The translations under genes were made by a program, and so were the position numbers. A DNA stretch of 64,000 nucleotides, from positions 22,804 through 86,803 of the forward strand of contig JAUCBJ010004292.1 of the NCBI GenBank assembly GCA_032718475.1, read 5' to 3'. Positions 1 to 64,000 of the stretch are shown in pieces. This stretch comes from Nemertoderma westbladi (taxonomy: Eukaryota > Animalia > Xenacoelomorpha). Under the pieces are notes generated by a model. The model made no database searches. It had not been told where the DNA came from and saw only the letters and a program-made list of their open reading frames with translations. Position 1 is the first letter of the stretch. The number at the start of each line of letters is the position of its first letter.

Positions 1-568
1 ACTCTGAGGTTACTTGTAAGAGAGAAGATCTTAAGATAGCCTACAAAGTTAAAACCGAACAACCAACAACCGAAAACATTAACAAGGTTGAGAAAGCAAA
101 GGACGATCTTAAATTGGCCAGGAACATCAGCCAGGAAAAGTACATACAGGATAAAACTGAAGCAATTACAACTGCTCACATACAGCAACAATCAAGACTT
201 ACCTGGCAAACTGTAAATGAGGTATCTGGTCGGAAAAGTTGTGCAAAGGGGCGCCTCAAAGCCGATAGTCCTGAAGAACGTGTTGGGAAGTGGAAAAATC
301 ACTTCAGCAAGTTGCTTGGGCAGCCACCAAACATCGAGGTCAGCCCTACAAGGAAAATATATGACAAGACACTACCTATAGAAACAGGGGACTTCACACC
401 TGCCGAACTCCAAAGAAGCATTAAAAGCATGTCCAATAATAAAGCGAGTGGATTAGATGAAATCCCAGCGGAGGTATGGAAAACCGGAGTGCTAAACAGA
501 CCATTATTGAATGTTTGCAACCGGATGTTAAAAGGGGAAAAGCCACCACCAATTTGGACTAAAGGTGA
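1..568 (+). mobile_element. RTE-like non-LTR retrotransposon (LINE), upstream part of ORF2 (linker before RT), interrupted by the LTR element
   Basis: Frame is open from base 3. It encodes ...WKNHFSKLL...FTPAELQRSIKSMSNNKASGLDEIPAEVWK...PPPIWTKG, typical of the LINE pre-RT region. The reading continues at 13352 once the LTR element and one TSD copy are removed. Confidence 0.9.
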
Positions 569-1746
569 TGTAAAAGCTTTTGCGTCATTAACCGGTTATT
601 TTCCCTTAAAGTACTCTGTAGTTGGTTTGCCGGGCATAAAAAGGCCGTGTCCTTGCTGTACTGGTGTTTTAGAGGACATAAAAGTCATTTCTTCTGTATT
701 TGTACTGTATTTGTACTTTAGAGGACATAATCCGCAATCTCGTGACGCGATAAGCTGGATACTCTTGAAAACAGTGTCGCTACCATGACGACGGCTAACA
801 GCGTGCCACGTCGACGTTTCTTTGTTTCTTTGTTCTCTCGTTGTTCGGTTGACCAATCAGAGCGTTTTTTGTCTCTGTGTTGGAGGTGTATACAGAACTC
901 AGTAATTCAGTGTTATGTTTTTGCCCAGAGCCTAAGAACACCGGCTTTTGGCATCTCCGTATATCAACATTCTTTAGCTTTACATTAGTAGGCTTAATTA
1001 TAGAACGTATATCTGTTATCTTAACTAATCATACAAAATCAAACCCTACTTACTTATCATACATATCTATGCAATTCATATCTTGCATTACTGCTTTGCT
1101 GTTGGTTATTCGTTATATTTGTTGATGAATTATTATATCGGAATACTGATCAATAGTCAGACACCCCACCTTCTTGATATACTAAAGGTTAGAGAGACCG
1201 GTTACAGATAAACGATTGCGACCTATGTTGAGTGGTTTGAAGTGAATCTAATGCTATTTCATATGCCCAACATAAATTGTCTGTTGCTCTCTTTATACGT
1301 GACTAAATTTAGTGAAGGTCGGCAGATTAGTGTGCAGTATTGTGCAGCATTGTGTATGATTGTAACTGATAACAAAGCATCTCCTAAAGAATGCGCCATA
1401 TACATTAATCTATAGCCTTTTCGTTGTGACTAGTTTAAGTCATAACTCTGTTTACATATTTAGAGCGCCACGTCCTAAAGGAACTGTTAATATTTCCTGA
1501 AAGTGAATAATATTTGTCAGAGATTATATATTACGATCAGTCGAATAATACAGTAGGCTTACACCATCAATCATTAAGCTCCGAACTCAGTCTCCCGGGT
1601 ATATCCAACGGGTGAATGATTGCGCATAGACTGGCTTCGGCTAATGTAGTGTATCAAATACTCGTCATAAGCTAAAGAATATATATCATCCAAAAGACAT
1701 TCTAATTTGGCAGGTTAAACTGTCAAAGGTCTTAAAAGCGCAAACA
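569..1746 (+). repeat. 5' LTR (1178 bp)
   Basis: TGTAAAAGC...GCGCAAACA, repeated at 12164-13346. By eye it differs by about 4 substitutions and one short indel. Confidence 0.97.
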
Positions 1747-2109
1747 ATAACAGATATTGCTTCTGGATTGCGGTGTAAGCAATCCAGTCTAAAGTACCGG
1801 TACCGGTTGAACGGTAACCTGTACTGCTGTAGGCCTGTAGGCCCAACTGCCCGAACCGGTACTTACGGTACAGGTACATCAGTATTATTCGATTTTGATA
1901 ATTATATACCGGTAGGCCTTAATAATTAATCAGGGACGGCCGCCCTGGTTTTTTATTGAGATTTTACTTGTTTCTGTCAAGTTTTATTTATTTGCAGGCC
2001 AGTATTGAGCAGAAGGCGTGTAAGCCTGCTCAGATTGTACAGATAATTTGTAGGCTTGACTGTTGGCTGGCTAGCTGTTGATTAGGTCTGAACGGATTGC
2101 AGTGCATGT

Positions 2110-2620
2110 AGAGTGTATGTCCAATAAAGAACGGTTAGGAAGTAGGGGCAGCCATCGCTGTAAGGTAAACCCCCATCTAAAGAATAAGTCGTACTACTGG
2201 GTTAGAACGCATACTACTTAACCATTTTGGAGTCTGCATGTCCTGTGGTTTATTTAGGCTTGATAGGAGTCCGCCAGCGTTCGGTCTGTACTTTGTTTGT
2301 GTAGTCTGTACGGGTAGCGTATAATTTTATTTAGATAACTTGTAGGCTGGATAGTTGTCTGGCTGTTGTTGGGTTTGAGGAAATTTCGGTGTGTGCAAAG
2401 CATCTGTCCGATAAAGAACGGTTAGGAAGTAGGGGCAGCCATCGCTGTAAGGTAAACCCACATCTAAAGAATAAGTCGTACTACTGGGTTAGAACGCATA
2501 CTACTTAATCATTTCGGAGTCTGCATATACCGTAGTTTGTTTAGGCTTGATAGTAGTCTGTCAGTATTTAGTCTGCATTTTGTTTGAATGGTTTGTACGC
2601 GTAGCGTAATATTTATTATT
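2110..2620 (+). repeat. About 287-bp tandem duplication in the retroelement 5' leader
   Basis: ATAAAGAACGGTTAGGAAGTAGGGGCAGCC...GCATACTACTTAA occurs at 2124 and at 2411. Confidence 0.85.
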
Positions 2621-4038
2621 CAGAGTTTATGCTATTATTCGCAACATTCATTCCCCAAGTTTGTTCCTACAGTAATTGTGTTTGTTATACATACCGTTAT
2701 AGTTAAACTAACCCCGGTACTACACGGGCTGCTTGGCGTAGGTAAAGACTGGTGATTTTGTGCACCGGTCACTCCGGCAGATACCGTGGTTCTTTTGGCT
2801 GTTCAAGTATTTTTAACTACTAATTATTTGTTGTACAAGTACTTGTACCTAATTTAGGGTTTAGTGTACAGTGCTTTCCGAAAGCAATTAGTGTGTAGCC
2901 AGTGTATTTGTGTTGTAAAGTGGTTGATAGGCACGTACGTTAGCTCTATTAACTTCTAGGTAGGGACACTCCGTGATACATAACGTAGTACCTATAGCGA
3001 TACGGTTATAGGTCGTCAGGCGGTGGTATTTTCCTATCTGGACAGCGCAGTATATTTACTACTACTTATTATTTTCAAATACCGTAGTAACCTGTCCATT
3101 GTAATAACCAGATATTCTAACCCTTTGTTAGGCTGGTTAGTAGACTTCTTGTAAAATTACCCTAAAAATTTGTATTTGTGTATTTGTAATTAAATTTTTG
3201 TGTTTATTTAGAGATTGTAATGTCAACCCGAATTGTACGTAATTTGTAGTATTAAGTAACTTAGGTAAATTAGAATTATTTGTTTTAGTGTCCAACAAGT
3301 AGCACTCCACTGAGAGCGCACAGCTTATGTGTAGTGACTCCCCCAGAAATAATAACATTTATTTCAAACATTGACAAAACCCATTAAACGGGTATATATA
3401 TATTATAAATCAACTCAAACGATTTATAAATAGTAGGCCTGCCATACAACAATTAGGTCTCAATATCAGTTGGACTACTGCTTAAATAACGGTAATAAAG
3501 TAAGTTAAAGTAACCAAGTAACCTTAAAATTCAGAAATTCAATTATTTAAAATAATTGATATACCGGTATCCACGATAGGCCTATTATATATTTATATTT
3601 GTACTGAAATCATACCGGTATTCTGTAATTAATTCTAGTTAATAATTATACTTATATATCCTATAAGTGTAAACTGTATACCGGTATCCACGATAGGCCT
3701 ATTATATATTTATATATATTTGTGCTAAAATTATATACCGGTTTCTGTGAAAAACCTAGTCTGTAATAATACTTATATATACTATAAGCATACCGGTATT
3801 CTAAAATATTATATATATCACGCTACACTGAGTAGCAGTATCGGTAATTAATTACTAGGCTAGCAGTTAAGGCTGAATTACTAGACTTGCTTAGACTGTA
3901 ATATAGCAGTAGGCTTAACTGTGTAAACAAACATGTCTGATACTAAGCAGAGCCTGTCAGACAGTTTATTGGATGTAATTATGCGACTCAGATAGAGGTG
4001 TAGAACCGTCTAGTCCTAAGTTCAGTTCACCTCCCACT

Positions 4039-6993
4039 GTGAGGAAAGTCATCCCTCCAGTAGTAATAACAGAACCTAGGCTGGTCCAGCACCGTAGGTC
4101 TATCATAGGCACTCGAGCCCGGGTCAAGCAGGACCAAGAAGCAGCGGAACAGCAACAACCCGTGAGCCAAGAACTTATTTCTCAGCGGCCCGACAGCTCC
4201 AGTAGTGAAGATACTGTAGAACTGACACCTGAGCGCGGAGCAAGGATGACGGATGCGGTTTATTCGGATCCCCTTCTCATCCTTCCTGCAGCCGTACTCA
4301 CTAGGTTATTGATCGCGGTGGAAGAACACCAGATCGATTGGGCGAGAAGTAAGCGCTCAACTAAAGATAGCTATGAGGGATACACAAGGGAAGAACTGAA
4401 GTCTATGGTCGAGTCGCAATGGAACTTCCCCGGACCCGGACTCCCGTTTGATTTATCAGAAGCTGCCTGGGAAGACATACACCGGATGGGAGTAGCCAAG
4501 GAAACCATCGATCCAGCTGTGTGGAAGAGGTCCGCAGCCGGATACGCACAGGGATTCTTCAGCTCTATGGAGCGAGTAGAAAAACAACTGTTACAACAAC
4601 CTCAAGGACCTCAAGAGCAGGGACAACTGCTTTATCAGGTTAGAGAAAGAATTCTGCGAATCAGGCTAATATTATCAGCCTTTGAAGAGGCTTCTAAAAG
4701 AAGACAAGACACGTCGTTGCAAGTTGCCGTAAAGACTTGGTTTCAACGGGTGAGTCGCCAGGTTCAAGGAACAGCTCAGTGGAAAGCTCAGCTGGAGGAG
4801 CGCTCAACCCATGGAGAATCAACAGACGATACTTTTTCCCAAGTGGAGAGTGAAGCGACAGCAGCGAAACTGCATAAGAGGGATGCTATTGACATCTATC
4901 TGTCGGACTATCAACGTTTTGTAGGAGATGAAGAGTTGAGGAGAAGACTAGAGGGGCTTAGCCCTAATAGTGAAGGAGCCCAGCTTGTGTTGGACGCAAT
5001 TGATGTGGATAGGTTAGCAGCGAACCAAGCTAAATTCGATGAACAACTCCGCATCGCTAGAGACCAAGAAGAAAGGGTTAAGAAAAAACGCATAGAAGAC
5101 AGAAAGAAAGCAGCAGTAGCAGCTGCAGAAGCCGAAAGGAAGGCAGCCGAAGAGGAAAGTAAAGCAGCCGAAGCGGAAAGAAAAGCGGCAGCGGCAGAGG
5201 CAGAAGCGAAAAGAAAAGCAGCCGAAATGGAAAGAAAAGCAGCCGAAATGGAAAGAGAAGCGGCAGCGGCAGAGACAGAAGCGAAAAGAAAGGCAACCGA
5301 AATGGAAAGAAAAGCGGCAAAGGCAGCGGCAGAAGCGGAGCGGATAGCGGCCGAAGAGATTGCCCAATTGGAATTGGAAAATATTCAGGAGAATCAAGAC
5401 TGCATAAATAAACAGTTAACAGCTAGTAATATGCAGATGATGAATCGATCTACTCCCAAAAGACAGGGATATACATCATCTGAGGAAGGCGATACCACCG
5501 ACACTGAAGGCAAAGGAAATAGATCTCACCTAAGCAGACGCAAAAGAACATTCCACCGTCAAAAATTGCCTGATTTGCCTCCAGCTGTTAGAAGGCAACT
5601 AAATAACACCAACTTAGGTAGTACAGAACCCACAGACCAAATAATTACAATAGAGAGACTCCCTACTATAGTAGATGAGCCTGAAATAATTAGGCCTGTT
5701 CCCGAAGCCACCCTTTCGGTCGTAGAGACACCTGTACTCCCTGAACCTACTTCTCAATTCCCTTTGCACAGCACTAAGCTACCTGTGCCCAGCAGAACAG
5801 TCCGTGAGACAGTTCATACCCTGGACTCCGAGCGAAATATTCATGATTTGTCGCCCGTTGTCCCTCGTCCACCCGCTACAACGTTGGCGAATCCCGCTTC
5901 GGCGGTCGAATGGGTGGATGAGAGACGACGGGGGATGGATCTCCTGCTCGGACAGATGCAGGAGACTGTTCAACAATTCAAAGGCACAGTAAGGGAAAGT
6001 AGGCTAGAGTTGCAAGAAGTGCAGCAAAGTATCGCGCTAGAACGCGATGAATTAGTAAATACACAAAGGGGTATACCACCACCCCCTGTAACAATGTGTC
6101 AACCTGTTAGGTCTGAAGTATCTCATGCGCAAGGTGTGGAGCCTACACGCATCTATACTGCTAGCGAAGTAGAAACTCCTATAGTGAACCCTATTAAGGG
6201 TAATTATAGACCTGTTGATAATGATATTCCCTATAGACCGGATCATAATCCGAGAAATTTATATACCGATAACTCGATATTAAATAACACGATGGCCCAA
6301 GAAAGTTTTACGCGTCAAATGGCTAGAACCGAAGCCCGGCAAGCGGTAAAGGTGGGAGAGATCGTCAAGTTCAATGGAGATGAGATGAAATGGTTACCTT
6401 TTAATGAATATTACAAAGATAACATACAGAACTCTGTACTATCTAATGGAGAGAAACTTAGATTCCTCATCGAGTGCTTGGAAGGATCTCCCAAGTTAAT
6501 GGCGTTAAAGTTTATTGGACATCCAGACGGATTAAGACAAGTTTGGGATACACTAAACATCAGGTATGGTAATAGGAACAACATAGCTGGGTATTTGTAT
6601 GCAAAGTTGGTAGCGCCCCGAAAGTTTATTAGCAGCGGAATTATAGAGTTTTCCGATGAAATTCAGGAGATCTGCAGACAATTAGATTGGCTAGGTAAGT
6701 CTCATGAGTATCAGAATGCTATGGTTATTAGAGCAGTGGCTTCTACTTTACCGAAGGGTGGAGTAGGTACACGCTGGGATAAGAAAGTGTTATATATGAT
6801 GGAACAACAACGACGAGACCCTACCATGGCTGATCTCATGTCATTCCTAGATGGAGAAGTGAAATTACAGCTCCTGAAACTGTCCAGAGAGAAGACACCG
6901 GAAAACAAGGTAAGTGAAAAACCCGTCGCTAGGAGAAAGGTAACACCAGTGTGTTATACAGCGGGAAAGACACTGACCGCGCTTATTACGTAA
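4039..6993 (+). CDS. gag: BEL/Pao Gag (N-terminal coiled-coil/EAK-rich region plus DUF1759-like capsid region)
   Basis: 984-aa ORF containing KFNGDEMKWLPFNEYY...LSNGEKLRFLIECLEG...WDTLNIRYG, the BEL Gag core motif. The true start may be a downstream ATG (for example 4246). Confidence 0.88.
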   Translation: MRKVIPPVVITEPRLVQHRRSIIGTRARVKQDQEAAEQQQPVSQELISQRPDSSSSEDTVELTPERGARMTDAVYSDPLLILPAAVLTRLLIAVEEHQIDWARSKRSTKDSYEGYTREELKSMVESQWNFPGPGLPFDLSEAAWEDIHRMGVAKETIDPAVWKRSAAGYAQGFFSSMERVEKQLLQQPQGPQEQGQLLYQVRERILRIRLILSAFEEASKRRQDTSLQVAVKTWFQRVSRQVQGTAQWKAQLEERSTHGESTDDTFSQVESEATAAKLHKRDAIDIYLSDYQRFVGDEELRRRLEGLSPNSEGAQLVLDAIDVDRLAANQAKFDEQLRIARDQEERVKKKRIEDRKKAAVAAAEAERKAAEEESKAAEAERKAAAAEAEAKRKAAEMERKAAEMEREAAAAETEAKRKATEMERKAAKAAAEAERIAAEEIAQLELENIQENQDCINKQLTASNMQMMNRSTPKRQGYTSSEEGDTTDTEGKGNRSHLSRRKRTFHRQKLPDLPPAVRRQLNNTNLGSTEPTDQIITIERLPTIVDEPEIIRPVPEATLSVVETPVLPEPTSQFPLHSTKLPVPSRTVRETVHTLDSERNIHDLSPVVPRPPATTLANPASAVEWVDERRRGMDLLLGQMQETVQQFKGTVRESRLELQEVQQSIALERDELVNTQRGIPPPPVTMCQPVRSEVSHAQGVEPTRIYTASEVETPIVNPIKGNYRPVDNDIPYRPDHNPRNLYTDNSILNNTMAQESFTRQMARTEARQAVKVGEIVKFNGDEMKWLPFNEYYKDNIQNSVLSNGEKLRFLIECLEGSPKLMALKFIGHPDGLRQVWDTLNIRYGNRNNIAGYLYAKLVAPRKFISSGIIEFSDEIQEICRQLDWLGKSHEYQNAMVIRAVASTLPKGGVGTRWDKKVLYMMEQQRRDPTMADLMSFLDGEVKLQLLKLSREKTPENKVSEKPVARRKVTPVCYTAGKTLTALIT

Positions 6994-8912
6994 ATAAAAT
7001 GCCTATAGAACAGGTAAGTAAATTCAAGTCTCGACCCAATGACAGAAGAGAACCGGTAAGAAAAACCCCTCCTACGTCTCCCAAGAGAATTCATGTAAGA
7101 AAGCCCGAGGAAAGAACAAGTGTGCACCACACAGCACAGGTTAAAGTAAGTAACATCAAACCCAAATGTGTGCTGTGCGACGGGCCCCACCGCTTGAATA
7201 TGTGCGATGAATTCTTAAAGAAATCATTAAAAGAGAGACGGGAAGTCATGTGGGATAAGCGGTTGTGTTATAATTGCCTCAGACGAGGACACCAACGGCG
7301 AACCTGTTACTCCGACGCAAGGTGTGCAAAGTGCGGTGCAAAACATCATATCTTGTTGCACACTGAATTCGAACGAAGCAGCCCGAGTCAGGTAAGTGAG
7401 TCCGAACAACTACATGTCCAATTCAGTGATGTGAACGACACTGACCAAAGTTCTGAGATGGAAGGATTCTATACGGACGAATTCTCTGACCAAAACGAAT
7501 CCTGTTACTTAATAAACACCACCGCAGTGTATCGAGCACTCATGTATGAGAAAGACACAGACAGCGACCTCACCCTAACTACTTCAGATCAACAACAATC
7601 TTGGAAAGCGCCAACTTCAAATGTAGGAATCCGAGAATTTCCTGTAGTCCAGTTATGGGTCCACGGACCTCAGAAGAGCTATATAGTGAACGCCCTCCTG
7701 GACTCCGGCAGCACAGGAACATTCATCGATAAAGAACTAGCCGAAGACATCTTTGCTGGACAACCCAAGTTCCGAACCAAGCTAAACATGTCAGGGATCA
7801 TGCAGGTTTGGAAATCTGCTGTGGCTGCCGACTATTATATAGGTGAGTTGTCCACTCCACAGGATAAACTAGGAGAACACAGTATAAGGTCAGTCAAAAT
7901 GGTGGCAATAAAGAACTTCGCTACCACCCAAGTGGAACCTTATAATTGGGACGAAGATGATCATGCCCAACAACTTAACATTCCTAGATTCGACACCGAT
8001 TATCCTGGAGTACAAATATTAATCGGTCAAAACGCGCATGAGGTGCTGGAGACATTGGAGAAACGACCTGCTCAACCGCAACCACTTCAGACCTATGCGG
8101 TAAGAACTAGAGTAGGTTGGTACCTTACTGGACCTTCCCGAAGAACGCTCAGAGAAAGACTGCTTCAAGATCGCGTCTGCCAGGTGAGTGAATGGGAAGA
8201 TGATACTAGTGAGGGAGACGACCCAACTGAGGGAACACCATACTCCTCAGATAATGACGATATTAGCTCCAATGTAGATCAATGGAGATATTGCCCCAAG
8301 AAGTTTAATCCAACTGACATCGCTTCCAGAGGAGCAACTCCTCAAGAACTGACAGATACTACAGACCGGTTAGGTGAACCCGACTTCCTGAGTAAGGAGG
8401 ATGAATGGCCTCCCCATCTTACTCCGACTGAGATTAGACCAGCCAAGGGAGCGGAGAAAGTCAAACCTAAAACCCGGACGGGTGGATCGGAGTTATTTGA
8501 ACCCGGGATAGATCTGTCGGTATTACATATTGCCAGGGACGACGCCGTGGATCTGGACCTCCCCACCGCGAGTGGATCCTTCATGAAGATCAGAGAGAGC
8601 GATTGGAGCTCTGGAACATCAGACGTCTCGCAGGGACTCTCACCTCTCCTGCAGGGAGCGACGGACCACTATAGCTCCTGGAATCGGCTTTGTAAGGCCG
8701 TCGTGTACCTAGAGCGATGTTTCTATCGTCACTATTCCAGGACGAAGAGGAAACCTGGAATTGTATTCGGGATGCAGCGACTCAATCACCCAGTCGGTCG
8801 TTTGTGTTTACCGGAAGGGAATGGAGGACTCTCCGGAAACTGTGGAAGGCAAGATTCTCTTCCCACGACCACCTCCCTAATCCTTCAAACATCTAGGGAC
8901 TCCATAACGTAA
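6951..8912 (+). CDS. BEL/Pao zinc knuckles + aspartic protease + post-RNase H remnant, in the -1 frame relative to gag
   Basis: CVLCDGPH..C, CYNCLRRGH..C and CAKCGAKHHILLH knuckles; ALLDSGSTGTFI protease; ILIG..TRVGWYLTGP. It then jumps to QWRYCPKKFNPTDIASRG..P.FL..EWP and YSSWNRL, motifs that normally follow RNase H. Confidence 0.88.
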   Translation: MLYSGKDTDRAYYVNKMPIEQVSKFKSRPNDRREPVRKTPPTSPKRIHVRKPEERTSVHHTAQVKVSNIKPKCVLCDGPHRLNMCDEFLKKSLKERREVMWDKRLCYNCLRRGHQRRTCYSDARCAKCGAKHHILLHTEFERSSPSQVSESEQLHVQFSDVNDTDQSSEMEGFYTDEFSDQNESCYLINTTAVYRALMYEKDTDSDLTLTTSDQQQSWKAPTSNVGIREFPVVQLWVHGPQKSYIVNALLDSGSTGTFIDKELAEDIFAGQPKFRTKLNMSGIMQVWKSAVAADYYIGELSTPQDKLGEHSIRSVKMVAIKNFATTQVEPYNWDEDDHAQQLNIPRFDTDYPGVQILIGQNAHEVLETLEKRPAQPQPLQTYAVRTRVGWYLTGPSRRTLRERLLQDRVCQVSEWEDDTSEGDDPTEGTPYSSDNDDISSNVDQWRYCPKKFNPTDIASRGATPQELTDTTDRLGEPDFLSKEDEWPPHLTPTEIRPAKGAEKVKPKTRTGGSELFEPGIDLSVLHIARDDAVDLDLPTASGSFMKIRESDWSSGTSDVSQGLSPLLQGATDHYSSWNRLCKAVVYLERCFYRHYSRTKRKPGIVFGMQRLNHPVGRLCLPEGNGGLSGNCGRQDSLPTTTSLILQTSRDSIT

Positions 8913-8937
8913 CAACATATGGAGTGGGTGTGTGACT

Positions 8938-8966
8938 CTATTATTTTATATTATTTTATTATTTTT
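8938..8966 (+). repeat. (TATTT)n microsatellite
   Basis: Seen directly, just after the protease ORF. Confidence 0.7.
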
Positions 8967-10563
8967 ATATTTATGTATGTATTATTATGTAATTTTATTT
9001 TAATCGTTTTATTTAATTTTATTTAGTAGTATGGTATTTTAGAAATTATTTAGTAGATTAGTGCAATATATATTCGCGTTTATTATTTAATTACGTATAT
9101 TATATATTTAGTGCGACGGCGAGAAATAATTATTTTTCTCTTTCCTTACTGCCCGTATTACATTATAAATACGTGACTACAGTAAGATGAAATGTCCGTA
9201 CTTATTAAAGTACAATAAAGCCACTACTATATTCAAGTATTATTGGTAGGCAGAGTATTAGGAATGCAAAGTTCAGATCCTCGTGTCTCGGCTAAACCAA
9301 GCTCTGGGTAGACCTTGGAAACGACTTGCCTCTTCACACTGGCATTGCTTCGTGCGATATTGCTCTCATACCGTATATTAAATAATACATATAGTAGCGT
9401 GATGTCCCTTTAACAGTAGCGTATAACGCAAAATAAATCTGTTAAACCCTTTGACCATCTGTAATTCTAGTCGATTAAGATATCGCGGCACCCACCGATA
9501 TACTTGAAAGACAAAATTCTAGAATCAGTGGTTAACGTCCCCAGACAAGTTCTGGAATAAACTGGTGCCCATCCTAAATATTAATTATTAATATTTACAA
9601 AAATCTGTCAAATATCAGATCCTTTAAAATTCTAGTCGATTAAGATATCGTAGCACTTACCGATACTCTTAAAAGGACAATTTTTATAGAATTAAGGATC
9701 CTATGTCCCCAGACCTGCTCTGGAATCAAATTGTGTCAATTTTAACATCAAATAATAAAATTCACGGGAATAAATTTAAATTCATATATTTAAATGAATT
9801 TAATAAATTGTCATTTTATACAATTTATAACATTCCCAAAATTCCATTAATTAATAGATCATGGGAGCGGAGATTCACTCTATTAAGTGTATTTGTGTGC
9901 GAGAATCTCCAATGTGTAGTCAATAGCCGATAAAATTCATAAAATCATATATAGAGAGGATATTGACAATTAAAGAATTACTATTAAATAGCATCCCAGA
10001 TCTGCATGCAAGAGAATTACCCTAATTCTACCGCTAGCTTTCCATAATGTCACCATGGCAACAACCACGCTAGAATTAGAAGTGAGTTAAAAGAACAATA
10101 GAAAGCATGCCCCATTGAATAGCATACGGAATAAATAGCACACCGCTAGTATCCAAGAATACATAATAACAACGTGACATTCTGGAAGGCACTTGACTAA
10201 CGGACAAATGACCCGAATGTGTGATAGAATGTGTACCATTTGTGACTGTTACGTGGAATTTGTGCGTTTGTAGGTGAATGTTACTACTAAGGTGTGTTTA
10301 CAGTAGCGAGTCGCAATTGTGAAAGTAACCCTAACTCTCCAGTAAGAACCTGAAGTATATCTAAGCCTTTGGGACGGACGGTGGAGTGGCTCGTGCTGGT
10401 TGTTGTAGTCGTTGTGCAGCTACGACGTTGGCGATAGGCACATCGGCGAAAGTACACCAGCGCTGAGGATCTCGCACTGTCCGGGGGCAGAGAGGGGTAG
10501 GCAGCGACGCCCGCTCGCCTAAATATAAACTCATTATAATATGGATAAACTTATATAGCAGAT

Positions 10564-12085
10564 ATGATTGAGTTGATAGAAGATGATCTTGGTATCAGAG
10601 AGCGATATACTCTACTTTTACAAGCGTTTGTTGATAGCTTGATACGCGGCGACGCTGGTCCAACTGCTGCGGAGGACGATGGTCGTTATATCGAACCGCC
10701 AATGTCCCAAGAGAAGCTCACGTGTGAGTTGGACTATAGAAAATTCACCGCTCGCTATACGCATCGTAATGGTATATATATGAACTTCTTAACTACTAGT
10801 CATCCTATCGACCTACACGATACGAACGATATAGACACCAAAGGAAAATGGTTTTATTTAAATATCATACCCAGCGGAAGCGGAACGATAGACTGGGACT
10901 CGAACACGAAAATTCTATTCGAAACCGACTCGAAAGTGCAGATGTCGAAGAGCCGGATAAACGCAGCGACTCCACCAAATACCTGGAATGCTTGAGAGAA
11001 ACCTATCTCGATATTACCAGTCAACAGAATCTAGAAACTCGATATCCTCAAGGTATACATCATGACCGCATGGTAGAACTCAAACGGCTCTATTCCACTA
11101 TGATGTATCTTACCGCCGATCGATCGCTACCTGTTGTACCGGATAGCTTCGAACGGATGGAGGAATATTGTAAGCTGGAGAAAGATCACTCGCGTTTCCC
11201 CTACAAGACGTGCGTTTTTGGTATTATTGCGATGAATGCCCAAGACCCAACCAACAAACGGAAAGACATAAACATCCGCGGAGACGTTGCTTTAAACACG
11301 GTTTTACTCGCTATACTTACGGGAGTTTCGAGCGAAACTTGTTCAATGTATCACCTACGCTCGTTCGACTCAGACGATCCTTAAATAAACCAATGATCAG
11401 AGTTTCGGAATACTCGATCAGAGCTCCTCATTCCCTAGTGAGACCTCAGACTCTTGATCCTATCAGTATGACGGATCCTCCCGAGCTGTACTCACTGCTC
11501 AAATATCTAGTGTTACCTGAACGATTAGTCGGTGGCACCCAGTTGTGGGCTTCCTAGATATTAGCCCATCCTACCTAGCCGAATTGGGACGCGGACATTT
11601 AATATCGCCGTTTAACCCTTACCACCGTCCCGGCTTAACACGATATAACCTGTCACCAAAGTGGCGGAGAACGTTGTACCAAACGAGTTAAACGCTATTC
11701 TACAAAAATCAGAAAGGAAACCTGCGTTTGTTCAGATAAACGTAAGTTGTAACAGCAAGTCCAAGCGATAAACGAATTGCCTTTATCTCAGTTCGATTGT
11801 GAAATCCAGAATCTCTAAGAAGATATCGAACTTAGACAACCCCATTCTCTGCGAGAGTTTTTGGATGAACGTATCCAGCTACGAGCGGAGGAAAATCAGC
11901 TCGAGGAGAAGCATATCGAAACGGCGGATACCCCGACCATAATCCTACACCTTCTGATGCAATCATATTGCACCCTTCACCCAGGATTTATAGCCCTCCT
12001 AGTAAAGTGGCTCGCCCCTAAAGAGAAAAGGACTCTTGCTAGCCTCAAAAGGCTGCGTAAACGCCGTCCGCGTAAGAAAGACTAA
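10564..12085 (+). pseudogene. Fragmented accessory ORF(s) of unknown function in the env position of the LTR element
   Basis: Overlapping + strand ORFs (143, 178, 115 and 74 aa) in a CpG-rich block between AT-rich spacer and the PPT. No family recognised. Confidence 0.4.
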
Positions 12086-12154
12086 CTGTTTAGAGTATTT
12101 TTATATTTTAGAAACTGTGATTTGTTATATTTTATAGACTTAAATCCCATTTTC

Positions 12155-12163
12155 TGGGAGCGG
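12155..12163 (+). promoter_or_regulatory. Polypurine tract (plus-strand primer)
   Basis: TGGGAGCGG abuts the TG of the 3' LTR. Confidence 0.75.
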
Positions 12164-13346
12164 TGTAAAAGCTTTTGCGTCATTAACCGGTTATTTTCCC
12201 TTAAAGTACTCTGTAGTTGGTTTGCCGGGCATAAAAAGGCCGTGTCCTTGCTGTACTGGTGTTTTAGAGGACATAAAAGTCATTTCTTCTGTATTTGTAC
12301 TGTATTTGTACTTTAGAGGACATAATCCGCAATCTCGTGACGCGATAAGCTGGATACTCTTGAAAACAGTGTCGCTACCATGACGACGGCTAACAGCTGA
12401 TATTGCCACGTCGACGTTTCTTTGTTTCTTTGTTCTCTCGTTGTTCGGTTGACCAATCAGAGCGTTTTTTGTCTCTGTGTTGGAGGTGTATACAGAACTC
12501 AGTAATTCAGTGTTATGTTTTTGCCCAGAGCCTAAGAACACCGGCTTTTGGCACCTCCGTATATCAGCATTCTTTAGCTTTACATTAGTAGGCTTAATTA
12601 TAGAACGTATATCTGTTATCTTAACTAATCATACAAAATCAAACCCTACTTACTTATCATACATATCTATGCAATTCATATCTTGCATTACTGCTTTGCT
12701 GTTGGTTATTCGTTATATTTGTTGATGAATTATTATATCGGAATACTGATCAATAGTCAGACACCCCACCTTCTTGATATACTAAAGGTTAGAGAGACCG
12801 GTTACAGATAAACGATTGCGACCTATGTTGAGTGGTTTGAAGTGAATCTAATGCTATTTCATATGCCCAACATAAATTGTCTGTTGCTCTCTTTATACGT
12901 GACTAAATTTAGTGAAGGTCGGCAGATTAGTGTGCAGTATTGTGCAGCATTGTGTATGATTGTAACTGATAACAAAGCATCTCCTAAAGAATGCGCCATA
13001 TACGTTAATCTATAGCCTTTTCGTTGTGACTAGTTTAAGTCATAACTCTGTTTACATATTTAGAGCGCCACGTCCTAAAGGAACTGTTAATATTTCCCGA
13101 AAGTGAATAATATTTGTCAGAGATTATATATTACGATCAGTCGAATAATACAGTAGGCTTACACCATCAATCATTAAGCTCCGAACTCAGTCTCCCGGGT
13201 ATATCCAACGGGTGAATGATTGCGCATAGACTGGCTTCGGCTAATGTAGTGTATCAAATACTCGTCATAAGCTAAAGAATATATATCATCCAAAAGACAT
13301 TCTAATTTGGCAGGTTAAACTGTCAAAGGTCTTAAAAGCGCAAACA
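12164..13346 (+). repeat. 3' LTR (1183 bp)
   Basis: Direct repeat of 569-1746, followed by TSD GGTGA. Confidence 0.97.
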
Positions 13347-13351
13347 GGTGA

Positions 13352-14683
13352 ACTAAAGCCTCTCCCCAAGAAAGGAGACCTCGGCATACCAACAAACTAT
13401 CGTGGCATCTGTCTGCTTGTGGTAGCTGCCAAAATATACAATAAAATGATTCTATAAAGGATTAGGCCTCATATAGAGAAACTACTGCGTAAGAGCCAAA
13501 ACGGATTTCGACCAAGTAGATCAACAATAGCTCAGATACTTGCACTACGGAGACTGATTGAAGGAATTAAGTCAAAGAATCTCCCCGCTGTCATGACTTT
13601 TGTGGACTTCAAGAAGGCATTCGACTCCATCCATAGAGGTAAAATGCTTGAAATCCTAAGAGCTTATGGAATACCAGAAGTAATTGTTGCTTGCATTGGA
13701 TTGTTATATTGTGACACAGAAGCGCAGGTACTCTCACCAGATGGTGAAACTGAGTTTTTCTCAATCCTGGCTGGCGTACTGCAAGGTGACACATTAGCAC
13801 CATTACTATTTGTAATTGTGCTGGATTACGCAATGAGGACGGCCACAAAGGGTGAAGACCTGGGATTCACACTTCAAGAACGCAGAAGTAGTAGATATCC
13901 GGCAACTACAGTCACAGACACCGACTTTGCGGATGACATCGCCCTGCTCTCTAATACGCTAGCAGATGCACAGCTTCTACTAAATAAAGTGGAGCGGGCT
14001 GCTAAGGAGGTTGGATTGCATATAAATGCTACAAAGACCGAATTCATGACCTTTAATGTTGATGGAAACTTGACAACCATTGATAATAATCAACTAAGGA
14101 AGGTCGATGACTTCCAGTACCTTGGATCATGGATAGAGAGTAGCAAAAAGGACATAGAAGTTAGGAAAGCAAAGGCTTGGGTAGCTCTATCAAAAATGGA
14201 TACCATCTGGAAATCAGATCTCTCCAGGCACCTGAAGACTAAGTTCTTTCGAGCCACAGTGGAAAGTGTATTTTTATATGGGGGTGAGACCTGGACACTG
14301 ACTAAATCACTTGAACAACGAATTGATGGTTGCTACACAAGACTACTAAGGGCAGCCCTAAACATCAGCTGGAGACAACACATGACAAACGCCGAGCTTT
14401 ATGGTACAATACCACCTGTATCAACCACCCTCCGTGAACGCAGATTAAGATTCAGTGGGCACTGCTGGCGAAGTAAAGACGAGGTTATACCAGATCTACT
14501 TTTCTGGCAACCGACTCATGGAAAGCGTAGTCGTGGACGACCGGCCATAACATATATAGATCAACTTGAAAGGGATACTGAACTTGGGAGAAACGAAATT
14601 GCGACAACTATGGAGAATCGGGAAGCCTGGAAGGATCTCATTTCCACTGTCCGAGTTCGCTCGACCTAGTAGTAGTAGTAGTA
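13352..14683 (+). mobile_element. RTE-like LINE, downstream part: reverse transcriptase domain and (TAG)n tail
   Basis: LKPLPKKGDL..NYRGI..(in-frame TAA at 13455)..QNGFR..FVDFKKAFDS..GVLQGDTLAP..FADD..YLG..GKRSRGRP. Stop at 14669 runs directly into TAGTAGTAG, as is typical of RTE 3' ends. Confidence 0.92.
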
Positions 14684-17600
14684 ATGAAAAGAGAGAAGAA
14701 AGGAGATTATATAACTGCAGTTTGCAAATTTTTTAACAATTTGCAAAATCGTTAATAGTATTGATTGATTCGTGGCTTGACCAGTGTGTGTTGAGATGAA
14801 TAACTCCATTAATCAGGTTGGTTGCTTCCATACTGTATAACAGAGAGTAGGTGGTGTCCATTAGTCAATTAATTAAACATAACATCACAGCCCGTTGCGC
14901 GTTGCTGCAGCTTTACTAACCAACCTGCCCTTAATTATATGCCAATGACGTACGTGTTCAATAAAGGCCACTGCCCTTGGCCTACAATGAAACCACGAGC
15001 CACTGTCACATGGAATTGCTAACGCGCAGCATATTTTAATTTCTCCATTGTATCAGTTATTTTAGAGTTGTACCCGGGCGGTGGTGGTGGAGGTATTTAT
15101 TTGCTCGAGGCAGGCCTCCCTATCTAAGCAACGGGTCAACACAATTTCTCAATTCGCCCTGCTATATTTGTATCTCTTATCACTTCCATAAAGCTACTTT
15201 ATCTCTCCCATTACAATGCAATCGTATTTATTTGCTCCATTGGAACAATATTTCACCCCTGGTTATTTTTTCATTGCTTTCCATAAAATTCATTCGTTTT
15301 TTTTTCTAAGACCAGCGAGCACTCTATAACAGAATGTTGTCACTGTATTTTGCGTGGCCGTATTTCTAAATTTTTGTATTACTGTACACTTCTTTTGTAA
15401 ATTATTAAAATGATGTCATTGTGTTGTAACCTGCTTCTTTCAATTTATTAATAATTTAACTTTGAGGCGAAATATTAATTCGCCGAGATTGCATTTGCAT
15501 CAACTTTCAACGCAAAAAAAATAGTAGATCAGCCTCTGAGCGTAGAGGTACAATATAATTAGGAAGACCTCTACAAGTCCCTATGTCGGCCGCTAGGTGG
15601 CGAATGACCTAATCCAATAATTACCTATAGGAAAAGCCTCATCTTGACTTACTGACCTGTCCCTCATTACCCGTTTATAAATACTTTATTTCCCCGTGAT
15701 CCCAGCACTCATCTTGAAAAATACCTTTGTGTCCCTAATAAATATTTCATTTCCATTTGTTCCTGAGACCCGATCAGAATAAATTCCAAATATATTGTTG
15801 CCCTCTATATTTATTTCCCTACTAAAGACATTCCTACTGTAGAACCTACGTGATTTCCTTACTACCATGGAACTTTGTGTTTCTTAGAAGTAAACCGAAG
15901 ATAATAAACTCTCGGCTTGCCTCAGGGGATGCTGTCCCTCCCACTACGCCGCTATAAGTTTGTATTGGTCCGACGTGGTTGGGCCCTTGGTCGACCCAAT
16001 TTGGCTCCCATATTGGGCTATTGTTATATCGCCAGTTATTGATTTATAGGCCGGATCTACTGCCCTTTGTTACGACTCTTTCCGACATTAATGAGAGGAC
16101 CAACTGCGTTCTGAGTGGTTCCTTCAGCCTTTAGGCCCCCGCTTTTGTGATGTATTTCTCATTTTACATATGGCCCAACTCCCCCCCCCCCCCCTTCCCT
16201 TCCTTCACCATCTACCAAATTGTCAATGGGTCACCCATATCTTGCCAGCCTATGCATCTATCTATAAAGGCCTGGGGCTAAGGTGTATGCGGCTATTGTA
16301 GGCTATAGCAATATGCATTAGTGATTGCCAGGCGTGTAGACTGCGGGCTTACTGTGTGTGTGTGTGTGAGGCCCCAGTCCCTCATATCCCCCACTGGGAT
16401 TAGCTGAAGGCGTCTTTGTTACTCAGTGTTTATAGAGAGAACGTTGGAGCCAAAAGTTATCAGTTCAACTCGTTATTGTATTTGAGTTATATTATCATCA
16501 GTGCCGGTATGGTTGGGGGATAACATTGTTTCATGAGACGTAAAGTTAGTTAATTAATTATGTTTGCAGTACTTCTATTTATACTCTATGCCTACAAAAA
16601 TGTTAACATTAATGACTGTTTTGTTATATAGGCCTATTTACTATCAAAGATTGCGGTGTTAACTGTTATAACTATTAACTATAACTACAAAAACAAATTA
16701 GTGTATTTATTCGTATAGTAATTAAAGCAACAATATGTTATTTATTTCTTATTAACCTTAATCTGTATTATTAACTAACTTTATGTTAACTTTTAGTTAT
16801 CAATAATTACTTTGTTAATAATTTTAGTCCTATGTGCCTAATACAGTAATATTAATATGTTGTATTTGTCAGAAGAACTATTAGTAATGGATTATGTATA
16901 TATAAGTAATTTATTCATTATATTAAAACTAATACTGTAATGATTCATATTGTAATTGTTTATGTTTTGGATATATAATATATGAATCTGCTGTTTAATT
17001 AAATGAAGGTAAGTTTTGTTTAATCCACGTGCCTACATTAGCCCTACAACACAGTGATGGGCCTACATTTTTGGATTACCTAACATTTTATTATCTATAC
17101 TGTAATTATAGTAATCTCCGGGATATGATATAAGGCACTACTACTATACTAGAGTCAGAGATTGAAGCTAGGCAAAGCAATTAAAAGAGCCCTAGACCTA
17201 TAACCTATCTAGGCCTATAACATATACACAATAACGCAATTTATTCATGTATCTAAATACATTGATACATCTACTTATATATTGTTTATCTTAATTATAT
17301 TTTTGGTATGTTGGCTGAGTCTCATAACATATGTAACATCTTGGCAATGAAAAGTGGGGACTTATATGTAAGCTGGTAATGTGATGTTTATTCCATTGGA
17401 ACGTTAGTAGGAATTAGTTCTAAGTAATCTGCAGACTGTGGTTCAATGACCCTGGTTATTGGTGGTGGGGGAGTTGTATTTAGCTGGCTGCAGAGTGATT
17501 GATTGACTGTCTGTGGTTGGACAGAGGCTGTTGTATACTCCGGCTATTGACACACTTGGTGTGTGCCCAACAGTTTACAAGGTAATGTATCCAGTAAAAG

Positions 17601-18341
17601 GTGTGTAATAGACTGTTACAGACTTTACACAGGCTCAATGGATGAGGTAGAACTTCCTGTATCTGCCAGGCTTTCTGCTTCACTGATAAGCCATGGGACT
17701 AAGGTGTATTATTGGATAGTTGAGGCAGCATCTTTGATTCATCCGAGGACTGGCGCTGTGTTAATAGGCAAGGGCTGGTAGGCCTGCCATTTAATATTAT
17801 TGAGACTCTTTTTACTGTTGTGTGTTTATTGATACTGTACTACATCTGTAGCACTGTTATGGTGTAACATTGTAACAAAACAACTAATATACCGTACATA
17901 CATAAGTTTTTACTGGTATTCGTAATGGGTGGCCTATTTTTCAAAAATGTTGTTATAATGTTATAATCATTATATGGTAGGATGATAGCAGGAGAATATG
18001 CCAGTATGCCCTAATATCTGTATATCAGTCTGTCAGTATATCTGTACCGGTATATATAAATTGTATGGCCTAATTTGTGTTGTGTTGTGTTTACTGTTTA
18101 TTTTTGGTTTTACAGTTTTTTGATAGCCTAACATTAGCAGACTTACAGAATTACTGGTTGAGGCCTATCTGCACTGCAGATCTGTATTTGCAATCTGTCT
18201 GTCAGTCTGTCTGTCCTGCTGTCTGTAGAGGTAGGGTAGGTAGGGCTGTATGCCAGTATGCTGTACTGCTGTCTGACTGTACTGTAGGGTGGGTGGGTTG
18301 GGCAGTTGGGTAGCGGAGCGGCAGCGGCTAGGGCTGTAGCG

Positions 18342-18917
18342 GGTCCAACGAATCTACACAAAAAAATACAAAATACCGGTAGTACTGTAGTACAATATAG
18401 TATGTACAGTATTGCATTATATTGTATTAGGCTATACGAACAGTCGGACAGTAGCCTACTTCTACTGTCTGACTGTTAGGCCTATACCAGCCAAAATCTA
18501 CATGAATCAAAGTTCTGTCAATCATTTCATACTTGACCACAGAACCAACTGCAGAACTGCAAGGCCACTATTTACACTGTCTGACTGTCAAACTGTAGCG
18601 GTGCATATTTCGGTGCCGTTGCATTTGCTTAATATTAACAATTGTATAGGGGCCTACCTACTTTACTGCTTTAAGTGTAATCTGGTAGTGCATGTAGTGT
18701 GTACTGGTGTATACTACATTACTACACACAGCAGCACAGACACTGGTCTGCCATCTGCTGGTCAGCTGGTATACAACTGTACAAGGTTTGCATGCGTTTC
18801 TCACTCGTTTGTACTATGTTTGCACTCTTTTGTACTATTTTTGCACTTTATTGTACTCTTTTGTACTATATCTGTAGGCCTACTATTTTGTAGTTTTTTG
18901 TACAGATTCGTCGGACC
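18342..18917. mobile_element. Degenerate MITE-like element
   Basis: About 34-bp imperfect inverted repeats: GGTCCAACGAATCTACACAAAAAAATACAAAATA versus the reverse complement of TATTTTGTAGTTTTTTGTACAGATTCGTCGGACC. Confidence 0.55.
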
Positions 18918-19805
18918 GCCTGTAGGGGGTAGGCGTCCCGCGTCTCTACCTGTCTACATGACTGCATAATTTGAATTTCTTGCTGAGCCTGACACTGACA
19001 CCTGGACCTGCTGATGCTGAAGTCAACTAAAAAAACTGGGAATAAATCCGATGATGGACCCACAGTCTGGATTAGGCCTACAGTCTGACAGTATTAGGTA
19101 CCACGTACCAGTAACTATTACCGGTAAGCACACATTTTAATTGTTCAATGGATTATTTCTGTATTTAAGCCTATCTGCCCATCGCAGTCCGCAGTGTTGG
19201 GGAACAGTAAATGGATGTCTAAAAGGTAAGCGTAAGTGTAAGACGATCGATAGATCGATGAGTCAGCTCGGAAATTACCGGTCTGCCGGTCAGCCGGTCG
19301 GTACCGGCAGGCCGGTTCATCCAGTCATGTCAGCTTGTAGGCCTACAGGGTATTCATTCAGGAATTTTTAAGGAATAACTGCTACCGGTAGTGAATAGCG
19401 CTAGCGCTAGGGGTAACCAGTATCACTGCATTGGGAACGTAAACATAACCTCCTGCCCCAGCCCCTGCAGCAAGCACTGCATACTGACAGATGGAGTTTA
19501 CTGTAAAGCAATAACTTTACAGTTATACTTTTAGGTAGGTTGCATGTTTTGTCAGTCAATCAGTTGGTTGTCTAATATATTTTATTCTTAAAAAATTGTT
19601 AGGGCCTACTTTTTCGCTCGGATTTATACCAAAATCGGGAGAAAAAGTTGCACTTTTTTACCCTAGGGAAAAAAAGTAACCCATAGGATCGCATTGATTT
19701 TTCTTTTTTTCCTGGAGAAAAACGTAAAGTAAAATATTTTTGGTTTTTCTTAAATTTTATTAAATGTGTTGAAAGAGCATTGACGTAGCATTTACACGTT
19801 CGACG

Positions 19806-19852
19806 TTTGAGTGTGTGAATGGATTTGAGCAAAATCCATTCACACACTCAAA
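19806..19852. repeat. Perfect hairpin, 21-bp stem and 5-nt loop
   Basis: TTTGAGTGTGTGAATGGATTT-gagca-AAATCCATTCACACACTCAAA. Confidence 0.9.
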
Positions 19853-19943
19853 GTTATTGCAACTTTAGTTTCTGCAAGGTGTACTCCAAAACGGAACTCA
19901 ATATCCAATATTGGTTTATTTTGTTAAGCGGCTCTCTAGTTAC
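19853..19943 (-). repeat. Dispersed repeat, inverted copy of about 28944-29035
   Basis: AGTTATTGCAACTTTAG...AAAACGGAACTCAATATCCAATATTGGTTTAT...TTAAGCGGCTCTCTAGTTAC is the reverse complement of the segment starting GTAACTAGAGAGCCGCTTAA. Confidence 0.8.
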
Positions 19944-20766
19944 GTAATAAATATTCGAGAACTCTAAATTATTTAACATTGAGTAAGGCAGCATCAGGAG
20001 GAGAGTAACTACAGAACTATGGAAGCAATATCGGTATAGTAAAATACTATACCGGTAGTTCAATTTATTTTCTACCACTATATCAGTATATCGCTGTACG
20101 TTTATTAAAGAATTGAGCAACAAAAAAGTACCAATTTTAAGAATAAAATTACGTATTACATGTAGAACATATTTTTTTCAATATTCTCTCGACCCTTTAT
20201 TAACCTTACTGTTCGTAAATAAAATGCCTCGAGAATAGTGAAAGAATGTTCTACTTTTTTCCCATGTAATCTGGTAATGTAATAAATATTTATTTAGACT
20301 ATCTGACTAGGGATCTATAGGTACCGGAAACCAGATACCTGGGAGGGGACCGGAAACCAGATACCCTGGGAGGGGAGAGTTCATCTTGCTAACTATGTAG
20401 GCCTACTATCGAAACATGAGATTCGCTTTGTATATCATATTGTTTCGGCCTGCCGTACGTACCGGTGTACCAGTAGCCTACATGTCTAGTCTACATCCAT
20501 ACAAGATCGTCCCCCTCTTACTGGTGGACTCTATCGGCGACTGAGACTATTTGTTCGTCGATTGATATTTCTTTTTGTGGGTGTTCGTTCGTTCGTGGAC
20601 TGGACTGGATGAGTCATCAATTATAGGACTGTAGGACCAGACCAGACCAACTAACCCTACCGGTAATCAAAAACTAGTATTCACCTGCAAAAATAAACCC
20701 AAACCAGTATCTCCCATCTCACCAGTTAACTGTGTAGGACAGTTTAATGTTTAAAAAATGTTCAAA

Positions 20767-22376
20767 AGTTTAATGCTAAGAAATCTAAATGTTTATTTTT
20801 ACACAGTTGCTCTCGTCATTATGTCTCTGATATATCCATGTTTATTAATGGTGCAATTCTAGAACAGGTATCGAAATACAAATATTTAGGACACTATATT
20901 ACAAATGACTTTTCTGACGACATTGATATTCGTAATCAAACCAGGTGCTTTTACGCGAGATGTAACCTTCTAATTAGGAATTTCAATAAGTGCAGCAAAA
21001 ATGTGAAATCTAAACTATTTTCCTGTTACTGTAGTACCATATATTGCAACTCTCTTTGGGCAGACGTATACTTTTCTAATTCCACCTTAGATCGTCTCAA
21101 GGTAGCATAGCATATAATAATACACGAAGTGGGGCCTTCGCGCAGCACGTGACTTAAATTTAATTTAAGTACTAATTCGAAAGTATTACTGTATTAGCAA
21201 ATTTTAAGCAGATTTCGCCTAATCACTTTTTACCTCTTTCATTTCTATTCAGACATTTCTGACTCTAGCGGTATAGTGAGAACTGAAGATGGATTAGGGT
21301 CTCCAGCCCCACAAAGACACAGCCTATGGATGAATAGTACATACGTACATCGGCCAAGTTTCATCTTGAATAACGGATAACGAAATGAGAGACGGATCTC
21401 ACTTTCAGAAATTTCGTCGTATAGCGGCAGACCGATTAAATCTCCCCCCCCCCCCCCACAAAGACGCATCATGTGGTCCAGAATATATGGCAAGATTCAG
21501 CTTAAAAATTCTCTCAAAAATCTCAACTTTAGCTCATATTGATACCTACAAATTTTCAACTTGGCAGCTTTAAATCCGACAAAGTTATTAGCATGTCAAA
21601 ATCGTAACGACGACAACGATTTCACTTTCAGACCTTTGGCCCTCTAGCGGCAGACTGGAGAACTGCAGATGGATTCGCCTCCTTTGAAAGTCACAGCTAA
21701 TGGTCTAATACATATCTGCCAAGTTTCAGCTTAAACGGATTAAAAGCAAAGAAATGGGAAGGCATTTAATGTTTAGACATGTGGCCCTCTAGCGGGAGAC
21801 CATTGCACTGATGGTGTCTGAAAGCCTCTCAAAAATCTCAACTTTTGCTCATATTGATACCTACAAATTTTCAACTTGGCAGCTTTAAATCCGACAAAGT
21901 TATTAGCATGTCAAAATCGTAACGACGACGACGACGACAACGACGACGACGACGACGACAACTATTTGCATAAATTGACCCACCCCCTAACAGTGTCAAT
22001 TCGCTAAGGCTCCGCCAACTTCGTGGCTCGCCCCACAGTTCGCCGGCTGTTTGGGTTTAAATTCGACTGCAGTGCAAGTAACATGCTCGTCAGTCTAGGA
22101 ATTAACAACTTTATTCACGTTAGACGATTTTCAGTCATTAGTTTATTTGATAGAGTATATGCGTCCAATAACATTATTCTTTACAATATCCGTAACACTT
22201 GTTTATCTATATCTAAAATTTATGAGTCATTTTTACGTTGTAAAGTAGTAGAGTAGAGTTAATCTAAAAATGTGCTATTTCTAATATTTACTGTAGTTTA
22301 TGGATGTTTATATATATTCATATATATATATATTGGAATTATCTGGAATAAATATGAAATAAATAAATAAATAAAT
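20767..22376 (+). mobile_element. 5'-truncated CR1/L2-group LINE 3' fragment, split by a nested insertion
   Basis: KFNAKKSKC..LEQVSKYKYLGHYI..RCNLLIRNF.KCS..YCS.IYCNSLW..LKVA(YNNT), resuming at 22038 VRRLFGFKFDCSASNML, with an (AAAT)n tail at about 22356-22376. Confidence 0.85.
21125..22034. mobile_element. Non-autonomous Helentron/DINE-1-like (HINE) element or MITE nested in the LINE
   Basis: Flanked by ACA on both sides. Subterminal inverted motif CACGAAGT/ACTTCGTG, an internal about 316-bp-period duplication (about 21510 and 21826), and a (GAC)n microsatellite at about 21923-21960. Confidence 0.65.
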
Positions 22377-22559
22377 ATGTCAGATAGGCACCCCGCGGTA
22401 CCGGTAGTGCGTCAAGTGCGGTAGTGTTACTGCTGTAATGTGTGTGGGGTGGTGTGTGGGTACCGGTATACCAAAATCATACACGAATGTCTAACAACAA
22501 GTGGAATCTCTGTAAGTAATTAATTGTATTATGTAATTTTAATTTACAGAAAGTGACTT

Positions 22560-22613
22560 ATGAATCATTGGATGGTTTGTAACCTAAATGCAATGGGAGT
22601 GATCCTGGTATAA
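22560..22613 (+). promoter_or_regulatory. Putative uORF (17 codons) in the RGM 5' UTR
   Basis: ATG AAT CAT...GTA TAA ends 1 nt before the main ATG and lies after an acceptor (TTTACAG, 22549). Confidence 0.4.
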
Positions 22614-22614
22614 A

Positions 22615-22681
22615 ATGAACCTAACCGGGATACAATTGATATCGCTGTGGATTTTAATTATGGTTTGCTTCGTTCGACAAG
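22615..22681 (+). CDS. RGM: RGM-family gene, coding exon 1 (signal peptide)
   Basis: MNLTGIQLISLWILIMVCFVRQ+G, a hydrophobic signal-like peptide. The AAG|GTTAGT donor is phase 1 and matches the phase of the exon at 30848. Confidence 0.72.
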
Positions 22682-22823
22682 GTTAGTCAATAACTTTAAA
22701 GGGCCGGTTTGGTGGATTCTGTCGCGTTTTTATGTTACGTTTGTAACTGATACTCAATTTCATGGAATGTCTTAATTTAAAGTTCGAAATTTTTTTTGTA
22801 GATGAATTTAAGTATTTAGCACA

Positions 22824-23260
22824 GGGACAGGATACGATACGATACGGAAATACGATACGGTGCGAAAAATCCAAGATACGATACGAAATACGAAAATAGT
22901 TTCGTATTTTTTTTCGTATCGTGTTTTATCTAAGAGTTGATAAAAAAAAACATGTATGGATGGTGTATTACTGATTATTAATTACACTGTCTTACACATT
23001 TTATTGACATAATAAATCTGTAAACTGTTACGTAATTTATATACCAATTTTGGGCAAAAAATGTAAAGAAATTAAATAAGTGGTGGTAAATTTAGTTCGA
23101 CTGTTGTAAACATTAATATTTACAAAATTATAAGATACGAAAATACGATACGAAATACGAAAAATATTTATTCGTATTTTACGATACGAAGTAAATTTTT
23201 ATGATACGATACGAATAAAACAGTGCGATACGAAGTACGTAAATCCGTATCCTGTCCCGA
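22824..23260. mobile_element. MITE (hAT-like)
   Basis: TIR GGGACAGGATACG / CGTATCCTGTCCC, 8-bp flanking direct repeat TTAGCACA (22816-22823 and 23261-23268), internal (GATAC)n motifs. Confidence 0.75.
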
Positions 23261-23464
23261 TTAGCACATATAATTTCATAGAATTTATCTGATGATAGTT
23301 AATGACCCACAGATTCTACTGTCGCTATGTCGATTAGATTATTTTACCCTTAACGTAAAACAAGATATATTCAATAGCTTTTGCTCTACAATTTATTGGT
23401 GTATTTTGGATTGTCTATTTTTACCAAACTCTGTTGGTCTCCCTACATCGTGACATGATAAATT

Positions 23465-26400
23465 GCCCCCCGGACTATTAACTCCCCAGACTATTAACCC
23501 CCCTGACTATTAACCCCCCGGACTATTAACCCCCCGGACTATTAACCCCCCGGACTATTAACCCCCCGGACTATTAACCCCCCGGACTATTAATCCCCCG
23601 GAATATTAACCCTCGGACTATTAACCCCCCGGACTATTAACCCCCCGGACTATTAACCCCCCGGACTATTAACCCCCCGGACTATTAACCCCCCGGACTA
23701 TTAACCCCCCGGACTATTAACCCCCCGGACTATTAACTCCCCAGACTATTAACCCCCCTGACTATTAACCCCCCTGACTATTAACCCCCCGGACTATTAA
23801 CCCCCCGGACTATTAACCCCCCGACTATTAACCCCCGGACTATTAACCCTCGGACTATTAACCCCCCGGACTATTAACCCTCGGACTATTAACCCCCCGG
23901 ACTATTAACTCCCCGGACTATTAACTCCCCGGACTATTAACCCCCCGGACTATTAACCCCCCGGACTATTAACCCCCCGGACTATTAATTAACCCCCCGG
24001 ACTATTACCCTCCGGACTATTAACCCCCCGGACTATTAATTAACCCCCCGGACTATTAACCCCCCGGACTATTAACCCCCCTGACTATTAACCCCCCGGA
24101 CTATTAACCCCCCGGACTATTAACCCCCCGGACTATTACCCCCCGGACTATTAACCCCCCGGACTATTAATTAACCCCCCGGACTATTACCCCCCGGACT
24201 ATTAACCCCCCGGACTATTAACCCCCCGGACTATTAACCCCCCGGACTATTAACCCCCCGGACTATTAACTCCCCAGACTATTAACCCCCCTGACTATTA
24301 ACCCCCCTGACTATTAACCCCCCGGACTATTAACCCCCCGGACTATTAACCCCCCGGACTATTAACCCCCCGGACTATTAACCCCCCGGACTATTAACCC
24401 CCCGGACTATTAACCCCCCGACTATTAACCCCCGGACTATTAACCCTCGGACTATTAACCCCCCGGACTATTAACCCTCGGACTATTAACCCCCCGGACT
24501 ATTAACTCCCCGGACTATTAACTCCCCGGACTATTAACCCCCCGGACTATTAACCCCCCGGACTATTAACCCCCCGGACTATTAATTAACCCCCCGGACT
24601 ATTACCCCCCGGACTATTAACCCCCCGGACTATTAATTAAACCCCCGGACTATTAACCCCCCGGACTATTAACCCCCCTGACTATTAACCCCCCGGACTA
24701 TTAACCCCCCGGACTATTAACCCCCCGGACTATTACCCCCCGGACTATTAACCCCCCGGACTATTAATTAACCCCCCGGACTATTACCCCCCGGACTATT
24801 AACCCCCCGGACTATTAATTAACCCCCCGGACTATTAACCCCCCGGACTATTAATTAACCCCCCGGACTATTAACCCCCCTGACTATTAACCTCCCTGAC
24901 TATTAACCCACCGGACTATTAACCCCCCGGCCTATTAACCCCTCGGACTATTAACCCCCCTGACTATTAACCCACCGGACTATTAACCCCCCGGACTATT
25001 AACCCCCCGGACTATTAACCCCCCGGACTATTAACCCCCCGGACTATTAACCCCCCGACTATTAACCCCCGGACTATTAACCCTCGGACTATTAACCCCC
25101 CGGACTATTAACCCTCGGACTATTAACCCCCCGGACTATTAACCCTCGGACTATTAACCCCCCGGACTATTAACTCCCCGGACTATTAACTCCCCGGACT
25201 ATTAACCCCCCGGACTATTAACCCCCCGGACTATTAACCCCCCGGACTATTAATTAACCCCCCGGACTATTACCCCCCGGACTATTAACCCCCCGGACTA
25301 TTAATTAACCCCCCGGACTATTAACCCCCCGGACTATTAACCCCCCTGACTATTAACCTCCCGGACTATTAACCCCCCGGACTATTAACCCCCCGGACTA
25401 TTACCCCCCGGACTATTAACCCCCCGGACTATTAATTAACCCCCCGGACTATTACCCCCCGGACTATTAACCCCCCGGACTATTAACCCCCCGGACTATT
25501 AACCCCCCGGACTATTAACCCCCCGGACTATTAACTCCCCAGACTATTAACCCCCCTGACTATTAACCCCCCTGACTATTAACCCCCCGGACTATTAACC
25601 CCCCGGACTATTAACCCCCCGGACTATTAACCCCCCGGACTATTAACCCCCCGGACTATTAACCCCCCGGACTATTAACCCCCCGACTATTAACCCCCGG
25701 ACTATTAACCCTCGGACTATTAACCCCCCGGACTATTAACCCTCGGACTATTAACCCCCCGGACTATTAACTCCCCGGACTATTAACTCCCCGGACTATT
25801 AACCCCCCGGACTATTAACCCCCCGGACTATTAATTAACCCCCCGGACTATTACCCCCCGGACTATTAACCCCCCGGACTATTAATTAAACCCCCGGACT
25901 ATTAACCCCCCGGACTATTAACCCCCCTGACTATTAACCCCCCGGACTATTAACCCCCCGGACTATTAACCCCCCGGACTATTACCCCCCGGACTATTAA
26001 CCCCCCGGACTATTAATTAACCCCCCGGACTATTACCCCCCGGACTATTAACCCCCCGGACTATTAATTAACCCCCCGGACTATTAACCCCCCGGACTAT
26101 TAATTAACCCCCCGGACTATTAACCCCCCTGACTATTAACCTCCCTGACTATTAACCCACCGGACTATTAACCCCCCGGCCTATTAACCCCTCGGACTAT
26201 TAACCCCCCTGACTATTAACCCACCGGACTATTAACCCCCCGGACTATTAACCCCCCGGACTATTAACCCCCCGGACTATTAACTCCCCGGACTATTACC
26301 CCCCGGACTATTAACCCCCCGGACTATTAATTAACCCCCCAGACTATTAACCCCCCTGACTATTAACCCCCCGGACTATTAACCCCCCGGACTATTAACC

Positions 26401-26970
26401 CCCCGGACTATTAACCCCCCGGACTATTAACCCCCCGGACTATTAACCCCCCGGACTATTAACCCCCCGGACTATTAACTCCCCGGACTATTACCCCCCG
26501 GACTATTAACCCCCCGGACTATTAATTAACCCCCCAGACTATTAACCCCCCTGACTATTAACCCCCCGGACTATTAACCCCCCGGACTATTAACCCCCCG
26601 GACTATTAACCCCCCGGACTATTAACTCCCCGGACTATTACCCCCCGGACTATTAACCCCCCGGACTATTAATTAACTCCCCGGACTATTAACCCCCCTG
26701 ACTATTAACCCCCCGGACTATTAACCCCCCGGACTATTAACCCCCCGGACTATTAACCCCCCGGACTATTAACCCCCCGGACTATTAACCCCCCGGACTA
26801 TTAACCCCCCGGACTATTAACCCCCCCGGACTATTAACCCCCCGGACTATTAACCCCCCGGACTATTAACCCCCCGGACTATTAACTCCCCGGACTATTA
26901 CCCCCCGGACTATTAACCCCCGGACTATTAACCCTCGGACTATTAACCCCCCGCCCGGACTATTGCCCCC
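23465..26970 (+). repeat. About 16-bp minisatellite (GGACTATTAACCCCCC)n, about 3.5 kb
   Basis: Direct tandem array of roughly 215 units with recurring variant blocks. Confidence 0.97.
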
Positions 26971-27359
26971 AAATAACACTTACCCACTAAACAATAAATT
27001 GGCCCCAAGGTGAATTGCAAAATAAATAAGGTCGTTCTTAACTAGCAAGTTACTCAAGTTCCTTTCATGTTACAACATTAAACAATAATTTTATATAGCT
27101 GAGTCAGTTTTATATTTAATAAAACATCCATGTTTGCTTGTATGCGCTCAATAATTCCGATGTTTTCCAACTTAAGTATTTCAATACAATAAAAATAAAA
27201 TGTTAACTCGCTGAAGCCATTAAAGTATGATGTAATAAAAACTATAGCAGCTGGATAGGATAGGATAGCAGCATAGGATAAATCAAATTGTTCTAGAAAT
27301 GAATCGTGGATATTTGGAATAACATATAATAATAATAATAATTATTATTATTTGTTATT

Positions 27360-27975
27360 ATTGTCCGGGGGTCGCAGTTGTCCGGGGGCCGCAGTTGTCC
27401 GGGGGCCGCAGTTGTCCGGGGGCCGCAGTTGTCCGGGGGCCGCAGTTGTCCGGGGGTCAGTTGTCCGGGGGCCGCAGTTGTCCGGGGGCCGCAGTTGTCC
27501 GGGGGCCGCAGTTGTCCGGGGGCCAGTTGTCCTGGGGCCGCAGTTGTCCGGGGGCCGCAGTTGTCCGGGGGCCGCAGTTGTCCGGGGGTCAGTTGTCCGG
27601 GGGCCGCAGTTGTCCGGGGGTCAGTTGTCCGGGGGCCGCAGTTGTCCGGGGGCCGCAGTTGTCCGGGGGCCAGTTGTCCTGGGGCCGCAGTTTTCCGGGG
27701 GCCGCAGTTGTCCGGGGGCCGCAGTTGTCCGGGGGCCAGTTGTCCGGGGGCCGCAGTTGTCCGGGGGCCAGTTGTCCGGGGGCCGCAGTTGTCCGGGGGC
27801 CGCAGTTGTCCGGGGGCCGCAGTTTTCCGGGGGCCAGTTGTCCGGGGGCCGCAGTTGTCCGGGGGCCGCAGTTGTCCGGGGGCCGCAGTTGTCCGGGGGC
27901 CGCAGTTGTCCGGGGGCCAGTTGTCCGGGGGCCGCAGTTGTCCGGGGGCCACAATTGTCCGGGGGCCAGTTGTCC
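27360..27975 (+). repeat. 15/17-bp minisatellite (TTGTCCGGGGGCC[GC]AG)n
   Basis: Direct tandem array. It accounts for the repetitive ORFs in all frames here. Confidence 0.97.
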
Positions 27976-28129
27976 AAGTTCCGGTCTACCGTTAGATCTT
28001 TATTTAACATTAATTATTGTATAATAGTGAAACAGAGACCAAATACAGCACAAGCACGATGCTTTTAAATAACAACATGAGATCGTATTAATCGTTAGGC
28101 GTTCCCAATGTAGCTGACATAGAAGAGAA

Positions 28130-28795
28130 GATGAGTCAAACAATAAAATAGTTTCAATGATTCCTGCTGTTCGCGTCGTCCTGCAATGATTCCTGCTGTT
28201 CGCGTCGTCCTGTATCTACATGAGTCAAACAATAAAATAGTTTCAATGATTCCTGCTGTTCGCGTCGTCCTGTATCTACTGTTTTTTCTACTTTAATGAT
28301 TCCTGCTGTTCGCGTCGTCCTGTATCTACTGTTTTTTCTACTTTAATGATTCCTGCTGTTCGCGTCGTCCTGTATCTACTGTTTTTTCTACTTTAATGAT
28401 TCCTGCTGTTCGCGTCGTCCTGTATCTACTGTTTTTTCTACTTTAATGATTCCTGCTGTTCGCGTCGTCCTGTATCTACTGTTTTTTCTACTTTAATGAT
28501 TCCTGCTGTTCGCGTCGTCCTGTATCTACTGTTTTTTCTACTTTAATGATTCCTGCTGTTCGCGTCGTCCTGTATCTACTGTTTTTTCTACTTTAATGAT
28601 TCCTGCTGTTCGCGTCGTCCTGTATCTACTGTTTTTTCTACTTTAATGATTCCTGCTGTTCGCGTCGTCCTGTATCTACTGTTTTTTCTACTTTAATGAT
28701 TCCTGCTGTTCGCGTCGTCCTGTATCTACTGTTTTTTCTACTTTAATGATTCCTGCTGTTCGCGTCGTCCTGTATCTACTGTTTTTTCTACTTTT
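28130..28795 (+). repeat. 50-bp tandem repeat, about 11 full copies plus partial copies
   Basis: AATGATTCCTGCTGTTCGCGTCGTCCTGTATCTACTGTTTTTTCTACTTT with period 50 (28295, 28345, ...). Confidence 0.95.
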
Positions 28796-29142
28796 AATAG
28801 AATGATATGGTTATGCTATATACTATGGTTAATTGGATTTTTAGCCTATTGCATCTGCTGTAATCTTTATCCTTATTTATTTTATTTATATAAATCCCAT
28901 TCAATCGTATTTAATATTTATTAAATATTCAAATATTTATTAGGTAACTAGAGAGCCGCTTAACTACATAAACCAATATTGGATATTGAGTTCCGTTTTG
29001 TAGTTCGCCTTACAGACACTAAAGTTGCAATAACTAATGGGCGGAAAAAAGTAAAATATCATTATTATATAGGAGGAGTATTATATATACGATAAAAAAA
29101 AGTAAAATATCATTATTATATAGGAGTATTATATATACGATA

Positions 29143-29371
29143 AAAAAAAGTAAGCGGAAAACACCGCTTTTTTCATTCATTTTCAATTTAGCGAAATTCA
29201 ACTATTCTGTCCGAGTGGTTGAGTTTTACACGAGTTAGCAGGTTTTTAGCACGAGCGAAGCGAGTGTTAATATGCCAACGAGTGGAAAACTCAACACACG
29301 AGGGCAGAATAACTGAATTTTGCTAAAAGTAAATGTGTGGAAAAAAGCGGTGTTTTCCGCTTACCTTTTTT
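29143..29371. mobile_element. Palindromic (foldback) MITE-like element
   Basis: GTAAGCGGAAAACACCGCTTTTTTC / GAAAAAAGCGGTGTTTTCCGCTTAC, with further nested inverted segments around a CACGAGCGAAGCGAGTG centre. Confidence 0.75.
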
Positions 29372-29704
29372 ATGTCAAATTTATATTGTTTTATTTGAAA
29401 AAAAAAATCAGTTAAAAAAATTAATTTAAAATTTTTTCAGAAAAAAATTATTTAAAAAAAGACATTTTTGTTAACGAATTTTCTGAAACTTTGTGAAAAA
29501 AAATAGATTATTTAATTCAATTTAAAAAATATTGGTAAGAAAAAGAGCATTTTTCAAATAAAATATCATATAAAATATCATCATATCAAAATAAAATATT
29601 GAGGGTGGAATTTCTTAAATTTTATTACAGTTGAAAAGAGCATCGAAGTAGAAAAGGTTTGCCAATAATTTGAGCAAAATCCATGACATACAGGCAGATT
29701 GACA

Positions 29705-30735
29705 GGCATACAGATTACAGACAGACGGACCGACAGGTATACCGATTACAGACAGACGGACCGACAGGTATACCGATTACAGACAGACGGACCGACAGGT
29801 ATACCGATTACAGACAGACGGACCGACAGGTATACAGATTACAGACAGACGGACCGACAGTTATACCGATTACAGACAGACGGACCGACAGGTATACCGA
29901 TTACAGACAGACGGACCGACAGGTATACCGATTACAGACAGACGGACCGACAGGTATACCGATTACAGACAGACGGACCGACAGGTATACAGATTACAGA
30001 CAGACGGACCGACAGGTATACCGATTACAGACAGACGGACCGACAGGTATACCGATTACAGACAGACGGACCGACAGGTATACCGATTACAGACAGACGG
30101 ACCGACAGGTATACCGATTACAGACAGACGGACCGACAGGTATACCGATTACAGACAGACGGACCGACAGGTATACAGATTACAGACAGACGGACCGACA
30201 GGTATACCGATTACAGACAGGCGGACCGACAGGTATACCGATTACAGACAGACGGACCGACAGGTATACCGATTACAGACAGACGGACCGACAGGTATAC
30301 CGATTACAGACAGACGGACCGACAGGTATACCGATTACAGACAGACGGACCGACAGGTATACAGATTACACACAGACGGACCGACAGGTATACCGATTAC
30401 AGACAGACGGACCGACAGGTATACCGATTACAGACAGACGGACCGACAGGTATACCGATTACAGACAGACGGACCGACATGTATACCGATTACAGACAGA
30501 CGGACCGACAGGTATACCGATTACAGACAGACGGACCGACAGGTATACCGATTACAGACAGACGGACCGACAGGTATACCGATTACAGACAGACGGACCG
30601 ACAGGTATACCGATTACAGACAGACGGACCGACAGGTATACCGATTACAGACAGACGGACCGACAGGTATACCGATTACAGACAGACGGACCGACAGGTA
30701 TACCGATTACAGACAGACGGACCGACAGGCATACA
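29705..30735 (+). repeat. 31-bp minisatellite (GATTACAGACAGACGGACCGACAGGTATACC)n, about 33 copies
   Basis: Direct tandem array. It is probably the expanded GACA-type microsatellite end of a HINE-like element starting near 28946 (AACTAGAGAG). Confidence 0.95.
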
Positions 30736-30847
30736 TACAGATACCGCCACCGCGCCATGAAATTGATAAACTGACAACGGCAATTAAATCACCGAAAATT
30801 AAATATATATATATAAATATAAATATTTTTGGGTTTCTTTACTTTAG

Positions 30848-31065
30848 GTCTAACAATGTCTAAGATAAACAGGGACAACTGTTCAATCTGCGACAAGGAC
30901 TCATCGTGGTTGAGACAGAATCCCAGCCAATCACCGGCCATGTGTAGAGTTCTACTGCGGCTCGAAAAATGTGTGGAAGACCTCGAGAAAACAGAATGCC
31001 GCGCCAATCTGCAGCTACAACAGATGAAGACCTTCACTCGGGTCATTCGTTCTCACACGTTGAAG
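30848..31065 (+). CDS. RGM: RGM-family gene, coding exon 2 (N-terminal helical domain)
   Basis: Acceptor TTTCTTTACTTTAG and donor AAG|GTAAAT. Encodes ..CSIC..MCRVLLRLEKCVEDLEKTECRANL..TLK, matching the RGM cysteine pattern C..L....C......CRGDL. Confidence 0.85.
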
Positions 31066-31290
31066 GTAAATTAATAATGTAACTCACAGACCCCTAATCG
31101 ACATTTAATGGGAACATAAAGTTGTAAGAGTTACCGGTATAATAAAATATTACGCTGATATATTGTAACAAACTATATAATGATTGGGAGACTATATATA
31201 TATGATATATATATATATGTGTATGTATATGTAACAAACTATATAATACTTATATGATGTAGTTTATTACTGTTACTTAATGTATTCTAG

Positions 31291-31548
31291 AACTGTACTA
31301 GGAAGGCGGACACATCGGTATCTTCCATTGTCTCTACCACACCGGCTCCCAACAGATGTAATCTGTTCTACGATTCTCGCTCCGCCGGTAAATCCTTCTG
31401 CATGGTTTTTGGTGATCCACATCTAATACCTTTTGTTGGAGAGCCGACCACCTGTCTCGTAAAGGGAGCTCGACCTCTTGTTAGAAACAATTACCTCTCG
31501 GTGCAGCTACTCAATGTTGAGTTGGGTGGAGGTACAGTGACGTCAGAG
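31291..31548 (+). CDS. RGM: RGM-family gene, coding exon 3 (GDPH cleavage site, partial vWD)
   Basis: Acceptor TATTCTAG. Encodes NCT..CMVFGDPHLIPF..TCLVKGARPLVRNNYLSVQLLN..TVTSE, compared with RGM FGDPHLRTF..TCKVQGAWPLIDNNYL.VQVTN. Donor GAG|GTTAGT. Confidence 0.95.
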
Positions 31549-34272
31549 GTTAGTAACTCAGTTAATATGAACATCTACTCAATGTGGTAGAGTTGGGTGG
31601 TGGTACAGTGACGTCAGAGGTCAGTAACTCCGTTAATATGAACAGCTACTCAATGTGGTAGAGGTGGGTGGTGGGACAGTGACGTCAGAGGTTAGTAACT
31701 CAGTTAATATGAACAGCTACTCAATGTGGAGTTGGGTGGTGGTACAGTGACGTCAGAGGTTAGTAACTCAGTTAATATGAACATCTACTCAATGTGGAGT
31801 TGGGTGGAGGTACAGTGACGTCAGAGGTTAGTAACTCCGTTAATATGAACAGCTACTCAATGTGGAGTTGGGTGGTGGTACAGTGACGTCAGAGGTTAGT
31901 AACTCAGTTAATATGAACAGCTACTCAATGTGGAGTTGGGTGGTGGTACAGTGACGTCAGAGGTTAGTAACTCAGTTAATATGAACAGCTACTCAATGTG
32001 GTAGAGTTGGGTGGTGGTACAGTGACGTCAGAGGTTAGTAACTCCGTTAATATGAACAGCTACTCAATGTGGTAGAGTTGGGTGGTGGTACAGTGACGTC
32101 AGAGGTTAGTAACTCAGTTAATATGAACAGCTACTCAATGTGGTAGAGTTGGGTGGTGGTACAGTGACGTCAGAGGTTAGTAACTCCGTTAATATGAACA
32201 GCTACTCAATGTGGTAGAGTTGGGTGGAGGTACAGTGACGTCAGAGGTTAGTAACTCCGTTAATATGAACAGCTACTCAATGTGGAGTTGGGTGGTGGTA
32301 CAGTGACGTCAGAGGTTAGTAACTCAGTTAATATGAACAGCTACTCAATGTGGAGTTGGGTGGTGGTACAGTGACGTCAGAGGTTAGTAACTCAGTTAAT
32401 ATGAACAGCTACTCAATGTGGTAGAGTTGGGTGGTGGTACAGTGACGTCAGAGGTTAGTAACTCCGTTAATATGAACAGCTACTCAATGTGGTAGAGTTG
32501 GGTGGTGGTACAGTGACGTCAGAGGTTAGTAACTCCGTTAATATGAACAGCTACTCAATGTGGAGTTGGGTGGTGGTACAGTGACGTCAGAGGTTAGTAA
32601 CTCAGTTAATATGAACATCTACTCAATGTGGTAGAGTTGGGTGGTGGTACAGTGACGTCAGAGGTTAGTAACTCAGTTAATATGAACAGCTACTCAATGT
32701 GGTAGGTTGGGTGGAGGTACAGTGACGTCAGAGGTTAGTAACTCAGTTAATATGAACAGCTACTCAATGTTGAGTTGGGTGGAGGTACAGTGACGTCAGA
32801 GGTTAGTAACTCAGTTAATATGAACAGCTACTCAATGTGGAGTTGGGTGGTGGTACAGTGACGTCAGAGGTTAGTAACTCAGTTAATATGAACATCTACT
32901 CAATGTGGTAGAGTTGGGTGGTGGTACAGTGACGTCAGAGGTTAGTAACTCAGTTAATATGAACAGCTACTCAATGTGGAGTTGGGTGGTGGTACAGTGA
33001 CGTCAGAGGTTAGTAACTCAGTTAATATGAACAGCTACTCAATGTGGTAGAGTTGGGTGGTGGTACAGTGACGTCAGAGGTTAGTAACTCAGTTAATATG
33101 AACAGCTACTCAATGTGGAGTTGGGTGGTGGTACAGTGACGTCAGAGGTTAGTAACTCAGTTAATATGAACAGCTACTCAATGTGGAGTTGGGTGGTGGT
33201 ACAGTGACGTCAGAGGTTAGTAACTCAGTTAATATGAACAGCTACTCAATGTGGAGTTGGGTGGAGGTACAGTGACGTCAGAGGTTAGTAACTCAGTTAA
33301 TATGAACATCTACTCAATGTGGTAGAGTTGGGTGGTGGTACAGTGACGTCAGAGGTTAGTAACTCAGTTAATATGAACAGCTACTCAATGTGGAGTTGGG
33401 TGGTGGTACAGTGACGTCAGAGGTTAGTAACTCAGTTAATATGAACAGCTACTCAATGTGGTAGAGTTGGGTGGTGGTACAGTGACGTCAGAGGTTAGTA
33501 ACTCCGTTAATATGAACAGCTACTCAATGTGGTAGAGTTGGGTGGTGGTACAGTGACGTCAGAGGTTAGTAACTCAGTTAATATGAACAGCTACTCAATG
33601 TGGTAGAGTTGGGTGGAGGTACAGTGACGTCAGAGGTTAGTAACTCAGTTAATATGAACATCTACTCAATGTGGAGTTGGGTGGTGGTACAGTGACGTCA
33701 GAGGTTATTAACTCAGTTAATATGAACATCTACTCACTGTGGTAGAGTTGGGTGGAGGTACAGTGACGTCAGAGGTTAGTAACTCAGTTAATATGAACAT
33801 CTACTCAATGTGGTAGAGTTGGGTGGAGGTACAGTGACGTCAGAGGTTAGTAACTCAGTTAATATGAACAGCTACTCAATGTGGTAGAGTTGGGTGGTGG
33901 TACAGTGACGTCAGAGGTTAGTAACTCAGTTAATATGAACATCTACTCAATGTGGAGTTGGGTGGTGGTACAGTGACGTCAGAGGTTAGTAACTCAGTTA
34001 ATATGAACATCTACTCAATGTGGAGTTGGGTGGTGGTACAGTGACGTCAGAGGTTAGTAACTCAGTTAATATGAACAGCTACTCAATGTGGAGTTGGGTG
34101 GTGGTACAGTGACGTCAGAGGTTAGTAACTCAGTTAATATGAACAGCTACTCAATGTGGAGTTGGGTGGTGGTACAGTGACGTCAGAGGTTAGTAACTCA
34201 GTTAATATGAACAGCTACTCAATGTGGAGTTGGGTGGTGGTACAGTGACGTCAGAGGTTAGTAACTCAGTTA

Positions 34273-34310
<38 letters not shown>

Positions 34311-37300
34311 CCAGGCCTGGAGGCCCATAATTAACATAAATTACAAATTACAATAATATAATTATTAGATCACAGCACAATTTAATAGTAAAATATACGT
34401 ATAATGAATAGAGTCTATTTCAAAGTTCTAAAAATCCATATTTATCATTTCCCGTATTCTGCTTGAAGGGGCTGTCACTTCCGATATTGTTTGCACTAAA
34501 ATATTTGTAGAACTTTCGATGCGTGACCATAGTGATCGAATCGCGTTATACCGTACGTGAATGAATTTGCACAAGTTAAGCTCGCCAAACATTAGCGATA
34601 CACTGCAGTCATATTTATACCCAAATAATTTCCAGCTATATTGTTATAACCCACTCTAAATTTGTTGTATAATCTTGCGTCAAAATTGCGGCGAGCCCAT
34701 AATGAGTTACAATAGAATTGTGAACAGAAAGCTAAAAATAGTTTCCGTTTTACATTAATCGAGCAGACACCAAATTTCCTAATTAACATATTGCCACGTC
34801 TATAAAGTGCATGTAACTGATTGATAATGTCATGCCCGTCATCTGTGGAAGCATGAATAATATGGCCTAGATACTTAAATTGATCTACTTGTTCTAACAT
34901 AACACCATTTATATTAAATTTTGTTGTTACAATAGTTGTATTCGATTTCGGCACAAAACACATTAATTTGGACTTTTTCACGTTAATCTTGATTGAATGT
35001 AATTTTGTATAGTCCTCAAATATACGTAATAGCTTATTCATGCCATATGCGGAGTTTGATAACACCGTGAGATCGTCCGCATACATGCAATGGTTCGCCC
35101 TATGATTACCAATTTGACAACCTACATTGGTAGCATCAAATTCTAAGCTTAAATCATATAAATAAACATTATAAAATAAAGGGGAAAGAATTCCACCCTG
35201 TTTAGTACCATTAGTAACAAAAAATGGGATGGAATGGAAACCCCCCCCCATCTCACGCTTATACACTGAAAACGATACCAATAAACCATAACACGAACTA
35301 AATACAACGGCACTTTCCGTTCAATCAATTTACTAAAAAGTTTATAATGATTTACGAGGTCAAAAGCCTTGGATGAGTCTAAAAAGCACACATATATAGG
35401 GCTGTCATTATCTAGGTAAAATTTTATAATTTCCTTTAGAGTGTATATGGCTAGCTCCGTGCCCAACTCCTTTTTAAAACCGAATTGTGAGTCCGTTGTG
35501 TATAGGTAATCTGATATTTTATCTAAATATACATGCTCCAGCAATTTGCTAGATATAGTGGAAAGAATAATTCCACGATAATTATCGCCGTCCGTGATGT
35601 CGCCATTTCTATCTTTAACTAACGGTATCAAATCAGAAACTATACACTCTGGAGGCATTGAACCATGAATATTAATAAACGTATAAATATTTGCTAAATG
35701 TACGGTCAAATTATGAACAAGTCAAAATATGAACAGCTACTCAATGTGGTAGAGTTGGGTGGTGGTGCAGTGACGTCAGAGGTCAGTAACTCCGTTAATA
35801 TGAACATCTACTCAATGTGGTAGAGGTGGGTGGAGGTACAGTGACGTCAGAGGTTAGTAACTCAGTTAATATGAACAGCTACTCAATGTGGTAGAGTTGG
35901 GTGGAGGTACAGTGACGTCAGAGGTTAGTAACTCAGTTAATATGAACAGCTACTCAATGTGGAGTTGGGTGGTGGTACAGTGACGTCAGAGGTTAGTAAC
36001 TCAGTTAATATGAACAGCTACTCAATGTGGTAGAGTTGGGTGGAGGTACAGTGACGTCAGAGGTTAGTAACTCAGTTAATATGAACAGCTACTCAATGTG
36101 GAGTTGGGTGGTGGTACAGTGACGTCAGAGGTTAGTAACTCAGTTAATATGAACAGCTACTCAATGTGGTAGAGTTGGGTGGTGGTGCAGTGACGTCAGA
36201 GGTTAGTAACTCAGTTAATATGAACATCTACTCAATGTGGAGTTGGGTGGAGGTACAGTGACGTCAGAGGTTAGTAACTCCGTTAATATGAACAGCTACT
36301 CAATGTGGAGTTGGGTGGTGGTACAGTGACGTCAGAGGTTAGTAACTCAGTTAATATGAACAGCTACTCAATGTGGTAGAGTTGGGTGGTGGTACAGTGA
36401 CGTCAGAGGTTAGTAACTCAGTTAATATGAACAGCTACTCAATGTGGAGTTGGGTGGTGGTACAGTGACGTCAGAGGTTAGTAACTCAGTTAATATGAAC
36501 AGCTACTCAATGTGGTAGAGTTGGGTGGTGGTACAGTGACGTCAGAGGTTAGTAACTCAGTTAATATGAACAGCTACTCAATGTGGTAGAGTTGGGTGGT
36601 GGTACAGTGACGTCAGAGGTTAGTAACTCCGTTAATATGAACAGCTACTCAATGTTGAGTTGGGTGGAGGTACAGTGACGTCAGAGGTTAGTAACTCAGT
36701 TAATATGCACAGCTACTCAATGTGGTAGAGTTGGGTGGTGGTACAGTGACGTCAGAGGTTAGTAACTCAGTTAATATGAACAGCTACTCAATGTGGTAGA
36801 GTTGGGTGGAGGTACAGTGACGTCAGAGGTTAGTAACTCAGTTAATATGAACAGCTACTCAATGTGGTAGAGTTGGGTGGTGGTACAGTGACGTCAGAGG
36901 TTAGTAACTCCGTTAATATGAACAGCTACTCAATGTTGAGTTGGGTGGAGGTACAGTGACGTCAGAGGTTAGTAACTCAGTTAATATGCACAGCTACTCA
37001 ATGTGGTAGAGTTGGGTGGTGGTACAGTGACGTCAGAGGTTAGTAACTCAGTTAATATGAACAGCTACTCAATGTGGTAGAGTTGGGTGGAGGTACAGTG
37101 ACGTCAGAGGTTAGTAACTCAGTTAATATGAACAGCTATTCAATGTGGTAGAGTTGGGTGGAGGTACAGTGACGTCAGAGGTTAGTAACTCCGTTAATAT
37201 GAACAGCTACTCAATGTGGTAGAGTTGGGTGGAGGTACAGTGACGTCAGAGGTTAGTAACTCAGTTAATATGAACAGCTACTCAATGTGGTAGAGTTGGG

Positions 37301-39820
37301 TGGTGGTACAGTGACGTCAGAGGTTAGTAACTCAGTTAATATGAACAGCTACTCAATGTGGAGTTGGGTGGAGGTACAGTGACGTCAGAGGTTAGTAACT
37401 CAGTTAATATGAACATCTACTCAATGTGGAGTTGGGTGGTGGTACAGTGACGTCAGAAGTTAGTAACTCAGTTAATATGAACAGCTACTCAATGTGGTAG
37501 AGTTGGGTGGAGGTACAGTGACGTCAGAGGTTAGTAACTCAGTTAATATGAACAGCTACTCAATGTGGTAGAGTTGGGTGGAGGTACAGTGACGTCAGAG
37601 GTTAGTAACTCAGTTAATATGAACATCTACTCAATGTGGAGTTGGGTGGAGGTACAGTGACGTCAGAGGTTAGTAACTCAGTTAATATGAACATCTACTC
37701 AATGTGGAGTTGGGTGGTGGTACAGTGACGTCAGAAGTTAGTAACTCAGTTAATATGAACAGCTACTCAATGTGGTAGAGTTGGGTGGAGGTACAGTGAC
37801 GTCAGAGGTTAGTAACTCAGTTAATATGAACATCTACTCAATGTGGAGTTGGGTGGTGGTACAGTGACGTCAGAAGTTAGTAACTCAGTTAATATGAACA
37901 GCTACTCAATGTGGTAGAGTTGGGTGGAGGTACAGTGACGTCAGAGGTTAGTAACTCAGTTAATATGAACAGCTACTCAATGTGGTAGAGTTGGGTGGAG
38001 GTACAGTGACGTCAGAGGTTAGTAACTCAGTTAATATGAACAGCTATTCAATGTGGTAGAGTTGGGTGGAGGTACAGTGACGTCAGAGGTTAGTAACTCC
38101 GTTAATATGAACAGCTACTCAATGTGGTAGAGTTGGGTGGAGGTACAGTGACGTCAGAGGTTAGTAACTCAGTTAATATGAACAGCTACTCAATGTGGTA
38201 GAGTTGGGTGGTGGTACAGTGACGTCAGAGGTTAGTAACTCAGTTAATATGAACAGCTACTCAATGTGGAGTTGGGTGGAGGTACAGTGACGTCAGAGGT
38301 TAGTAACTCAGTTAATATGAACATCTACTCAATGTGGAGTTGGGTGGTGGTACAGTGACGTCAGAAGTTAGTAACTCAGTTAATATGAACAGCTACTCAA
38401 TGTGGTAGAGTTGGGTGGAGGTACAGTGACGTCAGAGGTTAGTAACTCAGTTAATATGAACATCTACTCAATGTGGAGTTGGGTGGTGGTACAGTGACGT
38501 CAGAGGTTAGTAACTCAGTTAATATGAACAGCTACTCAATGTGGAGTTGGGTGGTGGTACAGTGACGTCAGAGGTTAGTAACTCAGTTAATATGAACAGC
38601 TACTCAATGTGGTAGAGTTGGGTGGTGGTACAGTGACGTCAGAGGTTAGTAACTCAGTTAATATGAACAGCTACTCAATGTGGAGTTGGGTGGTGGTACA
38701 GTGACGTCAGAGGTTAGTAACTCAGTTAATATGAACAGCTACTCAATGTGGTAGAGTTGGGTGGTGGTACAGTGACGTCAGAGGTTAGTAACTCAGTTAA
38801 TATGAACAGCTACTCAATGTGGAGTTGGGTGGTGGTACAGTGACGTCAGAGGTTAGTAACTCAGTTAATATGAACAGCTACTCAATGTGGTAGAGTTGGG
38901 TGGTGGTACAGTGACGTCGTCAGAGGTTAGTAACTCCGTTAATATGAACAGCTACTCAATGTGGTAGAGTCGGGTGGTGGTACAGTGACGTCAGAGGTTA
39001 GTAACTCAGTTAATATGAACAGCTACTCAATGTGGTAGAGTTGGGTGGTGGTACAGTGACGTCAGAGGTTAGTAACTCCGTTAATATGAACAGCTACTCA
39101 ATGTGGTAGAGTTGGGTGGAGGTACAGTGACGTCAGAGGTTAGTAACTCAGTTAATATGAACAGCTACTCAATGTGGAGTTCGGTGGAGGTACAGTGACG
39201 TCAGAGGTTAGTAACTCAGTTAATATGAACATCTACTCAATGTGGAGTTGGGTGGAGGTACAGTGACGTCAGAGGTTAGTAACTCAGTTAATATGAACAG
39301 CTACTCAATGTGGAGTTGGGTGGTGGTACAGTGACGTCAGAGGTTAGTAACTCAGTTAATATGAACAGCTACTCAATGTGGTAGAGTTGGGTGGTGGTAC
39401 AGTGACGTCAGAGGTTAGTAACTCAGTTAATATGAACAGCTACTCAATGTGGAGTTGGGTGGTGGTACAGTGACGTCAGAGGTTAGTAACTCAGTTAATA
39501 TGAACATCTACTCAATGTGGTAGAGTTGGGTGGTGGTACAGTGACGTCAGAGGTTAGTAACTCAGTTAATATGAACAGCTACTCAATGTGGTAGAGTTGG
39601 GTGGTGGTACAGTGACGTCAGAGGTTAGTAACTCAGTTAATATGAACATCTACTCAATGTGGAGTTGGGTGGAGGTACAGTGACGTCAGAGGTTATTAAC
39701 TCAGTTAATATGAACAGCTACTCAATGTGGAGTTGGGTGGTGGTACAGTGACGTCAGAGGTTAGTAACTCAGTTAATATGCACAGCTACTCAATGTGGTA
39801 GAGTTGGGTGGTGGTACAGT
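31504..39820 (+). repeat. 68/71-bp satellite made of the exon-3 3' end plus the 5' splice site, about 100 copies, interrupted by a LINE
   Basis: Unit CAGCTACTCAATGTG[GTA]GAGTTGGGTGGTGGTACAGTGACGTCAGAG|GTTAGTAACTCAGTTAATATGAA. The first copy is the real exon end. Confidence 0.97.
34277..35725 (-). mobile_element. 5'-truncated CR1/L2-group LINE (RT), inserted in the satellite
   Basis: NYRGI..QFGFK..FLDSSKAFDLVNH, GTKQGGILSP..YADD..FKYLG. Poly(A) tail appears as a T run at 34277-34307. TSD AATAT (34272-34276 and 35726-35730). Frameshifts near the C9 run at 35241 and near 34630. Confidence 0.93.
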
Positions 39821-39821
39821 A

Positions 39822-39892
39822 TAGGTAACAGTTACATACGTCCGTTCCCTAGGTAACAGTTATATTCCCGTTCCCTAGGTAACAGTTACATT
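39822..39892 (+). repeat. Three tandem copies (28/26-bp period) of the exon-4 acceptor junction
   Basis: TAG|GTAACAGTTA with AG ending at 39824, 39852 and 39878. Only the last continues into the exon. Confidence 0.9.
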
Positions 39893-40073
39893 CCACGCTC
39901 GGGAGGGCTGCAACGACGAACAGACATACCAAGGAGGGATAGATAACTTACCCGGCGCCTTTATAAACGGAGCCAAGGATGTTGAGGGGTTTATAATCAC
40001 GAGGAACAAGGGACCAATAACAACCGTCGTTATAGAGTCGATGTTTATCGAAACTAGAGTGTCATTGAGACAG
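39879..40073 (+). CDS. RGM: RGM-family gene, coding exon 4
   Basis: Acceptor TTCCCTAG. Encodes VTVTFHAREGCNDEQTYQGGIDNLPGAFINGAK..IESMFIETRVSLRQ, compared with RGM LTIIFK..ECVDQKVYQA..D.LPAAF.DG..YIGTTIVVRQ. Donor CAG|GTAGGT. 195 nt, phase 0-0. Confidence 0.92.
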
Positions 40074-40133
40074 GTAGGTGAATTCTACTGTCACCATATG
40101 TACGGGTCCTCTTAAACGGTGGATTATACTTTT

Positions 40134-43100
40134 ATCGGCCTTTCCCTTCCCTTCCCTTCTTTATTATCTTCTAGATCGGCCCTTCCCTTCCCTTTACTTT
40201 GATTTATTCTCTTCTAGATCGGCCCTTACCTTCCCTTTACTTTGATTTATTATCTTCTAGATCGGCCCTTCCCTTTACTTTGATTTATTCTCTTCTAGAT
40301 CGGCCCTTCCCTTTACTTTGATTTATTATCTTCTAGATCGGCCCTTCCCTTCCCTTTACTTTGATTTATTCTCTTCTAGATCGGCCCTTCCCTTTACTTT
40401 GATTTATTATCTTCTAGATCGGCCCTTCCCTTCCCTTTACTTTGATTTATGCTCTTCTAGATCGGCCCTTCCCTTCCCTTTACTTTGATTTATTCTCTTC
40501 TAGATCGGCCCTTCCCTTCCCTTTACTTTGATTTATTATCTTCTAGATCGGCCCTTCCCTTTACTTTGATTTATTATCTTCTAGATCGGCCCTTCCCTTC
40601 CCTTTACTTTGATTTATTATCTTCTAGATCGGCCCTTCCCTTTACTTTGATTTATTCTCTTCTAGATCGGCCCTTCCCTTCCCTTTACTTTGATTTATTA
40701 TCTTCTAGATCGGCCCTTCCCTTTACTTTGATTTATTATCTTCTAGATCGGCCCTTCCCTTCCCTTTACTTTGATTTATTATCTTCTAGATCGGCCCTTC
40801 CCTTTACTTTGATTTATTATCTTCTAGATCGGCCCTTCCCTTCCCTTTACTTTGATTTATTATCTTCTAGATCGGCCCTTCCCTTTACTTTGATTTATTC
40901 TCTTCTAGATCGGCCCTTCCCTTTACTTTGATTTATTCTCTTCTAGATCGGCCCTTCCCTTCCCTTTACTTTGATTTATTCTCTTCTAGATCGGCCCTTC
41001 CCTTCCCTTTACTTTGATTTATTCTCTTCTAGATCGGCCCTTCCCTTCCCTTTACTTTGATTTATTCTCTTCTAGATCGGCCCTTCCCTTTACTTTGATT
41101 TATTCTCTTCTAGATCGGCCCTTCCTTTTACTTTGATTTATTATCTTCTAGATCGGCCCTTCCCTTTACTTTGATTTATTATCTTCTAGATCGGCCCTTC
41201 GCTTTACTTTGATTTATTATCTTCTAGATCGGCCCTTCCCTTCCCTTTACTTTGATTTATTATCTTCTAGATCGGCCCTTCCCTTTACTTTGATTTATTA
41301 TCTTCTAGATCGGCCCTTCCCTTCCCTTTACTTTGATTTATTATCTTCTAGATCGGCCCTTCCCTTCCCTTTACTTTGATTTATTATCTTCTAGATCGGC
41401 CCTTCCCTTCCCTTTACTTTGATTTATTCTCTTCTAGATCGGCCCTTCCCTTCCCTTTACTTTGATTTATTCTCTTCTAGATCGGCCCTTCCCTTTACTT
41501 TGATTCATTCTCTTCTAGTTCGGCCCTTCCCTTCCCTTTACTTTGATTTATTCTCTTCTCGGCCCTTCCCTTCCCTTTACTTTGATTCATTCTCTTCTAG
41601 TTCGGCCCTTCCCTTCCCTTTACTTTGATTTATTCTCTTCTCGGCCCTTCCCTTCCCTTTACTTTGATTCATTCTCTTCTAGTTCGGCCCTTCCCTTCCC
41701 TTTACTTTGATGTATTATCTTCTATAGATCGGCCCTTCCCTTTACTTTGATTTATTATCTTCTAGATCGGCCCTTCCCTTTACTTTGATTTATTATCTTC
41801 TAGATCGGCCCTTCCCTTCCCTTTACTTTGATTTATTATCTTCTAGATCGGCCCTTCCCTTTACTTTGATTTATTCTCTTCTAGTTCGGCCCTTCCCTTC
41901 CCTTTACTTTGATGTATTATCTTCTATAGATCGGCCCTTCCCTTTACTTTGATTCATTCTCTTCTAGTTCGGCCCTTCCCTTCCCTTTACTTTGATGTAT
42001 TATCTTCTATAGATCGGCCCTTCCCTTTACTTTGATTTATTATCTTCTAGATCGGCCCTTCCCTTTACTTTGATTTATTATCTTCTAGATCGGCCCTTCC
42101 CTTCCCTTTACTTTGATTTATTATCTTCTAGATCGGCCCTTCCCTTCCCTTTACTTTGATTTATTCTCTTCTAGATCGGCCCTTCCCTTTAATTTGATTT
42201 ATTATCTTCTAGATCGGCCCTTCCCTTTACTTTGATTTATTATCTTCTAGATCGGCCCTTCCCTTTACTTTGATTTATTATCTTCTAGATCGGCCCTTCC
42301 CTTTACTTTGATTCATTCTCTTCTAGTTCGGCCCTTCCCTTCCCTTTACTTTGATGTATTATCTTCTATAGATCGGCCCTTCCCTTTACTTTGATTTATT
42401 ATCTTCTAGATCGGCCCTTCCCTTTATTTTGATTTATTATCTTCTAGATCGGCCCTTCCCTTCCCTTTACTTCGATTTATTCTCTTCTCGACCCTTCCCT
42501 TCCCTTTACTTTGATTCATTCTCTTCTAGATCGGCCCTTCCCTTCCCTTTACTTTGATTTATTCTCTTCTAGATCGGCCCTTCCCTTTACTTTGATTTAT
42601 TATCTTCTAGATCGGCCCTTCCCTTTACTTTGATTTATTATCTTCTAGATCGGCCCTTCCCTTTACTTTGATTTATTATCTTCTAGATCGGCCCTTCCCT
42701 TCCCTTTACTTTGATTTATTATCTTCTAGATCGGCCCTTCCCTTTACTTTGATTTATTATCTTCTAGATCGGCCCTTCCCTTCCCTTTACTTTGATTTAT
42801 TATCTTCTAGATCGGCCCTTCCCTTCCCTTTACTTTGATTTATTCTCTTCTAGATCGGCCCTTCCCTTTACTTTGATTTATTATCTTCTAGATTGGCCCT
42901 TCCCTTCCCTTTACTTTGATTTATTATCTTCTAGATCGGCCCTTCCCTTTACTTTGATTTATTATCTTCTAGATCGGCCTTTCCCTTCCCTTTACTTTGA
43001 TTTATTATCTTCTAGATCGGCCCTTCCCTTCCCTTTACTTTGATTTATTCTCTTCTAGATCGGCCCTTCCCTTTACTTTGATTTATTATCTTCTAGATCG

Positions 43101-46100
43101 GCCCTTCCCTTCCCTTTACTTTGATTTATTCTCTTCTAGATCGGCCCTTCCCTTTACTTTGATTTATTATCTTCTAGATCGGCCCTTCCCTTCCCTTTAC
43201 TTTGATTTATTATCTTCTAGATCGGCCCTTCCCTTTACTTTGATTTATTATCTTCTAGATCGGCCCTTCCCTTTACTTTGATTTATTATCTTCTAGATCG
43301 GCCCTTCCCTTTACTTTGATTTATTATCTTCTAGATCGGCCCTTCCCTTCCCTTTACTTTGATTTATTCTCTTCTAGATCGGCCCTTCCCTTCCCTTTAC
43401 TTTGATTTATTATCTTCTAGATCGGCCCTTCCCTTTACTTTGATTTATTATCTTCTAGATCGGCCCTTCCCTTCCCTTCCCTTTACTTTGATTTATTCTC
43501 TTCTAGATCGGCCCTTCCCTTTACTTTGATTTATTCTCTTCTAGATCGGCCCTTCCCTTTACTTTGATTTATTCTCTTCTAGATCGGCCCTTCCCTTCCC
43601 TTTACTTTGATTTATTATCTTCTCGACCCTTCCCTTCCCTTTACTTTGATTTATTATCTTCTAGATCGGCCCTTCCCTTCCCTTTACTTTGATTTATTCT
43701 CTTCTAGATCGGCCTTTCCCTTCTCTTTACTTTGATTTATTCTCTTCTCGACCCTTCCCTTCCCTTTACTTTGATTTATTATCTTCTAGATCGGCCTTTC
43801 CCTTCTCTTTACTTTGATTTATTATCTTCTAGATCGGCCCTTCCCTTTACTTTGATTTATTCTCTTCTAGATCGGCCTTTCCCTTCCCTTTACTTTGATT
43901 TATTCTCTTCTAGATCGGCCCTTCCCTTTACTTTGATTTATTCTCTTCTCGGCCCTTCCCTTCCCTTTACTTTGATTTATTCTCTTCTAGATCGGCCCTT
44001 CCCTTCCCTTTACTTTGATTTATTATCTTCTAGATCGGCCCTTCCCTTCCCTTTACTTTGATTTATTATCTTCTAGATCGGCCCTTCCCTTCCCTTTACT
44101 TTGATTTATTCTCTTCTCGGCCCTTCCCTTCCCTTTAATTTGATTTATTATCTTCTAGATCGGCCCTTCCCTTCCCGTTACTTTGATTTATTCTCTTCTA
44201 GATCGGCCCTTCCCTTCCCTTTACTTTGATTTATTCTCTTCTCGGCCCTTCCCTTCCCTTTAATTTGATTTATTATCTTCTAGATCGGCCCTTCCCTTCC
44301 CGTTACTTTGATTTATTCTCTTCTAGATCGGCCCTTCCCTTCCCTTTACTTTGATTTATTCTCTTCTCGGCCCTTCCCTTCCCTTTAATTTGATTTATTA
44401 TCTTCTAGATCGGCCCTTCCCTTCCCGTTACTTTGATTTATTCTCTTCTAGATCGGCCCTTCCCTTCCCTTTACTTTGATTTATTCTCTTCTAGAGCGGC
44501 CCTTCCCTTCCCTTTACTTTGATTTATTCTCTTCTAGATCGGCCCTTCCCTTCCCTTTACTTTGATTTATTCTCTTCTCGACCCTTCCCTTCCCTTTACT
44601 TTGATTTATTCTCTTCTAGATCGGCCCTTCCCTTCCCTTTACTTTGATTTATTCTCTTCTAGATCGGCCCTTCCCTTCCCTTTACTTTGATTTATTATCT
44701 TCTAGATCGGCCCTTCCCTTTACTTTGATTTATTATCTTCTAGATCGGCCCTTCCCTTTACTTTGATTTATTCTCTTCTAGATCGGCCCTTCCCTTTACT
44801 TTGATTTATTCTCTTCTAGTTCGGCCCTTCCCTTCCCTTTACTTTGATGTATTATCTTCTATAGATCGGCCCTTCCCTTTACTTTGATTTATTATCTTCT
44901 AGATCGGCCCTTCCCTTTACTTTGATTTATTATCTTCTAGATCGGCCCTTCCCTTTACTTTGATTTATTCTCTTCTAGATCGGCCCTTCCCTATACTTTG
45001 ATTTATTATCTTCTAGATCGGCCCTTCCCTTCCCGTTACTTTGATTTATTCTCTTCTAGATCGGCCCTTCCCTTCCCTATACTTTGATTTATTATCTTCT
45101 AGATCGGCCCTTCCCTTCCCTTTACTTTGATTTATTATCTTCTAGATCGGCCCTTCCCTTTAATTTGATTTATTATCTTCTAGATCGGCCCTTCCCTTTA
45201 ATTTGATTTATTATCTTCTAGATCGGCCCTTCCCTTTAATTTGATTTATTCTCTTCTAGATCGGCCCTTCCCTTCCCTTTACTTTGATTTATTCTCTTCT
45301 CGGCCCTTCCCTTCCCTTTACTTTGATTTATTCTCTTCTAGATCGGCCCTTCCCTTTACTTTGATTTATTATCTTCTAGATCGGCCCTTCCCTTTACTTT
45401 GATTTATTATCTTCTAGATCGGCCCTTCCCTTTACTTTGATTTATTCTCTTCTAGATCGGCCCTTCCCTTCCCTTTACTTTGATTTATTCTCTTCTAGAT
45501 CGGCCCTTCCCTTTACTTTGATTTATTCTCTTCTCGGCCCTTCCCTTCCCTTTACTTTGATTTATTCTCTTCTAGATCGGCCCTTCCCTTCCCTTTACTT
45601 TGATTTATTCTCTTCTAGATCGGCCCTTCCCTTCCCTTTACTTTGATTTATTCTCTTCTCGGCCCTTCCCTTCCCTTTACTTTGATTTATTCTCTTCTAG
45701 ATCGGCCCTTCCCTTCCCTTTACTTTGATTTATTCTCTTCTAGATCGGCCCTTCCCTTTACTTTGATTTATTCTCTTCTCGGCCCTTCCCTTCCCTTTAC
45801 TTTGATTTATTCTCTTCTAGATCGTCCCTTCCCTTCCCTTTACTTTGATTTATTCTCTTCTAGATCGGCCCTTCCCTTCCCTTTACTTTGATTTATTCTC
45901 TTCTCGGCCCTTCCCTTCCCTTTACTTTGATTTATTATCTTCTAGATCGGCCCTTCCCTTTACTTTGATTTATTCTCTTCTAGATCGGCCCTTCCCTATA
46001 CTTTGATTTATTATCTTCTAGATCGGCCCTTCCCTTCCCGTTACTTTGATTTATTATCTTCTAGATCGGCCCTTCCCTTCCCTATACTTTGATTTATTAT

Positions 46101-49100
46101 CTTCTAGATCGGCCCTTCCCTTCCCTTTACTTTGATTTATTCTCTTCTAGATCGGCCCTTCCCTTTAATTTGATTTATTATCTTCTAGATCGGCCCTTCC
46201 CTTTAATTTGATTTATTATCTTCTAGATCGGCCCTTCCCTTTAATTTGATTTATTATCTTCTAGATCGGCCCTTCCCTTTAATTTGATTTATTCTCTTCT
46301 AGATCGGCCCTTCCCTTCCCTTTACTTTGATTTATTCTCTTCTCGGCCCTTCCCTTCCCTTTACTTTGATTTATTCTCTTCTAGATCGGCCCTTCCCTTT
46401 ACTTTGATTTATTATCTTCTAGATCGGCCCTTCCCTTTACTTTGATTTATTATCTTCTAGATCGGCCCTTCCCTTTACTTTGATTTATTCTCTTCTAGAT
46501 CGGCCCTTCCCTTCCCTTTACTTTGATTTATTCTCTTCTAGATCGGCCCTTCCCTTCCCTTTACTTTGATTTATTCTCTTCTCGGCCCTTCCCTTCCCTT
46601 TACTTTGATTTATTCTCTTCTAGATCGGCCCTTCCCTTCCCTTTACTTTGATTTATTCTCTTCTCGGCCCTTCCCTTCCCTTTACTTTGATTTATTATCT
46701 TCTAGATCGGCCCTTCCCTTCCCTTTACTTTGATTTATTCTCTTCTCGGCCCTTCCCTTCCCTTTACTTTGATTTATTCTCTTCTAGATCGGCCCTTCCC
46801 TTTACTTTGATTTATTATCTTCTAGATCGGCCCTTCCCTTTACTTTGATTTATTATCTTCTAGATCGGCCCTTCCCTTTACTTTGATTTATTCTCTTCTA
46901 GATCGTCCCTTCCCTTCCCTTTACTTTGATTTATTCTCTTCTAGATCGGCCCTTCCCTTCCCTTTACTTTGATTTATTCTCTTCTAGATCGGCCCTTCCC
47001 TTCCCTTTACTTTGATTTATTCTCTTCTAGATCGGCCCTTCCCTTTACTTTGATTTATTCTCTTCTAGTTCGGCCCTTCCCTTCCCTTTACTTTGATGTA
47101 TTATCTTCTATAGATCGGCCCTTCCCTTTACTTTGATTTATTATCTTCTAGATCGGCCCTTCCCTTTACTTTGATTTATTATCTTCTAGATCGGCCCTTC
47201 CCTTTACTTTGATTTATTCTCTTCTAGATCGGCCCTTCCCTATACTTTGATTTATTATCTTCTAGATCGGCCCTTCCCTTCCCGTTACTTTGATTTATTC
47301 TCTTCTAGATCGGCCCTTCCCTTCCCTATACTTTGATTTATTATCTTCTAGATCGGCCCTTCCCTTCCCTTTACTTTGATTTATTCTCTTCTAGATCGGC
47401 CCTTCCCTTTAATTTGATTTATTATCTTCTAGATCGGCCCTTCCCTTTAATTTGATTTATTATCTTCTAGATCGGCCCTTCCCTTTAATTTGATTTATTA
47501 TCTTCTAGATCGGCCCTTCCCTTTAATTTGATTTATTCTCTTCTAGATCGGCCCTTCCCTTCCCTTTACTTTGACTTATTCTCTTATCGGCCCTTCCCTT
47601 CCCTTTACTTTGATTTATTCTCTTCTAGATCGGCCTTTCCCTTTACTTTGATTTATTATCTTCTAGATCGGCCCTTCCCTTTACTTTGATTTATGCTCTT
47701 CTAGATCGGCCCTTCCCTTTACTTTGATTTATTCTCTTCTAGTTCGGCCCTTCCCTTCCCTTTACTTTAATTTATTCTCTTCTCGGCCCTTCCCTTCCCT
47801 TTACTTTGATTTATTCTCTTCTAGATCGGCCCTTCCCTTCCCTTTACTTTGATTTATTCTCTTCTCGGCCCTTCCCTTCCCTTTACTTTGATTTATTATC
47901 TTCTAGATCGGCCCTTCCCTTCCCTTTACTTTGATTTATTCTCTTCTAGATCGGCTCTTCCCTTCCCTTTACTTTGATTTATTCTCTTCTCGGCCCTTCC
48001 CTTCCCTTTACTTTGATTTATTCTCTTCTAGATCGGCCCTTCCCTTTACTTTGATTTATTATCTTCTAGATCGGCCCTTCCCTTTACTTTGATTTATTAT
48101 CTTCTAGATCGGCCCTTCCCTTTACTTTGATTTATTCTCTTCTAGATCGGCCCTTCCCTTCCCTTTACTTTGATTTATTCTCTTCTAGATCGGCCCTTCC
48201 CTTCCCTTTACTTTGATTTATTCTCTTCTCGGCCCTTCCCTTCCCTTTACTTTGATTTATTCTCTTCTAGATCGGCCCTTCCCTTTACTTTGATTTATGC
48301 TCTTCTAGATCGGCCCTTCCCTTTACTTTGATTTATTCTCTTCTAGATCGGTCCTTCCCTTCCCTTTACTTTGATTTATTCTCTTCTAGATCGGCCCTTC
48401 CCTTCCCTTTTCTTTGATTTATTCTCTTCTCGGCCCTTCCCTTCCCTTTACTTTGATTTATTCTCTTCTAGATCGGCCCTTCCCTTTACTTTGATTTATT
48501 ATCTTCTAGATCGGCCCTTCCCTTTACTTTGATTTATTATCTTCTAGATCGGCCCTTCCCTTTACTTTGATTTATTATCTTCTACATCGGCCCTTCCCTT
48601 TACTTTGATTTATTCTCTTCTAGATCGGCCCTTCCCTTCCCTTTACTTTGATTTATTCTCTTCTCGGCCCTTCCCTTCCCTTTACTTTGATTTATTATCT
48701 TCTAGATCGGCCCTTCCCTTTACTTTGATTTATTATCTTCTAGATCGGCCCTTCCCTTTACTTTGATTTATTATCTTCTAGATCGGCCCTTCCCTTTACT
48801 TTGATTTATTATCTTCTAGATCGGCCCTTCCCTTTACTTTGATTTATTATCTTCTAGATCGGCCCTTCCCTTTACTTTGATTTATTCTCTTCTAGATCGG
48901 CCCTTCCCTTCCCTTTACTTTGATTTATTCTCTTCTCGGCCCTTCCCTTCCCTTTACTTTGATTTATTATCTTCTAGATCGGCCCTTCCCTTTACTTTGA
49001 TTTATTATCTTCTAGATCGGCCCTTCCCTTTACTTTGATTTATTATCTTCTAGATCGGCCCTTCCCTTTACTTTCATTTATTATCTTCTAGATCGGCCCT

Positions 49101-50122
49101 TCCCTTTACTTTGATTTATTCTCTTCTAGATCGGCCCTTCCCTTCCCTTTACTTTTATTTATTCTCTTCTAGATCGGCCCTTCCCTTTACTTTGATTTAT
49201 TATCTTCTAGATCGGCCCTTCCCTTTACTTTGATTTATTATCTTCTAGATCGGCCCTTCCCTTTACTTTGATTTATTATCTTCTAGATCGGCCCTTCCCT
49301 TTACTTTCATTTATTATCTTCTAGATCGGCCCTTCCCTTTACTTTGATTTATTATCTTCTAGATCGGCCCTTCCCTTCCCTTTACTTTTATTTATTATCT
49401 TCTAGATCGGCCCTTCCCTTCCCTTTACTTTGATTTATTATCTTCTAGATCGGCCCTTCCCTTTACTTTGATTTATTCTCTTCTAGATCGGCCCTTCCCT
49501 TCCCTTTACTTTGATTTATTCTCTTCTAGATCGGCCCTTCCCTTTACTTTGATTTATTCTCTTCTAGATCGGCCCTTCCCTTCCCTTCCCTTTACTTTGA
49601 TTTATTCTCTTCTCGGCCCTTCCCTTCCCTTTACTTTGATTTATTCTCTTCTAGATCGGCCCTTCCCTTTACTTTGATTTATTATCTTCTAGATCGTCCC
49701 TTCCCTTCCCTTTACTTTGATTTATTCTCTTCTAGATCGGCCCTTCCCTTCCCTTTACTTTTATTTATTCTCTTCTCGGCCCTTCCCTTCCCTTTACTTT
49801 GATTTATTCTCTTCTAGATCGGCCCTTCCCTTTACTTTGATTTATTCTCTTCTAGATCGGCCCTTCCCTTCCCTTCCCTTTACTTTGATTTATTCTCTTC
49901 TCGGCCCTTCCCTTCCCTTTACTATGATTTATTATCTTCTAGATCGGCCCTTCCCTTTACTTTGATTTATTATCTTCTAGATCGGCCCTTCCCTTCCCTT
50001 TACTTTGATTTATTCTCTTCTAGATCGGCCCTTCCCTTCCCTTTACTTTGATTTATTCTCTTCTAGATCGGCCCTTCCCTTCCCTTTACTTTGATTTATT
50101 ATCTTCTATAGATCGGCCCTTC
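40134..50122 (+). repeat. 38/43-bp pyrimidine-rich satellite made of the 3' splice site plus the first 11 nt of exon 5, about 245 copies
   Basis: Unit CCTTTACTTTGATTTATT(A/C)TCTTCTAG|ATCGGCCCTTC[CCTTC]. The last copy is the real acceptor. Confidence 0.97.
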
Positions 50123-50564
50123 ACTCTCCGTTGGAGTACAGATGCCATCTAGTTTGACCTCAACCTACAATCCAACGTACTCCAGTACTGAACTCTGCAC
50201 TGCGGGTTGCCCTGCCAACCAACAGCTGTCTGACACTAGATGGCGGCACGCAGCTGACTCCTCCCTCACTCACGCTCAGGCTATGAAACATTGTTCCCAA
50301 CTATCTGACTTCTATTACCGAGCGTGTGTGTTTGATCTGGTTACTACGGGAGACCTGAACCTTGTGGCGGCTTCCCGTTTAGCTAGGGACGACGTTGCGG
50401 CTCTACGTACAGACTGGTTGGAGCCGGCTACCACCCGGGGGGTCTACCCTCCGTCCGTGACCTACTCCTGCGCGAGTCTCTTACATACAAGCCGGACTCC
50501 CCACCCCATGGTCTGTTACGTCATTGTAATATTACTGTCTAGTTGGGTCGCTATACCCACATAA
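50112..50564 (+). CDS. RGM: RGM-family gene, last coding exon (C-terminal domain and GPI-type signal)
   Basis: IGPSLSVGVQMP..ELCTAGCP..QQL..A..HC..DFYYRACVFDLVTTGDLN..AA..A.DD, compared with RGM YFQACVFDLLTTGD.NF. Ends in a hydrophobic C-terminus, MVCYVIVILLSSWVAIPT*. Confidence 0.95.
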   Translation: MGPSLSVGVQMPSSLTSTYNPTYSSTELCTAGCPANQQLSDTRWRHAADSSLTHAQAMKHCSQLSDFYYRACVFDLVTTGDLNLVAASRLARDDVAALRTDWLEPATTRGVYPPSVTYSCASLLHTSRTPHPMVCYVIVILLSSWVAIPT

Positions 50565-50938
50565 CCTTTACTTAATTAATATTTTTTAATTAATTAATAT
50601 TGCAACGCAGATTTCAGGTGCAACGTATCCCACTAGCCTTTCCCTACTGTAGACTATAGTCCAGGGCCTGGCGTCCATTTGTATTGCTCTATAAGAGGTT
50701 CAGGGGGGGGGGGGGGGTCTCTAAATGACTATATTTTTCCCCCTTATTTAGGAGAGGGGCATTTACATTTACAAAATATCTAAAATGGACTCGATTTATG
50801 ATATTTGGTATCACAGGTTTACAATAGTAGAAGGAAGGAATAGATGAATAATTTTCAAAAATACTTTTTTATATTTTTAATTTTTTTAATGTAAAGTTTC
50901 TTCGGTTGTCAATTATTGGATCTATTTTACCAAAGTTT

Positions 50939-53900
50939 ACAATCGTAGTCAGTAGCAACCGTAGTTAGTAGCAACCGTAGTCAGTAGCAACCATAGTCAG
51001 GGCCTTAGACTATAACTACTGTATCTCTTACAACCGTAGTCAGTAGCAACCGTAGTCAGGCCTTAGACTATAACTACTGTATCTCTTACAACCGTAGTCA
51101 GTAGCAACCGTAGTCAGGGCCTTAGACTATAACTACTGTATCTCTTACAACCGTAGTCAGTAGCAACCATAGTCAGGCCTTAGACTATAACTACTGTATC
51201 TCTTACAACCGTAGTCAGTAGCAACCGTAGTCAGGGCCTTAGACTATAACTACTGTATCTCTTACAACCGTAGTCAGGGCCTTAGACTATAACTACTGTA
51301 TCTCTTACAACCGTAGTCAGTAGCAACCGTAGTCAGGCCTTAGACTATAACTACTGTATCTCTTACAACCGTAGTCAGGGCCTTAGACTATAACTACTGT
51401 ATCTCTTACAACCGTAGTCAGTAGCAACCATAGTCAGGGCCTTAGACTATAACTACTGTATCTCTTACAACCGTAGTCAGGCCTTAGACTATAACTACTG
51501 TATCTCTTACAACCGTAGTCAGTAGCAACCGTAGTCAGGCCTTAGACTATAACTACTGTATCTCTTACAACCGTAGTCAGTAGCAACCGTAGTCAGGGCC
51601 TTAGATTATAACTACTGTATCTCTTACAACCGTAGTCAGTAGCAACCATAGTCAGGGCCTTAGACTATAACTACTGTATCTCTTACAACCGTAGTCAGTA
51701 GCAACCGTAGTCAGGGCCTTAGACTATAACTACTGTATCTCTTACAACCGTAGTCAGTAGCAACCATAGTCAGGCCTTAGACTATAACTACTGTATCTCT
51801 TACAACCGTAGTCAGTAGCAACCGTAGTCAGGGCCTTAGACTATAACTACTGTATCTCTTACAACCGTAGTCAGGGCCTTAGACTATAACTACTGTATCT
51901 CTTACAACCGTAGTCAGTAGCAACCGTAGTCAGGCCTTAGACTATAACTACTGTATCTCTTACAACCGTAGTCAGTAGCAACCGTAGTCAGGGCCTTAGA
52001 CTATAACTACTGTATCTCTTACAACCGTAGTCAGTAGCAACCATAGTCAGGCCTTAGACTATAACTACTGTATCTCTTACAACCGTAGTCAGTAGCAACC
52101 GTAGTCAGGGCCTTAGACTATAACTACTGTATCTCTTACAACCGTAGTCAGGGCCTTAGACTATAACTACTGTATCTCTTACAACCGTAGTCAGTAGCAA
52201 CCGTAGTCAGGCCTTAGACTATAACTACTGTATCTCTTACAACCGTAGTCAGTAGCAACCATAGTCAGGCCTTAGACTATAACTACTGTATCTCTTACAA
52301 CCGTAGTCAGGCCTTAGACTATAACTACTGTATCTCTTACAACCGTAGTCAGTAGCAACCGTAGTCAGGGCCTTAGACTATAACTACTGTATCTCTTACA
52401 ACCGTAGTCAGGGCCTTAGACTATAACTACTGTATCTCTTACAACCGTAGTCAGTAGCAACCGTAGTCAGGGCCTTAGACTATAACTACTGTATCTCTTA
52501 CAACCGTAGTCAGGGCCTTAGACTATAACTACTGTATCTCTTACAACCGTAGTCAGTAGCAACCGTAGTCAGGCCTTAGACTATAACTACTGTATCTCTT
52601 ACAACCGTAGTCAGTAGCAACCATAGTCAGGCCTTAGACTATAACTACTGTATCTCTTACAACCGTAGTCAGGCCTTAGACTATAACTACTGTATCTCTT
52701 ACAACCGTAGTCAGTAGCAACCGTAGTCAGGGCCTTAGACTATAACTACTGTATCTCTTACAACCGTAGTCAGGGCCTTAGACTATAACTACTGTATCTC
52801 TTACAACCGTAGTCAGTAGCAACCGTAGTCAGGCCTTAGACTATAACTACTGTATCTCTTACAACCGTAGTCAGTAGCAACCATAGTCAGGGCCTTAGAC
52901 TATAACTACTGTATCTCTTACAACCGTAGTCAGTAGCAACCGTAGTCAGGGCCTTAGACTATAACTACTGTATCTCTTACAACCGTTGAGTTTAGTTGAG
53001 TTGAGTTTATTTATTCCTCAATAAAAACGAAATAATTCATGAGTAATTGCACAGCAGACTGTAATCTGCTGGGTACTGTGTGGGTGGTCCTCCACTATAG
53101 CAAATCGCTAGTTCAGCTTCGGAACACCCACATACCATGGAGGAAAAGGGGTGTTTGTATATATTTTAGAACACATGACTAAGACCTAATGTAACTGTTG
53201 TTGACTGAAATTGTGGCAGCATAAATAGTATGTCAAACATTAAAATATAATTGGCAAATGCAATGGTATGTAAAATCAGTTGTTGTGAGTGTATATATTA
53301 TTACTGGTTTGTAAAAATATAAAATCGAGTTTGGCTGGTAATACTGATCTGAAATGAAATCTATGGCAGTATCTTGTAATTTTAAGAGATTTTGAGCAAG
53401 TAATTCTTAAGTTTTAATTTAAAGATATTCAGACTGGAGCTGCTACGGATATTTTGTGGCAAGGAGTTCCAGAGTAAAGGGCCTTGAACAGATACAGACT
53501 GGTGACGGACAATAAGACGGACATGTGGCAGGTGGTACAGACCAGCGGAGGCAGAGCGGGTGTTGTAGGAGTGCACTGAAGAAGCCCTGGTGAACAAGTG
53601 GGAAAGAGGGTGGGAGGGGTTACTATGAATATCGTACATTAGTGAGAGGACCTGGAATTGGAAAAGTTGATCTATAGGTAGTATACGTAGTTGTTGGTAG
53701 ATTGGAAAGGCGGAGGACCGGTAGTGGCTAAATGTAATACATCGTAGAATTTTATTTAGTTTTGTTCGCAAAGGTTTGGTGATGGTATTGTAGGTGCCAC
53801 CCCAGACAATGAGACCATAGTAGATGTATGGATATATTAACGAGTAAAAGAGCATCCGTAAAATCTGTGGGCTGAGAATATGACGTAATTTATAGAAAAG

Positions 53901-56900
53901 ACCTCCGGTTCTAGAGATCTTTTTAAGAATGTAGCTTATGTGATTGCGGAATGTTAAATTATTGTCGATAATTATACCTAGGTACTTAAATGCAGATGTA
54001 AATTTTATTGGTTGACTATTAATGGATAGACCGTGAGATTGAGATTGGAATCTGGAGTTTTTAAATATGGAGTATTCTGTCTTATCAATATTTAACGTTA
54101 GTCGGTTGTCACATAGCCAGTCATAGAGCAGGTTAGCGTCGTAATTCATGGAGTCGATTAGAGGAGTCAGATGGCGGTGTCGTCGCATGAGAGTGGTGTC
54201 ATCGGCAAAGAGAGTCGCGAGGGAGGATGTGCAGTTAGGTAAGTCATTTATATAAAGAAGAAAAAGGACTGGCCCGAGAACCGACCCTTGTGGGATACCA
54301 CATGAAATGGACCTGAGAGAGGATATAGTGTTATCTATAGATACGCACTGCCTACGGTTGGTAAGATAATCAGAAAATAGTGAAAAGGGCGTGCCACGGA
54401 TACCGTACATTTGTACTTTGCTAAGTAGGATAGAAAAATTAAGCGTGTCGAACGCCTTTTTCAAATCAATTAGTAGTAAACAAGAAGAATCGTAATTATC
54501 AAGAGCTTCACGTAATGACTCTACAATGTTTATAACAGCCATGGACGTAGTGTATTTCTTACGAAAGCCGAACTGATTAGGGGAAATAATTTTAAATTTT
54601 TCCAGATAGGATATTAATTGAGAATATATAACAGATTCATAGATTTTATGAAATACTGAAAGTAAAGAGATGGGCCTATAGTTGGTAGTCAGGAAGGGGT
54701 CGCCACCTTTATAAACTGGGATAACTTTGGATACCTTAATAGAATTAGGAAAGTGGCCTTGATTTATGCTTAGATTAATTAGGTAGGCTAAATGAGTTGC
54801 TATAATAGGTGCGGCTAATTTAACAAGGTGTACAGGGAAATCGTCATTGGATGAAGCACTGTCGCGTAAAGTAAGTAAATTGTAGTGTACCTCTACAGCG
54901 GAAGTTTCTGTGAGTACAAGAGAGTTAGATTTAGAATGTTGAATATGTCGAGTCGGGCTGCGTGATGTGGTTGGCAGTTTAGAAGCTAATTTTGGTCCTA
55001 TGGTAGAAAAGAAATCGTTAAAGTGGTTAGCTATATCAGATGAGGAAGTCACACTATAATTAGAACCGTTGTTAGATATATTTAAACGTTTTGGAACAGA
55101 AGATTTACTAGATCGGTTAAGTAGATTATTAATAGTTTTCCAGGTTTTGCGCATATTATTTGAATTATTTGTAAACTCCGAAGTATAATATTGTTTCTCG
55201 GCAGACCTAAGTAGACTAGTTAGCTTGTTACGGTATAATTTAAAGATGTTGTAGCAACCGTAGTCAGTAGCAACCATAGTCAGGGCCTTAGACTATAACT
55301 ACTGTATCTCTTACAACCGTAGTCAGTAGCAATCGTAGTCAGGGCCTTAGACTATAACTACTGTATCTCTTACAACCGTAGTCAGGGCCTTAGACTATAA
55401 CTACTGTATCTCTTACAACCGTAGTCAGGGCCTTAGACTATAACTACTGTATCTCTTACAACCGTAGTCAGTAGCAACCATAGTCAGGCCTTAGACTATA
55501 ACTACTGTATCTCTTACAACCGTAGTCAGTAGCAACCATAGTCAGGGCCTTAGACTATAACTACTGTATCTCTTACAACCGTAGTCAGTAGCAACCATAG
55601 TCAGGCCTTAGACTATAACTACTGTATCTCTTACAACCGTAGTCAGTAGCAACCGTAGTCAGGCCTTAGACTATAACTACTGTATCTCTTACAACCGTAG
55701 TCAGGGCCTTAGACTATAACTACTGTATCTCTTACAACCGTAGTCAGTAGCAACCGTAGTCAGGCCTTAGACTATAACTACTGTATCTCTTACAACCGTA
55801 GTCAGTAGCAACCGTAGTCAGGGCCTTAGATTATAACTACTGTATCTCTTACAACCGTAGTCAGTAGCAACCATAGTCAGGGCCTTAGACTATAACTACT
55901 GTATCTCTTACAACCGTAGTCAGTAGCAACCGTAGTCAGGGCCTTAGACTATAACTACTGTATCTCTTACAACCGTAGTCAGTAGCAACCATAGTCAGGC
56001 CTTAGACTATAACTACTGTATCTCTTACAACCGTAGTCAGTAGCAACCGTAGTCAGGCCTTAGACTATAACTACTGTATCTCTTACAACCGTAGTCAGGG
56101 CCTTAGACTATAACTACTGTATCTCTTACAACCGTAGTCAGTAGCAACCGTAGTCAGGCCTTAGACTATATCTACTGTATCTCTTACAACCGTAGTCAGT
56201 AGCAACCGTAGTCAGGGCCTTAGACTATAACTACTGTATCTCTTACAACCGTAGTCAGTAGCAACCATAGTCAGGGCCTTAGACTATAACTACTGTATCT
56301 CTTACAACCGTAGTCAGTAGCAACCGTAGTCAGGGCCTTAGACTATAACTACTGTATCTCTTACAACCGTAGTCAGTAGCAACCATAGTCAGGCCTTAGA
56401 CTATAACTACTGTATCTCTTACAACCGTAGTCAGTAGCAACCGTAGTCAGGGCCTTAGACTATAACTACTGTATCTCTTACAACCGTAGTCAGGGCCTTA
56501 GACTATAACTACTGTATCTCTTACAACCGTAGTCAGTAGCAACCGTAGTCAGGCCTTAGACTATAACTACTGTATCTCTTACAACCGTAGTCAGTAGCAA
56601 CCGTAGTCAGGGCCTTAGACTATAACTACTGTATCTCTTACAACCGTAGTCAGTAGCAACCATAGTCAGGCCTTAGACTATAACTACTGTATCTCTTACA
56701 ACCGTAGTCAGTAGCAACCGTAGTCAGGGCCTTAGACTATAACTACTGTATCTCTTACAACCGTAGTCAGGGCCTTAGACTATAACTACTGTATCTCTTA
56801 CAACCGTAGTCAGTAGCAACCGTAGTCAGGCCTTAGACTATAACTACTGTATCTCTTACAACCGTAGTCAGTAGCAACCATAGTCAGGCCTTAGACTATA

Positions 56901-59900
56901 ACTACTGTATCTCTTACAACCGTAGTCAGGCCTTAGACTATAACTACTGTATCTCTTACAACCGTAGTCAGTAGCAACCGTAGTCAGGGCCTTAGACTAT
57001 AACTACTGTATCTCTTACAACCGTAGTCAGGGCCTTAGACTATAACTACTGTATCTCTTACAACCGTAGTCAGTAGCAACCGTAGTCAGGCCTTAGACTA
57101 TAACTACTGTATCTCTTACAACCGTAGTCAGTAGCAACCATAGTCAGGGCCTTAGACTATAACTACTGTATCTCTTACAACCGTAGTCAGTAGCAACCGT
57201 AGTCAGGGCCTTAGACTATAACTACTGTATCTCTTACAACCGTAGTCAGTAGCAACCGTAGTCAGGCCTTAGACTATAACTACTGTATCTCTTACAACCG
57301 TAGTCAGTAGCAACCATAGTCAGGCCTTAGACTATAACTACTGTATCTCTTACAACCGTAGTCAGGCCTTAGACTATAACTACTGTATCTCTTACAACCG
57401 TAGTCAGTAGCAACCGTAGTCAGGCCTTAGACTATAACTACTGTATCTCTTACAACCGTAGTCAGGGCCTTAGACTATAACTACTGTATCTCTTACAACC
57501 GTAGTCAGTAGCAACCGTAGTCAGGGCCTTAGACTATAACTACTGTATCTCTTACAACCGTAGTCAGGCCTTAGACTATAACTACTGTATCTCTTACAAC
57601 CGTAGTCAGTAGCAACCGTAGTCAGGCCTTAGACTATAACTACTGTATCTCTTACAACCGTAGTCAGTAGCAACCGTAGTCAGGGCCTTAGACTATAACT
57701 ACTGTATCTCTTACAACCGTAGTCAGTAGCAACCATAGTCAGGGCCTTAGACTATAACTACTGTATCTCTTACAACCGTAGTCAGTAGCAACCGTAGTCA
57801 GGGCCTTAGACTATAACTACTGTATCTCTTACAACCGTAGTCAGTAGCAACCATAGTCAGGCCTTAGACTATAACTACTGTATCTCTTACAACCGTAGTC
57901 AGTAGCAACCGTAGTCAGGGCCTTAGACTATAACTACTGTATCTCTTACAACCGTAGTCAGGGCCTTAGACTATAACTACTGTATCTCTTACAACCGTAG
58001 TCAGTAGCAACCGTAGTCAGGCCTTAGACTATAACTACTGTATCTCTTACAACCGTAGTCAGTAGCAACCGTAGTCAGGGCCTTAGACTATAACTACTGT
58101 ATCTCTTACAACCGTAGTCAGTAGCAACCATAGTCAGGCCTTAGACTATAACTACTGTATCTCTTACAACCGTAGTCAGTAGCAACCGTAGTCAGGGCCT
58201 TAGACTATAACTACTGTATCTCTTACAACCGTAGTCAGGGCCTTAGACTATAACTACTGTATCTCTTACAACCGTAGTCAGTAGCAACCGTAGTCAGGCC
58301 TTAGACTATAACTACTGTATCTCTTACAACCGTAGTCAGTAGCAACCATAGTCAGGCCTTAGACTATAACTACTGTATCTCTTACAACCGTAGTCAGGCC
58401 TTAGACTATAACTACTGTATCTCTTACAACCGTAGTCAGTAGCAACCATAGTCAGGCCTTAGACTATAACTACTGTATCTCTTACAACCGTAGTCAGTAG
58501 CAACCGTAGTCAGGGCCTTAGACTATAACTACTGTATCTCTTACAACCGTAGTCAGGGCCTTAGACTATAACTACTGTATCTCTTACAACCGTAGTCAGT
58601 AGCAACCGTAGTCAGGCCTTAGACTATAACTACTGTATCTCTTACAACCGTAGTCAGTAGCAACCGTAGTCAGGGCCTTAGACTATAACTACTGTATCTC
58701 TTACAACCGTAGTCAGTAGCAACCATAGTCAGGGCCTTAGACTATAACTACTGTATCTCTTACAACCGTAGTCAGTAGCAACCGTAGTCAGGGCCTTAGA
58801 CTATAACTACTGTATCTCTTACAACCGTAGTCAGTAGCAACCATAGTCAGGCCTTAGACTATAACTACTGTATCTCTTACAACCGTAGTCAGTAGCAACC
58901 GTAGTCAGGGCCTTAGACTATAACTACTGTATCTCTTACAACCGTAGTCAGGGCCTTAGACTATAACTACTGTATCTCTTACAACCGTAGTCAGTAGCAA
59001 CCGTAGTCAGGCCTTAGACTATAACTACTGTATCTCTTACAACCGTAGTCAGTAGCAACCGTAGTCAGGGCCTTAGACTATAACTACTGTATCTCTTACA
59101 ACCGTAGTCAGTAGCAACCATAGTCAGGCCTTAGACTATAACTACTGTATCTCTTACAACCGTAGTCAGTAGCAACCGTAGTCAGGGCCTTAGACTATAA
59201 CTACTGTATCTCTTACAACCGTAGTCAGGGCCTTAGACTATAACTACTGTATCTCTTACAACCGTAGTCAGTAGCAACCGTAGTCAGGCCTTAGACTATA
59301 ACTACTGTATCTCTTACAACCGTAGTCAGTAGCAACCGTAGTCAGGGCCTTAGACTATAACTACTGTATCTCTTACAACCGTAGTCAGGGCCTTAGACTA
59401 TAACTACTGTATCTCTTACAACCGTAGTCAGTAGCAACCGTAGTCAGGGCCTTAGACTATAACTACTGTATCTCTTACAACCGTAGTCAGGGCCTTAGAC
59501 TATAACTACTGTATCTCTTACAACCGTAGTCAGTAGCAACCGTAGTCAGGCCTTAGACTATAACTACTGTATCTCTTACAACCGTAGTCAGTAGCAACCA
59601 TAGTCAGGGCCTTAGACTATAACTACTGTATCTCTTACAACCGTAGTCAGTAGCAACCGTAGTCAGGGCCTTAGACTATAACTACTGTATCTCTTACAAC
59701 CGTAGTCAGTAGCAACCGTAGTCAGGCCTTAGACTATAACTACTGTATCTCTTACAACCGTAGTCAGGGCCTTAGACTATAACTACTGTATCTCTTACAA
59801 CCGTAGTCAGGGCCTTAGACTATAACTACTGTATCTCTTACAACCGTAGTCAGTAGCAACCATAGTCAGGCCTTAGACTATAACTACTGTATCTCTTACA

Positions 59901-62900
59901 ACCGTAGTCAGTAGCAACCGTAGTCAGGGCCTTAGACTATAACTACTGTATCTCTTACAACCGTAGTCAGGGCCTTAGACTATAACTACTGTATCTCTTA
60001 CAACCGTAGTCAGGCCTTAGACTATAACTACTGTATCTCTTACAACCGTAGTCAGTAGCAACCGTAGTCAGGCCTTAGACTATAACTACTGTATCTCTTA
60101 CAACCGTAGTCAGTAGCAACCGTAGTCAGGGCCTTAGACTATAACTACTGTATCTCTTACAACCGTAGTCAGTAGCAACCGTAGTCAGGCCTTAGACTAT
60201 AACTACTGTATCTCTTACAACCGTAGTCAGTAGCAACCATAGTCAGGCCTTAGACTATAACTACTGTATCTCTTACAACCGTAGTCAGTAGCAACCGTAG
60301 TCAGGGCCTTAGACTATAACTACTGTATCTCTTACAACCGTAGTCAGTAGCAACCGTAGTCAGGGCCTTAGACTATAACTACTGTATCTCTTACAACCGT
60401 AGTCAGTAGCAACCGTAGTCAGGGCCTTAGACTATAACTACTGTATCTCTTACAACCGTAGTCAGTAGCAACCGTAGTCAGGGCCTTAGACTATAACTAC
60501 TGTATCTCTTACAACCGTAGTCAGTAGCAACCGTAGTCAGGCCTTAGACTATAACTACTGTATCTCTTACAACCGTAGTCAGTAGCAACCGTAGTCAGGC
60601 CTTAGACTATAACTACTGTATCTCTTACAACCGTAGTCAGGGCCTTAGACTATAACTACTGTATCTCTTACAACCGTAGTCAGTAGCAACCGTAGTCAGG
60701 GCCTTAGACTATAACTACTGTATCTCTTACAACCGTAGTCAGTAGCAACCGTAGTCAGGGCCTTAGACTATAACTACTGTATCTCTTACAACCGTAGTCA
60801 GTAGCAACCGTAGTCAGGGCCTTAGACTATAACTACTGTATCTCTTACAACCGTAGTCAGTAGCAACCGTAGTCAGGGCCTTAGACTATAACTACTGTAT
60901 CTCTTACAACCGTAGTCAGTAGCAACCGTAGTCAGGGCCTTAGACTATAACTACTGTATCTCTTACAACCGTAGTCAGTAGCAACCGTAGTCAGGGCCTT
61001 AGACTATAACTACTGTATCTCTTACAACCGTAGTCAGGGCCTTAGACTATAACTACTGTATCTCTTACAACCGTAGTCAGTAGCAACCGTAGTCAGGCCT
61101 TAGACTATAACTACTGTATCTCTTACAACCGTAGTCAGGCCTTAGACTATAACTACTGTATCTCTTACAACCGTAGTCAGTAGCAACCGTAGTCAGGCCT
61201 TAGACTATAACTACTGTATCTCTTACAACCGTAGTCAGTAGCAACCGTAGTCAGGGCCTTAGACTATAACTACTGTATCTCTTACAACCGTAGTCAGTAG
61301 CAACCGTAGTCAGGGCCTTAGACTATAACTACTGTATCTCTTACAACCGTAGTCAGTAGCAACCGTAGTCAGGGCCTTAGACTATAACTACTGTATCTCT
61401 TACAACCGTAGTCAGGGCCTTAGACTATAACTACTGTATCTCTTACAACCGTAGTCAGGGCCTTAGACTATAACTACTGTATCTCTTACAACCGTAGTCA
61501 GGGCCTTAGACTATAACTACTGTATCTCTTACAACCGTAGTCAGTAGCAACCGTAGTCAGGCCTTAGACTATAACTACTGTATCTCTTACAACCGTAGTC
61601 AGGGCCTTAGACTATAACTACTGTATCTCTTACAACCGTAGTCAGTAGCAACCATAGTCAGGCCTTAGACTATAACTACTGTATCTCTTACAACCGTAGT
61701 CAGGCCTTAGACTATAACTACTGTATCTCTTACAACCGTAGTCAGGGCCTTAGACTATAACTACTGTATCTCTTACAACCGTAGTCAGTAGCAACCGTAG
61801 TCAGGCCTTAGACTATAACTACTGTATCTCTTACAACCGTAGTCAGGCCTTAGACTATAACTACTGTATCTCTTACAACCGTAGTCAGGGCCTTAGACTA
61901 TAACTACTGTATCTCTTACAACCGTAGTCAGTAGCAACCGTAGTCAGGGCCTTAGACTATAACTACTGTATCTCTTACAACCGTAGTCAGTAGCAACCGT
62001 AGTCAGGCCTTAGACTATAACTACTGTATCTCTTACAACCGTAGTCAGTAGCAACCGTAGTCAGGGCCTTAGACTATAACTACTGTATCTCTTACAACCG
62101 TAGTCAGGCCTTAGACTATAACTACTGTATCTCTTACAACCGTAGTCAGTAGCAACCGTAGTCAGGCCTTAGACTATAACTACTGTATCTCTTACAACCG
62201 TAGTCAGTAGCAACCGTAGTCAGGGCCTTAGACTATAACTACTGTATCTCTTACAACCGTAGTCAGTAGCAACCGTAGTCAGGCCTTAGACTATAACTAC
62301 TGTATCTCTTACAACCGTAGTCAGTAGCAACCGTAGTCAGGGCCTTAGACTATAACTACTGTATCTCTTACAACCGTAGTCAGTAGCAACCGTAGTCAGG
62401 CCTTAGACTATAACTACTGTATCTCTTACAACCGTAGTCAGTAGCAACCGTAGTCAGGCCTTAGACTATAACTACTGTATCTCTTACAACCGTAGTCAGT
62501 AGCAACCATAGTCAGGCCTTAGACTATAACTACTGTATCTCTTACAACCGTAGTCAGTAGCAACCATAGTCAGGGCCTTAGACTATAACTACTGTATCTC
62601 TTACAACCGTAGTCAGTAGCAACCGTAGTCAGGCCTTAGACTATAACTACTGTATCTCTTACAACCGTAGTCAGTAGCAACCGTAGTCAGGCCTTAGACT
62701 ATAACTACTGTATCTCTTACAACCGTAGTCAGTAGCAACCGTAGTCAGGCCTTAGACTATAACTACTGTATCTCTTACAACCGTAGTCAGGCCTTAGACT
62801 ATAACTACTGTATCTCTTACAACCGTAGTCAGTAGCAACCGTAGTCAGGCCTTAGACTATAACTACTGTATCTCTTACAACCGTAGTCAGTAGCAACCGT

Positions 62901-64000
62901 AGTCAGGGCCTTAGACTATAACTACTGTATCTCTTACAACCGTAGTCAGGGCCTTAGACTATAACTACTGTATCTCTTACAACCGTAGTCAGTAGCAACC
63001 GTAGTCAGGGCCTTAGACTATAACTACTGTATCTCTTACAACCGTAGTCAGTAGCAACCGTAGTCAGGGCCTTAGACTATAACTACTGTATCTCTTACAA
63101 CCGTAGTCAGGGCCTTAGACTATAACTACTGTATCTCTTACAACCGTAGTCAGTAGCAACCGTAGTCAGGCCTTAGACTATAACTACTGTATCTCTTACA
63201 ACCGTAGTCAGGGCCTTAGACTATAACTACTGTATCTCTTACAACCGTAGTCAGTAGCAACCGTAGTCAGGCCTTAGACTATAACTACTGTATCTCTTAC
63301 AACCGTAGTCAGTAGCAACCGTAGTCAGGCCTTAGACTATAACTACTGTATCTCTTACAACCGTAGTCAGGCCTTAGACTATAACTACTGTATCTCTTAC
63401 AACCGTAGTCAGTAGCAACCGTAGTCAGGCCTTAGACTATAACTACTGTATCTCTTACAACCGTAGTCAGTAGCAACCATAGTCAGGGCCTTAGACTATA
63501 ACTACTGTATCTCTTACAACCGTAGTCAGGGCCTTAGACTATAACTACTGTATCTCTTACAACCGTAGTCAGTAGCAACCGTAGTCAGGCCTTAGACTAT
63601 AACTACTGTATCTCTTACAACCGTAGTCAGGCCTTAGACTATAACTACTGTATCTCTTACAACCGTAGTCAGGCCTTAGACTATAACTACTGTATCTCTT
63701 ACAACCGTAGTCAGTAGCAACCGTAGTCAGGCCTTAGACTATAACTACTGTATCTCTTACAACCGTAGTCAGGCCTTAGACTATAACTACTGTATCTCTT
63801 ACAACCGTAGTCAGTAGCAACCGTAGTCAGGCCTTAGACTATAACTACTGTATCTCTTACAACCGTAGTCAGTAGCAACCGTAGTCAGGGCCTTAGACTA
63901 TAACTACTGTATCTCTTACAACCGTAGTCAGGCCTTAGACTATAACTACTGTATCTCTTACAACCGTAGTCAGTAGCAACCGTAGTCAGGGCCTTAGACT
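50939..64000 (+). repeat. About 42-59-bp satellite CAACCGTAGTCAG[TAGCAACCGTAGTCAG]G(G)CCTTAGACTATAACTACTGTATCTCTTA, running to the window end
   Basis: Direct tandem array with an optional 16-bp sub-repeat, interrupted by a LINE at 52987-55254. Confidence 0.97.
52987..55254 (-). mobile_element. 5'-truncated CR1/L2-group LINE with an uninterrupted RT ORF
   Basis: ORF 53382-55254: NYRPISLL..QFGFR..DLKKAFDT..GIPQGSVLGP..FADDT..KYLG..LWNSLP..FKLKLK. 3' UTR ends in AATAAA followed by (CTCAA)n. Probable TSD CAACCGT (52980-52986 and 55255-55261). Confidence 0.93.

Follow-up and report, generated by a model that had tools for sequence, protein, structure and literature searches.

Tandem repeats that span an exon boundary have been described before. 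In lancelets, "mirage" minisatellites occur in Adh3, the globin genes BflGb6 and BflGb9, troponin C, and PGBD5, where splicing is undisturbed by the array (PMC3087553, PMC3902484). Human boundary-spanning VNTRs include those of F7 intron 7 (37 bp x 5-9), 6-16 (25 pseudo-sites), CBS intron 13, LMNB2, and PDGF; in F7 the most upstream of the identical donors was shown experimentally to be the one used, and in 6-16 and CBS the next two donors are used as well (PMC1557585). In human ABCA7 intron 18 a VNTR extends to as many as 427 copies over 10,678 bp, and greater VNTR length raises exon skipping (PMC5954066).

An RGM gene in the window (the whole 64,000-nucleotide stretch of Nemertoderma westbladi DNA analyzed here) carries three arrays of this kind, one at each of three junctions: the exon-3 donor, the exon-4 acceptor, and the exon-5 acceptor (Tandem Repeats Finder). 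The arrays are copies of the splice junctions of an intact, correctly spliced gene, probably initiated by slipped duplication, enlarged by unequal exchange, and tolerated because the site that borders the true exon is chosen. Like lancelet mirages, whose units measure 10-160 nt, they are tandem copies over donor and acceptor boundaries in an invertebrate-type setting with correct mRNA splicing. The terminal copy of each of the three arrays spans the true boundary, and a large number of units, though not every one, retain the splice signal. In contrast to lancelet BflGb6, with 3-6 units, the two large RGM arrays have 99 and about 245 units and cover 7-10 kb each. Unlike the mirages as there described, the RGM arrays from both ends of an intron meet, so that intron 3 otherwise holds only a LINE.

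As in the human VNTRs, the first donor-array unit lies over the exon-donor boundary and is followed by identical pseudo-donors, the most upstream site apparently being the one used. The human arrays, as there described, are on the donor side only and have copy numbers several-fold below those of the RGM arrays, and the scanning model proposed for F7 is silent on an acceptor ladder like that of RGM intron 4. ABCA7 is comparable in scale, and its unit begins with the donor GT; in contrast to the RGM donor array, its first unit lacks exonic bases, and the array is again described for the donor side only. A preliminary description had presented the RGM arrangement as new, whereas the class is already described (PMC3087553, PMC1557585, PMC5954066), and the RGM arrays probably represent the extreme of a repeat type that is already known and that cells tolerate. 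A literature search, conducted largely outside subscription journals and supplements, returned neither an account of an acceptor ladder with copies in the hundreds nor a report of genome-wide enrichment of arrays at junctions.

The RGM gene is intact, and its four homology-bearing exons join in frame without a stop (Table 1). The RGM_C profile runs consecutively over exons 3, 4, and 5 (Pfam), although the exon-4 piece, like RGM_N, falls below the Pfam cut-off when taken alone. The gene has all the features of the RGM family: RGM_N and RGM_C regions, the GDPH motif, and a hydrophobic C-terminal tail. With the candidate signal exon included, the model comprises 393 aa, with GDPH at residue 133 and a tail hydropathy of 1.66. 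A rival candidate for the signal exon, near 18792-18873, has a slightly higher hydrophobicity score than the one listed. The best relatives of exon 5 share only about 26-50% identity with it, within short stretches, and the named homologues among the 10 looked up are a nemertean RGM and fish hemojuvelins. A word-index search returned 1 hit, and the Atlas contained no match scoring above 0.76. The transcript extends past the stop codon to at least 50700.

Table 1. Exons of the RGM gene and repeats associated with its introns (window coordinates; a slash within a motif marks the splice cut)
Feature	Position	Strand	Description
50-nt x 11 array	28245..28794	+	copies the pyrimidine tract of the candidate signal-peptide exon
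Candidate exon 1	28801..28859	+	hydrophobic 19-codon start, phase 1; inferred only
RGM exon 2	30848..31065	+	Pfam RGM_N, E 0.0015, alone below the Pfam cut-off
RGM exon 3	31291..31548	+	GDPH cleavage motif; RGM_C profile 3-50
Donor-junction array	31504..39820	+	period 71; 99 units, mostly 68/71 nt; 98 GT donors
LINE	34276..35725	-	5'-truncated; reverse-transcriptase stretch in two frames; poly(A) tail
Exon-4 acceptor array	39822..39894	+	period 26, 2.7 copies; three copies of 26-28 nt
RGM exon 4	39879..40073	+	RGM_C profile 58-127; both ends in an intron-free contig
Non-array part of intron 4	40074..40133	+	carries the true donor CAG/GTAGGT
Acceptor-junction array	40134..50122	+	period 38/43; about 245-247 copies of 38-48 nt
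RGM exon 5, coding part	50112..50564	+	RGM_C profile 129-236; ends in a hydrophobic tail and the stop codon

Tandem repeats account for 53% of the window and for 83% of the interval 28801-50564; as repeats, the arrays are far outside chance. The 3'-terminal 45 nt of exon 3 double as the first donor-array unit, which consists of these 45 exonic nt plus 23 intron nt (68 nt); the 71-nt form is the same unit with a GTA insertion. Forty unit starts lie to the left and 59 to the right of the 1450-nt LINE, which interrupts the array within a single unit. The GT is kept in 98 of the 99 units, and the complete AG/GT is intact in 94. The donor array stops mid-unit, and the exon-4 acceptor copies start one base later, each of the three reading AG/GTAACA, at once acceptor-like and donor-like, with a match to the U1 consensus at 6 of 9 positions. 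Within exons 4 and 5, the terminal units overlap coding sequence by 16 and 11 nt, respectively. The copy numbers given in the preliminary description (about 100, 3, and about 245) agree with the 99, 3, and about 245 found, and its intron lengths (8330 nt for intron 3, 10038 nt for intron 4) are correct. Its statement that intron 3 is nearly devoid of unique sequence besides one LINE also stands, a single base lying outside the arrays and the LINE, as does its figure of about 60 unique nt in intron 4: exactly 60 nt precede the array, the last 15 or so perhaps representing a decayed, AG-less unit (by eye).

The acceptor-junction array has 244 branch-like anchors and, among its 243 anchor-to-anchor units, 47 unit variants. 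It contains 215 decoy TAG acceptors in addition to the true one, the remaining units being without AG. None of its sites is AG/GT; the decoys read AG/AT, AG/TT, or AG/AG. Only 25 GT dinucleotides occur in its 10 kb. Selection was weighed as an explanation of this scarcity and dismissed, since the scarcity reflects one GT-less unit, about 16% by composition. The motif CCCTTC occurs at both breakpoints of the acceptor unit, a microhomology that fits slipped duplication. The 28 full-length unit variants of the donor array and the 47 of the acceptor array, duplicated blocks as long as 534 and 388 nt, and the interrupting LINE all fit ordinary satellite turnover. Six acceptor units (41722, 41924, 42007, 42366, 44859, and 47108) share a TA insertion with the true exon-5 acceptor; each of them carries a change in its branch-like block, which leaves the true acceptor unique across 27 nt.

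Evidence on splicing comes from contigs of sequencing runs. A run search listed 8 runs, of which 4 (X1-X4) contain the exon-5 stretch, all labelled as probable DNA, and these four were compared against 39805-40160. X1 yields a single 1937-nt contig that covers only 39877-40073 of this stretch and then continues with the letters at 50112. In this contig exon 4 is preceded by the exonic half of a donor unit and is entered at the third and last acceptor, 39879, and the contig runs unbroken across the exon 3/4 junction. X4, from a sample and study other than those of X1, covers 39944-40073 and likewise passes straight to 50112. No contig of either run extends into the intronic flanks, and because their contigs are free of introns, both are taken as RNA. 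A retrocopy in DNA, considered as their source, is disfavoured by the uncovered flanks. Upstream of 39944 the X4 contig leaves exon 4 for 159 letters that match nothing in the stretch compared, probably a chimera. The RGM gene is thus expressed and, in its assembled transcripts, correctly spliced.

Two junctions had been proposed in the preliminary description. The joint 40073^50112 is present in contigs from two studies, those of X1 and X4. For 31548^39879, the entry at 39879 from a donor-type unit is directly visible in X1, whereas the identity of the donor copy is deduced from 30 letters and assembly logic. Of the 30 letters visible before exon 4, 29 agree with the exonic copy, and all 30 agree with 8 internal copies. 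We infer that they represent an allele of exon 3, since an unbroken de Bruijn contig should not cross a shared 30-mer twice. Splicing at the exon-bordering site, as in lancelet mirages, is therefore seen in the contigs for the acceptors and deduced for the donor copy. Contigs drop rare forms, and use of decoys at a low level is compatible with X1 and X4. The transcript in X1 thus differs from exon 3 of the window by one silent change; the site is 31518, in a Val codon, with copies at 32757, 36642, and 36923. The exonic 45-mer of the window recurs exactly in 3 internal array copies. The silent variant and the repeated 45-mer both fit exchange of sequence between the array and the coding exon.

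Use of any other copy as a simple alternative site interrupts the reading frame. From each of the 97 downstream donors, translation runs into a stop at codon 99 of the exon-3 frame. Entry at either of the two upstream exon-4 acceptors also ends in a stop, and after any intron-4 decoy a stop is reached within about 156 codons. To this extent the earlier claim that only copies touching an exon give a clean frame is borne out; it does not extend to separate micro-exons, because 73 of the 74 donor-array units bounded by AG and GT are in frame and stop-free when read in this way, with potential lengths of 42, 45, or 48 nt. Expressed as pyrimidines among 17 positions, the AG/GT sites of the donor array have a mean of 6.6 and a maximum of 8, and the five true or candidate acceptors have 11-13. 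The ladder of intron 4 is of a different character: its decoys average 13.4, versus 12 for the true exon-5 acceptor, and the first of them lies about 100 nt from the donor. Since the decoys are both richer in pyrimidines and made earlier, site strength and order of synthesis alike favour a decoy. First-come splicing would choose the first one, and use of the last site therefore requires a mechanism.

Exon definition is the likeliest reason for use of the last acceptor. In terminal-exon definition, the last acceptor is coupled to the 3' end of the transcript. The arrays would have started as short slipped duplications over an exon edge and then grown by ordinary unequal exchange within a repeat-prone genome. 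Duplication across a donor would leave the true site first, and duplication across an acceptor would leave it last; with the coding sequence untouched, growth of the array would be nearly neutral. The arrays would persist since the spliceosome chooses the site bordering the true exon. At intron 3, the first donor may win via pairing across exon 3 together with 5'-to-3' scanning (cf. human F7). At intron 4, the common unit has no GT and almost no decoy is followed by a donor, so decoys could not close as internal exons, and the last acceptor, which alone adjoins exon 5 and the 3' end, would win by terminal-exon definition. Mis-spliced products would carry early stops and be lost. Later deletions may have taken out most of the original intron, and the LINE would have entered the completed array. 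Neither AATAAA nor ATTAAA occurs between the stop codon and 52986, which weighs against this reading, since terminal-exon definition needs a 3' end.

The preliminary description held that the spliceosome either ignores the decoys or works through them stepwise. In the assembled form they are bypassed, as the first option states, and stepwise use fails through most of intron 4: its acceptors (AG/AT or AG/TT) regenerate no GT, with only the 25 GT noted above in 10 kb, and this route is closed. Recursive splicing calls for an AG/GT with a real upstream 3' splice signal, a combination found neither in intron 4 nor in the donor array; the two extra AG/GTAACA sites of the three-copy array are the only ones that could plausibly serve it. 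The broader proposal that the copies are in use, the donor array supplying in-frame 42/45-nt micro-exons or recursive AG/GT sites and the three-copy array being cut stepwise, is quite improbable. It draws on the in-frame, stop-free donor units, on the AG/GT present in 94 of them and in all three exon-4 acceptor copies, and on the match of the latter to U1. There are also precedents: human UBC employs tandem dual-specific sites (PMC10809524), and in ABCA7 a second donor is functional as well (PMC5954066). UBC resembles the RGM donor and three-copy arrays in its tandem AG/GT sites, but in UBC these sites function in splicing and lie in coding repeats, whereas the contigs of RGM reveal no use of the copies. 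No AG that would open a micro-exon or a recursive cut has more than 8 pyrimidines in 17, neighbouring exon-4 acceptor units are just 26 nt apart, and intron 4 offers no recursive cut at any of its 215 AG/AT, AG/TT, or AG/AG sites. The unbroken passage of X1 across the junction, with no micro-exon use in the assembled contigs, also argues against it, and the in-frame property itself follows simply from the start of the duplication at a CAG codon that is in frame. Once spliced, the exon 3/4 junction (31546-31548 joined to 39879-39884) reads GAG/GTAACA and is itself donor-like; re-splicing there would remove the 195-nt exon 4 in frame.

Still less probable is the view that the arrays are real and their length inflated by assembly. 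Array length is taken from one haplotype and from the assembly alone, of which X2 or X3 may be the source. However, the 28 donor and 47 acceptor unit variants, the irregular higher-order blocks, and the embedded LINE all speak for true length. X2 (from the same sample as X4) and X3 are DNA runs, and each yields one 399-nt contig, 39791-40189, identical to the k=31 unitig that the window sequence predicts. Because the contig ends match the predicted branch points, the arrays branch identically in two DNA runs.

Growth from junctions raises the possibility of a bias in birth, that is, that short duplications arise preferentially at splice junctions, perhaps through breaks or R-loops tied to splicing, and that introns are rebuilt in this way across the genome. 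The span 22374-50564 contains 10 arrays, of which 3 cross a junction, versus 1.05 expected when each array is reduced to a single unit and positioned randomly; 7 cross none. Among these, the array upstream of candidate exon 1 ends 4 nt short of its AG and so abuts the junction without including it, and the lancelet report deems the pattern possibly general in that animal (PMC3087553). The P value for three crossings depends on the LINE. With its 1450 nt kept as intron, P is 0.030, 0.012, or 0.002; with the LINE removed, P is 0.077 for the 10 arrays and 0.074 or 0.123 by span. The LINE came later, and the second set is therefore favoured, although lost intron sequence would favour the first. 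Placement of the arrays on junctions is thus suggestive and only borderline beyond chance, in a single gene chosen by eye, for the pattern, from many. Moreover, in introns of about 100 nt most duplications of 40-70 nt necessarily cross a junction. A preferential birth at junctions is an unlikely reading, and the still wider claim that introns are rebuilt genome-wide from their own junctions, with strict exon definition and exchange of sequence between array and exon, is about as unlikely. Three other intronic arrays, at 23466-26953, 27361-27975, and 29701-30734 (units of 16, 17, and 31 nt), lie clear of every splice junction in the gene model.

The age of the introns was compared among 101 homologous ORFs gathered as homologues of exon 5. 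In 13 a non-homologous run ending in Q stands right before the first residue of exon 4; with one spliced model dropped, 12 of the 101 show what resembles a translated acceptor where exons 3 and 4 meet. This shared position makes intron 3 older than its arrays, and gain of intron 3 by tandem duplication of AG/GT was rejected on the same ground. Ninety of the 101, the 12 among them, align across the exon 4/5 position, which implies that intron 4 is absent from them, and intron 4 may be lineage-restricted. Its origin via AG/GT duplication was also rejected, the junction being CAG/ATC and the donor side unique. In two entries (P0004 and P0105), a genomic RGM ORF of another animal begins at the exon 4/5 boundary, with a longer cluster mate running upstream, a weak hint that intron 4 could be shared. 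Collapsing the arrays leaves 36 nt of intron 3 and about 90 nt of intron 4. A length of 36 nt is too short for an ordinary intron, so original intron-3 sequence was deleted as well. The proposal that small introns expanded about 100-fold accordingly holds for growth by amplification of junction-spanning units, whereas the 100-fold figure is unreadable for intron 3.

The RGM locus is a natural experiment on how one splice site is picked among hundreds. Its standout feature is the acceptor ladder, in which 215 decoys that average more pyrimidines than the true site are bypassed for the last one, 10 kb on; intron 4 pits first-come splicing against terminal-exon definition within one gene. Were enrichment at junctions to prove genome-wide, it would suggest that splicing and the birth of satellites are linked through mutation, and that introns can grow by a route that does not involve transposons.

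Other repeats surround the gene. Downstream of it lies a 13-kb array with a 59-nt unit (50940-63973), interrupted by a second LINE (52987-55250, minus strand) with a 622-codon open frame. Upstream, an element at 567-13346 carries gag/protease-like frames and, at about 567-1746 and 12165-13346, long direct repeats (by eye); it lies inserted in a LINE, the halves of which are found on both sides (by eye).
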